64,000 bases of DNA from Massalongia carnosa. Taxonomy: Eukaryota. Below, one piece after another: positions 1 through 64,000 of this stretch. The translations under genes were made by a program, and so were the position numbers. The notes below the pieces were generated by a model. That model saw only the letters and a program-made list of their open reading frames with translations. It was not told where the DNA came from and did not search any database. Where the stretch lies: contig OZ287076.1 in NCBI GenBank assembly GCA_965645245.1, positions 1,736,001-1,800,000 on the forward strand, read 5' to 3'. How positions within the stretch are numbered: the first letter of the stretch is position 1; the number at the start of each line of letters is the position of its first letter.

Positions 1-2283
1 TCGTTTTACCGTAGTAATTTTAGCGTGTTGCAAATGGGGGTCGCTGCAGAAGGTTCAGACTTTAATGCCATCGGCTTGGCACACGCTAGCCTTCATGGTG
101 TCAGAACGTAAACTGACACGGCTGACAAAAAATCAGCTGGGGACATCCTCATGTTATCAGAAGCGCATTTACCCTTGGGACCCCATCATCGACGACGGCT
201 CTCTGAGCTGCCGCCATCGTAGATCCTTCAGCTCCATCGTCGACCACAACGTCTTCAAGAGCTGAATTTCTGATACTCAGGGTCGTCTTATACAGTGATC
301 GTTACTCCAATAGTGCGGGTGAAGAGAAGATAGAAAAGAAACATCATCGATGCGTACATTTTCGCTAGAAGACCAATAACTTTACGTTCTTGAAGGATTA
401 CCGAGTAGAGATGTCTTATTTTCTTGAGAGGATTCTCTTCTACCTGTTACTCTTTACGCCATCGGCGAGATGCCGTTCTACCGCATATCGAGGCGTAGCT
501 CGAATCCCAAACCAACGGCATCCAATTAGCAACTGGCACTCGTACCAAAGAACACTCGTTTATGCATTGAATATATTCACTTCGGTATTCAGAAGTATTG
601 TCCGGATACCCTCCCCTTTCTCTCTGAAACTCTTCGGCATTGGCCCAATCCCAACTCTGTAGAACCCTGGATCGTCTAAATTAGTCTTTTTCCGAAAAAT
701 CGGGAATTAAGACTCGTTCCCAAACTGCCTTGATACCTAAGTACATAGCTAGATATACCTAGCACTAGGTATGAAGCCTTCTTCTTTCTTGAAACTTTGG
801 ACCAAAACTGCCGTAGTTAACTACCTAGTTGATGTGCCACTGGCTGAGAAGAGTCCCAGAACCGGGAGTTTGCCGCCTTTAGCATTGAAAAGCTGAAAAG
901 CGCCTCCTCCTTCTTCTTCTTTTTCAGACCCCCCTCCCTCAAAACATGCGAGCGCATTACGCTATTCTATTTGATTAATATCATAGCCGCGAGTTTTTTT
1001 TAAAAAAAAAAGACAAAAAAGAAACCCCCTCCTTATTTCCATGCTCTATCGTTTCTTCAGTGTGTACAACCAGCCCGATTTTCGTATCAACATATACCCA
1101 TACATCCATACACACATAAACACTTACTCCTATATGAATATTTTCTCCTCCACTGCTATCCCTTACAAAGACCAAGACACCAAAAAAACCCCTCCTCTTC
1201 CCTTCCCCTTCCCCTTCCATATCGAATCGAGTCCCCTCAAGCCCATAACTACCTACCTATTCATTCACTTACCCATCCTTTAATCCTGGAGAAGTGCGCG
1301 TCGGAGAATCCTTCTTCCGGAGAAGGTCTGCTCTTAGAGTAGTAGGAGGAATAGCTTTCGTTGGAAGGGGATAGCTATGAATATTTTTCTAAGGCCCCGC
1401 AGCTTTTTACACATTGTCTACCATTGTCACCACCACCACCACAATTCCTCTCCTTGCAGTATTTCCTTTTCCTTTTCCGTTTCCGTTTCCCTTTCTTTTC
1501 TATTACCTAGAAATCGTTGCCTAAGTAATAAACATGAACCTGAAATAGAGTTTTGTGTTTTCGATTAGGGCGCAAAGATAGCCTCGGAAATCGAGTGGTA
1601 GAAATAAATCGTTAACGTTGAGGGAAGATAGATAGTGTTCGGAGAAATTAAATAAGACGAAGAGAGACAAGAAATACATAATATTAATTGTCGTTTGATC
1701 TTCTTCTTCTCGTTTGCATCATTGTCGGTTTGAAATCTGGTGTTGGGAGTGTATACTCGGGAGCATCCAATAAGAATATAACAAACTGGGCTGATCGCTT
1801 CGTAGGACGGGGATGGGGACGGGTATGAGAGAGTGTGTGTGGAGGATAGATTTAAAGGTGTTTTGGGGGTTAATTTTCAGCAGGGGCGAGTTCTGGGGTT
1901 TTTATGTGGAGAAAGAGCGAGGGGATCTGAGGGCTGCGGGGAGAGGGAGAAGTTAGGGTTCGAAATCGATTAAACCAATTCATTGAACTGGACGGCCTTT
2001 TTGGCAGCTCGCGTTGACGAATCCCGATAACATTACCTAGCTCAATATCACCACCCCCCTTTCCGTTCTCGGGTTGCGGTCTTCCACTGCTCGAAGTGCG
2101 TTGCGCGTAAAGAACTCGCCAGCCATATGTATGTACAAGCATGCCATTGAATATCCACAGGGACAGCGGACCCACACCCCGAAGCCGAGACATGGGCGTT
2201 ACTCCCTACGCTCCGGGTGCCATCCCATCATCAAACGTAATCAGCCGATTCACCTCAACGCGAACCCATGGGAGCAAGTGGTC

Positions 2284-3039
2284 CTACTCAGGGTCCAACT
2301 CCGGGTCGGGTGTTTTAAACTGATCCCTGAGACACCATGGCCTATCGATCTCCGAGCCAATACAAACGTCGAAGTACTGACTTTTGTTCTCTTGGTGGCA
2401 GTCTCGACACCATATCTGGCCGTACTTGTTCGCTTGAGATCGGAAATGCGAGAGATGACCGCCGAGTCTGGTGCACGAGGTCGGGAAATCTGCCGAGCAG
2501 AAATTGCAGTTTTGGCCATAGTTGTCGCATTGTGCCTTGTAGGTCAGACATGATAAGTTGTCGCACTTGGGATTGTTAGCCGGACATTTTTGGGAGCCTG
2601 GGCAGGCAATACAGTCAACGGGCGTCGATAACGTGGGTTCCGGCTTATCGCATATGAACAATGTGGCCTTGCGTTTCAGAAACTCGGCTTGCCCAGCAAC
2701 GACATAGTTAGGGCCGTCGTATCTGTCCGCTGGCATCTGGCTGTCGGGCGTTGGAGCCGAGAAAGCCGTTTCGCCAGACGCAAGAAGACATCCTCCGGAA
2801 AGTGAATCGCAGGATGGAGACTCATTGGTGGTGGAGAAGCTGGAAACCTTGGCGTTGGTGGAAGAGGGGGGAGAATTAGGTAAATTGGCGGAGCTAACGA
2901 GGAATTCGTCCATAATACTAACGGAGTCTTGTGGAATGGTATCAGAAGTGAATGCATGGTCCAACGCTGTCATGAACTCGTCGATAGGTGCTGCTGCCAC
3001 AGCTGTAGCGATTATAAGACCTAAAACGGCGAGTTGCAT
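2284..3039 (-). CDS. Secreted cysteine-rich protein (251 aa), orphan/effector-like
   Basis: Intronless ORF. Signal peptide MQLAVLGLIIATAVAAAP, Ser/Thr-rich pro-region, dibasic LKRK site, then a domain with 14 Cys including three CxxC motifs. Confidence 0.75.
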   Translation of the reverse strand: MQLAVLGLIIATAVAAAPIDEFMTALDHAFTSDTIPQDSVSIMDEFLVSSANLPNSPPSSTNAKVSSFSTTNESPSCDSLSGGCLLASGETAFSAPTPDSQMPADRYDGPNYVVAGQAEFLKRKATLFICDKPEPTLSTPVDCIACPGSQKCPANNPKCDNLSCLTYKAQCDNYGQNCNFCSADFPTSCTRLGGHLSHFRSQANKYGQIWCRDCHQENKSQYFDVCIGSEIDRPWCLRDQFKTPDPELDPE

Positions 3040-5858
3040 GATGAAAAGCTTGAATTCCTTTCGAGGTCTTTCAGAGGGCAGGTTGGGTACAGCGCCATAT
3101 ATCTGCTTTCCTTACATGAGCTGTCGAGCGACCCCAGAAAGCCTATCGATGCGGGGAGCAGTTGATCGATAAGTCTTCGTAGCTAAACGTTGTGTTTCAA
3201 TCCATCTTGACCAAGTTCGTCCGAGCGAAATAAGTTGATAGCGTCAGTTGCTTGCATTCCCGAACCGCTTGACCCGAAGTAGCCCAAGGGCTCTGACCAT
3301 CACGTACCAAACAACTTAAAATCTCATCGTGCGGCAACTTCTCTCCGAAGCCAGATCTATAGAGTCTAGATGAAGAATAGATTCGAAGCCTCAATTTAAT
3401 ACGAACCCATAAGACACAAACGCAGCGTCCATCCACATGGAGAATCAGAGCCAATCTCTTCCTTCCCAGCCAAAATTCCGACCCAGAAAAACGCCGGCGT
3501 TTATCAGAATCTCCCAAGTTGGGAAGAAGGTAATATGAAAACATTTCGGGCTGTTTCTTCCTCTTTGGTGCCGGGCTGAAACTAGCGAAAACTGCCCTTT
3601 GCCGCTAAATACTCGAGTTTCTCGTCAAGCAATCTAGTTGTGAAAGCAAAAAAAGGAAATGGGACGACATGGGCTAGCGAATCGCTCTACCTGAACCTTT
3701 CGAATCAGAGAGGTTGCTCCTAGACTCTAACTTTGCTTTGGCGTCACTTGGGCATTACCCCGTACTTGTTGTAAACAGTCTAGCCAAGAACCATACTGTC
3801 CAATCGAACCAGACCATTCTGACACCAATAAAGATACTGTCAACATTTAGGATCAACTCTTATAAGTATCTGCTGTAAACGCGTAATTCCACAAAGTAGC
3901 AGTACGTACGTAGTGTCGCTCTATGACCGGCTCGTCATTGGTTTTCTTGTCATGCTTTCTTAAGAACATAAATCGGATCCTGGGAGTTTCGTGGTGCTGT
4001 AAGGCTACTCTTATCTTAAGCGGTAGTTCGATGCACTGCAGAGGCTACGGCTAAGATAAAGGACCTTACTAACGTTTCAAAATAACCAAAGACTTAGGGG
4101 AGGCCTAAAGGATGCAAACAGAGACACTAGAAGGAATTGATTGAGTGCAGATTGAATCGATTGCTTGGTGAGAGGATTTAGATCAATATAAATGATGTCA
4201 ACAAACCAACTAAAGAAGAAAATACAGGAAGTTATACTGATTCCTAAGTTGTGCGAAGGCTCTTCAGGAGTTATGTCTATAAGACTTCGGTGTCACCAAT
4301 GAGCCCAGCCAAACTCAACTTTCCTCAGCCTTCAGTCACTTGTTCTGTTCGGCAAAGGCATCAAGCTCAACAATCCTACCTTGTTTAGATGTTCTTTTCT
4401 GCTTCAAATCATAAACCATCCGCTCTAAGCAACAGAGCCTTCCACCATCGCATAGGTATACGAGATCTATCCAATGGTATCAACGTCTAAAGTCCGAGCC
4501 ATGACAGTCAGTGCCTTGATATGGCTTTATATGATGGGCGGGTATTGTGTGCTCTTTCGAGTTAGCGAACTTTTAGCCTGAGCAAAGTCCCTGCATCCCC
4601 GAGCCGTCCTGCATGAGCGGTTTCAATCATTTTATACCTCTGGGTAGACACTAAGAAACAGATGGAATCTTTGAAAATCTTTATCGAAATATTAGTATCC
4701 TTGCTTCCCAATACGATTCCTTTTCAGATCGAGCATTCTCTTAAGTTTCCTTCAGCATTTTCAATCTTTTCTGTTCAAACCAATGTTTCAACCGCTCCTG
4801 GTGCAACCCGGCCAATTTCCTCCCGAAGAATGTTTCCTCGATAGCTTTGTGAAGTTTCCAGCTGTCGGAAACGGGACGTCTCGCTCGTACTCTAGAAATA
4901 TAACGGAAATTTCTGCACAGCAAAGATACCCAGCGAAAAATATGTACGACCTCTACTTCCTTATAAGCATTTGAAATCGCCTCGTTCAATTCCCTTGTTC
5001 CAGAAGTGCGGTTTTTTGAATCTTGAAGAATGGTCTTTCGCATCTTTAACGTACTGCTTCTTTTGGCTGAAATTGCTTTAGCTGCACCGCCAAAAACTGA
5101 TGTAGCAAAAAACCAGTCCTTTTGCTCCCCATAAACAACATGGCGCACCGCCTGAAGAGATTCCTTGAAACACGTTATGAACAGTAGTTTTTGGTGAGAA
5201 CCGTCCTGGCCATCCTACTAAAAGGGAGTTTGCCGGGGACTGCTTCTGGGTACCCCGACTTCTGCGAGGACTCCATATCTGCGCTGATTGGGGCAGCTGC
5301 AAAACCGGAGGGGTTGGTTCCAATGCGGGAGATGCGCTGTGGGGATTTTCATAACTTAATAATTAATGAAGGGCTAAGAAGACGGAGTGGAGGACTTCGT
5401 CCCAAGGGTCGACTTCGTACATAGTGTTGGAATACTCGCTTAGCCCCATTAGCTCTATCTCAGCCCTGCAGGCTGCCATGACTGCTATAAGAAGTCACCT
5501 CCGTAGTAATTTCAACATTATGCCGTCAACTGTTCATTTAACACATAGCACCACTTACAGCGGATCCTCTAACTCGGGCTCCCCAAAACTGAGACTATGA
5601 GACGTTTTCGACGAGATCGTAGATCATAACATGAGCTGAATGACCTGTAGATCACGTGCAGAATGAGGAACTGTAAGGATTATGCACCTCCTCATGCTTA
5701 TCCCATAATACAGAGTAACTACACCCTTCTAGAGGCTGAAGTGAATGAAAATGAACTTGTGACTTTCAAATCTGCGGATACACTCGTTCAACTTCTGATG
5801 AACGTGTTACCTATGAGAAAGCGACAAATTTAGGAAGGCCGCTACTTATCCCAATCCA

Positions 5859-8800
5859 ATGAGCCTTGCAAAGCTAGTGGGGCAGGACGGCTCACCTAAT
5901 CATTCTGGTTCGCAGCACGATCTTCCTTCCACCAAAGAGCTCCTGAAAGATCCAAGTATTTCGTATCTTCGAGAGCTCACATCCCCAACGCATGCGGAGG
6001 TCGAGTAGGTAGCCCGTTCACAGCGAAATGAGAGTATTGTTACTTCTAATGCGCTTCTAGCCTCGTGGCCGTGCATGGCTTGAATTGGTCCAACGCCGCG
6101 GCCTTTGGGGTCAGAACATGGACGGCGGGGGCTAAGGGCAGAGAAAGACTATGGCTGAAGGACTTCTTACCGCATCGGCTTCCCAACGTGCGGGTTCTGC
6201 TCTACGGCTACAATTCCAATGTAGCCTTCCGCACCAGCAAGGTTGGCGTTGGCGACATTGCAGAGGATTTACTGCAGAAGCTGTGGTCGAAACGGCAGGT
6301 TCGAGCATTCTTGGAGGGATGGGGAAATACAAATATTGATCAAGCTCTCGGTATTAGTCTGCCCCTGAACGGCCTTTGCTGTTTGTCTGTCACAGTCTGG
6401 GAGGACTGGTTGTAAAACGGGTACAAATCCCAGCTACTGCATTTCATGTGTCTATGATTGAGTTCTTGGTTGCTAAGCTCATGTTCAGGCAGTTGTGAAA
6501 GCCAAATATATTCCTCGCTATCAGGCTATCAGCTTGTCCGCCAAAACATTTGCATTTTTCGCCACTCCGCATCAGGGTGGGCACGGTGCAGGCATAGGAC
6601 AAGCTGCTGCTGCTCTCGTCAGGCATGTTGGCATGAACCCCAGAAATGGCTTTATGGAGGCCTTGCGAAAAGACTCCCACGTGGCGCCTGATATACATAA
6701 TGATTTTCTTGAGGGGCAAAGCAATTACCACATCTGCAGTTTTTATGAGTGTCAACGATTGCCGTTTGTGAGTGATTTGGTGAGTCCATCGATCTGTCCT
6801 CCTAGGCTAGCCTGATGGTCTGTAGATTGTCGAGAAATCCTCGGCGGTACTTGGGCTTGGAACTTTGGAGATTCGGGTCCCATGTCCCAACGCAAACCAT
6901 TCATCGATATGTAAATTCGCGAGCGAAAACGACGATTACAGATTTGTCATTGACGAAATAGAAGCGCTTGTGGAGTGGGCAATCGGATCAGCTCCAGCTC
7001 TTCCAGCCAGCCTGGGGCAGTTATCGATCGCTTCGTCGATAACTCACAGGAATGACTACTCAACGTCCGAACCACGCCGCTCCCTGGCACCTCCGGGCTC
7101 TTTCATTCCGCCTTCCATAAGGGAAACTAATCTTTTTGATGAGAAAAGTGTTAGCCCCTTTCAAGAAATCCCAGCAGTAAATCGCCCTCCACGGAAAGGA
7201 CCATTCTTTCTTGTACCTTTCGACCAAAACTTCAATTTTGTAGGTCACTCGGATATTCTCAGTCGTCTTAGTGCCTTCCACAACCTATCAGTCAAGCCTG
7301 GCACGAGATGTGCGCTTTATGGGTTGGGCGGGGTGGGGAAAACCCAAATTGCTTTAGAACACAGTTACCGCTATCAGCGTGATAACCCAGACCATTCGGT
7401 CTTCTGGGTCTATGCAAGCGATGTCCACCATCTGCATGAGTCTTTAGGATTGATTGCATCCCACTGTAGGATTTCGCGAACCGATGATCCGACCGACGTT
7501 ATGCTGGCTCGGGTAAAGCACTGGCTTTCGGAGAGAAAAAATGGGTCCTGGATGATGATTGTGGATAATGCGCACTCGGAGGAGACATTTTCAAAACTCG
7601 TTGGGGGTGATCAAGGAAGTCAAGCCATACATCCCACCAACCCATCGTCGTCCGCCAGGGTCAATTCCTACATACCCGATTGTACCCATGGAAAGGTTAT
7701 ACTTACGACGAACAACCAGTTGACTGCAAGGGCTTTGGCCGGAAATGGGCATATCCTTGAAGTTCTCTCTATGAATCAACAGAATGCGTGTGCATTACTT
7801 CGCAAGTATCTGGCAAATGGAGAATCTGGCGCTACCTATGGCCGAGATATTTACAAAACAGAGCTTGCTGAGGACTTGGCCACTCTTGCTAGACGACTAG
7901 ATAGCCTCCCTTTGGCTCTCGTTCAAGCAGTAGCCTACATAAACATTACCTCGTTGAGTGTGGAAGAGTATTTGGAATTAATCGCGAAGAACGAAGCAAG
8001 CATACCCGGCGTGCTTGAAGCCGAAGGCCCTGGCCATGAGAGAAGCTTTGATCTTTCCAAAGCCTTCATGACAACGTGGAAAGTTGCTTTTGACCAGATC
8101 GAGATCACATGCAGGCTAGCGGCGGAAACGTTGTCACTGGTGGCATTTTATGACGCGGAACGCATACCCAAAGCTCTTTTTAGCCATTTTCAGACAGGCG
8201 GCTCACAATCTTCTGTTCAATCCCTTGAGAAGCTTGTCGCATATTCATTCATTAAAGTCGAACCTAAAGCTGAGACTTTCAGTGTGCATCGACTTGTTCA
8301 ATTAGCTATGCGCAAACGCCTTGATGCTTCCTACACGGAGAAGAAATGGGCTGTTAAGGCGCTCAGGCTGCTGTCCGAGAACTTTCCAAGTGGAGACTAC
8401 GAGTCTTGGGAGATGTGCACTGCGCTTGTCCCGCATGCTTTAAAGATTTTGAGCAATGAGCTATACGGCCCCACCGAGGCTATACCACTTGGCATTCTTC
8501 AGTCCAAACTCAGCTGGTACTATCTGGGGAGGGGTTTTTTTGCTCAGGCGGACATTTGGAGTTGCCGGGCGGTAAACCATATGATTTCTGCGCCTGACGT
8601 AAAGCAGAGCGATGTGTTGGCTATCAAAGCGAAACGGATCATGGTGTTGCAAAAGCTAGGTCATTTCGAAAACGCCGAGGACTTGGCGCAAGAGGTGTGG
8701 AGGGCACGTAAAAGTACTCTAGGGGCTAAGCATGAAGACACACTGCAAAGCTTCACCACTTTATGTTTGGTTTACCAGGTACTAGGTAGATACGCCGAGG

Positions 8801-9777
8801 GAGAGACGGCCATGCGAAAGATAATCAAGAATCTTGAGAGAAGCTGTGACTTGGATGATGCTCCGGTTTTAGCTGCGAAGCAGCGACTAGCCACAATTCT
8901 CTGGAATCTCGGCTGTTACGCTGAGGCCGAGGATTTTGCACGAGCAGCCATCAAAGGCTACGAGAAGAACTCGGGCGCCCGTCATCCCGACACGTTGAAA
9001 AGTTACTGGGTACTTGCGCAAATCTACCTTGGCCAGGGTAAGGATACAGAAGCCGAGGAAATGGACATGGAAACCTGGACAGTGCAAAAACAGGTTCTTG
9101 GAGTGGACAGCCATGAAACTTTGAAGTCACAGTATGCACTCTCCAACGACCTTCAAGCTCAGTCCAAGTTCGCCGCAGCCGAGGCTCACAAGCGAGAAAT
9201 CTATCACAAGTCTATCTGCTTGGTTGGCCCGACGCATTTTTACACTCTCACTGTTGCAGCGGGCCTTGCGTCGTGTATAACGGCGTCCGCCATCACCAGT
9301 GGCAACTTAGAACCAAACCGTCTCGCAGAAGCCGAAGCTCTGTACCAGCTTTCACTTAATGGTCGCGAGAAATTTTTGCCCCTGGATCACCTGGAAATCT
9401 TGGCTGTCCGTACAGATCTCGCCGCCCTTCGCCGCTTGCGTGGACAAGTCCCCCTTCCCGAACTCGAAGCATCGGAACGGGATACCCTGGCCAAGCTCAA
9501 GAAGCTTGTCGGCAAGACCCACCCCTTCACAGTTCGCAGCCAGGACAACCTTGCGCGTATCCTCTGGCTGCAGCGCCACGATAGCGCCAAGCGAAAGGAG
9601 GCACTGAAGAAGGCGAAGGCGGTGTTCGAGATTACGGAACAGAGGCTGGGTTGGGCCAAGCGGGGGACGTGGTCAGCGGCCGAACTGGTGGTGGAGATGT
9701 CGCCGCCGGAAGGGCGTGAAGGAGAGGAGTTGGCGCGGAAGATTGCCTTTTGGAGGAACACGATTGGGTTTGCCTGA
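5859..9777 (+). CDS. Fungal NLR: SesB-like alpha/beta-hydrolase + NB-ARC + TPR repeats
   Basis: ATG at 5859. GT-AG introns at 6005-6060, 6299-6357, 6421-6489 and 6780-6826 join in frame to give DLVAVHGL, WLKDFLP, RVLLYGYNS, FVCHSLGGLVVK (nucleophile Ser), FFATPHQG and ANHSSICKF. Walker A GLGGVGKT, Walker B WMMIVDNA, LPLALVQA, VHRLVQL, then TPR-type repeats (LGAKHEDTL, GARHPDTL, LGVDSHETL). Confidence 0.92.
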
Positions 9778-10918
9778 GGGGACGGGGTTGGATACCGTGC
9801 ACTGATGACTCGTGAAGGGGGAGGGATAGTAAACGATTTACGGCCGACCGGGGGTTTTTGATATGGATTTGTGACATCTACCAGCAATTTATGATACATA
9901 CTAACATGCCCTCGTTGTTTCCAAATCCCTACTCCTCTTCAAACCAGCTCCATCCATTCATCTTTTCTCTACGCGTCACCACAAGTCGATCCCATGTCTT
10001 TCCGATACGTATACCTAGGTACCGTACCTACTTACTTACCCTGCCAAGAACGAAGGTTCTAGGTTCTTCAGCTTTTCCAAGGGAACCTGGGGAAGGGGAG
10101 AGAGTGGAGGTGGGGCGAGTGCGCTCTCTTCTTGAAAAGGGTTCAGGTGTGGAATATTCGGGGAGTTCCCGGGGGAAAGAAAGGATAGATATGAAGATGA
10201 TGGGTCTGATGGGGTTTTGGCTTAAGGGGTGGAGGGAGATTGAGTGAGGAAGAAGAAGGAGAAGAAGAAGAAGAGATATCGGGAATTGGGAGTAAGGGGT
10301 AGAGAGTCAAAGCAGTCCGGAGAATGAAGAATCGGATGATACCTACTTACATAGCTAGCTAGCTGGAAAATGCTGCATTTGGTTTTCGGTTTCGGTAAAG
10401 GAGGGGGTTTTGGTTTGTTTGGTGCTTGGCCCTTTCCTTATTTACTTATCTGGTTGATTGGCTGGTTGGGGTGCCTTGATCTTACCCACCTACTACCTGT
10501 CGTCTCTAGGTATTGCTGGCTGGTTGGCAAGCTCGCAGAACAGGAAAAAATCTGCAATGGCAAAACTCCGTCTTTACTAACTAGGTACTATCTTCTTCTC
10601 CGGGTATGTATGCGTCTAAAGTGTAGGCGGCGCTCGATATGTACCTAGGATGCAGAAAAAAAGGGGGTTGATGAACAAAAACCGCTTGGATCTAGCGGAT
10701 GGGGGTATCTTTGACGAAGCCTACCCAAACTCCTTTTGTCTCTCCTGCAAAATATTCCCATCGTAACCTTCCCTATGGGGCAAATTTAAAAAAAAAAAAA
10801 AAAACAATAAGAATAGAACCTAAAGTAAAAAACCTCCTCGCCCAGTTCATCCACAACCTAGCGGTAACCCTGTCGGCCATCACCGATACCCTAGCCAATG
10901 CACTCCTCCTATACAAAC

Positions 10919-13414
10919 CTAGATACTCACCGCCATCTCATCGGCTGGATCATCACTCGCTGCCGCATCCCCATCTTCCCTCTCCATCATGCGTCTCCCC
11001 TTGGGAGACGGGGAACGTTTCCATTTCTTGTTTGGAGACAGTTCCTGGAGTGCTTGCTCATCCTTAGATACATCAACAACAGTCGATGAGACGGGAGACT
11101 CTTGTAGCGCCAGTTCGTCCTTGGAGGGATCGGCCATTGGCTCGTCGATGAAAACCGTTATTTGTTGATCCTTAACTTCCGTAACACTTGGCTTATTGAC
11201 GACGATATCCGGCGGTAACCCCTGCAGCGCTCGTTCTTGCGTGACTATATCCGTTGCGGGTTCATTGGAGAAATACCTCGCTCGCTCAAAGTCGATAAGC
11301 ATTACCCGTTCTTTTTCCTCGTTCCACAGCATATTTGGCCATCTAACGTCCCCATGGTCCACTCCCAATCCTTTTACTTCTCCAACTGTTCGCCAAACTT
11401 CCGTCTGGCTCGTATCGTCGTCTATCATCTTCCCTCCATAAGATAGCAAGAGCATATGCTTTATTTTGACGTCTAGGTCAAGGTAGTAGGAGCGACGGAG
11501 ATTAATGTTCCCTAGGTAGACTGGAATCGCTGCTCCTTGGAGGGTTTCCAGCTGCTGGTACATCTTACCCTCGTGTAGTAACGTAGGTATGAAAGCCCGT
11601 ACCGTTCCTTTGCCAACGAAGACGTAGCCGTGCGAAGTGAGCGCAATCCAGAAAAGAGCTCCTCGGGCTCCTTGCACATCAAGCGAGTGGCAATCAACGT
11701 CCAGAGTCTCTTTGAGCTGTGCTTGAATGAGTTCCATGAACGTTGTCAGTCCGATTGCGTGATGTGTGCCATCTCTAGGGTGTAGCGACGCATTGGGACA
11801 CGTTTCATCCAGGCGCAATCCTCGTACCATACCTAATAGGCAGTCTTGGGTGCAGTATTGTCGTTGTCTTCCCTGGCGGCTACTCGTACTGTTTTGGCCG
11901 TCACTTGGCTCGCCTCTGACCTTGCCGCGAGCTTGCGCTAGATTGCCCTTGCGTGATCTACGACTACGTGGGCTGGCGGGAGCGTCAGGATCCTCAGGTT
12001 CGTCGTCGTCAAGAAAGGGATCTTTGTCGTCAGAAGCACAGCTTGAGCTCATCCTGGCTCTTGCCTTTTCCTTTTCAATCGTCTTTGATCTGGTATGGTA
12101 GGGTGATTGCTTAGGGTTAGGATTCTTACGGCCTTTGTAGGACGAGGTTGGCGCTTGCTTTCTTTCAGTTGCAGGAATTCGTGCCAGCATGGTCTCCAAA
12201 TCAAGGTTCCACTTTTTCAATCCCTTCTTAGCATTATGACGCCAAGAATGAGTTCTTTGCTTCGATTGAAAAGACATCAGAGCCAGGCTCAATACCTGGC
12301 CTATGGCCGACTCCGGATATCTTTCATCGATTGCCTCGTCAATATCCTCACCAGGCATGGTCAAATGATAATACGCCGTGCTTGGGTCATCTTCTCTAAC
12401 GTGAAGGAAGACAAAAGCCTCACCGGTCGTAATGTAGCTATATTCAAGGCCGCTTCGAATCATATAATCAAACGTCTGCGTAACCACGGCGGCCACTAGT
12501 TGCTCCGCGGTATATTGCAGCCTCGCCTCAGTGACGGCCGGGTCTTCGCCTTCTTCCTTTTGGGGTGGCATTGTAGGCGTTGAAAGCAAGTAATCAAAAT
12601 CCAACGGTCGAAATCCCCTTGTCAGATTGTCGGCGGAGAGTCTGAACGGCGGTTTGTATTCGACGAGGAAGGCCAACTGGCGACTAGAATCCTGGTTCTT
12701 GAAAACACAGAATTGATCAGCGTTTGGTTTTTTGGGTCTTACTGAGGAATCGGATTCCGAGCCGGATGATGAGACTGATGTCGTAAGTTGAGAGCCTTGG
12801 CGAGGAGTTTGAAGTGCCATCTGTTGCACTTCTTCTGCAAGATCGCTGAGCGAGTTGATGTGATTCTCGAAAGTAATTCCTTTTTCCAACTTTAATTCTT
12901 TTCGAGCTTGCACGTTCTCGCAAAGATGACGGATGACTTGGGTGACCTGATCCTCTACCGCCAGCCGCTCGTAAAACTGGAGATCCCCTTCGCTCGTTAA
13001 TCTTCGTCCGCAATGGTCCTGCCCAATCCTTTCATAGTACGAGATGTTGCCAAATTTCCGCGGAGCTGGCCGGTCTGATGGGTGGAACCAGCAATATGCC
13101 TGATCAAAGACTTGCTGTCGTACTTCGGGGAAGCTCTCCCAAGGACAGATTCTTCTAGGATAGTACCGATTCTTAGGCTTCGTGAAGCCTTTAGTCGTCC
13201 ACGCTAGATTTCTTTCGATCCTGAGAGCCTTGTGGAGGTGTTCATGGCAAGTCTTCAAGAACTCCTCAAACGTTGTCTCCTGTGCCCGTCGGTTTGATTC
13301 CTCTACCTGCCGGTTTGCCTGCCTTAGAAGTCGCTTAGCTTCCTCTGCTTCTCGTCTTGATTGGTTCACAAGTTCCTGAAGCTCTTGAAGAGTCAATTCA
13401 GATTCAGCAGACAT
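10919..13414 (-). CDS. Spok: Spok-family protein (coiled coil + PD-(D/E)xK nuclease + Cys cluster + kinase-like domain), 831 aa
   Basis: Intronless ORF. N-terminal coiled coil followed by TTFEEFLKTCHEHLHKAL...RYYPRRICPWESF. Nuclease motif ADQFCV...LVEYKPP, then QTFDYMIRSGLEYSYITTGEAFVFL. Cys cluster YCTQDCLLG...CPN. Kinase HGDVRWPNMLW...LIDFE. Domain order matches Podospora SPOK proteins. Confidence 0.85.
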   Translation of the reverse strand: MSAESELTLQELQELVNQSRREAEEAKRLLRQANRQVEESNRRAQETTFEEFLKTCHEHLHKALRIERNLAWTTKGFTKPKNRYYPRRICPWESFPEVRQQVFDQAYCWFHPSDRPAPRKFGNISYYERIGQDHCGRRLTSEGDLQFYERLAVEDQVTQVIRHLCENVQARKELKLEKGITFENHINSLSDLAEEVQQMALQTPRQGSQLTTSVSSSGSESDSSVRPKKPNADQFCVFKNQDSSRQLAFLVEYKPPFRLSADNLTRGFRPLDFDYLLSTPTMPPQKEEGEDPAVTEARLQYTAEQLVAAVVTQTFDYMIRSGLEYSYITTGEAFVFLHVREDDPSTAYYHLTMPGEDIDEAIDERYPESAIGQVLSLALMSFQSKQRTHSWRHNAKKGLKKWNLDLETMLARIPATERKQAPTSSYKGRKNPNPKQSPYHTRSKTIEKEKARARMSSSCASDDKDPFLDDDEPEDPDAPASPRSRRSRKGNLAQARGKVRGEPSDGQNSTSSRQGRQRQYCTQDCLLGMVRGLRLDETCPNASLHPRDGTHHAIGLTTFMELIQAQLKETLDVDCHSLDVQGARGALFWIALTSHGYVFVGKGTVRAFIPTLLHEGKMYQQLETLQGAAIPVYLGNINLRRSYYLDLDVKIKHMLLLSYGGKMIDDDTSQTEVWRTVGEVKGLGVDHGDVRWPNMLWNEEKERVMLIDFERARYFSNEPATDIVTQERALQGLPPDIVVNKPSVTEVKDQQITVFIDEPMADPSKDELALQESPVSSTVVDVSKDEQALQELSPNKKWKRSPSPKGRRMMEREDGDAAASDDPADEMAVSI

Positions 13415-15511
13415 ATTTATGAAGTGGCAAATTTAAGTAGCGGTTTGGGAATGACCACATCGCTTAGGATGTTTGGGAGGTGTTTTTCTGGTAAGGTTGT
13501 TTAACAATCACCAGCAGCAAAATCAACAGCACTAGGCAGTATTAGGTGTAGACTTGTTTGGAGGGCGTTGTCCGGGGCATTGTTCTAACTTAGGGCTGAA
13601 GTACGAGTACCCCGCCTTGCCTGTTGTTCCTTTGAGATCTCAGTCAATCATACTTCACTAAAGATTTTCAAAACTCCTGAAAAAGTGGAAAACGCCCTGA
13701 AATTTAATCGTTTAATATGTTGAGGTTATCAAAAAAGCATTCGACGAGGGTGTCGTGACTGTGAAACAAGGAATTTCTGCGACTTTTTCTTGTCAACCGC
13801 GTGCCATGCCGCTCCTTGTTGCCAAGACTTGATTCTACCGGAGGGAGAAGCCGGTCCGAGTTGCAGCCTTGCCGTTCATATCGAGCCATTCCAATAGCCA
13901 ATATTGAGATTATGTCCGTCATGACTCGGTATAGAGGATTCGGGTTTATATATATAGTTTATTAGAGTAGCACAGTAGGTATGAAGCGTATTCGGTATAT
14001 ATTCCGTACACGCATCTGTAGCTCTCCATCCCTATGTACTCATCCTCCCACGAACGATGCTGATGCAACCCCACTCGGAACCAAAAGCGTCAACAGTTCG
14101 CCTCGTCATCGCTGGAGATAAGGCTGAAATGATGATCATCAACGAGCATGTCAGATGATCAACGTCCCGCATCGGTGCTATTCGGTGCTTCCGTCCGGAT
14201 GCGGCAGCCATGAGATTCCGATTTAACTTTCTGATCTTTTGATTCTGCAGGGCACATCCACTCTTGCAGTTGCAGGCGCGTTGGCCACAAGCTCGCATGC
14301 CTTGATCACTGATCAGGTCATGCAATCATACTATGTATCAGCGGATCGTATTTACCAGCGGTTAATGAATATTTCGAAAGAGACGATCACGGCTAAATGC
14401 AGAGGGAATTCAAATATAGTCCCTCACATGATTGCCACAAAAGGCTTAGACTCAGGTACCAAAACACGCGGGCGGTGAATAGTGCCAGCGATCCGGATCC
14501 CGATCCTCCCGACCCCAGCACCCCAGATTCCAACATTAACGTTGAGCCTAAGGCTTTCCCGCATGTGATAATGTTGGCACCAATCAATCAAACCATTTCA
14601 ATTGGAATTCAGGACCTGACTAACGTTTCATCCTCGTCTATTCACCAATCAACGACCCATCGCATTGCAGTGCAGATTAGGGTTAGGGATCCCATTCCGA
14701 ACGAACGGGAGATTACTCTGTTCCTTCGTAGTTACAATTTGTATGACGGAGTGCCTCTGCTGATATCCGTCCATCCATCCATCCATCCATCCCTCCCTCC
14801 ACCCATTCGGTCGGTTCGCTTCGGTTCGGAGTGAACATGCAGAAGAATTTCAACCGAACAGCAGGTGAGTACAAAGTAGGCACTCTGTAGGCTGCAGAGC
14901 CTGGCAGTGAAGTGATTTAACCTTATGCTGCTGCCCAGCGCGTGATGTGACGCCTTGCAAGCACCTCCCACACGCACCCGTTGGATGAGCCTGAATTAAT
15001 CCATTGCACGTTCATGGCAGGACATGCTTTGCCCTAACCCTTAGTCACCCTTAACCCCAAATTGTTTCATATACCTCCCATGCCTCCCCATCATTTCTTT
15101 TCCAGTCTTCTCTGCCCTGCACCCACTTTCCAAATTATTTCTTGCTCTTGTTCTTAACCTCTGTTGTTTCTGGAAAACATCCACTGTCACTATCCTCCAT
15201 ACTTGGCTGCCGTTCATCGGGTCTATCAATTCGTGTTCATTGGAAATAGTTCAAACACATTCACTCTCGTGTCCACCTGCGCCCGAGCGCTATTTTCTCC
15301 TCATTGCGGGTAAAACGTTCCTTGTCAAGCGAGTCGTAATTTGTCGCGAGGACAAAAAGCATTAGCTCAACCAAGCGATCTCCTTCACAAACCGGCACTT
15401 CTTCGCAGCAGACTCATCACAAATCCAAATCGCAGGATCTTGTTGGCCAAACAGTGTCATCTACCCCCTCACTCAAGCCAAAACCCCCAATCCTTTCAAC
15501 TGTTCGTCCAA

Positions 15512-16033
15512 ATGCACCCTCTCATCTTTCTTCCGTTCCTCTCTCCCCTCCTCGCCGTGGCCCTCCCCGAAATCTCCGACAAGGATACGACGACACAAAC
15601 CTCGACCTCAACCCGCTACCTCACCCGGACCCTTGTCCGAGGCGTTACCCTCACCTCTTCCATCCCCGCTCCGTCCTTCCTCCCGCTCGTCCCCGGTGAC
15701 GCCTACTCCTCGCTGCCCTCCTACCCGCCCATCCAAGCGCCCACCGCCACCGACGACGCCGGCAGCGTCATTTCCACCATTAACCTTGCGCCTCCGTCGT
15801 CGTCCGCTACCGCCGTGGCCATCCTGGTGCAAACTCCCAGCGCGACCGCCAAGTTTCCTTCCGGTACCGACACGCCGGCTGTGAATTCCACTGGCACCCT
15901 AGGCACGACCGTCTCACCAGCGCCGACAGTTGCCACGTTTCTGGGTGCAGCCCCAGGGAGGAACGGGCTCGGTTTAGGGACGGTGATGGTTATCGTAGGG
16001 GCTATCATGGGGGTTGCGGGCGGGTGGTTGTAA
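15512..16033 (+). CDS. Small secreted Ser/Thr/Pro-rich protein, probably GPI-anchored (173 aa)
   Basis: First ATG in the ORF gives signal peptide MHPLIFLPFLSPLLAVALP. S/T/P/A-rich body. C-terminus ATFLGAAPGRNG followed by a hydrophobic tail resembles a GPI signal. High GC3 codon usage. Confidence 0.8.
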   Translation: MHPLIFLPFLSPLLAVALPEISDKDTTTQTSTSTRYLTRTLVRGVTLTSSIPAPSFLPLVPGDAYSSLPSYPPIQAPTATDDAGSVISTINLAPPSSSATAVAILVQTPSATAKFPSGTDTPAVNSTGTLGTTVSPAPTVATFLGAAPGRNGLGLGTVMVIVGAIMGVAGGWL

Positions 16034-17140
16034 AGGGATTGAGGGTTACGAAATGAAACATACAGGAAACTTGCAAGGCCCGTTGTGTTTTTTTGGACAT
16101 CGACTCAACTCAATGTTTGCTCAAGTTGAATTACCGAACTCTGGATTTGATGCGTGGTTCATGCCCTTATTTGTACATAATCTATGCCGGCAAATGAAGA
16201 AACATTCGTTTTTATTTGTGGTTGCGGTTTCGCTATAGGTTTTTCGTATTCTGGTTCATATAGTATCGATGAGTTGATGAGTCGCTGAATCGCTGAATCA
16301 CGCTTTGAGCTAGAGCTTTAAAGCTTTAAAGCATTGAAACTTGAGACATGAAGACAAGTCTTTCGGAACCGACAGACTAGAAAAGCAGAACCAAGGACGA
16401 AAAAGAAGAAGAAGAAGAGCGAAATGTTAATACGAACATGTATGTACCTACTATCTCTCCATCTATTCCCCTCCATCCCTAATTCCCTCTCCATCTCTCC
16501 CTCTATCTTTCCTATCTATGCATCTACCTATCCGCCCGCCCAGTCACTCACCCACCCATCTCCACCAAAATCAACAAAAACCTACATAGTTTTGAATATC
16601 CGTAAAATTTCATGAAATCGTTGTTGATGCTGTTTTGAAAACATGAGATTACATAACGAAGACGTTTTTGAAAAGTTTAATGCGGTCAATGCCTCGTCGA
16701 GTGCAAGCAGTCCTGAATGCAAATGGAGGTTATACTAAATATTAGTTACATGTAAATAAATAATCGCATCATTCTATCAAAACGTTGATTTTTTGGTAAC
16801 AGCAACAATAGATAATTTATACTGCTATGAAATTCGTTTAAATTCGCCTATCCGGACACTAACGATCCTACCTTATACCATAATAACTAGTACTTCGTAG
16901 AGTATGCAGTTTCCAAGATATCCGAAAAAAAAAGCCGAGAAAGTCAACGAAACCCAGTAAATAGTTATGTAACAGCAATACCATGACCATCTCTTCAGAA
17001 TCCAGTCCAGAGACGGAACACGTTTGGGATAATGGCGCAGTCTGCATGGTTTTTATCCCTTTAAAAGGTTTTCCCTGTAAGAATAAGTAGATAGCCCGCA
17101 TGGGCCGGCCTTCGGCCGGTGTCAGATCGGTACAAGAATC

Positions 17141-17141
<1 letters not shown>

Positions 17142-17174
<33 letters not shown>
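17142..17174 (+). repeat. (ATC)11 microsatellite
   Basis: Perfect trinucleotide run read directly from the sequence. Confidence 0.95.
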
Positions 17175-17176
<2 letters not shown>

Positions 17177-19644
17177 GACCATCGCTTCAAAGCCCCACTT
17201 TCACCCAGTTACTGGTAAAAACCGCCGTATTAACGCCTCCAAAGGCCAGCCAGTCGGTCGGTCAGTCTTACAAGCCGCATTCAGAAAGCCCCGCCCACCC
17301 CTCCCCCTTTCTCGCAGCATGTTCCGTTTACCTATAGAGCACAGGCAAGGTCCTTGTCGAATTTTTCGGAGTTGGCAATTTATGGCTATGTATCTCCTTG
17401 ACGATGAGGGAGGGAAGGAGGGGGATCCGAGACTGGACCGGAGATTGGGAAATAGGAATAGGAGGAGGGTGGATTCGCTGGAGATAATTCTGAGGTTATC
17501 AACACACGGATTTTCTGTATCATAATTATTCACATAGACTTCAATTTATTCCTCTTTATAACAAATCGATTATCAGGACTCAAAAAGAACGTAGAAGTCA
17601 AGTTCTAATTTACAAAGTGAACGCGCGCTTTTGTCTGAATTGACCGATTGATAAAGACATCATGATACTTTCCTATCTGGGCACAGCATTTTCCTCCGAA
17701 CAACAGCCTCTACCGCAAGGATCAGCTACATCTGAGCTGCTCGTGACGCACGTCTAGCTAGGTAAATGGTAGCGTTAATATCAAATTCATCGTCGTCATA
17801 AAAAACACCAAACGATACCTGTAAAAATCCCTTTCACTATTTAGAGTTACGTAGCATCATCTCTTCATGATATGTACAACCAGGGCAGAAGTTGAGATAG
17901 TCTTCAATCGCTTAACCACTTTTCTCGTCCGCGGTATGAGCTACGATGGCCGTCTCGAACACTGTCAACGCACCGTTTCTGTCCATTTCGCTCGCTCTTG
18001 ACCCTTCAGCCTAAAGACTGACGGAACCTTAAGTTCCCACGTTATCTATCAATGTATCGCTAGAGCTCCTCAACCCCTTACGGTCTGCTCATGGCACACC
18101 ATTCTGCATCCGCGACAAGCTCTGCAACAAAACCGCTTTGAGATCATCGACAAATTGACCAATACCATCATCCCCCAAGTAGCGAAGAGAGCTAAACGAC
18201 CCGCAATCCAGCGACAGTTAGGGAGTTTGGACGAGCGGCTGTTCATCGCACTTATGTCACAGGTGCCATATGCCGTTTCGACGCCATTCGGCCCTCGATT
18301 GCCCGAGGAGTAGAGTACATCAACCGAGGAACCACTTTATGGAGTGCGAAGACTGAGGAAGGGAGAATACACTGTACGAGTCAGTAGAGCAGAGAACTCG
18401 AGCTGCCAGATTGGTTGGTGGCGACACGGAGCCAAGGAGGAGAATTTCGAGCCTGCAAGCGAGAGCGGACAATCGGGGATAGATTGCTCGTTGGGTCTAT
18501 CGGAAGAGTCGTCACCACTTGTGTTAGATGCCGCAGCGATAGCGTCAATTGATTTCTCAGTGGTGTGAGAACGGTTTCTGAATGGGATATTATGCAACAG
18601 AGTAGAGAGATGGAACCAAAATGAGCTCATAGTTTCACATCCAACATGCCTCGAAGCGTGTGAATCTCAGTTTCCTCGGCCCAAGTAAAAGGGATCGCAA
18701 GTAAAAAGTGCTTGAATCGACGCCTAGCCACAAACTATAATCCCGCCTCAGATTGACTTCTTAAATCGTTCGTCAACCGGTAAGCAAGCCTTCAAATTAG
18801 CGATTACATATTTACAATTAAATTTTCATTTTCAATCGATTCGTGACACGTATGGAACTAACGCGTGATAATCATGCAATTATTGCGCGCATGTTGCTTT
18901 TCATTGATGTTCATCGTAATGTAGCAGGCACGCATAAGGGAGCTCGGCGCACAGGTGTGCGAAATCGGCTCGGGTCCGTTGAGTCAACGGGTGCTCGCGG
19001 GGCTATGTCATATTAAGAGTCACAATGAGATTTGAAAGGGCGAAAGACGAGGAAGAAATAAAAAATGAGCAAAAAGATGTACCTGTCTGTCTGTTTTGCC
19101 TAGGTATGTTGGACAAGAAATCGAAGCTATTATTCCTTTCTCCTTTGAAGATCATCAAATACATCCAGAGGCGATGAAACATATGAACAAATGTAGGTAC
19201 TCTATAGAAGGAAGCCGTCAATACAATACTACTGCCTGTAAAAGCAGCAAGAGTACCGGTACTTGGATGGGATGAAACGGTGGGAAATGTGTCGTTTTTG
19301 TTTGTTGAGGCAATTGGTAAAGGGATACTTCGTTGTATTTACCCGTGAAGCACAGGGTCTCTCTGCCCACAGTAGTTGTTGTAGCTTCTCTTCATTCATT
19401 CATGCATTATAGAACTCGAAAGCGCGAGAAATGAGAATGGAGAAAAAGATGGCTGAGCGATGAAGAGAATCACTTACCCCGTCAATATTCAAAAAATGAC
19501 TTGCAGACTTGACTTTTCTCTCCTCTTTTGCGATGGATCAAGACTCTCCAACCAATGTTAATATCCTTATTGTATTCAGACAGGTTTTCACAAACGATTG
19601 TTTATGTGTGTGTTAGTCACACACATAACCTTCGGATCTGGGCA

Positions 19645-20805
19645 ATGAATCATCTTCTGCTTCCCAGTAGCCCTGCCCCATCAACTGTAGGAAAAGTCCC
19701 TTGTGTAGCCGTGGAAGAATATATTGGCAGGTCATTCCTTACATATCGAGCGCGGAAAGACAAGATCTGGCCGTCATCGAGCGAAGATGAAGGAGCTGAT
19801 GACTCTTAACCAGGATATAAGGTGCAGACCGCTAGCCCATCAGATTAAAATGGAACATCGATCATTGAGACTATTCAAGCCCTCTACGCGAATGGTTTTG
19901 CAACAAAATGAGTTTTTTGGAGCAAAGCAAAAAATGGACGAGGTTCTCATGGATGTTGGCACCGCTCTGGCTCAGCTTGATACAATTTTATTTCATCATT
20001 CAACCAGCGTGGATGCTGATGAAGCATTGTGTATCGGAATACTATTAGATCTCCCCGTCATGGAGATCTTGAATGGTCCGGAGACGGCAGCTTCAAGGAT
20101 TGGGAGAGTCTAGAAACTGATTGCAGCGCAATACGGAGGTCTTCTCAGAACATGCTCTGTATCGAGAAACCTAAAATGGAAGAGCCGGGCCTGGATGGGC
20201 ACCGAAGAGTTTGCTTACTCGCACTCACCGAATGGGTTTGTTAGACAGATTAATGAAATGGGAGAGAGAAAGCTCGGGGTTCCGGTAGGCTCCAGGCTAC
20301 TTGTGAACTGTTCAGGACTTAAATTGGCGCTCAGGTGCCCAGATGACGAACTAAGAAATGATGATGGAATCTAGTATAAGCTTTTCGCGACCTTCAAGCC
20401 TCTGAGTGGTCTTGTGCTGCCGATATAGGAAGTAGACTCATATGGAAGACGATCATGGGAAGGCTTAGCAGCCCAAGATAACCGAGCACACAAATAAAAT
20501 ATTTTTTTATTGAATCTAAAAGTCATCTTACCGTCGCAGAGCTCCCTTCACGACGCCACAGAACGATTGGCTCGGAAGTTAAAGTCGACACCCACTCACA
20601 GATCGATTGTTCAGTCTTCTGCCTGACAAAACAAGCATGTAGTGCAAAGAGGCAATCGTGGCATTGAAAGATCCTGCTTTAGTTCATCCTTATCTCGGAT
20701 TCGATTTTAGGATATTGGGGAGTTTACTGGTGATTTGTGGCTGATTGTTCAATCATGACTACGTTAGGACGTGACTACCGGCTAGTCAGCAATGGTGCGT
20801 GGACT
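19645..20805 (+). pseudogene. Internally deleted, degraded HET-domain-family gene
   Basis: N-terminus MNHLLLPSSP...VPCVAVEEYIGRSFLTY. Post-HET block HSTSVDADEALCIGILLDL...RV*KL with a TGG>TAG stop at 20111. Frameshifted PGL/WAPKSLL and terminal SQQWCVD. These match the N- and C-terminal motifs of a common fungal HET-protein family as I recall them; the central HET domain is absent. Confidence 0.6.
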
Positions 20806-21200
20806 CGCATGTTTTTCGGCATTTGTACTGTGAAGAATATAACTAGTAGGGATTTAAAGGATCCTAACAAAAGACCATATGTGGCCCTTTACCCGTAGAA
20901 TTCGTCAACAGCCATACAGCATTCGAGGTAAGTTATACCATATTGCTTATGACTCTTGGTTGCGTAATCTCGCAGATGGGCATACAATGATCGATTTGTT
21001 AGATAAGCCAGAAATAATTAAGGAATTCACAACGCTCAGATACCCGTCTAGGCATCATAGAAAATTGCTTGCTCTTTATCCTATATCCTTGGACCTCGAC
21101 AAGCAATTTAACGGATTGGTAATACTAGCCGTAGCTATAGAGTTCCTTAGTACGATAAGCAATTGGGTACTTATTGATCCTAGAAAAGCTTTGGAGACTT

Positions 21201-23023
21201 TCAAGCTGAGTCTGTGAATGCCGTCAAGCCACAGACTACCATGGCGAAATAAGATCCTGCGGCAGACGGTCTTCCGTTCGCAAGGTTCTCTGTATCAAAC
21301 CCAGTGTTCAAACAATATTTCACAGCGTCATTGTATGCGCTGCCAACCCGAAAGCGAAGTTTGCTGTTATTGATCGTCCTCTCTAGTAGCTTTTCTCGCC
21401 GCTCATGACGATAGGATTGGGGATCGGCAACTAGCTTACCCGTGAGAGTTTCAAGCGGCTCCCAGAATGCAATTTGCAGCAGAACAAGGCCAAGGGCATA
21501 AATATCGTAACTATTTTCCTCATTAGTGTCTTTTAGTAGAAATTAGGCGCCTGTGAGCGGCAATACCTCTTTTGAAATGGCATGCCATCTTCATGATTTG
21601 GATGACGATATTCGTCCTCAGCTATGTTATGTACGTTCTCCGAAAGTCCCTTGTCTCCGAAATCACGGGAGAAATCGAATCCGGTTAGATATGGGGAGTC
21701 GATATCAATCTCGAATGCTGAGTCTCGGTGGAAGAACAAAATGTTTTTGGCCGAGATGCACTTGTGGAGCATATTTACCTGATGGAGCCCAGAAAGGGCC
21801 TTTGCAACCGCGTGGGAAAGCTTGAATCGTGTTTCCAGCGGTGGTTTACCACCGTACCTCGCGCACAGGTAGCTCTGGTTGCGTATGAGTTGATCGAGAG
21901 ATTTCGGAGGATGGATGCGCGACGCAGAAAGCGGAAGTTTGTACACGATTCCAACTTCGGATGGATGATGACCTATGTGGTAGCCAACGCAGGTCAACGT
22001 TTTGAATGTTTCCGGAGAGTTTGACGACAGGAGTTGCACGAGTTTTTGAATTCTCTGGATACCGATTTCTTCAGCGGTTTTGTCGGCGGTCTTGTGGCTT
22101 AGGAAGCCCTTGCGTTTCCACTCCACCAAAACCTGTGTATTCGAGTCTTGAGTGGGCGTCCAGCTCGCTAGAGTACGAAATCTCGTCTCTCTGTCATGAA
22201 ACTCGAGCTCTCGGATACCTAGGTGTTTGTTCATGCCGCTCTTTTGACGAATCGCCGTGGCAAGGTTCTGCGACTTGAGCCCCGCCATCTGAGAAATATC
22301 AGGATGGATTTCGGACTCGGCGGCACATATTTCGGCCAAAGCCTCAGGGCTGTTTGAGTTGAGTGTGTCGAAGTGAGAGAGTTCCCTAACCTCTGTTCGG
22401 GCTCTGGTTTGAAGCAGAGAATAAAGCGCATCATTCAAACTCTTCAGTTCATTGACCAGAACCTTAAATTTTGCTCGGTCACTCAAGACCCATCGACATT
22501 TGGAAAACGCCGATATTCGCGCCTGGGCTGACTTAGCTATCTCGCGATATTGAGACTTGAGTTCCACCATAGGTGTCCAGTTGTTCAAAGATTCATAAGT
22601 CATCTGTTGCTCTGGAGTTTGAACACTCTCCGGCAACGCCATGCTACCCTCACCTTCCATCAACGACGAATCATCCCGCAATCCATATCGCGCAACGAGT
22701 TCATGCGCATCGCTGACACGCAAAGCAATCAAACAAATTGTGTTGAGTACCTCCTTGTCAATAAATTGGCCCTGCCTGATCTTCCATCTTCCCTCGTCCG
22801 CTCCTGTGGTTTCACCCCATGCGCGAAATCGGCAACCTTCCATGTCGAGCTGGATAAGCGCTAATCTGGAATCCCTCCCAGTTGACCTGAATTTATTAAT
22901 GAACTGATACCCAGCCTTCCCAACTTGGAAAAACTGATGAATCAACACCGGAGCACCCATGGTCACTGTAGCCCCTTCCATCTTAACCGTCAGGTAATCG
23001 TTGCCGCTTTCAGTTTCTGACAT
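21201..23023 (-). CDS. HeLo (prion-inhibition)-like domain + pseudokinase protein (MLKL-like architecture)
   Basis: Exon 1 23023-21567, intron 21566-21511 (GTATTG...CTAAT...ATAG), exon 2 21510-21201 (SYDIYALGLVLLQIAFW...AVKYCL...TGA). N-terminal HeLo signatures QLDMEGCRFRAWG and KCRWVLSDRAKFKVLVNELKSLNDAL. Kinase-fold motifs VLVEWK, LHKCISAKNILFF, PYLTGFDFSR, YRHP. The start may instead be the second Met at 22981. Confidence 0.88.
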
Positions 23024-23581
23024 GAAAAGTTTAATTAGTGACAGAACTTAGCAGATCTCCTGAGGGAAATGATAGCTGATCAATTCTCGTCGAAAGTTTA
23101 CTCTACCCCAGGTTTGTGTGGATAAAACTCGGAGTGCTCAGCTCCGACGAGGCTGGCGGGGGCTATGTTCAATGCTGTCTCATCACATACCTTGTAGGGG
23201 AGAGATGAGGCGAAAACTCGCAAGAAAGCTAGGCTTCCATTGCAAAAAGAGAACCAAATGCCCACTTTCCCACCACCGCCAGCCTAAGCCACTTTTTCTT
23301 GATAGGCGCGTTTCTGCTTCTTGTCGCTCTTGGTTTATTCTTCGCTCTTCTTAAAAGTTAAAATAAACCACGCGACGATGAAAGATATAGAAAAGAACGA
23401 CATCGAAATGGGAAAGACAATAACTCGAAAATGCGTTCATACAAAAATGGCTTTGACAAAGAATGATTTTAAAATGGCATATTAGCCTAGCATATGCCAA
23501 GCCTGCAGCATAAAAGCTGTCAGCCTTGTGTTACTCTACCCATCAGCCTTATTGGACTCCAGGATTTGGTCATATATCTTG

Positions 23582-26500
23582 ATGGAAATATGTACAGAGA
23601 AACACCACTACTCATTAAGAATGGGCTCCAGCTTCTCCGGAAACCCATGGCAAACCACCGCCACTGACGAGACGTTTTTTCTTAACACTCTCCCCGCTAA
23701 GCTCTCTAAACGAGTTGGTCGGACCTATGAGCTAGATTTAATGACTTTTCATGCGTTCTTTAATTTAATCACAAGTTATGTGGTTGATTTTCCCGCGATT
23801 CCTCGCGAACCTGGGTTATCGAAGGCGTTGGGTAACGTTACCGGCAAGGGTGAGGTTGTTCGAGCCACTGGTTCCTCTATCAAGAAACGCACTTTGGTGG
23901 CATTCCGCGGGGCTTCGAAAACCACTGAGCACGATATTCGGCCGTTTATTACGGAACTGTTGGTGCTCCTCCATCCTTACCTTCGACAGGAGCCTCATAT
24001 TGTGAATCTTGTTGGTTTTGAATGGGAAGCCTCTGAACCTCTGAATCGCATAGACTATGCAACCGAAATCTGGCCAGTTCTGAAAATTGAGTTCGGTGAT
24101 CATGAGACAATAGATAATTTCCTCGAATCCAAAGTTCTGGAAGACACGTTGCACTTAAGGCGAAGTCTCTGCCAGCACATTGGCACAGGACTTAAAGCGC
24201 TTCATAAGTGCCATATAGTAGGTCTATTCAACAAAATAGCACGACTTACTCATTCCTTCTAACACGATTCTATCTTCGAACAGGTACATGGGGATCTGAA
24301 GCCTAAGAATATTGTTATATTTCGAGCTGATACCGAGCTAGGGTTCGTTGCAAAACTGTGTGACTTCGACCTTTCCCTCATCGTCAATTTACTAGATAAG
24401 AATCCAGTGAAGCTACCAGGCCACAGCGAACCTTGGACTGCACCAGAAGGGAAAACGTTAAAAGTGGCCTCGGATTTCTTTTTATCTGACGTCTATTCTT
24501 TTGGCTTGATTGTCTGGAGTTGTTTTACAGTTGATCAAGAGTATTTTGAGCCGAGAAGTATACAAGCTGGTGCAGGTATCATGATTTTGAAAGCACAAGA
24601 CAAGGTTTTAAATACAGCATATTCATCGATACGCTCCACCTTGCTATCTTTGAAACCCGGGAGGAATACTCGTGAAGAATTGGAAACTTTCTGCAACGAT
24701 TTATTGGAAGTTTTCAAGAATACATTGACTTTCGACCCTCAGCTTCGAAGTCTTAATAATGCAGTCGCTTATCTGTCCTCATATCAGCCCACACCGCTCA
24801 GGTAAAGCTCGGTTCATGGCCTTAGAAGATCGTGCTTACTGATAAAAGAGTCTCTGCAGCGAAAACTTCTCATCAGTTTCACCCGAGTGGCCACCAATAT
24901 ACTATTTCCCTCTACGAATGATGGCCCAAGACACTATACTTGTGAAAATCATTTGTTTCTATTAAAGCTTCGTCGCTGATACGAAGCCAGAAGAACCTTC
25001 ATGGTAACAATTACTACGAGATCCCAGGTTCTCGTGCCGTTGCTAAAGCTTCGGTCTCTACATGCGAACACGTATTTTCCCGGCCGGAGTACGAGTCATT
25101 TATGTTACGTTCAGATGCAGCGGCGTTTCTCTTCAGGTGTCATCTTGAGGGTTATGGAGTTCCGATGCTGAGCAATAGTCATGAAACGGCGCTTAGATGG
25201 CTCTCAAAAGCCTTGGATGTGGAAATTGAAAACAAAGAACAACCAGCCCCTTGGCTAATGGAAGTAGATTTGATTTATGAACGACTTGGATTCTCTATGC
25301 CATTGAAGACAGGTCTTAAAGAACTCATTCAACGAGCGATTATGATACATTTGTCGGAGCCATATTACTCCCAATGGGCCATCAAAAGGGTCTGCAACAA
25401 GCATCGAATAGATTTTGAGCAGATTTTTGAGCACTTCCGGGACCAAGGACTATTCGCTTTAGGGTTGTTTGATGAGGAAATCACGGCATTATTTAAGGGT
25501 AAGAAATCCTGTCAGCAAATATTGCAAACATTAGACCCCAAGGAACGGCTTTCGAGGAATGGGTATACTATGGTTCATCTTGCCGCATCATGTGGAAACT
25601 TGGACATTTTAAACCTACTATATCGAAGGTACCAAGCTGATCTCAATGTCATGGACGATATGGGTATCACTCCAATCTGGCTTGCAATTCACTACTCCCA
25701 TGCAAATGTCGTTGAATGGCTTATTCACCAAAATGTGCCTGCGAACTCGCTTTTCCTTAGGGGAGGATCATCCTTTGCAATATTGCCACGCTTTCGAGAC
25801 GACGAGCATACTAAAGTAGCTGCTGCGCTCTCCCTCGGTGGTTGCGACATAAATGACTCTATAGCAATTACAAACGCCTCATATACCCTACAAATATTGT
25901 CCTGGGCGGCAGTCTTTACGCACCCGAATATCGTGCAAATTAGTATGCTCCCTAGATCGTATCAGTCATTTTTCTTGACGCTTATTTGACAGCAGTTTTG
26001 GACCAAGAGCCATCCGATGTGTCATGCGCGTATGCAATGGGATGGGCAGCCTCGGTGTGTCAATTGGAAAATTTTCTTCTGATCGAAAGCCATCGTCGTA
26101 ATCATTTCCAGTACGCTCGAACTCGAACTGAAATGGCAAATTACCTTCGCTTGGCCGTGACACAACCTCCTTTTGCCAGGCTTTGCAACTCGTCTAAGCC
26201 CAGCTTTCGGCAGTGCGTCGAACTATTTTGCAGCGAAACTGGGAATATTTCCAAGGAACTATTACTAACTTGGGCTACCTATGCCATTCAGGGTGGCGAC
26301 TTCGAATCATTTGAAATTATCCTATCACATACAGGGATCGAACAACTTAAGGATAGAATGCCGCTTCCCGAAGACGCAAATAATGGGCTCAGGGGCTTGG
26401 TAGAGCACGCTCTGATGTTTGATAGAAGAGATATATTCGATTTGTTGATTTCTCGAGGATTTGGCGTCACTGTTAATAGTATTGATAAACTATATCCAAC

Positions 26501-27668
26501 GCTTTTCCACACGGCAGCTCATCGAGAACTCAACAATGGGCGGTACTTCTGCGGTGTTTTAGCAAGTCATGGCGAAGACATCAAAAAGCGATGTGGAGAG
26601 CGAAACGGCCATGTTTCCGCTCTCGAGATTGCACTTGTTTACGGCAATCTGGATGTCGCAGACTTCTTGATTCAATCTGGAGCGCCGTTGGACTTCGAAA
26701 CTGGTCCCGAAAATTCTATTTTGGGAGAAATGATCATGTCCATGACCGAGGAAGCTGTCCCCAACATTGAATTTGTGCTCAGCCATCCCCAAAGCTCTCC
26801 TAGGTTCGTCGTTCATGCTGCCTCGAAGACAACGCTCCTTCATCGGGCAGCAGGGCCGCTTTTTCCGGCCAACAAGTCATGGCAGAATGACGCCAGCATG
26901 ATCAGAGGCCCGCAAGCCATACTTGAGATCCTGTTGAAGCACTATGCCGATCCGGTATACCTCAATGTACGAGATTCCATCGGATGTACGCCGCTACATA
27001 CTGCCGCCTACCGAGGCTTTGATGCTGGCGTACGCCTCCTCCTGGAGGCAGGCGCCGACCCATATCTTCTAAACTGCCAAGGTATGAATCCAGTTCTTTA
27101 CACCATGCCGACGTTTTTCATGGACAGGCTTGAGAACACCGCGTTTTTCTATGAAGGGTTCGACAACAACATCCAGAGCTACGCCATCGTCTCGAGAACG
27201 GGCCGAAATCTCTGCCGCGAGTTGCTCACGGATTGCAGCGGCAACCCAATGCTTACCGAGGTGGGCTTCATGCAACGCTTCCTAGCCTTCTTCGGATTCA
27301 TCGATTTGACCAAAGGCGACGACGAAGACTACGAACCCTGGGAGCTAGAAAAAAGCCCGCACATTTCCAAGTATTTTGTATCGAGACGGAAGGTCTGGCA
27401 TGCTAGGAGATTGCAACAGGAGAAACGGGCCCGTCTTGAAGAACCAAAAGCAGGGAAAGATAGGGCGACAGCTATGAAAGAGCCATCGCCTTCGTTGATT
27501 AGAGTTCTGATGGCTGCGATTCAAATATGGATTTATAGCCACGTTTTCCCTGAGGTACGGCGACTCGATGGAGTTCCCGAGAGTCGCCTCATCGAGTATA
27601 AAACAGACAACGCCCCAGTGTTGGACGACCTTGACGGAGAGAACGAAATCGAGGCTGATCATTGCTAA
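23582..27668 (+). CDS. Protein kinase + Sel1-like repeat + ankyrin-repeat protein
   Basis: Kinase motifs ITELLVLLHP, HIVNLVG, HI|VHGDLKPKN (intron 24218-24283), KLCDFD, WTAPE, SDVYSFGL. Intron 24802-24859. Splicing at 24942-25114 is uncertain but a phase-compatible path exists. Sel1-like CHLEGYGV...ALRWLSKA. Ankyrin repeats TMVHLAASCG, TPIWLAI, SALEIALVYG, TPLHTAAYRG. Intron 25943-25992. Alternative start at 23621. Confidence 0.8.
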
Positions 27669-28079
27669 AGATTTAAGAAATCTAAAGGTGTGCTCTCTCG
27701 ATGGCTTTTTCTAGGGGTTTTACCCTCCCCCACTTTTTCATTTTTTCTTTCTTCCATTCTTTCTCCCTTTCACTCCCTCGGTTTTTTCGGCTGGCAGGTG
27801 CGAAACTCGCATAATCTTGCATGGTTATTCCACTAGCGATGGGATAAAAAGGATACATTTACTACAAACAAGAGCGGATGGGGGTCAAGGCTTAAAACAA
27901 ACATGCGCTCCGATAACGGGAGAACGAGCGTATAATCGTCAATGACAGCCTCTCTAGCCCAGATATATGTGTAAACATCGATTCACTGAAAAAAACCGAA
28001 AAAAAAACAATCATAGCGCCACGAACAACCTTCCCCTAACCCCTAACCCATCCCATACCCTAAGGGGTAGGGGGGTAGA

Positions 28080-30428
28080 TAGGCCTGGGAAAGTAGCGCT
28101 AGATATTTCAACCTAGCGATATATATTATTTAGCGCTGTTTATCGCTATTTATCAATCATTTTTATACACCACACCCTGTAGATGATCAAGATTTCTTTC
28201 TGTATAATATTAATAGTATTGATGCAGCTATTCTACGTTCCTTTATTATCTTTTGTCACCTTCTTGTCATCCCTTCATTGTTGTTGTCAATAAATAATGC
28301 GTGCTTATTATTTTTTACACCCGGACGCGGGCGGGCCGAGCCCAAAAAAAATCTCGTACTTGATTGTAGATGACCCCAAGGCAATACATACATAATTATA
28401 TCATCTACTATTAATTTGACAGAAAATTCTTAAATCAAAATTATGGAAAACATCAAAGGCCCCGTCCACGAGCAGTTCACCACCGAAGCCAATGAGCTAG
28501 GTGCCTTTAAAACCACCCGCGTACGATGCAAACACTGCGGCCATTCCCTCGTTGAGCAAGCAAATAGAATGACAAACCATCTCGAGAAATGTCTTTCGTA
28601 TAGGCAGTCTTTAGCAAGAAAAAACAAGACTACGGATATCAGCGCAAACGTTCATAAGTGTGGACCGAGCGAGCAATAGAGGTTGGACAAGCTGGCAGGC
28701 ATGGCAATCTTGGCTGGAGGACCTTCATTCAGTACTCTTGGTAAATGGATCAAGCCTGATATGTGGGAATTCATTCATGCATTGAACACAGCATATAAAG
28801 TTCCTAATCGTCATCGTGTTGCTGAGGAACTGCTTCCTCAATGTTATAATCAGGTATCGTCAGATGTCAAAGAGCTTCTAAGAGATGTTCAGTTCCTCAA
28901 TTTTGTCTGTGACAAGTTCGATGATAAAGCACGTCGTCGCATAGCAAATCTATCAGTAAACACTCCTCAGCAAGGTGCATTCTTCTTACGGAACTTTCAT
29001 ACAAAAGACAAAAATCAAACAGCGTCCTTCTTGACTTCTCTTATTATTCCGGAAATTATCGAGGCTTGCAATAATGATCTCAGTCGCTTCAATAGTTTAG
29101 CTACTGATACTTGTGCAGTCATGAGAGTCATGCATCACTTGATGGAACAAGACCCACGATTTTCTCATGTGTTCTTTGTACTTTGCGACTCTCATGAAAT
29201 TCAACTCTTGTTTAAACGGATTCTTGAATTACCACACTATGCAAAATTGATAAAAAATGCGCAAGTTATTGTTGCTGGATTTGCTCATAGCAGATTGCAA
29301 TTGAGTATTCTTCGAGAGTATCAGCAGTCTTTGTACAATGGAAAGATCATGGCTTTAATTATTTCGGTTATTTCACGATGAGGAACGCAATATGGCCTCT
29401 TTAAATCCTTGCTTTGATCTAAGGATGCACTGAGAGCTTATGCGGTGGACACTCGTGCTACTCTTATGTTCAGTAAAAAGGACATCTCCTATTGACTATT
29501 TGATAATTTGTTTTGGCAAGCTATCAGTGATCTGGAGGAAAATCTTGCGTCTCATTCATGAAGCCCAAAAATTCTGAGTCAGACGAATCACACTTGAGTC
29601 ATGTAGTCAAACGATGATTTGACATTAAAGAAGCACTCACACGCTTGAAGGATCGACTCGACAATCATTTCCCTAGCTTGGAGGAAGTATGCAGATCCGG
29701 TGATATATGAGACGATCTCTATCAACAAAAAACAACCGACATTCATTCTGTGACTTTTTTTCTTGATTCGTTCAATGTTGATGAGCCTCTTGCAGCGGAG
29801 ATCTAGGTCAAAGTATTTTCTTTTCTGCGAAAATATATATACTGTAATGATGAAGCTTGGGTGAAAATTATAGAACACTTCTTTCAATTTCGAGAGAAAC
29901 AGGGAAAATTCAATCGACAAAATCCTTGCGACATTTGGAGTCTTCCTTTGATGCAACGTCTCAAGCTGTTTTGATAGCATTGCAAGTCAATTTCATCTTT
30001 GCTAGGTCAATTTGTGCATCGTATCTTTTCGACATCTGTCAACTCGGTGCCAAGTGAACGTTCTTTTTACGTTATGAATTACATCATTGATAAGTTCAGG
30101 ACGAGTATGGAGATGGAAAGGAGCAATCAGGTCAGTTATATCTACATGAATAGTAGGGTACTTCGACGAGTCAAAAAGTCAGCTACTGAATGATGCTGAG
30201 GAGCAGGCTTTAGAGAATGATATTGTCGCAATGTTGGAAGCAAAAGAAGAGATGAGATTCGATGAAATAGGGATGGGCGAGATGACTGAATTAGTCTTGT
30301 AGGCAGTAGAATTCCTCGAAATAGGTATAATCTATTTGTAGGAATGATTTTTATTTTCAAACCTAGCGATATATATCCGCTACATATCGCGAGGCGATAG
30401 TAGCGCTACATTAGCCGTCCCAGGCCTA
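28080..30428 (+). mobile_element. hAT-superfamily DNA transposon (2349 bp), non-functional transposase
   Basis: 11-bp TIRs TAGGCCTGGGA (28080-28090) and TCCCAGGCCTA (30418-30428). 8-bp TSD GGGGTAGA at 28072-28079 and 30429-30436. Subterminal repeat ACCTAGCGATATATAT at 28111 and 30361. Confidence 0.93.
28443..30193 (+). pseudogene. hAT transposase pseudogene (BED zinc finger, DDE core, dimerisation domain)
   Basis: BED finger RCKHCGH...TNHLEKC, FVCD, LATDTC, CDSH (CxxH), ISR*GTQY (W to stop) and C-terminal PSERSF. Interrupted by several stops and frameshifts. Confidence 0.88.
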
Positions 30429-32798
30429 GGGGTAGACCACGACCCGATTACCAATTGATAGGTATCAAACCAGACGGTCAGCCAGAAAACGGAAAAACGG
30501 TCGTTGTCAAACAAAGGTGGCACGCCCTCACAAAAACGCGGATTTTACATATGCACGGAAAGAGCGCGCGTTGCGCGAATACAAAATAATGGGGGGCCTT
30601 CGGCGCTAAAAGGACCGAAACGAAAGTAAGACCTTTCGGGCCCTTTTAGATTGATTGGCTGACTGTTCATAGATACATACATACCATAAACATCAGAATT
30701 GTACAACTGGGATAGGTATCTCTAGATCCCTTCCCCCCTCCCTAGTTTTGCCCCGCTGGGTTAACTAATCTCCACAAGGCATGTCATGCGGCCCTCTGTA
30801 GGAATATATAGGTGACTATGGCTGCCTGGGGGGGGGGTTCATAGCCAGTTAGCCTTGTTTGTTTTGTTGGTGGCGATTGCCCCTTTTCTGTCATGGACAA
30901 CCGGTCAGAAATCTATTTTTTTTTTTAGATTCGTGAGAGCTTTGTAAAATAAGTTTCTTCGAGGACGCAAGACTGAATGTCTATTCTATCTGGCTGTCTG
31001 TAGGCATGGAAGGCCGCCCCCCCTCCCCCCCAGAGGCGCAGGTACTGAGGTTTCTCAAGTCCAAAGCTACCCGCGCTGGAGTTTCCCGATTCGAGGCCGG
31101 CGGCGGCAGGAAAGTCCCCAGAAGCTAAGGATTGAGTCTTTAACACAATCCGATCATATCCTGCTGTACGGAGTTTTTCCAAGTAGTGCGGTGGCTTGAC
31201 GCAAACGGACGGGGAATTCTGCATGAGCTCCATTCCGGCCAGCGAGGTGTTTTGCGGCTTGTAGAATACAATAGTTGCCTAGTTTAGAAGAAAGAGAGAA
31301 AAAAAACAATCGCTATCGGCCCCAGGCTTTCCGATTTCTAATCCCACAAAGCCCGTTCTTGTTCATGAACTCATCAGGAGTATCGCGACCCAGGCTTCTT
31401 TTCTCCCAATTCCAACATCACGATCCTTGTTGTTTGTTCGTGAATCCGTGAAGCATCGATTCTGTTTATCAGGGGTAGTTAGCGTCCAGGCCTGCGTACT
31501 CTTGTATGTACTCCACAGCAATAGCGAAGATGGATAACATCATTATAGAGTATTTCGGTGAGTATCTTCCTGAGAAAAGCAGGGATGACAACAACAACAG
31601 TTACAGAGCAACGAAAAGAACCTTCTAATCCTAGACTAACGATGAAATCATCCATCATTCTCTTTCAACAGAACCTGGTCTTGAAAATAATCAGGGACCA
31701 TTCACCTCGTCAAATCCTAGTAGAGTACGCATGCAATAAGTCCGCTCGAAACACGAAATGCATCAGGACCAAAACAGCAAAATAACATCTTCAGCTACCG
31801 TTTGAAGACCGATAACCCAATCCTATAGATGGGATCGATTTCACCTTTCAACTATGGACTTTTGTTTAGCCAACCCCCCTCATCAACAGAACTGTATAAT
31901 CTCTGCTGGTTATTCCGTAGTAGGTAGGTAAGCCGCTTCTTCGAACCGGCGTCGACAGCCAAGCGGGATACTTGCATATCTCATAAAGATGGAACACCGA
32001 CTACGGTGGATGTTCGGCCTGCTAGGTTAGAAACCTCTACGTAGCGCAGGCTATCAACACCTCCTCGGAAGTGGCCAATATCTGATCATCGCCGACGCAG
32101 AAGCCCACCTCGGTGGCCGTTTGAATGATCAACGTCTCTACTGATCATCCACCACTTCGAAGGCATACAAAGCCCATTCATTCGGAATGGCCACACTTCA
32201 CACTTCCATTTAAAACGACACCATGATCTGCCCTCGATCACTGCCCGTCTTTCCTCCATTGAATCAAACCGGTTAAAAAGAGAGAACGTTCGTCGAAAGT
32301 GTGGAGTTACGCTGTCTAGGTCATCAAGTCTGCAGGATTCCTAGCGCTTGAAGATCTGGGTGTATGCACCGCGAGGTAGAAGAACGTTTTCGAAACGTTC
32401 AATATGGATTTAGGGAGTGGTTTTACCCTGAGGGTCAGAGTTCCACTTCTCGACTGTTGTTTGTGTACATAAACAGCAGTCACAGCGTCATATCCTTAGG
32501 ATGCATACGCTTAATGAATTAATAAAAATACGGTGGATGTTCTATAGGCTACCGGTCCTCCTAAGCGAGTGGTGAGTAGCTAGAGATGGCTGAAGTGGCT
32601 GAGGTGGCTGCTTACAGAGTACTCTGTACACTGTACAATGGATGTTAACGGGCTTCGAAGTTTTAACGAAAACTGCATGTAAGAATTTACGCCATTTCTA
32701 TCCCCTTGCTTCCTGTGGAGTTTCCCCCAGCTTGCTCTTACCCATCCTTCCGCTCCCTTCAAGGCCCATGCCAAGATTAAGCTATTCCATTCCCTAGC

Positions 32799-34815
32799 TC
32801 AACCCCCCCCTTTTTTGGCCTCCAGCACGCCCCTCACGCCGCCCTTCGCTCCAACTTCCCTAGCAGTAACTTGCACCCCCAGATCCCCCCCCACGTTCAC
32901 GGTCACCTCGACCTTAGCGCCTTTCCCCACATGCCGCACAGCCGCTTCCGCCAGAACGCGGCCAACGCGCCACACTTTCTCCCGTACTTCCTCGGTCTCA
33001 TTGTCGCTGTCATCATCATCATCGTCTAGCTCGCCATCCTCTTCGTCAACTTCGCCGCCGGCACCGTTGGTCGCTTTCTTATGCTCAGCCCCGTGCTCCA
33101 TTTTCCGAACCCGCACTTCCCGTATCCCCTCGCAGACCTTAACAAGCACATCCCCACCCTCTTTACCCACGGCAAATACCCCTGCCCGCCGCGCCGGCAC
33201 CGCGGTCTCCGCTTCCAGCAACTGTACGAAAACACCCTTGTGCACGTCATCCGTGATGAGCAGGACGCCGACCGCATGGCTGAGATGCGGCGTCACCGTC
33301 ACCATTGGGTGCGTTGACTGTAGGATATCCTCGGGCTCGAACTCCTGAATCAAGGAGGCTTGAATGGCGGCGCCGCGGGCGGCGAGGGAGGAGGGAGGGA
33401 GGGCGGTGGCGGCTGTGGAAGGGGCGAGGATGCTGGTTGTGGGAGGGAAGAGGGATGTAAGGAGAGATGCGATCTTGGGAGTGTGTGACGTGCCGCCAGA
33501 GAGAATCACCTAGAGTGGATTAGATAACGCGATGCAGGCCAGGGTTTTAAAAAAAGCTGGATGTTAGAGGCCGGAGGAAGAAATACCTCGTTAATGTCTA
33601 AAATGTCCAGATCAGCTTTTCGAATTGCTTCCTCGATCAGGCGGCTGAATCCACCAAAAACCTTGCTGGCCAACAGCTCATACCTGCTCCTATTGATCGT
33701 GGAGCTGAAGTCGATCCCCTCCGCCAAGCTCTCGATGCTCAAGCTTGCGTTTCCCCCCAAACTTAAGGCTTTCTTTGTTGCTTCCGCTTCAAGCTTTAAC
33801 TTAGCCAGGCTCTTGGGATTTTGCCGCGGATCCGTCTTGTATTTCTTGATGAACTCTTTGGCGAAATGATCGATGAGCACCTGGTCGAGTTGCACCCCTC
33901 CAGCTTCGTAATCGTGCGATGTGGACAGCACGCTGTACATACCGCCCCTAGAGGCGATAACTGTAATGTCTGACCTCGTCCCTCCCAAATCGACTACCAC
34001 AATAATTTTGTCCTGCAAAACCGACTCCGGGCGCGCATCGTATGCCAATACCGCCGCAACAGGCTCAGAAATATACTGCAGCACCTCAACCCCTGCATTT
34101 TTGGCAGCAATGCTGAGCGCCTCCTTTTGCTCCTTGGCAAAGTTAGTCGGTACAGTGATGACGGCGGCGTTGACATTTTTGCCCAGGAAATCAGATGCGG
34201 AAGAAGCTAATCGACGGATATGGCGAGCAGTGATCTCGGAGACGGTAACAGAATTTGGAGTTTCGGATTTGGTATCATGTATGGAAAACGCAATAGTTGC
34301 ATCGTTTTTCTGAGGATGCGCGGAAGCATGGCACGGGGTGGGATCTATTGAGTCGAAACTATGCAGTCCATCAGTCTGAATTTCTGCCGCTGAAACTTCG
34401 TATCGGTGCCTACTCCTTGCCCAGGAAATCCCGAAAATATGCCACGGTGTTCTGCGGATTTCGCACTAGCTGAGATTTTGCTTGCGCTCCATGATATTCT
34501 TCACCTTCTGTGTAAGATAATATAGAAGGTATCTGGCGGTCTAGCAAGAAGGTAGTCAGTGGTCGACAGTAGGTTCAATGGGCGATATCAAATCACTCAC
34601 CCCCTTCTTCATTTGCTATGACTTCCGCTTTTCCTTCCTAGGCATCCAAAGTAAGATCAGTTTAAAACCTTCTGTGCGATTCCGGTAGATTTTTCAAGCA
34701 ATTCAAATATACATACCCCGGAAGTATACGCGATAGAGCTATTTGAGTTGCCAAAAGAAATCCCTATAGCGAAATGGTCCGTAGCAGCTACCCCATCCAT
34801 GTCCTCCGAAGTCAT
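32799..34815 (-). CDS. SSZ1: Ribosome-associated complex Hsp70 subunit Ssz1
   Basis: Five exons (introns 34638-34716, 34541-34600, 34359-34413, 33510-33586). Motifs GISFGNSNSSIAY, VIANEEGDRQIP, VDLGGTRSD, SGGTSHTPKIA, AARGAAIQASLI. Truncated Hsp70 C-terminus typical of Ssz1. Confidence 0.92.
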
Positions 34816-35103
34816 GGCTGCGCAGTATTTGCCGCCTTAAAGCGTCTATCACCGCAATCCGGAAGAGCTGGGTGATATCATTCTAGGAAAATGTGTAGGG
34901 ATTTGGCAACGTTAGTTTTTTTGGGTTTGACTTTCCAAAACAATTTTTGCTCGGACCGCTGATGGGCGGCTTAAGCTCTGCATTAGGGCTACACACCTAT
35001 CATTTAATATGACCTATTTTATACCAGATGTAGTTAGTAACCTAACGGCAGGTTCAAGAGGAAACATCCCACACTGCTAAATATCAAAGAACTACTAATA
35101 TAC

Positions 35104-35923
35104 ATGGCGACGTCAATGCTCGTTCTTCCAGGCGATATTATCCCTTCAGAATCCCTCCCCATCCCTGCCAATCCTGATCATCCTCTCAAACTTGGTCCCG
35201 GGCTACAACGCATCCCCCCCTCCGTTGTAACCACCGTGCTTGCCGGCTCCCTGTGCGTCGACCCCAAAAAATCTGCGATATGGGTAGAGAACAACACTGG
35301 TAGGGTACTACATTTATCTTGTCCTCTCATTCTCCTCTGAAATTCTTAGCGAGATGGATTTGCTGAAGTCATGCAGAACACATAACTAATTTCCATAGTA
35401 TATTCCTCAAACACACGATGTGGTACTTGCCACAGTTCACCACTCGTCAACCGACTTCTATCACTGCTCCATAACCCCTAACACGGCCTTTGCTCAGCTT
35501 CCACAACTCGCCTTCGAAGGCGCGACCAAGAAATCCCGTCCTCAGCTAGTTTCCGGTAGCTTGATCTACGCTCGAATAGTTTCGGCATCAAAATTCATGG
35601 AGCCGGAAATTGTATGTTACAATCCCGCTACAGGAAAAAGCGAGGGCATGGGGGAGTTAAAGGGGGGGATGGTATTTGACGTGAGTTTGGGCATGGCGAG
35701 AAGGTTGCTGGCGAAGAAGCAGAGGGAAGATGGGATGCTAGTGGTGCTGGAGGAGATTGCAGAAAAGGTAGCCTTCGAGATGGCGGCGGGAAGGAACGGG
35801 AAGGTTTGGGTAAAATCGGGGGGTGTAAATGCGACGCTGCTGGTAGGAAAGGCGCTACAGGAGACTGATAGGGAAGGGTTAGGCGTGGCGGAGCAAGAAA
35901 AGCTTGTTCGAAGGTTGTTATGA
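35104..35923 (+). CDS. RRP40: Exosome cap subunit Rrp40
   Basis: VLPGD, LKLGPGL, GR|YIP across intron 35305-35398, LAFEGATKKSRPQL, GELKGGMVF, GRNGKVWV (S1/KH domains). Confidence 0.92.
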
Positions 35924-35941
35924 CCTTTTTAGAGAATGACG

Positions 35942-35971
35942 AGGAAGTTCCCTAGGAAGTTCCCTAGGAAG
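35942..35971 (+). repeat. Short 12-bp tandem repeat (AGGAAGTTCCCT x2.5) just 3' of RRP40
   Basis: Read directly from the sequence. Confidence 0.8.
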
Positions 35972-37225
35972 AGCAAGTGCCGGAGGTTGGCAACCCAGAA
36001 ACGGAGGAAGATGGGAGACAAGATTTTGTCTTCTCTATTGACATTTTCTATTGTAGTTACTTGGAAATCCAATTAACTCGTTAAGCAGTTAATTTGCAGA
36101 GAGCCAGGCATACTTCTGGTTGGATGAGTCCTGAAACAACGCCCTCCAAGGATTCATAACTAATATTGTCGGCATGCAAATGCTTGCACAAGACAATCAC
36201 CGAATTGCTACACACCTATTTTGTTACCGGTTCAATAGATCATACTTCAATTTCTATCATCTGGAATAGCTCCATCGAGCACTCTCGACCTACTAATAGA
36301 ATTTTGTGCCACAACTTGATATCTAGCCAGCGGATCCATAAATGCGTGGCATGAAAGTCAATTCATCATCTCGATTCCCTGGAAGCATCGCCTTGTTAGC
36401 TTTGTCATTGCTCATGTAAGATGCCTAAATTCAAGGTCACTGAAGGTCAGACAGAGCTTGGTCCCTACCAGCTTAAGCTTGGAGATCAGACATCAATCTT
36501 GTTGTAGGAATCCTCGTGGGCTCTTAAGTGACAGAAGCTGAACCAAAAATGAGTCACTTTGCCTGGCTTTTGACCTACATATATCTCAATCATGGATTGA
36601 TTATGGGTTGCTGCATGTTGATGCTGGATGATGGGTTTGGTTAATTAGGCGGCACGGCACGCTAGCCGAGGGTTGATACTTGGCATTCACGTGGTAATGC
36701 GTAAATATATCACATGACTGAGGCACCCGTGCGTTCACGAGTAAAGCTCTCAGCCACACATTTTACTCCCATCACCATCGAATTGATGATAAGCTGGATT
36801 GCCGTACTGCTTATGCATTTTTGATATGAATCATTGCCATCAGCATGGATCGATCCCTGGGAAGCCCAAGGCCCAGCGACTCAACGCCAAGCTCAGAGAA
36901 GAGTGTTAGGGAATGCTTGAAGAACATGAACAAGCCATATGCAGCTAAACTTTACAGGCAGAGCGTGGCGTACTGGTAAAGGATGCAGAGAACAGGTAAC
37001 AGGGTAGAATACCTGATCCCATTGCATAAATACCAGCCTCCCGAACCTCCAAAGGATGTGTGATACTTGCAACACCATGTGATAATATTTCCCTTGGCAA
37101 GAGGATTCCAGAACACAAAAGCGTCTACGAGTCAGAATCTTTGCATTCATATACTCCGAGGACCCTTCCGGAAAAATACCAGGGCACTCATTTTTAACGC
37201 CGTTGTTCCCAAGTCCAGCGCTGAC

Positions 37226-40003
37226 ATGTCTTCCTCCTCGAGCATTCTATCGCAGACTTTACAGTCAATCACAGCCATCAAGTTACGAGAATTGCTTAAG
37301 CAGCGTGAGACCTTTAATTCTCGCAAGAAGAGTATACTCGTTGATGTTGAGAATGCTACCGACGAGGAGCTCAAGGTTCGCCTCCTGCTCTCTGGTTTGG
37401 CGAGAATGCATGCATCCGGTGCCGGAAAGTCTCTTGAAGAACTGCAAGGATCAGAGCTCGAAGACCACCTGGGAGACCTGTCCTTGAGCAACATTCGCCG
37501 CTTCTCCGATCAGTCAAAATATGATCCTTCCATGACATCCTCCCTTCTGGAAGAGTTCGCGGACGACCTTCACAAGGTTCTAGACCGCAAAACCCGTAGA
37601 TTCGATTACGCCGACTTATACTCCCGACTGCTGACAGAATGGTTGGAATCCGATGCTTCTAGTCCTATGGATGTCACAGCACCTGAAAACGACCCTTCCG
37701 ATGGTACATTTGAAATGGTCGAGACGCAAAAGACAAGACTACAGCAGCTAAGCGAGAAGTTCGAGTCTATCGTCTTTACACCTTTAGAGGTGAACGCCGC
37801 GAAAATCGAGGACTTGTTGACTAGACTCTTCTCTGATGAGGAAGCTACGATGTCTTTACATTGGCTCAGAACCAATATTAAGCGTTTTGGCGATACGTTT
37901 GCTGCAAAGCCGAAGCCGTTTGACCATGATGTTCTTCGCTGGTGTATCAATGGGCTCCTTCAGAGTGATCTCTTGAGCGACCAGAAGCAGAATACCCTAA
38001 AGGATTTTCTTCAAGATGATGTTGTTTTAACCGAGATTGAAGATGTTTTGAACATGCGATTTGCCGACCTTGAGGGGTGGGAATGGGATGCTGACAATGG
38101 GATTCCAGTTGAACCTCGCCGCCAGCTGAATGGTAAGTATCGGGTTGTCATGGACGAAGATATCCTTCAATCGATATTTTTACATTATATCAGCGTGTCC
38201 TGGTCTGTACAGTTCAAAATGGAACTAACGGACATCATACGCAACCCACATGTTTGGAAAAAGCCACAGTCCTTGCCATCAGAAGAGTCGGAGCGTCGAG
38301 AATATTACCTGGGACAAGTTCCAAATCCATTGGTCGTTGGCCTTGCGGATCTACGACAGAATACATACACAAATTCTTTCTTCATGTGCCAGCTACCATC
38401 AGACGTGAAAATGGGCGCCAAAAGTTATGACGACGAGGACAAGAAGGGTTCTTTGAATATGAAACAGGAGCTATTGCGGACTCTGGGAAGCGAAGTCATC
38501 ATCCGTCGCGCTCTGTATGGAGAAGTCGCCGTGGTCCGGTCAGACTTGCAGTGGTTTGCAACTTCAACCTCCCACCTAGCCGTCACCACGATCTTGAAGT
38601 TCTTTGGTGTGCCGCAGATTTGGATGTCTTTCTTCCAGCGCTACCTCGAAGCCCCGCTCCGGATGGTCGGTCTTGAGGGCTCCAGCGGCGAAGTACGTAC
38701 GCGGAAACGTGGAGTGCCTATCGGCCATGTCTTCCAAAAACTTTTCGGCGAACTCATCATTTTTGCCATGGACCTCGCTGTCAACCAAGAGGCTGGAATG
38801 CTTCTGTATCGGCTTCACGACGACCTATGGCTATGTGGCGAGCCAGAGAAATGTGCCAAAGCATGGACGGCCATGGAGCGATGTGCTGCAATCATGGGGG
38901 TGGAGTTTAATGAAAGTAAAACTGGTTCCGTCTACCTGCCTAGTGATTCGGCCAACAAAGATCTACTCAACACGGAGCAGACTTTAGCGGTGCTACCAAA
39001 AGGTAAAATCATCTTAGGCTTCTTAGAACTCGACCCCAAGACGGGCGATTGGATCATTGATCAGACACAAGTCGATGCGCATGTCCAGCAGCTGAAGAAA
39101 CAGCTGAAGGATTGCCACAGTGTCTTCTCCTGGATTCAAACTTGGAACAGCTGCATCGGGCGTTTCTTCAATTATACCTTTGGGCAACCAGCGAATTGCT
39201 TCGGACGGAGACATGTCGACATGATTCTGGAGACGCACGGAAAGATACAGCAAGTCCTCTTCCGCGACGCATCAGTGGAGGGTAACAGCGTAACAGAATA
39301 CCTAAAGAACCTGATTACCAAGCGTTTCGGGGTGCTTGATGTCCCGGACGCTTTCTTGTACTTTCCCGAGGAACTTGGAGGTCTTGGTCTTCGAAATCCA
39401 TTCATCTCCTTTTTAGTCATTCGAGAACAGCTTGTTAAAGATCCCCAAGCAACAATGGCGGAATTCTTCGAGAGTGAAAGAGAACATTACAAGCGCACAA
39501 AGCAAGAATTCGATGCTCTAAGCGAAAACGAGCGAAAACGTCGCATGAGCAAAATTTGGGACACGGGTGTCGGAAAAGTCAACAAGTATGTAGAAAAGTC
39601 AAACGACCCGCATGAAATACTGACATGTCCCCATGATAGCACTAAACACCGCTTCCACGACCATGTCGGCAAAGAGTTCATGACGTTCGAAGACTTCACC
39701 TGCTACCGCGAAACCTTAAGTTACCATCTGCGCGCCACCTACCTCAAACTTTTGCAGACCCCCAGCCAGGACAATGTGCGCCAGTCGTGGCACGTCTCCC
39801 ACGCCCTCCAGAACCTAGCGCTCGCGCAGCCGAAGCTGGCCTGGGATAAGCTGAGCGCGGACCAGAAATGGATCATTCAGCTGTACTCGACTGGTGTCTT
39901 GGAGCGGTTCGGCGGGCTGAATCTCGTGGATCGGGGGCTGTTGCCGATGGGGATCATGACTATGTTGCGAGCGAGGAAGGTCACGTGGCAGGCGGTGCTT
40001 TGA
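37226..40003 (+). CDS. rvt: Cellular reverse-transcriptase-related protein (rvt class), 925 aa
   Basis: Intronless ORF from the first ATG. N-terminus SQTLQSITAIKLREL with coiled-coil character. RT motifs PRRQLNGKYRVVMDEDIL, RSDLQWF, RGVPIGH, LYRLHDDLW, FNESKTGS, LGFL. C-terminal FPEELGGLGLRNPF and LLPMG. No gag, endonuclease, RNase H, LTR or TSD nearby. Confidence 0.88.
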   Translation: MSSSSSILSQTLQSITAIKLRELLKQRETFNSRKKSILVDVENATDEELKVRLLLSGLARMHASGAGKSLEELQGSELEDHLGDLSLSNIRRFSDQSKYDPSMTSSLLEEFADDLHKVLDRKTRRFDYADLYSRLLTEWLESDASSPMDVTAPENDPSDGTFEMVETQKTRLQQLSEKFESIVFTPLEVNAAKIEDLLTRLFSDEEATMSLHWLRTNIKRFGDTFAAKPKPFDHDVLRWCINGLLQSDLLSDQKQNTLKDFLQDDVVLTEIEDVLNMRFADLEGWEWDADNGIPVEPRRQLNGKYRVVMDEDILQSIFLHYISVSWSVQFKMELTDIIRNPHVWKKPQSLPSEESERREYYLGQVPNPLVVGLADLRQNTYTNSFFMCQLPSDVKMGAKSYDDEDKKGSLNMKQELLRTLGSEVIIRRALYGEVAVVRSDLQWFATSTSHLAVTTILKFFGVPQIWMSFFQRYLEAPLRMVGLEGSSGEVRTRKRGVPIGHVFQKLFGELIIFAMDLAVNQEAGMLLYRLHDDLWLCGEPEKCAKAWTAMERCAAIMGVEFNESKTGSVYLPSDSANKDLLNTEQTLAVLPKGKIILGFLELDPKTGDWIIDQTQVDAHVQQLKKQLKDCHSVFSWIQTWNSCIGRFFNYTFGQPANCFGRRHVDMILETHGKIQQVLFRDASVEGNSVTEYLKNLITKRFGVLDVPDAFLYFPEELGGLGLRNPFISFLVIREQLVKDPQATMAEFFESEREHYKRTKQEFDALSENERKRRMSKIWDTGVGKVNKYVEKSNDPHEILTCPHDSTKHRFHDHVGKEFMTFEDFTCYRETLSYHLRATYLKLLQTPSQDNVRQSWHVSHALQNLALAQPKLAWDKLSADQKWIIQLYSTGVLERFGGLNLVDRGLLPMGIMTMLRARKVTWQAVL

Positions 40004-40517
40004 TGCTTTTTGGTATTATTGAGAGTATCTAGCTTTCAGGGGACTCGGATGTTTGACGGGTCGTGCTCGTTGAGAACGTGTAATTGAGCTGCGATTGCAA
40101 TCATATTACGTCAAACCAATGGGAATATCAAATAAAGGGCAGAGGAGAAGGGCGACGAGGGGGAAAAAAACATCCCCCTCCCTCCCTTTTCTCGTCTCTA
40201 CCTCGTAATGTTGCGAACCCCCCGCCCCCCCCCCGAAAAACTCTCACCCGCAGCTAACAAAACGTGGTTTTTTCTAATTTCAATCATCATTGGAAAAAAA
40301 AAAGGGCTTTACGGATGTTCGGATTCGCAGGCGAATACATGGAACAACTACACAACCCCTTACCCAGACACTGAACTGGAGCTGGCCTCTTTCTTTCTTC
40401 CTTTCATTCTTTCATTCTTTTATTTACTGGTGGTGTAGATCCTTGGGGGGGGGAGGGGTTGGTTGAGGCAGAGAGGGAGAGTGGTGTGTATAGGGGCCGA
40501 AACGGATGGAGAATTAG

Positions 40518-40541
40518 TGAATGAATGAATGAATGAATGAA
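40518..40541 (+). repeat. (TGAA)6 microsatellite within a low-complexity purine-rich intergenic tract
   Basis: Read directly from the sequence; adjacent GA-rich repeats. Confidence 0.9.
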
Positions 40542-41414
40542 GGAGGGAATATGAGAGAGTGTGAGAGAGAGAAAGAGAGAGAGGTGGATTGTTGGTGCGA
40601 TATATACCAGGTAAGGAAAGGAAGGAAGGAAGATCAATCAAAAGAGTGTGAGGAAATCCATCGTCCACCCTGAAATACATACGCACTGCAAAAACCTCAC
40701 TCGCTGGAACCACCTTCTAAAAATCAGCCAGCCAGTCAACGAGCGAGCGAGTGAGTAGGTAAAGAGCAGGTGGGACACCTCAAGGATTTGATTTTGATTT
40801 TGAATTTTCTAAACCTTAGCCCTCTGGGATTTCCACCCATTCACTCATTCATTCATTCATTTATCCTTCCATCAACATATAATATTCCAAATCCCATCAC
40901 TATCATTATCTAGATTTCTTTCAGCCAGTTCCGTTTAGGGACAGGGAGGGTGTTTAGAAAGGAGAAGATGACGATAAAAATGTGATGTGGTATGGTTTGA
41001 TTCAGTATTGGCAGAAACATAGATAGGTATGAGAGAGAATGGAAATAGGGATGTGGGAAAAGACAAATGTAGTGAATATGGTTTGGGTTGGTTTTCCCTT
41101 GCGTAAACGGGGGGAAGATATGGAGTGGTGAGCATGTAGCGGAAAAAGAAGAGAGGAGACGATATCAATTATGGGCGGCTGTGGGGAGGATCCATGAGAG
41201 GACCTTTGGAGGGGAGACGCGGGACTGGTGTCCCTTCTTCGTTTTGCTTGTTTGATCGCGCTCCTTGGCTTTGGCTGTAAACAAACATGAAGGCTTCATC
41301 TCCACATCCCCCTTCCCCCTCCCTTCTTACCAACCCTACCGAATACCTCCCCTCCACTTCCCTCCTAATTCTTCTCTAGCAAAACAAAATCCCGACATAA
41401 TCCAAAGCCCAGAT

Positions 41415-42005
41415 TTACTTCTTTCTAAAACTGCACATCTCCGTCAGTCGCGCCTTTCCACCCGTGGGCTGGCTCAGCACTGTGCTGCATCCCCCACAAA
41501 TGACGACTGTTTGTGCGTGCGAGAAGACGGTCGTAATGGTGAAGCAGCCCGGGCATTTAACATCCATAAAAAAGGATCGGGGGGCGGGCACAAGGGTCTA
41601 TGAGTGGAGAATGAGAGGTTGGTAAAACTTCAGAGAAGTGGGCGGGGGAGAGGGTGGAAGAGAGGGGAGAGAACATTGAAGGGGGAGGGAACTGGGCAAG
41701 GAGATAGAGATGATGATTGATTTGGGGCCGAAAGGAGGGTCGTTTGGCGAAACAAGAAACACACCTTTAACTTGTGTTTGCGCGCCTCGGCCGCGGGAGT
41801 AGGATTCAGCAAGTCGATGGCAAGAACCTATAGCCGAGGGCATAGAAAAATTTAGCCAAAACTGCCCAAGCCCTAGTTCTTCACCTCTTTCAGGTTTGTT
41901 ATTCTCTGTAATCCTGTTTATCCGATGCGCAGGTTATGTCGCGCATGTGATGTGTGGTGATAGGTTTGGATGAGGCGGAGGGAGCGAGTATTGGAGACCT
42001 ACCAT
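41415..42005 (-). CDS. RPS27: 40S ribosomal protein S27 (eS27), 82 aa
   Basis: Exons 42005-42003 (ATG only), 41827-41765 ([21 protein letters not shown]) and 41597-41415 ([60 protein letters not shown]). Canonical GT-AG introns. Not captured as a whole by the ORF track. Confidence 0.97.
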
Positions 42006-44264
42006 TTTGACGATGATATCTTTGATATGGGTGTTTGTGGCAAATATCGGGTCTGTCTCTACGGCCGGGTTTCTTTCCTCCTTATTGACTCGAAAATACG
42101 TTGGTGGTCTGGATAAGGAGAGTGTATGTGATAGATAGCTGGGTGGACGTTGAACCTGGCGTTGAAGTAGGGACAGGTGAGAAATCTGATGGTGGTTGAG
42201 TAAATAATTTTAGAGCTAAGTTGGTGGGAGGGCACGGGACCTAGCCAAGCGAGTGGAGCTAGTTCGTTTGGACTGTACAATCCCCCTTTCTGTACATTAT
42301 CTCCCAACTTCCTATTCTGTCATCCTCATGTGTGGTGGCTTTCTCATCGTGTAAGTCTGTCATGCCTGGGGGCGGGTTTCTTTGTTATTAATATTGGAAA
42401 TGTTTCTGCTATTGTTGTTTAAAATGGGGTTTTCGGGAGGAAGGAAGCACGCGAGCGACCAAAAAAATATATATACATCAAGCATGGCTTGAGAAGTCAC
42501 ACCTTTACAACTTGCCTTCCCTGTTTTTCTTCAATAAAATTCAACCAATTAAGCTTCTTTATTGATTGGTAAAACATTGTGAAGAGGTTAACTATATCTT
42601 GATATTGCATTTCTCAAGTTTGATGTTATCAAACCATCCTTTCAATATTGTGGTTGAAACCGCACATCAACACAAGAATATGTGACTTGGTTTTTCTTGT
42701 TGCCAGTGAGGGATTTTATCCTGTTGATCATGCTGGCTTTCCTTTTTGAGTATAATCTTGCCACCCCCAAAGTCTCAAGGGACTTCTCTCTCTATTTCTG
42801 TGACCCTTTATCTTTTTTATCCGCTTATTTCCCTCTCAAATACCTCATTCCTATCAACCAGGTAAATCTAAAGAAAGAATGGGTAAAGAAAGATGTCAGA
42901 GCCGATACTAAATAAGAAAACAAAAAGGGAAACCATCACCCCTTTTCCCGATATCAAATGTCAAACACATACCAACCACCACCGACGCCGAAAACAAACC
43001 AAATCAAATATCTCATCTTACCTTATCTTACGAGCTACGAAGCTCTAAAAAATCGAGGTTTCAGATATCCAGTAGCAAACCGGCCTCGCGGAGAGTTGGA
43101 TACCTATTTACCTACCTACTTCCTTAACGCCCCGTTATTCCCAGCCCATTAGCAAAACCACACCCACCTCCATATTATTCCCGCTCTCCTTTTTTCCGCA
43201 CTTGGCATGTATCCTCAAAAGGAGACCCAATCTCTAGTATCTATGTTTCATTTCCTTTTCTTCTTTTCTTAACCTTTCTACCTAAATCTTTATTTATCCA
43301 AATTCCATATAAGAGAGCTGAAAGAAAGGGAGAGTTGTTGACGAAATAAGTAAGAAAAGGGATGAAGAAAACCAACTGAACAGATTATGGCTGGTAGCAG
43401 ACAGAGCAGATCAAAGAAACAGATATACAAAAAGAAATTAAGGCGAACGGACGAACGAACGAACGGATGGACGAACGGACGAATAGAAGGATCATACATA
43501 ACCTTGCGTTCAAACCGGGGGGAAATAGAGAAAAACAAGGAAGGAAGAAAGAAAACAACAGTTGAAACCGAGGCTGCCCCGAGGCTGCCACGAGGCGAGA
43601 AAACGAACAGGGACACGAAGATATGTACCGAACTGCCATAACCAACAATGCTCCCTGTTATTCATACCCCCACAGCGGGAAGGGTTTGGGCTGGTTTGGA
43701 TGATTTATGATGGAGTGGCAGAGAAAATACCGAGTACCGGGTAACTAGGTAAGTACTTATTGAGCGAGTTTGATAAATACAAGGTTAGACGAGAGGTAGT
43801 TAGCCATACTCCACCCGCAGGATATTATATGTAATCTTTGTTTAACACTACCCTGTACCTACAAATAAATCCTCTCGCAGCAGAACCCAGCTTTGTTCTG
43901 TTCCTTCCTCCACCCCTCAGAGATGGAGGCAGGCAGATAGCCGGATAGACAGCTAGCTAGCCTAGTAGCCGAGAATCGCTGAAAAGAGGAAAAACAAACC
44001 CAAGAAATGAGGCTCCATTCGTCTCGCCTCGTCTCGTCTTGTTCGGGTCATGTCCGTAGTCAGTTAGCCTCGCGTCAAACAGTTACATACACCATCAGCT
44101 CTGACGAACTAGCGTCATGCTACCCCATCAAACCTCGCGCCTCATCCCATCCCATCCCAATCCAACCTACCCTATTTCATTCTACAGGTCAAAACTCCCA
44201 TATCCCGCATTTCAGATTCAGTTTTTCATCTCAACGTTATTTGTTACGCCCGCCCTGGTTCATG

Positions 44265-45300
44265 TCAGATCAATTCATCCCCGGCGCCTGCTACGCTGTC
44301 CTGAATCGCCCGCATGATCTCGCCCTCCGCAAACGCGGGCCCGCTCCCATCGCACATGGCCCGGTCCTTGAGCCGGTCGCACACCTCGCCAATATCCACC
44401 ATGCCCTTCCGGAACAGCTCGTGGTTCTGTATCAAATCCCACGTCGCGCCCGTGCCCATCAGTCGCTCGCCCGTAGTGGCGGAAACCTGAATGCGATGGG
44501 AGATGGGCTTGTTCATGGATGCGGAGTGGGAGCTCGAGAGGGCTTCGTGGAAGGCAGAAGGAGAATATGTTTGAGGGCCTGGGATGGGAGAGTCGGGCGG
44601 GGGAGGTAGAGAGGGGTGGCCGTGAGAGTTGTTTAAGTGAGCTAGGTGGAGGGGCGTGGTGGTGGCACGGAGAATCTCATTCTGGGTAGCGAGCTTTTCG
44701 AGCTCGCGCTTGAGTCGTTCGTTGTCAGTAAGGAGGGTGGAGGAGTGCGCTTCTAGGCTATTAAGTTTGATTTCCAGGTCTTTGACGTGGCGTTCCTTGC
44801 GCTCGCGGAAGGCTCGCTGGCTGCGCCACGTGTGAGTACGTTTTGTAATCAAGGGACAAGGAAAAGATATTACGCTGCTCTGTTCTGGGCCTTTCGCCGG
44901 CTTTGGGCAGGTGTGAGATTATCCTTGTCATCATCGCTGCTTCGGCCTTGAGCTTGGTCGTACGTATCGAATTCGCCAGACATTTCGTTCGAGTGAGAAT
45001 TTTCGCGGAGGGGGGCGGTGGATATGGATTGTCTATGTATGGATTGAGGCGGCGATTGTGGTTGAGCGATCATGTGGTTTGGAAATTGGTAGGTCTGATC
45101 AAAGGCATGGAAAGCGCTGTGTTCTCCATAGGCATCCTGAACGAATGACTCAGTTTCAATAGGACAAGAGGGATTGCACAGCATCCGCTCACAATGGTAT
45201 CCCGGGACATGTCCTCATGTGGGGTATATGGGTGTTCGGGCTTGGAAGGCAAACCCACGTAGGGGTATGGTTGAGGGGTGGCGAAATACGAATAATCCAT
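44265..45300 (-). CDS. Yap/AP-1-family bZIP transcription factor (Fcr3/Yap3-like)
   Basis: Exons 45300-45193, 45136-44874 and 44820-44265. Basic region RRKAQNRAAQRAFRERKE, leucine zipper, C-terminal WDLIQ...LKDRAMCDGSGP. Confidence 0.88.
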
Positions 45301-45439
45301 GGTTTTGCGAAAGATGCCGAGGCAAAAAACGCAATGATGAGGAGGATGATTTTCTCACAGAAGGCGCTGGCAATAATGAGCGGGAGCCTGAGATTTGAAA
45401 TTCTAGTAAAGAAGCCAGGCCAAGCTTTCTATGAATAGA

Positions 45440-45488
45440 CTGGTAAATGGGGAGTTAGTGGGGTAGGGATAGAGGTACTCGTACCTAC
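45440..45488 (-). other. Probable 5'-UTR intron of the bZIP gene
   Basis: Minus strand GTAGGT...CACTAAC...TTTACCAG, 49 nt, about 140 nt upstream of the ATG. Confidence 0.55.
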
Positions 45489-47585
45489 CGGATCAAGAGT
45501 AGTTGTGCTTCTAGTCCACGTCTACTCGCCGTTGTTGGAACCAAGATAGATAGCGCCGGCGATCAGGGGCGATGAGTTGGATTATCGCCTTAGTCAGGTG
45601 GCTTGAAATCATCAGTGACAACTCAGGGGAACGTAGAGAGTAAAGAATATTTGAACACGTACCACAAGCGAGGAAGAGGGTGTGAAGGGTTACTCCTTGC
45701 ATGTACTCTGCACTCGGTGTTCCTATGAGACGTTGAGACTTTTCATCCCCTTAAGGATACAATATAAGACTTGAGGGTTTGGGGCTGCGGGACTGGATGA
45801 TTTATATCACGTCTTCTGGCCATTAGATGATTTTTAGTCAAATGAACTGATCAACATCGGCATGTGTTGTAGTCGCACAGCCAGAATAGGTAGTTATGGT
45901 AAGGTCAGGGAGTTTTTCAGGTACTGCATGTCACTTTTGTGCTGCAAGGCAAGGCAGAGGTAAAGGCAAAGGTAAAGGCAAGGTCTCAGATACCTCTTCA
46001 TATAAGATACAGAAGTGTTTTCTTTGCCCAACGCTTTTTCTTAGCCACTGGACCAAACGTTTCGAACACACGGCCTACATCCATCATCACTCCCCGTCTC
46101 CCTGTCTCCATCTCTCGTGAAGAAAGCAAAAAAAGTCGCTTGTGTTACAGGAGGAGGGGTGCGCGTTTTCTGCGCCATTTGGTGGGCTCAATCGGAATTG
46201 GCGCTCGACCGCTGCAGCGAAGAAGTACCTCTATACCTGGGAGATACATAGCTTGGGCTTAAAGTTCCTTCTATGCGGTGCAATGTGCACTGTACATGTA
46301 GGTGCTGGACGACAACTATATCCCGGAACATGGGGAAAGAGCACGAGCTGTCCACTTGCACTGGTTGACGTCGCCCCTCTGCCACCTCGCTGGCCATGGA
46401 ATGGTGCTTGACGACTTCCTCGAAATATTGGTGATGCTAAAATTCGCTCGTAAGACATTCTGCCTAACGTGCTCCGTAGAGAAGCAAAGTATCAGTTAGC
46501 GTATTAAGTGCTGACCTTCTAGCTCTTCGATGAAAAACAATTTTTTCTTCTTCTTCCTTAAAATTCGCCTCAACGTGGAACCAGGGATCTGAGCCCAAGG
46601 ACACTTTCTTTGCATCGAATCACGTTGTGGTTGCCGCACCATGCACCGTCCCAACAACCCAATTTCTCAACGCCAAAATTTCTTCATCGGCAATATGCTT
46701 TCGCCGCACGACCTGGAGCTCCGGGAAACTTCACCCTTCTGGCAGGCGCTTCTATTATCGAGCGAGGCCGCCGTTTTGCGGTTTTTTACCTTTCCCGCTC
46801 CTCTCAGACCTACGCGGTCTCTGCTCTGAATTGATCTTCATACACTATACATCCACTGTACAGAATAGAGAGTACGAAAACTCCTATTTGATTCTTGAGC
46901 ACAGGCCCGATCGCTCGTTGTCATTCATTCGTCCATCTGGTCCTTTGCTAGTTATACTTCAAAGCCAAGAATTGCAAATGAGCCTTGTTTCTCTCTACCT
47001 TTCGTCAAACCTTCGGCGACGCATGGTCAAGCGATATCGTATCAATGCTATCCATAACATAAAAATTACAAGGTCAGGAATAAACTGTATAAGAAAGCCC
47101 TTTAGACGAAAGCTACCAGGTTCGGTGGCAAAGGCACGGTCGGCCGCAAAGTCTAGTGATACTTTGAAATTGAAACAACTTCAACTTGACCCCAACTTGC
47201 AAAGTCATTCACTAGTCACAGCGTAGGTGGCTTGCCAATGTACACAAGCATAACTTACTTCACCAAGAGATGCGACTTATCCCACTCGTTCATGGCCTTG
47301 CAGTGGGGCCGGTACTTTTCGAGAGCCGCACACACCGCACTGACCGCTCGCCCAGAGCTATTGCCAGTGGAACTTTCCAAGCGCAGACTGGGATTGGCTC
47401 ATGTCCCCTTTTCTTATTGCGGTTGCTTCTGATGCTCATCATGCGCGAAATGACCTATTCGGAAAGAATTGACACCTTGGCGACCTCAATGGTACATTCA
47501 ACGATAAAAGTCTCGTAGCCAAAGTACGTGTATTCAGTCAGCGCACTGTTTTGCGTACGCGCATGCGCAGCATTCAAGTCGAATT

Positions 47586-48528
47586 CTACTCCCAATCATC
47601 ATCATCATCATCAGCCTCCTCCCCCGCTGATGTGTGGAAATGTTTGCCCTTGCCCTTGCGTACTTGGCGCTCGTGACCATCGTCATCGGAATGTTTCGAG
47701 CGCTGGACTCGATAATCGCTAGCGTTGACAGCGCCAACTTCTACCAGAAGATTCTGAAGTTCTACGAAAAAACCACATTTGAGCTCGTACATGACTATGG
47801 GCCAAATAGCGCCAGACTCACCTATCAGTCCTGTTCTCTGACCATTGAGCGTTTTTAGTGTTACAATCTGTTGCTTGATATCCCCGTCTCGATATACAAG
47901 TATAGTTGGCGTGTTCTTTTCTGGGTACCCTTCAATGCACATGTTTGCTTTCATTTCGCAAAACTTGACGTCGCCAAATTTGAGTGCCATTTCCCGCCAT
48001 AGTTCAGTCAGAACTCGAGATTCGACGTTCGTTTCCAGTGAGGAGGTAAGATGAACCAGGACAAATGCTTTGTTAGAAGCTTGGGTCACCTCGCGGGGAT
48101 AATCTAGCTTCTGAAGCGGAAAGACCTGATTAAAGACGCTTAATGTAGATATAGTAGCCAGCTCCGCAAGACGCTGACTGCTATACGTCAAACTGTTAAC
48201 ACGGTAGAAACTTGCCAAAATAGCATGAGTTAATACCGATATTTTTCTAGAAAAGCTTCATCCTCCTCGTCCTCAAGTTCATCCAGTTCATCAAGGTCTT
48301 TGTTTTCGAGCCTATTATCGTGAACATGCCTTCGAGCTTCTTGAATGGCTTCTTGAATGATCGGTGTAGGTGATGGAGGTTTATCAGGAATCACCCCATG
48401 TTTCCGAAGGATATCGTTCCTAGATTTTCATCAAGTGAATATTATAAGAAATGATGAGATTATGGCGAGGAGTACCATTCAGTGTCAGCATTTGGATCAT
48501 CTACTGGGACGTTGACAGGCTTGTCCAT
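47586..48528 (-). CDS. PLP2: Phosducin-like protein Plp2 (CCT co-chaperone)
   Basis: Multi-exon. VDDPNADTEW|NDILRKHGVIP, LDELEDEEDEAFLEKYR, DYPREVTQAS, VKFCEMKANMCIEGYPEKNTPTILVY, acidic C-terminus DDDDDWE. Confidence 0.9.
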
Positions 48529-48946
48529 TTTGAGCGCAGAGTTCAGTTGTGCCTGCTCTGACCATGATATTGGTTTATTGTAAACACATAAAAGGAAATA
48601 GAATATATACAAAATGGTTTCAGAAAAGATGGCCAGGCAACAAAGTAAAGACCAAGCGTGGTGGACTGGTTTTCGGTTGTTTCGCTCAGAAACCCCTCCC
48701 ACTGAAATAACGCTCTACGGGAATTTTGAGATGTAGTGAATTTAACGACCCAAAGCTCTGAAACCCAAGATCGCTTTAGTGATACTACATACTTCAACAT
48801 TCATTCTCATATCTCTGAACTAATTGGCCTTGGAATTGTGATATGATTTAGGTCGCTTCCTTTCTGGCCCTTTTTGTTGGCAGGGTTCACTACAAGACTT
48901 CGGGGCTTTCGAGTTTCCAAGGACTGGAAGTCAGCAGGTCGCCACT

Positions 48947-51900
48947 ATGAGTTACGGGAAGAAAGATGAGGATTCTGACCAGACCGCTGTGAAGGTGGAT
49001 AGAACGTCTGTCTTTCAGGAAGGTTTGGGACCAAAGGATCCGGAAGACGAGCGTTGCTGACAGCTCATCGCAGCCCGTCTGTTCAATTCTTCACCGATAT
49101 CCCCTCGACGATGTAGGATACTTCTTACCAAAATCGCCCTACTCCTCTTTACGGGGGAAAGGTTTCCAACCAATGAAGCCACCTCATTGTTCTTCGGCAT
49201 CTCGAAACTGTTCCAGAACAAGGATGCTTCCTTACGACAGATGGTATACCTCATAATCAAAGAGCTTGCAAACACCGCGGAGGATGTCATTATGGTTACA
49301 AGTAGCATTATGAAGGATGTAGCAGTGGGTAGTGACGTGTTATATAAGGCAAACGCAATTCGTGCTTTATGTAGGATCATCGATGTATGCATGCTGGGCG
49401 GCTCGTCGACAACGGAGCTGACATGAGCCAGGCAAGCACTGTTCAGCAAATTGAGCGCCTCCTCAAAACCGCCATTGTGGACAAAAACCCGTCGGTATCA
49501 TCGGCTGCGCTCGTCTCGTCGTATCATCTGCTTCCCATTGCTCGAGACGTCGTAAAAAGATGGCAGAGCGAAACGCAAGAAGCAGCTTCATCGTCGAAAT
49601 CCTCAGGGGGATTTTCTCTCGGCTTTTCAACCTCCGCAAGTCAGCATCTGTTACAGCCAAGTACCAATTTCATGACCCAGTACCATGCCATTGGGCTTCT
49701 CTATCAAATAAGATCACATGATCGGATGGCCTTGGTTAAAATGGTCAAGCAATTTGGGGCTCCCGGCGTAGTAAAGAGTCCGGCAGGAACCATAATGCTC
49801 GTTAGATTGGCGGCAAAGTTGATCGAAGATGATGCTAGCTTACGAACACCTATGATGCAGCTTCTTGACGGATGGTTACGACATAAAAGCGAAATGGTTA
49901 ACTTCGAGGCTGCGAAAGCGATCTGTAATTTACGGGATGTCACAGATAATGAACTGGTTCAGGCCATTCATGCTCTCCAAACTTTCCTTACATCACCTCG
50001 AGCAGTGACGAAGTTTGCCGCTATTCGGATTTTACATAGTGTTGCATCGTTCAAACCACAAGCTGTCTGTACTTGCAACCCTGACATCGAATCTCTAATT
50101 TCCAACTCAAATCGCTCAATTGCTACATTCGCCATTACCACCTTGCTCAAAACTGGAAATGAAGGTAGCGTCGACAGGCTCATGAAGCAGATTTCTGGTT
50201 TCATGGCAGATATAACGGATGAGTTCAAGATCACGATTGTTGAAGCGATACGTACAATATGTCTAAAATTTCCCAGCAAGCAGGCCGGCATGCTGACCTT
50301 TTTGAGCGGTATCCTTAGAGACGAGGGTGGCTATGAGTTCAAGAGGAGTGTGGTTGAAAGCATGTTTGATTTAATCAAATTCGTTCCAGGTAGCAAAGAG
50401 GATGGTAAACATTTCCTGCTGTTTTATAATTCAAGCTAACTGTTTTAGCTCTTGCCCATCTTTGCGAGTTTATCGAAGATTGCGAATTTACCAAATTGGC
50501 CGTCCGCATACTGCATCTACTCGGTGTTGAAGGCCCCAAAACGCCCCATCCCACCAAGTATATCCGTTATATATATAATCGCGTTGTACTGGAAAACGCG
50601 TTGGTAAGGGCTGCCGCGGTGACTGCGCTGGCGAAATTCGGGGTTGGGCAGAAAGACCCGGAAGTTAAGCGCAGCGTCACAGTACTGCTCACAAGATGTC
50701 TCGACGACACAGACGATGAAGTCCGAGATCGCGCTGCTTTGAATTTGCGCTTGATGACCGAAGAAGATGAAATGGCAAACCGTTTCATTAAAAATGGTAT
50801 GTCTATGGTTCGTAAAGTTACAGTGCAAGGCTGAACTCTCTAGATTCAATGTTCTCCCTCGCAACTTTCGAGCACCAGCTCATCATGTACGTGACTACCT
50901 TGGATAAGGACACTTTTAATACTGCATTCGACATGTCTGCTGTGCCTGTTGTCTCCCACGAGCAGGCTCTTGCAGAGGAGCGAACGAAGAAACTTGCTTC
51001 AGCAACGCCAACGCTGAAAGCTCCCAGTACGGGACCCAAAAAGCCACAGGCTAATGGCAGCGCGGATGGTGTTGCTTCGGCGTTGGCTGCTGCTCAAAGA
51101 CACTCGCAGGAATTGATGCAAGTTCCCGAACTCAAGGCGCACGGCTCCGTGCTGCGTTCGTCCTCTGCTGTTGAGTTGACGGAATCGGAGACGGAATACG
51201 TTGTTTCTGTCATCAAACACATCTTCAAAGATCACATTGTACTCCAATACGAGATTAAAAATACCCTTGCAGACACCGTCTTGGAGGAGGTATCCGTGGT
51301 GGCTACCCCTTCGGAAGCAGATGAAACTTTGGAGGAGGAGTTCATCATACCAGTATCAAAGCTTGAGACAAACCACCCAGGGACGGTATATGTGAGCTTT
51401 AAGAAAACTAGCGACACGCCTTATCCAGTCACGTCATTCACCAATGTTCTCAAGTTCACTAGTAAGGAAATAGATCCCACTACAGGTGAACCGGACGAGA
51501 GTGGTTACGAGGATGAATATCAAGTTGAGGATCTTGAGCTCCTGGGAAGCGATTATGTGATTCCGGCATTTGCAGGCAGCTTTGATCACATTTGGGAGCA
51601 GACAGGAGCCAATGGCGAGGAGGCGTCAGAAATCTTGCAACTGAGCAGCACAAAGAGCATAGCAGGTAAGTCCTGTAATGGTTTCTGGCCCCGATCATGC
51701 TTCAACTGACCACCATTCGCACAACATCAATGTACTGTACTTGAAATCTAGGTGCTAACCTCCCTTTCCATAGATGCAACCGAGCAACTCACTAAGGCCC
51801 TCTCGTTACAGCCTTTGGATGGCACCGACGTGAGCATTTCCACAAGCACACATACTCTTAAGTTGTATGGCAAAACGCTTGCTGGCGGGAAGGTTGCTTC

Positions 51901-52006
51901 CATTGTACGGATGGCTTACTCGGCCAAGACTGGAGTGACTACGAAGATCACAGTGAGAAGTGAGGAGGAGGGCGTGGCATCTTTAGTAATTGGAAGCGTA
52001 TCATAG
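48947..52006 (+). CDS. SEC21: Coatomer gamma subunit
   Basis: MSYGKKDED...[60 protein letters not shown]. Several canonical introns; stop at 52006. Confidence 0.96.
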
Positions 52007-52129
52007 GTATAGCTTATACAGGTCATGCAGCAGCCTTGGTGGACGAGCCTTGACTGAGCCAACGCTCGAGCCGCATAATTTGGTTTGGAGGTAGATGAAT
52101 TGAGTATTAAAATCTGAAGGCAGGGTCAA

Positions 52130-52138
52130 ATGAGTCAT
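52130..52138. promoter_or_regulatory. Gcn4/CpcA-type element ATGAGTCAT upstream of the aspartyl-tRNA synthetase gene
   Basis: Perfect 9-bp consensus about 285 bp upstream of the ATG. aaRS genes are established cross-pathway-control targets. Confidence 0.5.
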
Positions 52139-52421
52139 CTAACGTTCGATTGATCTTGGGATTCGTGACTTAGCCCGATGTACCATGGTCAAGAAGAGAC
52201 AAACATCCTTTATGAATTCCATCCAGCAATTGCTAGACTTTAAATGATCAGTGTAAATAGCCGTTGAGCGTGTTTTCACAAATTGAGAGCACTGATGTTG
52301 ATCTAAGTCGACTGAATTACCTCGTGATTGATTGTTATGCAACATCACAATGGATTGGCGCTTACGGCTTCTTTAGTCACGCATTTTCATCCCGCCCCAC
52401 CAACCCACAACTCGCCCCTCT

Positions 52422-54221
52422 ATGGCTTCACAGCCAGAGCCAGGCCTTCCGTTAAGGGCCAAAGAAGAACAAGTGGGTGCCGAAGGATCCAGTAAAAGTT
52501 CTTTAAAAAAAGCTGCCAAGGAGAAAGAGAAGGCCGAGAAAGCTGCTAGACGACTAGAACATGAGAAGCAAGAGAGGGAAAAGGCTGCGGCAAGTGATAC
52601 TGCAAGACATTTATACGGCCTATTACCCTCAGCGCCAGAAGTCTCGCCGTCCAGCCAATTCACAAACCTGTCTGAGCTCTACAACGTGACAGAGGACCAG
52701 GAGATTACAGTTGATGTACGGGTTCACAATGCTAGAGCTCAGACCGCCAAGTTGGCTTTTTTGGTTCTACGCGAAGGCCCCGACACAATTCAAGCCGTCA
52801 TTGCGGAAGGAGGTGACAACAAGGTCTCGAGGCAGATGGTGAAGTGGTCGGGGGGAATCAACATTGAGTCAATCGTCCGGGTCACTGGATTGGTCAAACA
52901 GCCAAAAGAACCAATTAAATCCACCAGCATTTCAAACTTCGAACTTCATGTGCAAAGGATTTATCTCATCTCCGAAGCTGCAGAGAGACTCCCAATTCAG
53001 CTGAAAGACTGCATGCGGCCTCCTCCTGTCGGTGACGAAGCACAAGGCGAGATTGAAGTGAATAGTCAACGGCCTCCATCGCTAAGCTTGAATGCAAGGC
53101 TGAACAATCGTGTCTTGGATTTGCGAACTGCTGCGAACCAGGCGATCTTTCAGCTTCAAAGCGGAATCAGTAATCTTTTTATCGAGCATATGAACAAGCA
53201 TAACTTTATATGGGTTCAATCAGCTAAGATTGCTGGTGCTGCAACTGAAGGTGGTTCTGGAGCTTTTGAGATAAAATATTTCGACACCAAAGCATATTTG
53301 ACTCAAAGCCCCCAATTCTTCAAACAAATGGCCATCGCAATGGACATGAAGCGTGTATGTGAGATTGGTCCCGTGTTCAGGGCCGAGAACTCGAACACTC
53401 ACCGGCATTTGACTGAGGTATGTCAATCTTGATTTCATAGGATTTGTAAACCTTCCCCCGCTCGTTATATATTAAATGTAAGATAGTTCACGGGACTGGA
53501 CTTTGAAATGGTCATTAGGCACCACTACCATGAAGTTCTCTCCTTTGGCGAAAATTTGATGATCTTTATAATCCGAGCTCTCCAAGAGCGCGAAGAATTC
53601 CGGCGCCTCACGCGTCTCGTCGAGCAAGTTTACCCTGGCGCAGGTAATTTCAAGCTCCCCCCAGGCGACGAAGCGGTGCGAATCACATTTGCCGAAGGCA
53701 CGAAGCTCCTCAACGAAGCTGGCATCCAAGCCGGCGAGTACGACGACTTAAGGTAGGTACCAACCTTCCACTAAGCTCTCCATCCTCACTGACTCGCCCC
53801 CGTCATAAGTACATCTCAAGAAAAGGCCCTTGGCGGCCTGATCCTCCAAAAATATTCAAGCGACTTTTTCACCATGGACAAATTCCCACGAGTCATTCGA
53901 CCTTTCTACACTGCCCCCGACCCCGAAAACCCGCGCCTCTCCAACTCCTTCGACTTCTTCATGCGCGGTCAGGAAATCATGTCCGGCGCCCAACGCATTC
54001 ACTCCTACACCCAGCTTTGCGAGAATATGCGTCGCAACGACCCCCCTCTCGATCCTCAGAGCGAGGGCTTCCGCCACTATACTGACGCGTTCAAATACGG
54101 ATGTGCGCCGCATGGAGGAGGCGGATTGGGCTTGAACCGCATTTTGCAGTTTTACCTGGGGCTGCCGGATATTCGGCTCGCGACGCTGTTTCCGAGAGAT
54201 CCGGCGAGGAAGGCCCCTTGA
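52422..54221 (+). CDS. DPS1: Cytosolic aspartyl-tRNA synthetase
   Basis: OB-fold (RVHNARAQTAKLAFLVLR), RLNNRVLDLR, motif 2 GPVFRAENSNTHRHLTE|FTGLD, SGAQRIH, motif 3 PHGGGGLGLNR...FPRDP. Introns 53419-53485 and 53753-53809. Confidence 0.92.
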
Positions 54222-56581
54222 TTCAGGGACGAGAGCTATTTTTCGAGCAATGTGGATATGGGACAAGGAAGAAGGAGGGGAGAGGTTGATGAAGCAAACG
54301 CATGGCATGAGTCAATATTATGCTTACGAAGTCCCTAGTAAGGGTTGCCTTAACCCTTAACGATAGATAAGTCTCTAGGCATGTAAAAACCACCAAGATG
54401 AATGCGCAGCCAGCGCCTTTGGGCTTAGAATAGATACTCATTCCTTGCAATTGATTGCAGCTGAGTTCCATCGTTCAGGGCGAGATCACCACAAACAGAG
54501 TTTGTTTGATTGGCTTCAGCGGCTCATCTTTCTGTTCATAAATTTTTTTAAAATAAAAAAATAAACAATTCAGTCTCATGTGAATGCGCACTCCTCAATC
54601 CTTCTAGTATATCTCATCATATTTGATTGCTTTACATCCAAGAATGCTCCCGATAATGTCGTCTTTACCAGAGTAACCCCCCCAGCTTCAAGTACACAAC
54701 TATTGCTACTATCAAAGACTGGGGTTTTAGCAACTGCTAGGCGTTTGTTTCTTTTTTCTTGACAATATAGAGCTTTCATGTCATGAAGCGTTTTTTTGTG
54801 GTGGTTGTGACTATGCGCGAATGTCTATTGAGGCGTAGGATATTATCTAAAAGATCAGACAATCCCTCCTACCTTGCGCCGTCCACTTTTGGATGTATAT
54901 CGACATCCATCCATTCACTAAACACCAAAGTGTCTCACTTAGACCTTTTGGCATTCTTCTAATCTCGGCCTTCGGGAGGCGGGAAGTTATGCTATACTGA
55001 CAAACAATGGAAATCATGAGGAGAAGGCATTAATTTCCATATCCTTGTAGTACTGAACTCGGTCAAACTCGTCATACGGAAAAGGAAGAAGTCGCTTAGC
55101 AGCACCGGCTGGGTTTCAAATCTCTCAGAGAAACTGCATAGATATATATCCCTCTCACGGGTTTCCAACAATCTCACCAACAGAACCACCTCCCGTCCCC
55201 CCCCCTCCTTTTCCCATCAAAGCAGGACTCCTCACCCCTTTCTCAACGCTACGTCGCCGTCACCGTCACCGAACGGGGACATGTACGAGGATCCTCTATG
55301 CGCCTTTCACCCTCAACTTTCCCCGTCCGCTTGCGCGTCCAGGTCGGGGATTAGGGAAAGCGGGCTGGGTGGCGATGCCCCCCGGGGGGGGGGGAAGCCT
55401 AGAGCCGGTTTTTGGGGATGGGGCGGTGTTGGAAAGCTTGTAGGGGCGGAGGGGCTGGTTTAGAGGGGAAAGGGGGGTTAGAGGATTTGGGGGGGGGGGT
55501 GGGTTTTCGATGGTTGGAGTGTGGCTTGGGGTGGTGCTTTTTTTTTTTCCTTATTCCGGTTTGATTCTGTCTCTTCCCCTCAAATACTAATTTTGCTCCC
55601 ATACCCCTTGAATTAACCATAAGAATCTGGAGTTTTGTGTAGAGAAGGAGTTTTTGAGCTGTAAGTGGTGGAAGACATGGAAAGGAAGGGAGGGGGGAAA
55701 TGGAAGATGGGAAATGTGAAATGTGAAATAGAAATGGAGATAGGACTAGGTATGTAGACTTAGAAATAGAAAAGGAAAGTGCTTTCAAGAAAAGATGGAA
55801 AAAACCGAAGGAACATCCAAGTCCTCATCAGCTAACCTTTCCACTTTCCCGGACAGCTCAGGAAAAAAGGAACGAAAACTCTTGAATTCACTACTAAACT
55901 ACACTAATCCTACCTCCCGCACCCCCGGATCTTATCCCGTTCTATCCCATAACATTCCCTCACAGAACAGAGGTCTTTCCTCTTGCTCTACTCACAACGC
56001 GCCCCTAGCGACGAGCCCAAAGGAAAAAGGAGAACAGGACAACAGGAGAAGGAGAAATGCTTCGATGGACGACACCAAACATGTAGGTAGATCAAAACAC
56101 TTATTCGCTCGTCCGACTAGCGTGCTAGAACACAAAAAAAAACATATACAAAATGAATCTCGCCTTGCTCTTCACTCTCTCGTCATTGCCTTTTTCCAAG
56201 TTATAATCATTTGGGGGGAGGGGAGGGGGGCGATATCTTGCCGCCCTCCATCTTTCCAATCGCATATCTCTTTGTCGCCCGCTCCATGCCCAAGCGATGA
56301 AACGAAATTCAAGAAAATTAAAGGGAAGGGAAAAAAGTAAGGAGATTCCGCCCTGACACATTTCGTTCCGTCTCTTCTCATTCGACATCGAGAGCTAGTT
56401 TCGTTATGCGGGCACTCGTCAACCCTGCTGCGGCACATCTCCCTTTTCCTCATTGGTGTCCAGGCTACCGGACATGACGATCACTTTAGCGCCCCCTGCC
56501 TGCTCCTCAGGACACACGTCTGCTATCGTTGCCGTATCATGTAATCTTCCACCAGCAACGGGCGCTGACTAAGTAGGACTG

Positions 56582-59500
56582 CTAACGCGAGCCCTTCTCG
56601 GCCGCATTTCCCTTGGTCGGTGTTTCCTCGCCATCGCTACCTCTACCCTTCTTCTCCGCTTCCTCGGCATCCAACCTTTTCCTCCAGCTCGCCAGGCTGT
56701 CGCTCATAACTTCTCCGCCAGCGGTCCCAGGGGTGATAGGGGAGCGCTCGAAGTCGAACTGATTACTGAGTCTATAATTGCGATGCGTGCCCTCCCAGTG
56801 CGTGCGCAAAGATTCGAGTTCCGAGGCGAGACTGTCAAGCGCGAGGGAGTTACGATTGTTGGTCGGACTGACCGTGTCGGCGGCATGGCCTTGGAATGAG
56901 GGATCGGTAGAAATGCTGTTGCTTTCGGAATGGCCACCCCGCGCGGTGGAGGTTGTAGACAGGTTGCGCAGGTGGTGACCGTTGGTGTGTATTTGCTGGG
57001 ATTGACGCCGGTAATTGCCAACAGAAGTGTTAACTTGATCCAGTAATAATGTCACCTTCTGCTCAGCGTCGATAGCACGGGATTCGAGCATCGAATTTTC
57101 GCTTTTCAACTGTTCTAACTCCGTGCGTGCTCGTTGGGAGGTGTGAGCAAGCTGTTGCTGAGTCTGCTCGTTGAGATTACGCAGATGGTCACGATCTTCT
57201 TGCACGGCGTAGAGTTCGGACTGAACCTCCTCTCTCTGCCGCTCAAGCTGAGCTACCGATTCCTTTACGCTCTCCTGCATCTCGCCGATTTCTCGATGGA
57301 GTGATTGACGCTCTCGCTCCCATTCAGCGGCAGCGTCCGATTCAATCGACCGTGACCTCGAATGGCGGGAGCCTTCGAGTTCGCTTTGTAGTCGCGCGTT
57401 CTGGGCTTTGTATTTGGTAAGTTCATCTTTCATCCGCTTAAGCATCTTCTCCGTTCCTTTAACGTAGTGCACAGCAGATTGGTAATCTTGCTCAAGCTGC
57501 TCAAGCTTTTCTTGATAGGCCTTCTCTGCTTCCTGTTCCCTTGTTTCAAATGACATCTTCGTTTCTTCATGCTCTTTTGTACTTGCATCCAGCTGTTGCT
57601 CAAGTTCACGCAGTCGCGTCTGGTCAGGCGTGTTGAGGCGAGATCCTGGACTATCGGCATTCCTTGTTCTTCCAATGTCCGAATCACCTCTCTCCTCGAG
57701 CAAGTCCTTGAGAGCGTTATGGCGTACCGCTAGAGCACTTGCATCGCGCTGATGAGTCTCTAGTTGCTGATAGACTGCATCATGTTTGCTTTGAACCTCC
57801 TGCGCTTTCTGAACCGTAGCTTGTAATCGCTTACGGAGCGTCAAATTCTCACCACTGGATTGCTCTTGATTTGACTCTAAGACCACAATGCGCTCCTCTG
57901 CTCTTCGCAGCTTGTCTGCCGCATTATCGGCGTCTTCTTGAATCTTACGGACTAAAGCATGAGCATCGTCGACCTGCTGCCGCAATGTCGAAATGCGCTC
58001 ATCATTAGGCAAGAAAGCTCGTTCGCTAGCATTGCCGGCGTTGAGCTTATCGAGACCAGCCAAAACGATTTGACGATGCGTACGAGCCTCATTGGCGTGA
58101 GTTTCTGCAATCTCCTCTGCATCTCGAAGCTTGCGTCCAGTAGCCTCGAGCTCAGCGGTTCGCTCTTCATGCTCAGCCCGCAGCTGCAGTAACTTTTGAT
58201 CAACCGCTTCCCTTTGATTCCTCTCCTCCTCCAGTTTCCTCTCCAGCAGCGAAACCTTATCGTCCGATACTCCTACAGCTTCTCGAAGCGATATAAACAT
58301 GGTCGTATGCTGCTTCTTCTCCTCCAAGGCATTTTCTAATTGATGACTTAGATCATCCTTATCCAGCTGCAGCATCTGTAATTGGGCCTGGACCTCCGCT
58401 TTCTGGGCCGCCTCCTCCCGAGCGGTCTTCGATGCCACATGAAGCTCTGTCCGCAGTTTCTCAACATCGTCTAGATTTCGAGATTCGTCGAATTCTGCAG
58501 CCCGTTTCTGAGTAGCTTCTGAAGTGCCTTCGGCCAACTCCCGGGCATGTTTCTCTGCCTCCACTTGTGTAGTCAAAGAAGCCACCGTAGAGCGGAGTTC
58601 AGCCTGAGCTGCTAATGCTGTTGCGAGCTTCCGGCTTAGATCATTAGAGCGATCATCGCTGATAACATCCTTGGACATATTCTCAGAAACCGGTGTATTG
58701 GAATGGCTCCCTCCATGTGCCGCGAGCTTAGCCTTTGCGTACACAGCCTCTCTGATCGCTACATCGCGTTGTTGTTCAATCTCAGCAACTTCCTGGGCTG
58801 CCGCAAGCATCCTCGAGTCGACGGACTCTTGAACCTCGGCGAGCCGCGTACGCATAGCAATTAAAGCTTCAATTAGCGGCTTATCTTCCTCACCAAACGA
58901 AGACGCCGATTTCTCATCAAGTGCTGGGGTTTGCGATGAGTTTTGATGATAACCTGCCTTTCGGGCCAACGCTAGTTCGGATGCCAACCAAGCATTACGG
59001 TGTCTTGCTGCTTCAAATTCTTGCACAAGAGCTTCCTGTTGGCTTTTAATTTCTGCGGCTTGCTGCGCGGCTAGTAAAGTCTTACTCATCTCCGGCGTAT
59101 CTTTCACAGCTGAAGACTTTTCTCCAACATTGTACGAGTCCAGAGAAGGTCTTTGCTGCTGCATTTGTTTGGGGAACTCAACATTCTCCTCTCCTAGCCG
59201 TTGCTGCGCTTCATGGGACCGCGACCTCGTGAGGTCGCCGTGCAAACGTTGAGGCTCATCCATTTCCGTAGTTGGGCCAGCATAGTTTGATGGTTGCTGT
59301 GTAAACTGCTGATTTGGAGTATGCCGCCCATTTGCTATTGGACTAAGTGCTCGAATCGATAGAGCAGGTCTTGGCCCTTCTCCCATGGCTGGTGGCACAG
59401 TGTCCTTCTCTGCTGAGTTTGCTCTCAGACTATCTGCTGGAAGCCCAAAATTCCGATTATCTCTGGTAGGCGTCCTACTTCTAGGACCAGTTAGTCCTGG

Positions 59501-61409
59501 CAATACCCCATTGACCCTAGGCGGTGGTGCTTGTTGTTGAGGAGGGGGTCCTGAGGGCGCTTGTGCGAGGGATGCACGAGGGAGCCTAGATCCAGGACCT
59601 TGCCCGGGGGGTCCGTTGCCCGGGTTCAGATCACGACCACCAGGTCCACCTGGTCTATTTACCTCCAGCACGCCCATCTCACGAGATCCACTGAATTGTC
59701 TTCCAAGCCCATCGTTAGGGCCTGTTGAAGCATCTCGTGGTGGGCCTCGAATTTGGGACATGGCTCCTTTTTCTCCGCTCGGTCTACGATTCCCTTGAAC
59801 CCGTTCCCCAGACGGAGTTTGTTGGATTTGCTGATTGTTTGGATACCTGATTTTGCTTGTATTTAGAACGTAGACCAAGCTTAGTTCTCCGGCGTCTCGA
59901 GGCGCCGAGCTCGGTTCTCCTGCTAGCACAACAATCTGTTGACCAAATGCAGTCATACTATGACCAGACCGCGGGGATGGCGAGGGACCCATGTTTTGAA
60001 ACGTGTACCAACGCCGAGATGTTATCCTGAACGCTGCCAGATCACCCAGGTCGGCGCCTTCCTCTGTTCGCCCTCCAAAGATATACATGTCGTCATTAAC
60101 CAATGCCGCTGAATGACCTTCACGGGGAACAGGGATAAATCCGATGCAGTCCAGCTGAGTCCAGGCAACTTGCCTAGGGTCATAAGACCAAACATCGTTA
60201 AACCACTCAGTACCATTGGTGCCACCAAATCTAGGCTCGGGTTAGCTGAAAGCTCAAGATGACCACAAGCTAGTTACTCACAAGTATAGCTTGTCATTCC
60301 AGCTAACAATAGTATGATTTGTTCTCGCGGGTGGGATTTGCCCTTCCGGAGGACCTCCTTCATTGCTGTTTTGGATTAAATGCTCCCATTGGCTATTGAG
60401 GTTTTGTAAAGTGTTCAGATCAAAGGCGATCAAATCGTTAAAGAAATAACCTTCCACTTGTCCGCCAAAAACGTAGATCTTTGAGCCCAAAATATTCAGG
60501 GTATGCCCGTACCGCCCGGCTGGTCTTTGTCCTGGAGGCATTGATCTTGACCAATGACGTGTAGCTGGAGGTATTAGAGCTGATACCGGCCCAAATTCTA
60601 GTCTCACTCACTTGTGTTAAGAAGGTATAATGTATCGTCAAGCTTATCACCATCATCCATTTTGGTGTCACCACCGAACACAATGAACGCATTTCCAACC
60701 AGTAAGCTAGCATGACCAACACGGGGTCCAGGCCCTTCAAATGTGGTGTTGACTGGATAACAGGCAAGATTCGCCACCCCTGCTTCTATCATCCACAAGT
60801 CTCCCTTTACAGTCGAGCTATTAACCAAACCCCCCATCAGATACACGTCTCCTTCTTTTGACGATACCGCGTTAACAGCAGCGCCGTATCGAGGAAATGG
60901 GTTGGGCTGGGACGAGGGGAATGTTAGCCGTCGTTGAGACCATGGGTATAGAGCGGCTGGGGTACGGTCTGGCGGAGAGGCTCCATTGGGACCTTCTCGA
61001 GGGGCAAACTGCTAGACAAATCATTAGCTGATCAAAATTACTATCTTACACGACCCTGAATGGAGGTGCTGAGCTTTCATGTTGCCCAAGCTCATTGATA
61101 ATGCACGACAATTCTCAGAGAACATACAGGTATATCTTGATCAAGTCCTCCACGCTGATCCTGCTTGTGATCCGGGCTTGGCGTATGGGGTCCACTTATT
61201 GAGTTAACCGAGTTATTCACACTACTGCTCGGTGTGGCTTCTGGCGGCGGCGGCGACTGCACGCCACCCGCCCCTCTTTCTTTGCTTTTCGTACCATTGG
61301 CCTTCGGAATGGATGAAGTGGTGCTGGTACCCCCTGCAGTATGTGTCTCGCGCGAAGCTGGTGGAAGCGGATTGAGAACTTGCTTCTTCTTGCCGAAGAG
61401 GAAGGACAT
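56582..61409 (-). CDS. KEL1: Kelch-repeat + coiled-coil cell-end marker protein (Kel1/Tea1/TeaA)
   Basis: MSFLFGKKK start. Kelch repeats (GPGPRVGHAS, PAGRYGHTL, PPARTNH, PSPRSGHSM) across several exons, long coiled coil, QDYQSAVHYVKGTEKMLKRMKDEL. Confidence 0.9.
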
Positions 61410-62738
61410 CGTTACACACTCTCAGCAACGGGACTATGTCAGAGTGGGACCGATTCGCTTGCGGTTCAGACACAATCCACCCTGAGAAGTAGTGAAATGT
61501 GATGGAAGAAGATACTATACCCCACCAAAAAATGTCGAAGGGTGGGTAGCAACTATGCTGCAAGTCAAGTTCCAAGGAATACTCGTTGAGTGCGTCGAGT
61601 TTTCATCCAGATTCAGGAGCGACAAAGGCCTCCCCCCACCGCTCGGCGCAGTCGATTAGCCACCTCGAAGAGTTAGCAAACACGAAAGCAATCGGAAACA
61701 ATGCGATAGCAAATGCGCATGTATGGTGTTTGCGCAGGCTATGTTGTTGACGATGGCGGACGTATAAAGGTCAGTAGATGGTTTGACTGATTTCCCAACA
61801 GTAGGAGAAACGGCCTAGGTACAAGCTAATCAAAGAACGGTCTAGTGTCTATGAACCCATTGGACCGAAGCCTACTAAACGCTCTAGGCGTAGCTTATAT
61901 TTAGGAGCTTAGGTGCTTAGGTAACCAAAAAGAAGCGGCAGGGATAATTAACAAAGCTGAGTCAGCATGGGATTTCAAGAACATACTTTTTTCTCTTTTA
62001 TCCTTACATATCATGTAATGACTTTGTGTTCTATGTTATTCTCACTATTTATTAATGCGAGTTTATCCATAGCTACCTAAACCGCAGATCTCGTTTTGCA
62101 GAACGGAAGAATGAGAGTTGTATGTAGGTATCGGGACCAAAAAAGTTGCGACATCAAATCATCATTGAGAGCTTTAAAAGCGTTTCTATTGCCACCTTTT
62201 TTTATATAGTACAACACTGAAGAGTATTCCAGATCAGTTATTTGAAACACAATCACAGTCCGATAGATGATTTTTCATCATTGAAGTGATTCCTGAACCC
62301 GAAATTACGAGTTTGGTGTCGCAGCACTTGTTTGGTCCCTTCGTACTAGGTACCTCCCGTGCCTACCTACATAGTATGCCTAGGTATGTAACTTTTGACA
62401 TCCAATCAAGGTTTGGGGTCTCGGGGTATCTCTAATCCTTGCACCGGCGGCGGGATCTGCCGTAAGTTGGAGCCACTGTCACATGTGGGGAATATCTGAT
62501 CTGCTGAACACGAATGTGTGGATTGATCTGTAGTTTTGACAATCCGGTTAATTTGACTTCGGGTAAGTTTCATGAATCAACCATCTGCAACCACCGTGAT
62601 CAGGAACTGTATCGAATTGCATTAGCCAGCCTCGTTCAAGCGTTGTAGAGCTGCGAGTAGAAGAAGGTGAAGCCTCATGCGCATTGATTTACAAGGATGG
62701 CCGTCGCTAACATTTCATGGTGTCACTAGGTATGAAGT

Positions 62739-64000
62739 ATGACGGCCGTAGTATCTTCGCAGCTTGGAGCTCATCAGCAGCCGTCAAATCGCGAGAATAT
62801 TGCCGATTATGTAAACGCTCAGCTGCGACAATCGTCATCACAGCCTCCAAGGTGGGCTGGCAATAACACCTCACTACATCAAGGCTTTTCAAGTCAACAA
62901 AATGGCCGTGGAAGACCTGCCAATGACCGAACGGTTACACGAACTAGCTCGAGGAGTTTGGCTCAATCAAGCTCAGAAGTTGGAGGGGTTGATCGGCAGG
63001 CACAAAAACCGACAGAGACCACTGAGAGCCAAACTCCACTCATCTCAAGGCCAGTAGGACAGACCGCGAGAGCAAACACCGATATTGGTCCGCGGAGACC
63101 ATCCCCACTCCCAAAGCATGAAGTAGCAGAAGAGAATTGGGAGCTACGGCATGGCTGGGAAGATCAGTATAACTCAAGCGAGTATCTTGGACTGTTAAGC
63201 TCGGTGAGAACACGAAACAAATATCAAGGACACTGTGCTCAAATAATTGATAAGCTAATCATATGTTTGACAGGCTTTTTACATGTACTATACCGACAAG
63301 CGCCACGAGACTGGGGGCAAACCCAAAGAGGAAGATCACAATCATCCACCTCAAGAATGGCGGATGAGGGATCGTTTAAAGACTGTATCTGCCGCGCTTG
63401 CGATTTGTCTCAATATTGGCGTGGATCCTCCGGACGTAGTGAAGACAAATCCAACTGCAAAGCTTGAATGTTGGATAGATCCCACCCTTTCAACAGCAGC
63501 AAGCTCGAAAACCATGGAGCACATTGGCAAAAAATTACAGGAGCAGTATGAGACCCTAAGCATTCGTGTGAGATACAAGGTATTTCTAGATCCTTCGGTA
63601 GATGAGACGCGAAAATTCTGTACTTCGTTGCGGAGAAACGCAAAAGACGAGAGGATTCTATTTCATTACAACGGGCACGGCGTTCCTTTGCCGACCCAAT
63701 CTGGGGAAATATGGGTATTCAATAAGACCTATACGCAATATATACCTGTGTCATTGTATGACCTTCAGGCATGGTTGGGAGCGCCAAGTCTTTACGTCTT
63801 TGATTGCTCGCACGCTGGCAATATTATACAGAACTTTGATCGATTTGTTGAAAAGCATGAGACCGAAAATGCAGACTTAAGACAGCAAGATCCGAACGTT
63901 CAGCTCCAGACTTATAGCGACAATATACAGTTAGCTGCTTGTGGAAAATCCGAGTCCCTTCCCACAAGCCCCGATCTACCTGCAGACCTGTTCACTTGCT
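62739..64000 (+). CDS. KOG1: TORC1 scaffold Kog1/Raptor, 5' part (runs off the window)
   Basis: RHGWEDQYNSSEYL, intron 63204-63273, then YMYYTDKRH, WRMRDRLKTVSAALAICLNIGVDPPDVVK, LFHYNGHGVP, DLPADLFTC (Raptor N-terminal domain). Start codon position is tentative. Confidence 0.93.

Follow-up and report, generated by a model that had tools for sequence, protein, structure and literature searches.

A well-preserved SPOK-family gene in the lecanoromycete Massalongia carnosa

Among the single-gene meiotic drivers of fungi, Spok genes are understood best and, to our knowledge, nearly all of their homologues beyond Podospora and Fusarium are untested. The Podospora Spok genes, which share the architecture of the gene described here, are reported to be spore killers (PMC6660238; PMC12941216). 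In SPOK3, the substitution K240A abolishes killing and D667A gives a toxic protein, and a Spok2 allele altered close to the catalytic lysine has lost or impaired killing and keeps resistance (PMC6660238). SPOK1 D680A has been found to kill both E. coli and yeast cells by acting on DNA (PMC9972908). Among six Fusarium homologues with conserved catalytic residues, two were toxic in yeast and four were without effect, with assay insensitivity a likely cause of the negatives according to the authors, and the same report, which gives IPR052396 as the InterPro entry for the family, describes Spoks as expressed and toxic in vegetative growth (PMC12693581). Furthermore, Spok genes have now been tied to the upkeep of accessory chromosomes, as a Spok limits the loss of a dispensable chromosome, with a fitness gain that needs hyphal fusion (bioRxiv 10.64898/2026.10.04.756499).

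The gene analysed here lies in a stretch of 64,000 nucleotides, referred to as the window, from Massalongia carnosa (assembly GCA_965645245.1, contig OZ287076.1, positions 1,736,001 to 1,800,000). It is a single uninterrupted frame encoding a protein, P0001, with exactly the coordinates and length given in the initial annotation (Table 1). The start is the first ATG downstream of an in-frame stop, and the stop-to-stop frame runs over 10919..13432 (837 codons), a stop-free run with a chance of 3.5e-18 if equal codon use is assumed. No RIP signal was found in the gene or the window, GC3 (0.509) lies within the range of the neighbouring housekeeping frames (0.465-0.549), and 5 studies (7 run rows, with no RNA run among those listed) contain near-identical copies; the gene is therefore not degraded, and is single-exon and intact. 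No tandem repeats were found within it.

Table 1. Features of the SPOK-family gene and its protein, in window positions.
Feature	Position	Strand	Remarks
SPOK-family gene	10919..13414	-	831 aa + stop; homologues carry PF27653 SPOK2_N
N-terminal helical heptad region, residues ~5-46, putative coiled coil	13277..13402	-	pattern read by eye
Domain 1, residues 47-180; conserved C56-H57, T74, G76, P86, W92	12875..13276	-	corresponds to SPOK3 domain 1 (PMC6660238)
Putative PD-(D/E)XK nuclease ('killing') domain, residues 226-405	12200..12739	-	motif level only
Catalytic motif D233-x18-E252-Y-K254, then unusual F257-R258	12653..12718	-	pattern search, alignment
Q313-x3-Y317 motif	12464..12478	-	pattern search
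Low-complexity linker, residues 406-515	11870..12199	-	poorly conserved in alignments
Cys/His cluster C521-x3-C525-x13-C539-x5-H545-x6-H552	11759..11854	-	pattern search
Minimal kinase ('resistance') domain, residues 556-720, predicted	11255..11749	-	profile + motifs
C-terminal tail, residues 721-831	10922..11254	-	8-sequence alignment

Judged by profile and motif order, the gene is a member of the SPOK family, as had been proposed from the sequence at the outset. A profile named after Podospora SPOK2 (PF27653.1, SPOK2_N in Pfam 38.1) is carried by 93 of the 93 homologues found, including the allele P0002, which has the same length as P0001 and is 99% identical to it; the call is the precomputed Pfam 38.1 annotation of P0002 and the homologues, not of P0001 itself. 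The same family is present on 95-99% of members in the three nearest Atlas clusters. Moreover, the motifs follow the order of SPOK3 with an offset of 14-22 residues: the nuclease motif spans 22 residues in both proteins (219-240 in SPOK3, 233-254 in P0001), the QxxxY motif stands at 294-298 and 313-317, the catalytic aspartate of the kinase is residue 667 and 689, respectively, and in both the Cys/His cluster precedes the kinase. Like Podospora SPOK1-4, P0001 is a single protein of similar length with putative N-terminal helical repeats followed by domain 1, and its architecture is complete and collinear with that described for SPOK3 (PMC6660238). In the putative coiled coil, with its heptad pattern over residues ~7-46, L9, V16, A23, L30, V37 and A44 share one heptad position and L12, S19, A26, A33 and S40 the other, as read by eye.

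Coiled-coil length and the 3' end are variable among Podospora Spoks and among the relatives of P0001 alike. In these relatives the N-terminal helical region differs in length through repeats rich in E, R and A. The C-terminal tail of P0001 holds, in an alignment of 8 sequences, a lineage-specific insert of ~55 aa, three copies of an 'ALQ' motif and a conserved basic S-P-N-K-K. P0001 differs from the Podospora SPOKs in the 55-aa insert before the basic motif, in the replacement of HK by FR after the catalytic lysine, and in having no Starship context within the window. The last spacer of the Cys/His cluster is also x6, compared to the x7 printed for SPOK (PMC6660238).

The initial annotation had described a D...EYK nuclease motif, a CxxxC...C cluster and a kinase of the form HGD...N...DFE, all apparently intact. 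The three elements were recovered as D233/E252/K254, as the Cys/His cluster upstream of the kinase and, for the kinase, both as motifs and as a profile match to Cdc7. Every catalytic and cluster residue is present, and the description needs amending in one respect, the change of HK to FR. Compared with 213 family proteins, P0001 keeps 51 of the 54 columns that are conserved at ≥90%. Retention of all these residues is the norm for the SPOK family and not special to P0001, the complete catalytic and cluster set being found in 196/213 proteins of a very large family (2503 representatives at E<=0.001).

The nuclease residues are conserved across the family (D in 205/213 proteins, E in 206/213, K in 209/213 and Q in 211/213), and both the D233...K254 motif and Q313-T-F-D-Y317 were recovered by pattern search. 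The stretch E-Y-K-P-P of P0001 is followed by F257-R258, three and four residues past the catalytic lysine K254, where H (200/213) and K (204/213) are usual. A separate search recovered the motif from 190 proteins, of which 178 had HK, with FR limited to the P0001/P0002 alleles; an aromatic Y at 257 and an R at 258 also occur in other family members.

For SPOK3, an HHpred match to the N-terminal PD-(D/E)XK nuclease of HsdR has been reported (PMC6660238). HsdR, of the type I restriction enzymes, has D...E-x-K and QxxxY in common with P0001; the comparisons below gave no significant similarity, and the distance from K254 to Q313 is ~59 residues in P0001 compared to about a dozen in the aligned HsdR sequences. 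A search of the PDB with the whole protein was blank for a nuclease fold, and a PDB profile search with the putative nuclease domain gave a best E of 0.94. HSDR_N_2 was the sole Pfam family matched by more than one nuclease-domain sequence in a per-member scan (2/27, best E 0.14). An Atlas search with this domain alone, in which SPOK2_N was skipped, returned nothing at or above 0.9. Alignment by hhalign gave a probability of 0.8% against EcoKI HsdR and 0.7% against 11 HsdR N-domains from E. coli K-12 and 10 plasmids, the sole paired stretch being the QxxxY helix. Likewise, when the domain alignment was used to scan genomes of bacteria and archaea, there were 8 pattern matches, with no relative among them. 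As such, the assignment of residues 226-405 as a putative nuclease is supported at the level of motifs, from which we infer its fold and activity.

Each position of the Cys/His cluster is kept in 211-212 of the 213 proteins. In the kinase, H687-G-D689...N694 and D708-F-E710 were found by pattern search, and, at the ATP site, K602 is kept in 212/213 family proteins and E615 in 213/213. The SPOK family profile matches Cdc7 (best E 3.8e-8), with the two aligned at HRD...N...DFG, and it also matches other kinases over the catalytic loop and DFG, so that the predicted kinase domain is confirmed at the level of the profile. Like other minimal or atypical kinases, it is short and has the Lys, Glu, H-x-D...N and D-F-x elements, ending ~12 residues past D-F-E. 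Weak Pfam matches to Kdo, APH, RIO1 and OspG_kinase, of the Kdo/WaaP, APH, RIO and OspG types, are spread across members, but they place P0001 in none of these families, being below cut-off for it; its Kdo score is 19.6 bits against a curated cut-off of 21.3; among 64 members, APH was matched by 41, Kdo by 36 and Pkinase by 29.

The gene lies on a 2.26-Mb contig with ordinary genes around it and core genes ~20 kb off. A gene for an NB-ARC/TPR protein is 1.1 kb away and one for a HeLo-kinase 8 kb away; BLASTP shows no relationship between the kinase of the latter and the Spok kinase. It had been noted initially that Spok genes often ride on large mobile elements, but here there is no captain, transposase, repeat or RIP within the window, which is the extent of this search and has one edge 10.9 kb from the gene. 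DUF3435, DUF3723 and DDE_3 were absent from the 48 frames scanned out of 62 window frames of at least 120 aa, and tblastn of the window with Starship-linked genes from relatives gave no match. Nor did the window hold direct or inverted repeats of note, a second Spok-like stretch, or tRNA or Rfam matches. A composite element around the NLR-Spok pair was considered and rejected, two flanking high-depth repeats being unrelated to each other. Fusarium Spoks are described as near relatives of the Podospora clades, with many located on accessory chromosomes or Starships, in contrast to the lecanoromycete clade and large contig of P0001. FuSpok1, FuSpok2 and their homologues are nevertheless comparable in that they lie outside Podospora and have conserved catalytic residues, and some are reported on core chromosomes; with them, the kinase-Asp mutant in yeast has served as a working assay for toxin-antidote genes among such homologues.

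The gene was present in every sample whose reads covered the region. With the 20 kb around the gene divided into 30 bins, run X6 covered 28, and the listed pieces were without differences; run X7 covered 3 of the 30 bins. Runs X12 and X13 share the organism label of X6 and gave cover neither of the gene nor of its flanks; because the flanks too were uncovered in the runs without the gene, these runs have no bearing on its absence or expression. Another assembly has the gene split into three called pieces (residues 1-70, 168-482 and 560-831), owing either to a break in the allele or to indels in the assembly.

In a tree built without SPOK1-4, the clade that contains P0001 has 33 rows and a support of 98, and every one of its 7 named rows is a lichen-forming lecanoromycete. 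The Sordariomycete and Eurotiomycete members found are 27-35% identical to P0001. Claviceps supplied the only Sordariomycete members found (27% identical), and a search from a Claviceps homologue returned 6 proteins, all from Claviceps. The next-best Spok match is 55% identical and that of the housekeeping Kelch neighbour 71-73%. Patchy distribution was rejected as a reading of this excess divergence, because the Kelch neighbour also lacks close matches, its next-best value implying that close relatives are simply unsampled. Lichen metagenome assemblies each hold several SPOK-family paralogues, for example 6 loci in one assembly, and many of these lie next to housekeeping genes, with synteny shared between assemblies. 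Related copies have also been recently duplicated to non-homologous loci, as in L002 and L044 of one assembly, where coding dS is 0.22 and the flanks are 0-3% alignable. One relocated related copy lies next to an NLR and to a gene resembling a DUF3435 captain. When 9 neighbour proteins of P0001 were compared with 76 loci of its relatives, only distant NLR-like matches were found, in 3 loci.

Among the lichen relatives, whole-gene dN/dS is 0.31-0.42 at dS 0.2-0.3. In two pairs, it is 0.09 and 0.20 for the kinase domain, 0.27 and 0.52 for the nuclease domain, and 0.24-1.06 for linkers and tail; the linker at residues 406-515 has values of 0.47-0.83 and the C-terminal tail ~1.

We read the locus as an intact, single-exon SPOK-family nuclease-kinase gene of a lecanoromycete and, with about even confidence, take it most likely to work like the characterised members. 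The helical N-terminus would then pair the protein, the central D...E-x-K domain would attack DNA as the toxin, and the Cys/His cluster and minimal kinase would neutralise this toxin, as an antidote, in cells making the full protein. Nuclei or spores losing the gene would be penalised. Such a toxin-antidote capacity is plausible. That the kinase would be self-protecting and that P0001 would act selfishly, be it at meiosis or in vegetative or fused hyphae, are extrapolations from other members. Of the 213 proteins, 12 have a changed nuclease triad beside an intact kinase and 3 show the reverse; this excess of nuclease losses, in numbers that are small, fits toxin-antidote logic. Several observations speak against this reading: retained residues do not ensure activity, as in the 4/6 Fusarium homologues without effect (PMC12693581); H257F and K258R stand close to the catalytic lysine, where the Spok2 changes impair killing (PMC6660238); the searches for a nuclease fold were blank; identity to the Sordariomycete and Eurotiomycete members is 27-35%; the locus is a large contig near core genes, with no mobile-element gene in the window; and another assembly has the gene in three pieces.

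Rather unlikely, but first among the alternatives, is a resident, non-killing member, like most of this very large family, whose pair of enzymes evolves under purifying selection of an ordinary, if relaxed, kind and serves some host function, or none known so far. The huge and mostly intact family (2503 representatives; 196/213 complete), the several paralogues per lichen assembly, many of them syntenic beside housekeeping genes, the whole-gene dN/dS of 0.31-0.42 and the chromosomal, non-mobile context in the window are all in keeping with this, as are the 4/6 Fusarium homologues without effect in yeast, but the authors of that work regard assay insensitivity as a likely cause (PMC12693581). 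Moreover, no family member has a known host function, and the strict pairing of nuclease and kinase, with 12 against 3 losses, is what a toxin-antidote system predicts.

It is less probable that the gene is a vegetative addiction or competition module, poisoning nuclei, compartments or fusion partners without the locus, as proposed for Fusarium spok genes. A Spok does curb dispensable-chromosome loss with a fusion-dependent gain (bioRxiv 10.64898/2026.10.04.756499), and Spoks are expressed and toxic in vegetative cells (PMC12693581). The NB-ARC/TPR and HeLo-kinase neighbours are of the non-self-recognition or cell-death type, which alone is weak evidence, and the gene stands on a large contig beside core genes rather than on an accessory element.

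The label of candidate meiotic driver given initially derives solely from family membership. A currently active driver, killing spores without the gene in heterozygous asci, is distinctly improbable: Podospora Spoks of identical architecture do so (PMC6660238; PMC12941216), P0001 keeps all catalytic residues and related lichen copies have reached new loci (L002, L044), but drive needs heterozygosity and the gene is in every sample with the region covered, there is no mobile context within the window, and just 2/6 Fusarium homologues are even toxic (PMC12693581). Least probable is a resistance-only allele with an intact kinase and a nuclease weakened by H257F and K258R, for which the FR unique to P0001/P0002 among 190 motif-bearing proteins, the H and K otherwise kept (200/213 and 204/213) and the Spok2 changes near the catalytic lysine that cost killing and spared resistance (PMC6660238) could be cited, but the replacements are conservative in kind, Y at 257 and R at 258 are found elsewhere in the family, and the D/E/K triad and Q motif are intact.

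To summarize, P0001 as it stands is an ordinary, well-preserved member of a SPOK family that is common in fungi, and the comparison shows a distinct SPOK clade in lichen-forming fungi, for the most part intact and with several copies per genome. We know of no crosses being possible in Lecanoromycetes and of no examination of transmission bias there, and literature searches found no paper on Spok genes in lichens. A bolder proposal, which we regard as a long shot, is that lichen fungi carry their own expanding Spok clade in which P0001 functions as a single-gene killer, either in asci or once hyphae have fused. If this were true, no selfish toxin-antidote element would have been shown in Lecanoromycetes before it, and its recently relocated relatives would mark an active family. 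Killing of yeast or E. coli by a lichen copy would extend toxin-antidote elements to a class in which genetics is nearly impossible, and would open a way to study conflict inside thalli that live long and may be chimeric.

As judged from sequence, the large protein searches are decisive for placing P0001, the product of the gene under study, in the Spok family. Scanned against Pfam, P0001 gave a single match, to a Kdo kinase, at 19.6 bits and below the cut-off of 21.3, and a PDB sequence search with it returned nothing useful. Among 8000 scored candidates, 93 proteins matched P0001 at E ≤ 0.001, including P0002, an 831-aa allele of 99% identity, and all 93 carry a precomputed PF27653.1 assignment, which bears out the family identity proposed in the initial annotation. 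According to Atlas, PF27653 is SPOK2_N (Pfam 38.1), and in the three nearest Atlas clusters, all from Ascomycota, 98, 95 and 99% of members carry it. Furthermore, the Spok family is very large, with 2503 cluster representatives related to P0001 at E ≤ 0.001, 1656 at E ≤ 1e-10 and 730 at E ≤ 1e-30 in an exhaustive representative search. Compared with the Podospora spore killer SPOK3, as described in the available text of PMC6660238, the motifs of P0001 are collinear: the nuclease motif lies at 219-240 in SPOK3 and 233-254 in P0001, QxxxY at 294-298 and 313-317, and the catalytic Asp at 667 and 689. Both proteins have a Cys/His cluster immediately upstream of the kinase, although its final spacer is x7 as printed for SPOK3 and x6 in P0001.

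The uninterrupted 831-aa reading frame of the initial annotation is present and its coordinates are exact. From stop to stop the frame spans 837 codons, a length free of stops with p = 3.5e-18 if equal codon use is assumed. The window holds one Spok-like copy and shows no RIP signal, no internal tandem repeat was detected within the gene, and its GC3 (0.509) is within the range of the housekeeping frames of the window (0.465-0.549). A heptad pattern, judged by eye, occupies N-terminal residues 7-46. At the other end, the tail (residues 721-831; window 10922-11254, minus strand) contains an insert of about 55 aa that is absent from seven aligned relatives. A K-D-E-x-A-L-Q-E motif occurs three times in this tail, ahead of a conserved basic S-P-N-K-K stretch, and no DNA-level tandem repeat was detected over these copies.

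Pattern searches of the translated protein located every motif that had been named, that is, the nuclease motif D233-x18-E252-Y-K254, the Cys/His cluster C521-x3-C525-x13-C539-x5-H545-x6-H552 and the kinase motifs H687-G-D689...N694 and D708-F-E710, together with a QxxxY motif, Q313-TFD-Y317. The kinase call is upheld by the family profile, which matches solved kinases at both the catalytic loop and DFG, most strongly Cdc7 (E 3.8e-8), where the H-G-D, N and D-F of the family stand opposite HRD, N and DFG. Matches to APH, Kdo and Pkinase were given by 41, 36 and 29 of 64 family members, respectively. Since the domain stops about 12 residues after D-F-E, the Spok kinase of P0001 is regarded as a minimal kinase, which agrees with the view, in the available text of PMC6660238, that the Spok kinase resembles eukaryotic-like kinases. 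For the nuclease, the motif stood and fold support was not obtained from PDB, Pfam, Atlas or hhalign searches. An alignment of 27 nuclease-domain sequences had no PDB match (best E 0.94), Pfam scans of its individual members gave only HSDR_N_2 (2/27, best E 0.14), and an Atlas part search with the domain returned nothing at 0.9 or above. Similarly, hhalign gave 0.8% against EcoKI HsdR and 0.7% against an 11-sequence HsdR alignment, pairing only the QxxxY helix, and no bacterial relatives were found when bacterial and archaeal genomes were scanned with the domain alignment. The putative nuclease assignment thus rests on the conserved motif, family membership and the published HHpred and K240A results.

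Intactness was assessed by aligning 213 family proteins of at least 650 aa to the profile of a 64-protein family alignment; the starting pool was 242 proteins, which include the 64, and 29 fell below that length. Of the 54 columns with at least 90% conservation, P0001 agrees with the majority in 51, departing at H257F, K258R and T369S. It retains D, E and K of the nuclease triad, as well as the kinase residues K602, D689, N694 and D708. Both sets are kept in 196/213 proteins; in 12 the triad is altered and the kinase intact, in 3 the kinase is altered and the triad intact, and in 2 both are altered. The catalytic and cluster residues are all present, as initially annotated, but such intactness is the family norm and does not distinguish P0001, and H257F and K258R lie beside the catalytic lysine, with F257-R258 directly following E-Y-K-P-P. 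In a motif search, HK occupied this position in 178 of the 190 proteins in which the motif was found, and FR in P0001 and P0002 only. Both changes are conservative in kind (F/Y, R/K). In the available text of PMC6660238, Spok2 allele changes close to the catalytic lysine impaired killing and not resistance, and the FR deviation therefore deserves testing.

Copies of the gene are also found in sequencing data. Seven run rows from five studies contain it, with word shares of 1.00 (three rows), 0.97, 0.88, 0.56 and 0.05, and the best-matching run could derive from the sample that yielded the window itself. P0002 differs from P0001 at five residues (R35Q, K450N, Q621R, Q726E and S830G), none of them catalytic. 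In another assembly, one 8.3-kb contig has the gene called in three pieces (P0363, P0364 and P0365; residues 1-70, 168-482 and 560-831), identical to P0001 save one residue at a piece end, which represents either a broken or frameshifted allele or assembly indel errors. Contigs of run X6, one of those with the gene, cover 28 of the 30 bins of window 4000-23999 with no differences in the listed pieces. Their depth is very high at 5425-5543 and 16621-16997 (bin means 222 and 99, about 1700 at single places). These two stretches, presumably dispersed repeats of the X6 sample, flank the pair formed by the Spok-family gene and its NLR-like neighbour, are unrelated to each other and are absent from 76 related loci.

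The window contains 62 stop-to-stop frames of at least 120 aa. Pfam scans covered 48 of them (21 of the 26 frames of at least 180 aa, 25 of the 36 shorter ones and 2 further frames of at least 180 aa), frames overlapping larger ones being omitted, and also took in the NLR frame's upstream portion.

Features of the Spok-family locus, in window positions
Feature	Position	Strand	Basis and remarks
NLR-like gene: NB-ARC (weak, E 0.0032), DUF7779, TPR_10/TPR_12	6826-9777	plus	Pfam
Spok-family gene, 831 aa	10919..13414	minus	first ATG downstream of in-frame stop
HeLo (E 8e-25) then Kdo-like kinase region (E 3.7e-5), 504 aa	21533-23047	minus	Pfam
Protein-kinase and ankyrin-repeat frames	24263-27668	plus	Pfam
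DUF659 frame	28680-29381	plus	Pfam
979-aa frame, sole match a faint RVT_1 (reverse transcriptase), E 0.0075	37064-40003	plus	Pfam
Core genes: Hsp70-like, RRP40, coatomer gamma, class II tRNA synthetase, Kelch, Raptor	~33 kb onward		

The NLR-like gene is tail-to-tail with the Spok-family gene, 1.1 kb apart. The HeLo-kinase gene has a predicted cell-death-type architecture, and its kinase part shows no similarity to the Spok kinase by BLASTP. The kinase and ankyrin frames are possibly a single gene with introns, and DUF659 is linked to hAT-type transposases. The left 30 kb, with these genes, looks like a variable compartment adjoining core genes. The earlier suggestion of carriage by a large mobile element is not supported within the window, where neither a DUF3435 captain nor DUF3723 or a DDE transposase was detected by Pfam or by tblastn with relatives' genes, and where there are no repeats and no tRNA or Rfam match; an element might run past the left edge. 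None of nine neighbouring proteins of the window has an orthologue adjoining any relative.

In lichen metagenome assemblies, the best 80 of 262 relatives detected by a pattern scan gave 76 loci, which form 36 groups at 90% nucleotide identity or more, with up to six loci in a single assembly. An open frame of at least 690 aa is present in 53 of the 76, and several of the remaining frames are truncated by contig ends. For the whole gene, dN/dS is 0.31-0.42 at dS 0.2-0.3 and 0.19-1.42 at dS below 0.08; by domain, in two pairs of which the second is incomplete, it is 0.09 and 0.20 for the kinase, 0.27 and 0.52 for the nuclease and 0.24-1.06 for linkers and tail. Some copies are syntenic between assemblies and adjoin housekeeping genes, and others, about 90% identical, are found at unrelated loci, in some cases within one assembly (flanks of L002 and L044 are 0-3% alignable). 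Flank scans of 23 loci (95 of 127 frames of at least 220 aa, the 32 omitted being Spok-like or overlapping frames) and tblastn over all 76 placed DUF3435-like genes at 4 loci (two gene groups), DUF3723-like genes at 6, DDE_3-like genes at 7 and NLR-like genes at 4. Together, the syntenic copies, the copies at unrelated loci and the flank genes indicate that the lichen clade holds both settled and recently moved copies; the mobility of relatives says nothing directly about the window's own copy.

Individual loci add detail. In the comparison of L004:1301-10266 (with L003 and L044) against L002/L015, one assembly has two Spok homologues at unrelated loci, with about 90% nucleotide identity and dS 0.22; one copy adjoins UNC-50, FHA and NmrA, and the other is followed by NB-ARC/TPR and DUF3435 (Starship-captain-like) frames. 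This pair seems to reflect a recent duplication into a new location, which may be mobile. In the L010/L012/L017 group, downstream flanks from different assemblies align over 94% and upstream flanks over 4-24%, the structural difference beginning right at the 5' side of the Spok homologue. At 4/76 loci (L001, L004 and L060/L061), as in the window, a Spok homologue has an NLR-like gene nearby, no more than about 5 kb away.

The nearest named matches of P0001 among the 8000 candidates are the lichen-forming Circinaria, Lobaria, Xylographa, Varicellaria, Icmadophila, Ptychographa, Letrouitia and Lepraria; three of these eight genera are confirmed as Lecanoromycetes, and the other five presumably belong there also. 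Remoter matches come from Penicillium, Aspergillus and Histoplasma (28-35% identity) and Claviceps (27%). A FastTree phylogeny of 87 rows (96 proteins, P0001-P0094, P0239 and P0240, minus nine rows below 650 aa) places P0001 in a clade of 33 rows with support 98, all seven named rows being Lecanoromycetes. The closest non-allelic relatives are 55% identical. This gap is not taken as a sign of patchy distribution, because the neighbouring housekeeping Kelch protein equally has no close relatives (own copy 100% on a 2.26-Mb contig, next best 71-73%, named Lecanoromycetes 55-63%).

In characterised members, according to the available text of PMC6660238, killing needs the nuclease lysine and self-protection the kinase aspartate, and the accessible part of PMC9972908 describes kinase-dead SPOK1 killing E. 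coli and yeast via DNA. In yeast, certain Fusarium homologues behave as toxin-antidote proteins, and spok genes can stabilise dispensable chromosomes by means of killing that depends on hyphal fusion (PMC12693581 and bioRxiv 10.64898/2026.10.04.756499, available text). By analogy, P0001 could be toxin-antidote competent, for which we see roughly even chances. It might instead be a non-killing resident, a reading that we consider rather unlikely and that is favoured by toxicity in yeast of only two of six Fusarium homologues with conserved residues, as given in the available part of PMC12693581. That P0001 currently drives at meiosis, as the initial annotation had proposed, appears quite improbable.

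Spok homologues are widespread across Ascomycota and mainly divergent and untested (PMC6660238, available text), and Pfam and InterPro each have an entry for the family. Among the best full-text literature matches listed, none dealt with Spok genes of lichen fungi or Lecanoromycetes. P0001 belongs to a known family, to which the lichen-specific clade and the FR pair next to the catalytic lysine bring modest added interest.

Follow-up and report, generated by a model that had tools for sequence, protein, structure and literature searches.

Results

Gene organization

Two genes lie head-to-head in a Massalongia carnosa stretch of 64,000 nucleotides (hereafter the window) and are transcribed divergently, gene A on the minus strand (22981..21201) and gene B on the plus strand (23621..27668). 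The outer ends are stop codons: 21201 is the last stop-codon base of gene A, and 27668 that of gene B. An earlier note on this DNA had thus placed both genes correctly at 21201..27668. It had given no introns; gene A has one, and gene B has three or four.

21201..22981, minus strand: gene A, candidate MLKL-like executioner, 574 aa; exon 1 22981..21567, exon 2 21510..21201 including the stop codon
21566..21511, minus strand: gene A intron, GT..AG, 56 nt
22982..23620, no strand: spacer between the genes, 639 bp from ATG to ATG
23621..27668, plus strand: gene B, candidate sensor kinase, 1248 or 1274 aa, three or four introns

The divergent layout claimed earlier was recovered, and the claimed shared spacer of ~560 bp depends on the starts: counted between the alternative ATGs (23023, 23582) it is 558 bp, and 639 bp with the starts listed here. 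The spacer is presumably a shared bidirectional promoter. At seven related loci, the gene-pair spacers were of comparable length (195-978 bp).

A second strain, ~1% divergent, has kept both genes in an identical arrangement. In a check for balancing selection (n = 2 samples), the two strains differed by ~1% across both genes, and no divergent haplotype was seen. The same region also carries an NLR-like gene, a Spok-like gene and a multi-copy hAT-like element. An 837-aa ORF at 10919-13432 was considered as a paralogue of gene A and rejected on comparison.

Gene A encodes a HeLo domain and a pseudokinase

22367..22936, minus strand: HeLo domain, Pfam PF14479 match
22831..22811, minus strand: hallmark RFRAWGE motif, inside the HeLo domain
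21204..22189, minus strand: pseudokinase domain, split by the intron (from motifs, Pfam and the orthologue model)
22132..22115, minus strand: VLVEWK
21766..21743, minus strand: HKCISAKN, catalytic Asp missing
21682..21665, minus strand: GFDFSR
21649..21635, minus strand: GLSEN of the activation loop
21610..21599, minus strand: YRHP

Homology searches with gene A, both word-based and with a profile, returned three proteins only, and no relatives were found by a metagenome scan with the gene A alignment. The closest named homologue is Cladonia borealis JMJ35_010002. The splice, which joins FQKS to YDIYALG, and the C-terminus were confirmed by an annotated Cladonia borealis homologue (P0003).

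The HeLo-like N-terminus proposed earlier was confirmed by Pfam (PF14479, E=8.3e-25, score 88.2 bits with a cut-off of 23.2, aligned over profile positions 11-192 of 205); a failure to match, defined beforehand as a refuting outcome, did not occur. When a profile of the gene A family was searched against the PDB sequences, the best matches were the HET-s/HET-S HeLo structures 2wvq, 2wvo and 2wvn (E=3e-21).

The C-terminal part is indeed a degenerate kinase, as the note had read it. Its catalytic loop is HKCISAKN, lacking the Asp, and DFG is replaced by DFS. Kinase-like Pfam matches were weak (Kdo 3.7e-5, PK_Tyr_Ser-Thr 0.004, DUF7580 0.03). DUF7580 (PF24476) reached 14.6 and 16.7 bits on the two exons, under its cut-off of 27, and P0003 reached 25.6 bits in our own scan, also under the cut-off; the precomputed Pfam list of P0003 gives PF14479 and PF24476. 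Related partner ORFs (see below) scored up to 50.7 bits for DUF7580, and they are linked to the gene A HMM at E values down to 1e-40.

Loss of catalytic residues is family-wide in A-type proteins. HK-x or HR-x replaces HRD in every sequence covering the motif except one (L009, HHD), and the Asp of DFG varies among the family sequences. Two features are conserved, the motif Y[RQH]HP and, within the activation loop, an [ST][ED] site. By its sequence, the latter site would be compatible with phosphorylation by the partner kinase.

An AF2 model of P0003 (pLDDT 76, pTM 0.79) has helices at residues 6-233 and, at 260-565, a kinase fold. The predicted layout of gene A is therefore that of the MLKL family, an N-terminal helical bundle and then a C-terminal pseudokinase in one chain. 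The kinase fold was confirmed by Foldseek, with at least 500 matches to this model; the 47 listed were all protein kinases, and among the best 50 there were ordinary kinases and no MLKL. In the profile search of the PDB, MLKL (4btf, 6vbz, 4m68) was the best kinase-like match (4btf, 4.8e-9), with a lead over IRAK4 of only ~7 bits (38.5 vs 31.6 bits). A single-sequence search gave no match to MLKL, and Pfam reported HeLo instead of MLKL_N. In the ESM-Atlas, the clusters nearest to gene A have a HeLo plus kinase-like architecture and are mostly from Ascomycota, with 50-157 members each; an MLKL cluster first appears at 0.83. The label "MLKL-like" gained support, both from the profile match and from the family-wide loss of the Asp.

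Gene B encodes a kinase with ankyrin repeats

23621-24217 and 24284-24801, plus strand: exons 1 and 2
24987-25942, plus strand: exon 3 in model 1; in model 2, 24860-24941 plus 24991-25942
25993-27668, plus strand: last exon, including the stop codon
23831..24801, plus strand: kinase domain, from Pkinase E=3e-9 (exon 2) and alignment with 15 kinase-ankyrin proteins
23831-23857, plus strand: Gly-loop GNVTGKGEV
23873-23890, plus strand: SSIKKR, probable beta3 Lys
23945-23962, plus strand: alphaC FITELL
24287-24310, plus strand: HGDLKPKN
24362-24370, plus strand: DFD
24440-24448, plus strand: APE
24488-24505, plus strand: DVYSFG
25117..25215, plus strand: Sel1-like repeat in the linker, weak Pfam Sel1 match
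25498..27113, plus strand: ankyrin region, Pfam blocks at ~25498-25734 and 26898-27113

The introns run from GT to AG and contain branch-like motifs, and at the second junction two models are equally plausible. All four kinase motifs named in the note (HGDLKPKN, DFD, APE, DVYSFG) could be read. Gene B has HGD, K, the catalytic Asn, APE and the alphaC Glu. DFD in place of DFG is unique among the 54 sequences compared, and in the alignment the Lys sits one column off the beta3 Lys of the family. For these two reasons, catalytic activity of gene B itself is not certain. In the B-type family as a whole, the beta3 Lys, alphaC Glu, HxD, Asn, DFG and APE are retained.

Two further domain claims stood in part. 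Sel1 matched weakly (E=0.087, 13.9 bits, under the cut-off of 30.7), but the motif A..W...AA..G is conserved in the relatives of gene B, and two of them had better Sel1 matches (2.7e-6 in L028, 3.9e-5 in L052). Ankyrin repeats are present (Ank_2, 4e-11 and 3e-14), but "many" was too strong, Pfam showing two blocks and no long array.

Gene B is colinear, including the Sel1-like motif, with a Pezizomycotina family of kinase-(Sel1)-ankyrin proteins of 1150-1500 aa, which has named members from nine genera. The Pkinase plus ANK architecture was present in 16 of the 17 long relatives scanned. No close orthologue was found in a search set that hides relatives more than 50% identical; the next match after gene B itself was 41% identical (86 bits). 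A search with the ankyrin ORF returned generic ankyrin proteins only.

The pairing is conserved in distant relatives

Linkage was counted from the kinase side, as the share of B-type loci with an A-type neighbour. A metagenome scan seeded with B-type kinases only yielded 80 loci (808 kb). These are metagenome contigs, several of them with a common sample-series prefix. For detection of A-type genes, we used an HMM of gene A and two homologues, to which B-type kinases score at most 12.9 bits.

The HMM matched in 21 of the 80 loci (E 1e-40 to 2.6e-5). Eighteen matches were upstream and divergent, two downstream and convergent, and one was a duplicate view of another locus's gene. All except this last one lay within 6 kb of the kinase match (20/21). 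No A-type match occurred in 30 high-GC, low-GC or bacterial-type loci (279 kb).

Conserved divergent linkage with a kinase-repeat gene, the predefined main test of the earlier claim, was found. Of the kinase+ANK loci that extend 1.5 kb or more upstream, 12/14 had a head-to-head A-type partner and 13/14 an adjacent one, the thirteenth being tail-to-tail. With near-identical copies collapsed, the head-to-head count for kinase+ANK loci is 11 of 13. Given these counts, the pairing is far beyond chance.

At Pfam cut-offs, HeLo was recognized in 13 of the 20 partner ORFs, DUF7580 in 15, and both in nine. ANK was found in the adjoining kinases of 15 loci, TPR_10/12 in those of three. Kinase+TPR relatives had a partner in 3/8 loci, all of one lineage, and the other five were without an A-type neighbour. 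The partners share 22-35% identity with gene A and in most cases less than 60% with one another, representing ~17 lineages. Paired kinases are scattered over the whole kinase-ANK tree, beside named Pezizomycotina proteins, so the head-to-head pairing is deep. Judged by these sequences, gene A and gene B are a conserved two-gene module.

Repeats, fusions and co-divergence

In some relatives, TPR repeats replace the ankyrin repeats. Two closely related pairs of loci allowed the parts to be compared. Between L026 and L033, the A-type proteins were 97.5% identical, the kinase C-lobes 97.4% and the TPR arrays ~65%. Between L012 and L013, identity was 97.8% for A, 94.7% for the B kinase, 86.9% for the linker and 93.7% for ANK. 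From such alignments, the putative sensor part, the repeats, is fast-evolving and the TPR repeats are hypervariable.

At four loci, an active-looking kinase (HHDLKPxN, DFG) and an A-type pseudokinase are fused in one ORF. In the middle region of these ORFs, Pfam matched HeLo in L033 only, under the cut-off (E=0.0064). Hhalign aligned the pseudokinase part only, and an AF2 model had a pLDDT of 45.6. An R[LF]xxW motif was spotted by eye in the fusion ORFs.

The note had proposed a test for co-evolution. Distances of A and B were correlated (Mantel r=0.42, 10/9999 permutations), but two close pairs account for the value, and the deep nodes, whose branching order is poorly resolved, do not agree. 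For this reason, we did not use it as an argument for co-evolution; the co-divergence signal is weak.

For the intron-free L013 pair (kinase 50-378 and pseudokinase 255-575), a complex prediction gave a median of 0.43 and a control 0.26, values that speak neither for nor against binding.

Discussion

A putative kinase-controlled cell-death module

Recurrence of the pair in distant relatives points to a fungal cell-death module under kinase control, of a kind so far undescribed. We lean towards reading gene A and gene B as a conserved sensor-executioner module, in which B would trigger A-mediated cell death. Gene B would be a cytosolic receptor-type Ser/Thr kinase, whose C-terminal ankyrin repeats (TPR in some relatives) would serve in sensing or auto-inhibition, like those of fungal NLRs. 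Gene A would be an MLKL-like executioner, its membrane-attacking HeLo bundle restrained by the C-terminal pseudokinase. Once the repeats are triggered, the B kinase domain would engage the A pseudokinase domain and would most likely phosphorylate the conserved Ser/Thr-Glu site in its activation loop. A may then free its HeLo domain, oligomerise and permeabilise the membrane. The outcome would be regulated cell death, in immunity or allorecognition. We infer the binding, the phosphorylation, the direction and sign of control and the killing from sequence.

The same linkage, pseudokinase and repeat evidence would also fit control of the opposite sign, since none of it gives the direction. B may bind or phosphorylate A constitutively and keep it inactive, and death would follow once B is inhibited, runs short or is mismatched, as in a toxin-antitoxin-like or guard pair; a pathogen effector could bring this about, or an allele that proves incompatible after hyphal fusion. 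An effector and its brake need tight co-expression, which the head-to-head arrangement over a single spacer, the presumed promoter, would suit. However, phosphorylation activates in RIPK3/MLKL, described as the only characterised kinase/MLKL pair in the available text of a recent review (PMC12881547), and hypervariable repeats are more what one would expect of a ligand sensor than of a constitutive brake. We consider a brake unlikely.

Pseudokinases often serve as allosteric partners. A may accordingly be co-inherited and co-regulated with B and not be its substrate, acting as an allosteric partner or membrane anchor that adjusts the signalling of B towards other substrates, with HeLo for localisation and not for killing, or the two genes may share a stress or immune regulon. 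The weak co-divergence signal, the five of eight kinase+TPR loci that have no A-type neighbour and the atypical DFD of gene B point this way. On the other side, the HeLo domains characterised so far, in the parts of the literature available to us, are membrane-targeting death domains (HET-S, HELLP; PMC12881547, PMC10197012), the pairing persists at 22-35% identity, and fusions of an active-looking kinase with an A-type pseudokinase exist. We consider this explanation slightly less likely still. Chance adjacency of two large, abundant fungal families in a transposon-rich region that also holds other immune-type genes is highly improbable and already contradicted by the shared head-to-head partner in 12 of 14 independent-enough relatives and by the confinement of A-type matches to the vicinity of the kinase, the one match outside being a duplicate view.

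Comparison with known systems

Kinase and ankyrin repeats are combined in RIPK4 and ANKK1, as in gene B. In the vertebrate RIPK3/MLKL system, the executioner likewise consists of a helical, membrane-attacking bundle and a C-terminal pseudokinase, and its partner is an active Ser/Thr kinase; gene B is active-looking by sequence. HeLo is held to be related to the MLKL four-helix bundle in the available text of two sources (PMC12881547, PMC10197012). However, orthology with the gene pair is unsupported, and the N-terminus of gene A is HeLo, not MLKL_N, in Pfam. The best PDB matches were LRRK2, WNK1, MARK and ZAK for the L013 kinase and CTR1, KIT, FGFR2 and RAF for exon 2 of gene B, with no RIPK among the matches listed for either. 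Furthermore, the RIPK3 and MLKL genes are not neighbours, and RIPK3 lacks a repeat sensor.

Plant MLKLs and the wheat R3NLR/R3AK pair (NLR and MLKL) also combine a sensor gene with an MLKL-type executioner (4HB/HeLo and kinase-like domain), and such pairing is widespread in a lineage, according to the accessible parts of two preprints (bioRxiv 10.64898/2026.08.07.743466; 10.1101/681015). The wheat sensor, an NLR, has a nucleotide-binding domain and LRRs, whereas gene B has a kinase and ankyrin or TPR repeats and no NOD. The plant pair is from a different kingdom and probably of independent origin.

In the fungal HET-S/NWD2 and HELLP/HELLF pairs, a HeLo/HELL executioner adjoins a repeat-bearing activator, as far as the available text describes them (PMC10197012, PMC12881547). 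Those two-gene cell-death clusters signal by amyloid templating, in which the NLR N-terminus and a prion-forming motif at the C-terminus of the executioner take part, whereas the partner of gene A is a kinase. In the orthologue model, gene A ends with the last kinase-fold helix, with no extension for such a motif. HET-Q1/HET-Q2-type clusters resemble our pair in placing a pore-former beside its activating enzyme, and the enzymes of gasdermin clusters are often fused to ANK, TPR or WD40 repeats, according to the review text available (PMC12881547). Control there is by proteolysis of a gasdermin, and here by the proposed engagement of a HeLo protein through kinase and pseudokinase. The somA/somB loci of the fungus Coprinopsis cinerea likewise hold gene pairs that include a kinase, with divergent alleles and a link to non-self recognition, as the accessible part of a preprint reports (bioRxiv 10.64898/2026.06.24.733965). 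They differ in being from basidiomycetes, in having a NACHT protein instead of a HeLo-pseudokinase as partner, and presumably in their kinase family.

Ascomycota proteins catalogued as DUF7580 or "HeLo + kinase-like" have the same architecture as P0003 and nine of the partner ORFs. They are catalogued without a described function, and the partner kinase is not part of what is known of them; "DUF7580" had no mention in the literature searched. The earlier note knew of no characterised fungal example of the pairing. The pairing of a HeLo-pseudokinase with a kinase-repeat gene was indeed not found in the searched literature, but both families are large and catalogued, and the architecture alone was mentioned once: in its available part, a 2025 review describes some HELL proteins with a kinase/pseudokinase domain "reminiscent of MLKL" (PMC12881547). 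That part calls for broader work on the conservation of necroptosis in fungi and names no upstream kinase (PMC12881547).

Implications

Control of fungal HeLo/HELL proteins is known to run via NLRs, through amyloid templating or through "all-in-one" fusion, and that of fungal gasdermins via proteases. The conserved pairing offers a concrete candidate for the kinase upstream of HeLo-pseudokinase proteins. The question thereby comes down to two genes and two residues that can be tested directly, the catalytic Asp203 of HGD in B and Ser447 in the activation loop of A. On the sequence evidence, the module is real and conserved, and it would be a new variant of MLKL-type cell-death control. The wider proposal, for which we see about an even chance, is that fungi have widespread NOD-less immune or allorecognition receptors, each a kinase with hypervariable ankyrin or TPR repeats standing head-to-head with its own MLKL-like HeLo-pseudokinase executioner. 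This would define receptors that use a kinase in place of a NOD to connect the repeats to the executioner, with a bearing on fungal immunity, allorecognition and the origin of necroptosis-like death. If true, the kinase-to-pseudokinase logic of necroptosis would not be an animal invention; it would be ancient or have arisen repeatedly, and fungi would carry it packaged as a portable two-gene module.

Gene structure and domains of the divergent pair

The DNA of the window is eukaryotic and intron-bearing. Gene A (HeLo and pseudokinase) and gene B (kinase and ankyrin repeats) are transcribed divergently, with 558-639 bp between their start codons.

Gene models of the divergent pair, in window coordinates
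22981 to 21201, minus strand: gene A, ATG to stop, 574 aa; alternative upstream ATG at 23023
22981-21567, minus strand: gene A exon 1
21566-21511, minus strand: gene A intron, 56 nt, GT..AG
21510 to stop 21201, minus strand: gene A exon 2
23621 (or 23582) to 27666-27668, plus strand: gene B, ATG to stop, 1248 or 1274 aa
24218-24283, plus strand: gene B intron
24802-24986, or 24802-24859 plus 24942-24990, plus strand: gene B intron(s), two alternative models
25943-25992, plus strand: gene B intron

The exon junction of gene A (between ..FQKS and YDIYALG..), its N-terminus and its C-terminus all matched P0003, an annotated Cladonia borealis protein (JMJ35_010002) and the nearest named homologue. 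Pfam detected a HeLo domain (PF14479, E=8.3e-25), followed by weak kinase-like matches (Kdo, 3.7e-5), with DUF7580 under the cut-off. The catalytic loop is HKCISAKN, without the HRD Asp, and the DFG position reads DFS. The orthologue P0003 was modelled with AlphaFold2 from a 22-row alignment (pLDDT 76, pTM 0.79), and the model had a helical N-terminal half (residues 6-233) and then a bilobal kinase fold (260-565). Foldseek gave at least 500 PDB matches for it at E<=0.001, and the 47 among the matches listed were all protein kinases.

Gene B has a Gly-loop, the alphaC Glu, HGDLKPKN, DFD, APE and DVYSFG. The earlier note had described a HeLo domain with a degenerate kinase beside a kinase with ankyrin repeats, and the HeLo match and the two catalytic loops confirmed this. 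Its domains were right, with the introns of both genes left unmentioned. For gene B it had listed Sel1 and many ankyrin repeats; both were seen, but the Sel1-like repeat was weak (E=0.087, Pfam) and "many" was generous for two ankyrin blocks visible to Pfam. The favoured gene B start (window 23621-23641) encodes MGSSFSG, which fits the N-myristoylation pattern MGxxxS; this start was not conserved across the family.

Breadth of the two families

Close relatives of gene A were very few in a set of 5.8 billion protein clusters: one copy in another sample at 99% identity, a homologue at 62% and the C. borealis protein at 42%. The ESM Atlas placed P0003 among numerous clusters from Ascomycota, with 50-157 members each and annotations of HeLo and DUF7580/PK_Tyr_Ser-Thr. 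The HeLo plus kinase-like architecture is thus common, despite the few close relatives.

Among 1.84 billion representatives, the sole high-scoring match of the gene B kinase exon was itself; 754 proteins matched at E<=1e-3, the second best with 86 bits and 41% identity. An N-terminal Pkinase and C-terminal ankyrin repeats were found in 16 of 17 long relatives scanned (1150-1841 aa), from Sclerophora, Thelonectria, Emericellopsis, Geoglossum, Lindgomyces, Exophiala, Fusarium, Clarireedia and Apiospora. Gene B aligned colinearly with its kinase-ankyrin relatives, Sel1-like motif included.

Conserved head-to-head linkage

A metagenome scan seeded by the gene A alignment found no relative. Seeding with gene B exon 2 and five kinase-ankyrin relatives yielded 80 loci (808,185 nt), each turned so that its B-type kinase reads along the plus strand. 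An A-type HMM, made from gene A exon 1, P0003 and a further homologue (P0002), was run on their 7,246 six-frame ORFs and matched in 21 loci (E 1e-40 to 2.6e-5); B-type kinases scored at most 12.9 bits against it. Eighteen matches lay on the minus strand directly upstream, that is head-to-head, two were downstream and convergent, and one was a duplicate view (locus L022, showing the L026 gene from a second kinase of the same contig). Twenty of the 21 lay no more than 6 kb from the matched kinase, in 392 kb of sequence searched, and the sole match in 137 kb of distal flank was this duplicate. The same HMM found no A-type gene in the other 30 loci, 279 kb in all, whose GC content was high or low or whose neighbours were bacterial.

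Pfam placed HeLo above the cut-off in 13 of the 20 partner ORFs, DUF7580 in 15 and both in nine. The adjoining kinase genes had ankyrin repeats in 15 loci and TPR_10/TPR_12 arrays in three; in two the contig ended first. An explicit architecture rule defined 24 kinase-ankyrin loci, in 14 of which 1.5 kb or more precedes the kinase ORF. The divergent linkage reported for the window recurred in 12 of these 14, and in 11 of 13 after collapsing L012 and L013, which are 98% identical; one more locus (L006) had the A-type gene tail-to-tail. The partnerless L029 has a kinase ORF equal in length and score to that of L028, whose partner is 4.2 kb distant, outside the reach of the 2.9-kb L029 flank. Only three of eight kinase-TPR loci had a partner, all of one lineage. 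Start-to-start spacers at seven related loci were 195-978 bp.

Partners shared 22-35% identity with gene A and mostly <60% with one another (~17 lineages), and the paired kinases were dispersed across the entire kinase-ankyrin tree, alongside named NCBI proteins. By these comparisons, the pairing is old and maintained. Some loci hold further kinases: a second kinase-ankyrin gene in L028 (9229-10716, minus strand) is convergent with the first, and L019 and L021 each have two kinases in opposite orientation.

Pseudokinase and kinase signatures

The HRD position of A-type proteins is W-[LFMIV]-H-K-x in all covering sequences except L009 (HHD), and the DFG Asp position varies between D, E, V, R and G. 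A Y[RQH]HP motif is conserved, and the activation loops share one Ser/Thr column followed by Glu/Asp. These features mark the A-type domain as a conserved pseudokinase in which a potential phospho-acceptor is conserved too. B-type kinases retain the beta3 Lys, alphaC Glu, HxD, Asn, DFG and APE. Gene B alone among 54 sequences compared has DFD, and its Lys is one column off the family beta3 Lys in the alignment; it is therefore probably, though not certainly, an active kinase.

A profile of 20 A-type sequences was searched against all PDB sequences. The first match was the HET-s/HET-S HeLo domain (3e-21), followed by mouse MLKL (4btf, 4.8e-9, 38.5 bits) and other MLKL entries. MLKL was the top kinase-like match, outscoring IRAK4 (31.6 bits) and 240 other kinases by a small margin. 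Among the matches listed, the L013 B-type kinase was closest to LRRK2 (1e-14), WNK, MARK and ZAK, and gene B exon 2 to CTR1, KIT, FGFR2 and RAF; RIPK was absent from both. By these matches, gene A putatively works like and looks like MLKL, and gene B is classed as a TKL-like kinase, not demonstrably a RIPK.

Variation in the putative sensor and gene fusions

Between L026 and L033, identity was 97.5% in the A-type protein and 97.4% in the kinase C-lobe, but only ~65% in the TPR array. For L012 and L013 it was 97.8% (A), 94.7% (kinase), 86.9% (linker) and 93.7% (ankyrins); these two locus pairs are the whole comparison. The TPR arrays (L026 11202-13733, L033 10687-13728, plus strand) were alignable in several registers, which points to shuffled repeats in the putative sensor. 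Fungal NLR sensors likewise have fast-changing repeats, according to the available part of PMC9815663.

Four loci encode, in one ORF of 755-786 aa, a kinase that looks active (HHDLKPxN, DFG) and, after it, an A-type pseudokinase (98.8% probability, hhalign).

Kinase-pseudokinase fusion ORFs, in locus coordinates
L006 13464-15728, minus strand
L025 2316-4673, minus strand
L026 3877-6231, minus strand
L033 3800-6154, minus strand

Each adjoins a kinase-repeat gene, so that the module as a whole has three kinase-fold domains. They are fusions of the Rosetta-stone kind, with the fused kinase outside the B family and a middle region that may be a HeLo domain. Repeat divergence and fusions count as extra indications of a sensor-executioner split.

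Second sample and genomic neighbourhood

Contigs of a second sample, X4, had 66 differences and 53 gap letters over 17695-23949, and 35 differences and three gap letters over 23944-28110; the arrangement of both genes was identical. A hAT-like element remnant lies directly downstream of gene B (28100-30400; ORFs 28434-28679 and 28680-29381, plus strand; DUF659 E=1.6e-13). Contigs there were 2- to 12-fold deeper than in the flanks, and each of the four runs contained numerous variant copies, which identifies a multi-copy repeat.

An 837-aa ORF (10919-13432, minus strand) weakly resembles kinases at its C-terminus (Kdo, 6.6e-4); it was rejected as a gene A paralogue. In the ESM Atlas, the clusters nearest to it (0.96-0.99) are SPOK2_N plus Kdo proteins, the family of the Podospora Spok spore-killer meiotic drivers, which is a lead only. 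Tail-to-tail with it stands a 983-aa ORF (6826-9777, plus strand) with DUF7779 and TPR_10/TPR_12 repeats, which resembles a fungal NB-ARC/TPR NLR. These two neighbours place the pair in a stretch rich in immune-type genes. Also present are an Hsp70-like ORF fragment (33506-34465, minus strand, E=1.4e-50) and a 979-aa ORF (37064-40003, plus strand) whose sole match, a faint one, is to reverse transcriptase (E=0.0075). Beyond them, at 49375-51709, 52377-53432, 56582-60241 and 63271-63999, come ordinary housekeeping genes, namely coatomer gamma, a class II tRNA synthetase, a Kelch-repeat protein and Raptor, and the locus is therefore chromosomal and not an accessory fragment.

Proposed mechanism and novelty

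Gene A and gene B are, with high confidence, a functionally coupled pair. We lean slightly towards a chain in which the gene B repeats would serve sensing or auto-inhibition, the gene B kinase would engage the gene A pseudokinase, probably phosphorylating the activation-loop Ser447 region, and the HeLo domain would then be released to attack membranes. The sign of control could also be the opposite, with B a brake on A rather than its activator. The cell-death module of the earlier note gained partial support: its comparative predictions (linkage, HeLo profile) held, and its biochemical steps stand as a proposal.

In fungi, death pathways are often encoded by clusters of two or three genes, according to the available part of PMC12881547, which names no partner kinase. 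The available parts of PMC10197012, PMC9815663 and PMC12258605 mention no pair of kinase-repeat and HeLo-pseudokinase genes, and a full-text literature search for "DUF7580" returned no papers. The nearest analogues, as far as the source excerpts go, include a wheat NLR/MLKL pair (10.64898/2026.08.07.743466) and Coprinopsis kinase/NACHT loci (10.64898/2026.06.24.733965). Both protein families were previously catalogued; in the openly accessible full-text literature searched, no description was found of the conserved head-to-head link between a kinase-repeat receptor and an MLKL-like HeLo-pseudokinase.

In L052, a partnerless kinase-TPR gene (3504-5225) is followed on the same plus strand by an ORF with HET, another fungal death domain (5488-6354, E=4e-20). 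Judging from this case, kinase-repeat receptors may pair with differing executioners.

Follow-up and report, generated by a model that had tools for sequence, protein, structure and literature searches.

A 64,000-nucleotide stretch of Massalongia carnosa DNA (the window) contains two divergent genes, one joining a HeLo domain to a degenerate kinase fold and the other encoding a kinase with ankyrin repeats. We propose, at somewhat better than an even chance, that the pair forms a phospho-switch working like RIPK3–MLKL, with phosphorylation, binding, and toxicity all predicted from sequence and by analogy. What the analysis adds is a candidate kinase acting upstream, S461 as the one predicted phosphosite, and a putative phosphate pocket of three residues (R324, K421, and R453).

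The HeLo-pseudokinase gene lies on the minus strand of an intron-bearing fungal genome (52 Mb in 25 contigs), 0.72 of whose words occur in a lichen metagenome run, and has the following parts.

21201..23023, minus strand: HeLo-pseudokinase gene, two exons (23023-21567 and 21510-21201)
21511..21566, minus strand: predicted 56-nt intron (GTATTG..CTAAT..AG), placed from the DNA and the family consensus
21201..21510, minus strand: exon 2, predicted to encode the remaining pseudokinase C-lobe; fits the family consensus DxYSLGxVLLEIxxW
22367..22936, minus strand: HeLo domain (PF14479; Pfam E = 8.3e-25), four long helices in the AF2 model
21567..22234, minus strand: exon-1 part of the pseudokinase domain (residues 264-485), a kinase fold by Foldseek

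Exon 1 encodes 485 residues (translation 23023..21569), and by the predicted splice exon 2 opens with YDIYALGLVLLQIAFWE. Judging by the alignment of the second Met (22981) with Met1 of a 62%-identical homologue, the protein may start there instead. The original prediction placed the degenerate domain at 21567..22200, an interval that covers solely its exon-1 part; the rest of the C-lobe is encoded by exon 2. The HeLo match scored 88.2 bits, above the Pfam cut-off of 23.2, and HET-s/HET-S HeLo structures were the top PDB matches of the family profile (E ∼1e-24). Kinase-like matches were weak by Pfam. An AF2 model built on a 146-sequence alignment (mean pLDDT 85) combined an N-terminal helical bundle, linker helices, and a kinase fold, whose best structural match was MerTK (Z = 14.0, rmsd 3.0, 192 aligned). 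The C-terminal part is thus modeled as a kinase fold and not as an amyloid prion-forming domain. On the 3′ side of the gene, plus-strand positions 19700-21217 hold short broken ORFs with no Pfam match, possibly a decayed gene.

All three residues diagnostic of an active kinase (β3 Lys, HRD Asp, and DFG Asp) are lost in this protein, where E301, C422, and G448 take their places.

22121..22123, minus strand: E301 at the β3 (VAIK) lysine position; the profile sets vlvE on mouse MLKL VTIK, and the residue falls in model strand 294-304
21758..21766, minus strand: HKC in place of HRD; catalytic Asp gone, basic residue retained
21665..21682, minus strand: GFDFSR in place of DFG; Gly in 146/150 and Arg in 142/150 homologues; R453 at +5 is a putative phosphate ligand

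The translation confirmed both motif readings proposed earlier, the catalytic loop LHKCISAKN without a catalytic Asp (H420-K421-C422, window 21766-21758) and GFD in place of the Mg-binding DFG (LTGFDFSRDFGDKGLSEN, with G448 at 21682). The degeneration is real in this gene but not special to it, being a fixed signature of the family across 150 homologues. These are the best 150 of 2,117 clusters retrieved by full HMMER (E ≤ 0.001), versus just 2 relatives from a word-indexed protein search. H420 is invariant (150/150) and is followed by Lys or Arg in 139/150; position 422, that of the catalytic Asp, is Asp in 11/150 and otherwise free (G, S, A, N, or C). None of the 150 has Asp at the DFG-Asp position or Lys at β3 position 301, which is Glu in 143. 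The 11 homologues with Asp at the catalytic position therefore still lack both the β3 Lys and the DFG Asp. Because the degeneration is near-uniform across the 150 homologues and many copies in the genome, it is old and fixed; as judged from sequence, the HKC/GFD motifs characterize a large fungal family (2,117 clusters) and do not reflect the decay of one gene. Fold and lost residues together also support the proposal that the kinase fold behind the HeLo domain is catalytically dead, and leave its role as a conformational switch a prediction.

How far does the family resemble MLKL? The motifs quoted for the human protein were correct: in the parts of the papers available, HGK is stated in PMC11893596 and GFE in PMC12463104, the latter giving HRN for mouse MLKL. 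HRN and GFE are also visible in our profile alignment to mouse MLKL (PDB ID code 4btf). The basic residue retained at the HRD-Arg position makes HKC resemble mouse HRN more closely than human HGK. The proposed parallel with MLKL holds for GF[DE], for the absent catalytic Asp, and for a conserved loop Ser/Thr, but it is incomplete, the β3 Lys and αC Glu also being gone. In the profile alignment, the αC-Glu position falls on Leu (L328). In contrast, MLKL keeps both residues (K219/K230 and E239/E250), retention of the β3 lysine being stated in the available part of PMC11893596. The Lys-centered latch described for MLKL cannot apply here, since the β3 Lys is lost; with the lysine of that latch lost, the family is not filed under MLKL and may work alike. 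We also considered an inverted β3-Glu/αC-Arg salt bridge, E301-R324; the profile puts the αC-Glu position at L328 and not at R324.

The family profile searched against the PDB ranked 4btf as the best-scoring kinase (E = 1.2e-13), matched in a single stretch over both domains, with IRAK4 behind it (E = 2.4e-10). The profile was required; a single-sequence search of the pseudokinase exon against the PDB returned only c-KIT (E = 1.8). Structural comparison with MLKL, suggested as a check, gave mixed rankings, and the likeness may reflect common descent or convergence. Foldseek, which ranks RIPK2 first, placed 4btf third with modest E-values and an rmsd of 16 across both domains, but no MLKL chain was among the 50 entries listed in a structural re-ranking led by MerTK, EGFR, and JAK pseudokinases, a result still compatible with a relation. 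At the level of architecture, the protein shares with vertebrate MLKL a helical domain of membrane-targeting type, linker helices, and a pseudokinase, and differs in having a fungal HeLo domain where MLKL has a short 4HB.

The predicted regulatory site and one of its putative ligands are located as follows.

21641..21643, minus strand: S461, the loop Ser/Thr at +13 from the DFG-Asp position; predicted regulatory phosphosite
22052..22054, minus strand: R324 in αC, four residues before the αC-Glu position; putative phosphate ligand, Arg in 131/150 homologues, in model helix 315-334

Activation-loop serines had been put forward as candidate phosphosites; of the two, conservation strongly favors S461, since roughly one homologue in three has Ala in place of S452. 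Ser or Thr occupies +13 in 124 of 147 homologues (84%), at an exact ungapped offset from G448, compared with 5–27% for any single offset in the ranges +7 to +12 and +14 to +21. The same holds for 30/30 further metagenome homologues. S452 (window 21670, +4) was rejected as the main site: it is Ser/Thr in 97/147 and Ala in 47, and it corresponds to the S/R position in GFEL[S/R]K of MLKL. In a divergent subfamily, the loop Ser/Thr lies at +11, not +13, from the DFG-Asp position (L053:6808-8397, L036:1211-2749, and L047:1006-2658).

The +13 position is the canonical one of PKA-type RD kinases. According to the part of PMC2823524 available, PKA (DFG = 184-186) has its pThr197 bridged by His87 in αC, Arg165 before the catalytic Asp, and Lys189. 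From this numbering, Thr197 lies at +13 and Lys189 at +5. The αC Glu of PKA is residue 91. The fungal protein likewise has Ser/Thr at DFG+13 and basic residues in αC, before the catalytic position, and at DFG+5; unlike PKA, it is without all the catalytic residues. The three pocket positions (R324, K421, and R453) are all basic in 119/150 homologues and are accompanied by Ser/Thr at 461 in 107/150. From these counts and the PKA analogy, we infer a retained phosphate-reading pocket in the pseudokinase, whose activation loop is modeled at pLDDT 66-69. The human MLKL switch cannot use such a pocket in the same way because it has Gly at the HRD-Arg position. RIPK3 sites in MLKL are given as S345/S347/T349 and T357/S358 in the available part of PMC11893596. 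The 4btf profile alignment sets +13 opposite mouse T349 (residues numbered by reference to S345 and Q343). The essential, main mouse site, S345, is at +9, where only 21/147 family members have Ser/Thr; the fungal family does not conserve that site and keeps the PKA-type basic pocket instead.

Facing the pseudokinase gene is the candidate upstream kinase, of which the original prediction made no mention.

23024..23620, no strand: 597-bp intergenic region common to the divergent pseudokinase and kinase-ankyrin genes
23621..24805, plus strand: partner kinase domain (Pkinase, E = 3.2e-9), with HGDLKPKN, DFD, and an intron at 24218-24283
24946..27668, plus strand: C-terminal part of the partner, ankyrin repeats (Ank families, E down to 3e-14); putative sensor

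Full-length kinase-ankyrin homologues suggest that the ankyrin part is joined to the kinase exons. The partner has the HxD (HGDLKPKN) and DFx (DFD) motifs and an αC Glu (E112). Its β3 residue was R96 in two alignments and K89 in two others; residues 86-90 form a strand in a low-confidence model (pLDDT 66) that was built on the K89 alignment. Its homologue has the same Arg at the R96 position, and by sequence the β3 residue may be Arg rather than Lys. Unlike in the vertebrate RIPK3/MLKL system, the candidate kinase in these fungi is a linked kinase-ankyrin or kinase-WD40 gene. Just 3′ of the partner gene is a transposase-like remnant (DUF659; 28434-29381, plus strand). Elsewhere in the window, an NLR-like gene ∼11 kb from the pair combines a P-loop (GLGGVGKT) with TPR repeats (6826-9777, plus strand), and an 837-aa ORF (10919-13432, minus strand) has a weak C-terminal kinase-like (Kdo) match, with similar pieces beside other loci. 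An intact 979-aa ORF with a weak RVT_1 match (E = 0.0075; 37064-40003, plus strand) lies amid housekeeping genes and may be a cellular rvt-type gene.

The pairing recurs across the genome, where at least 28 pseudokinase loci were found among 39 matches. Our survey took in ∼10 kb of upstream flank at each of the 28 loci and, at most of them, the downstream flank as well. A kinase domain lay within 10 kb at 19 of the 28; at 7 others an ankyrin gene was accompanied by a 42-residue kinase remnant, 1 had an ankyrin gene only, and 1 had neither. Kinase neighbors occurred in 8 of 10 paralogue lineages (grouped by eye), and three paralogues of the partner gene each face a pseudokinase match. A control in the opposite direction placed 9 of the 11 best matches of a paralogous partner kinase within 10 kb of a pseudokinase, compared with 0 of 25 weaker kinase matches; the share of the genome within that distance is 1.1%. 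Two partner-type kinases (C10:1624k and C5:301k) had no pseudokinase in the flanks examined.

Partner tails vary, most being ankyrin and those of one five-copy lineage being near-identical WD40 repeats. In that lineage (L047:3134-6561 at G000 C21:496-499k, with L045, L048, L050, and L052), a kinase with active motifs (HRDLKP and DFG) is fused to ∼14 such repeats, which are reminiscent of those in HET-E-type NLR sensors. These WD40-kinase genes are head-to-head with a pseudokinase whose N terminus has no Pfam HeLo match. At another locus (L042:6460-8391, G000 C1:3069-3071k), the pseudokinase has an N-terminal ILDCCYAG, no Pfam match, and an opposite-strand partner-type kinase ∼6.7 kb off; the motif is reminiscent of a caspase-like catalytic motif. 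Twelve near-identical tail-to-tail pseudokinase/kinase-ankyrin units are spread over G000 C4, C7, C9, C13, C15, C16, C18, and C20 (L029-L034, L037-L041, and L043). Many of these copies have stops, kinase deletions, or transposon insertions, transposon pieces often flank them, and the two genes seem to have been duplicated together, as one block.

Pairing extends to other fungi. The 62%-identical pseudokinase homologue and a 66%-identical homologue of the kinase are each recorded on a contig of 6,959 bases, and the members of a Trichophaea pseudokinase/kinase pair are each recorded on one of 96,072 bases; the equal sizes suggest, short of proof, that each pair shares one contig. We scanned metagenomes with the pattern WLHKG[LI]RSxN, which picks out one subgroup and is not matched by the window protein itself. 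The scan gave 157 relatives, of which 80 were kept and grouped into 31 clusters at 55% identity; 21 of these clusters had a flank of ≥3.5 kb to one side. A kinase profile was run over each of the 80 loci, and Pfam over 86 of the 202 ORFs that flank 29 representative loci. An adjoining kinase gene was present in 14 of the 21 informative clusters (9 head-to-head, 4 tail-to-tail, and 1 tandem; 12 with ankyrins). Raw pairing is just 17/80 loci because two conserved unpaired clusters make up 45 of them. We did not count as partners a strong housekeeping-type kinase that the largest unpaired lineage has ∼3.3 kb downstream (L079, L100, L102, and L110; including it gives 15/21), an SNF1-type kinase close to L101, or the kinase-like and ankyrin pieces on the upstream side of L104. 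The two large unpaired lineages, whose members are linked at ≥55% identity, have no kinase-repeat neighbor; their surroundings hold a metallophosphoesterase and a prephenate dehydrogenase, and a Zn-cluster factor. The largest is head-to-head with a calcineurin-like metallophosphoesterase in 5/5 representatives run through Pfam (L079, L082, L098, L100, and L112), which is possibly plain synteny or a phosphatase partner. The +13 Thr was present in 16/16 unpaired loci examined; because unpaired lineages keep it, the site is independent of a neighboring kinase and broader than the pairing.

These patterns bear on what the neighboring kinase would do. Under a guard or toxin-antidote logic, the partner would keep the HeLo protein inactive through phosphorylation of S461 or through binding, and interference with the kinase, whether from a pathogen or from an incompatible allele, would bring death. 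This logic accounts just as well for the tight linkage, the conserved site, and the pocket. In PKA, an activation-loop phosphate with its full set of ligands is stable, as described in the part of PMC2823524 available. However, seven genome copies keep only a kinase remnant, though their pseudokinases often carry stops or insertions, and unpaired lineages persist intact. We regard such restraint by the partner as unlikely.

Those unpaired lineages raise the question of whether the protein kills at all. It could be a non-lethal scaffold, phosphorylated by general kinases or serving as an allosteric partner of the neighboring kinase, with a HeLo domain that assembles or tethers without forming a pore. 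The 45 unpaired loci sit in stable housekeeping neighborhoods, and the fold is generically tyrosine-kinase-like, both in keeping with a scaffold. However, the N-terminal helix is hydrophobic across the family (median Kyte-Doolittle 1.57 in 81 proteins), characterized HeLo domains are membrane-targeting in the text available from PMC12881547, and in this genome the rise in copy number, the decay of copies, and the exchange of repeat tails look like the behavior of defense genes. Such a non-lethal role seems to us quite unlikely.

The window copy itself departs from the family in this helix, which scores 0.99 (6 of the 81 are lower) and is modeled at pLDDT <50 for most of residues 1-20. By comparison, the pair at G000 C20:282-284k has a strongly hydrophobic first helix and an unambiguous β3 Lys. 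The family could then be a phospho-switch of which this particular pair is attenuated or drifting toward loss, in keeping with the weak first helix, the possible Lys-to-Arg change at the partner β3, and the many paralogues with stops. In a second natural isolate, the pseudokinase has at least 11 amino-acid-changing and at least 5 silent changes, which fit this reading but are too few to judge selection. However, the reading frames of both genes are open in the window and in the second isolate, the latter with no indel inside coding exons, and all switch residues are intact. The homologue has the same features, and identity to it is higher in the pseudokinase (153/220) than in the HeLo domain (120/216). 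Attenuation of this pair is in our judgment improbable.

Finally, an atypical active kinase, with D450 as metal ligand and K303 or K421 as ATP lysine, draws on conserved D/E at 450 (105/150), K/R at 303 (135/150), and Asn427 (136/150) and on the 11 homologues with a catalytic-position Asp, but it is very improbable given a family with no β3 Lys, no DFG Asp, the 11 lacking both, and an otherwise free position 422.

In the phospho-switch that we favor, the partner’s repeat tail would sense a non-self or damage signal and activate its own kinase, which would phosphorylate S461 of the pseudokinase. Phosphorylated S461 would dock on R324, K421, and R453, ordering the loop and moving αC without catalysis. 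The HeLo N-terminal helix would thereby be freed, and the protein could oligomerize, permeabilize the plasma membrane, and kill the compartment.

Comparable arrangements are known in outline. Genes of fungal death pathways commonly come in clusters of two or three, and some fungal HELL domains are fused, in a manner that recalls MLKL, to a kinase or pseudokinase, according to the available part of a 2025 review (PMC12881547), the latter in a figure legend. Those HELL/HeLo fusions have the architecture described here; neither a partner kinase nor a phosphosite, motif analysis, or experiment appears in the legend and text available. In HET-S/NWD2 of Podospora anserina, as described there, a HeLo effector and a putative repeat sensor are likewise encoded side by side. 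The present pair differs in having a pseudokinase instead of an amyloid prion-forming domain and a kinase-repeat protein instead of an NLR. Plant MLKLs (10.1101/681015) and wheat Pm13 (PMC10951266) also fuse a HeLo-type domain to a kinase-like domain in immunity, a likeness drawn from the descriptions in the portions available. Our literature search, in which most subscription papers, figures, and supplements were beyond reach, turned up no publication that describes either the kinase pairing or the +13 site; the accessible parts of PMC10197012 and 10.1101/2022.03.16.484565 contain no description of a HeLo-pseudokinase/kinase pair. Characterized fungal HeLo effectors are, per the portions of reviews available, triggered by amyloid templating or carried on NLRs.

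More broadly, filamentous ascomycetes may have a widespread and diversifying necroptosis-like pathway without an amyloid step, in which repeat-tailed kinases (ankyrin or WD40) would phosphorylate a linked HeLo-pseudokinase at the canonical loop position. The pseudokinase, having shed every residue for catalysis and ATP anchoring while retaining the PKA-type phosphate pocket, would serve purely to read the phosphate and so trigger a pore-forming domain. We hold this generalization tentatively, at somewhat less than even. The 2025 review, in the part available, calls for work on the extent of necroptosis conservation in fungi (PMC12881547). With a candidate kinase, a predicted site, and a pocket in hand, kinase-triggered fungal necroptosis becomes testable with two genes and a few point mutants, in a natural pseudokinase that seems to retain the regulatory pocket alone.
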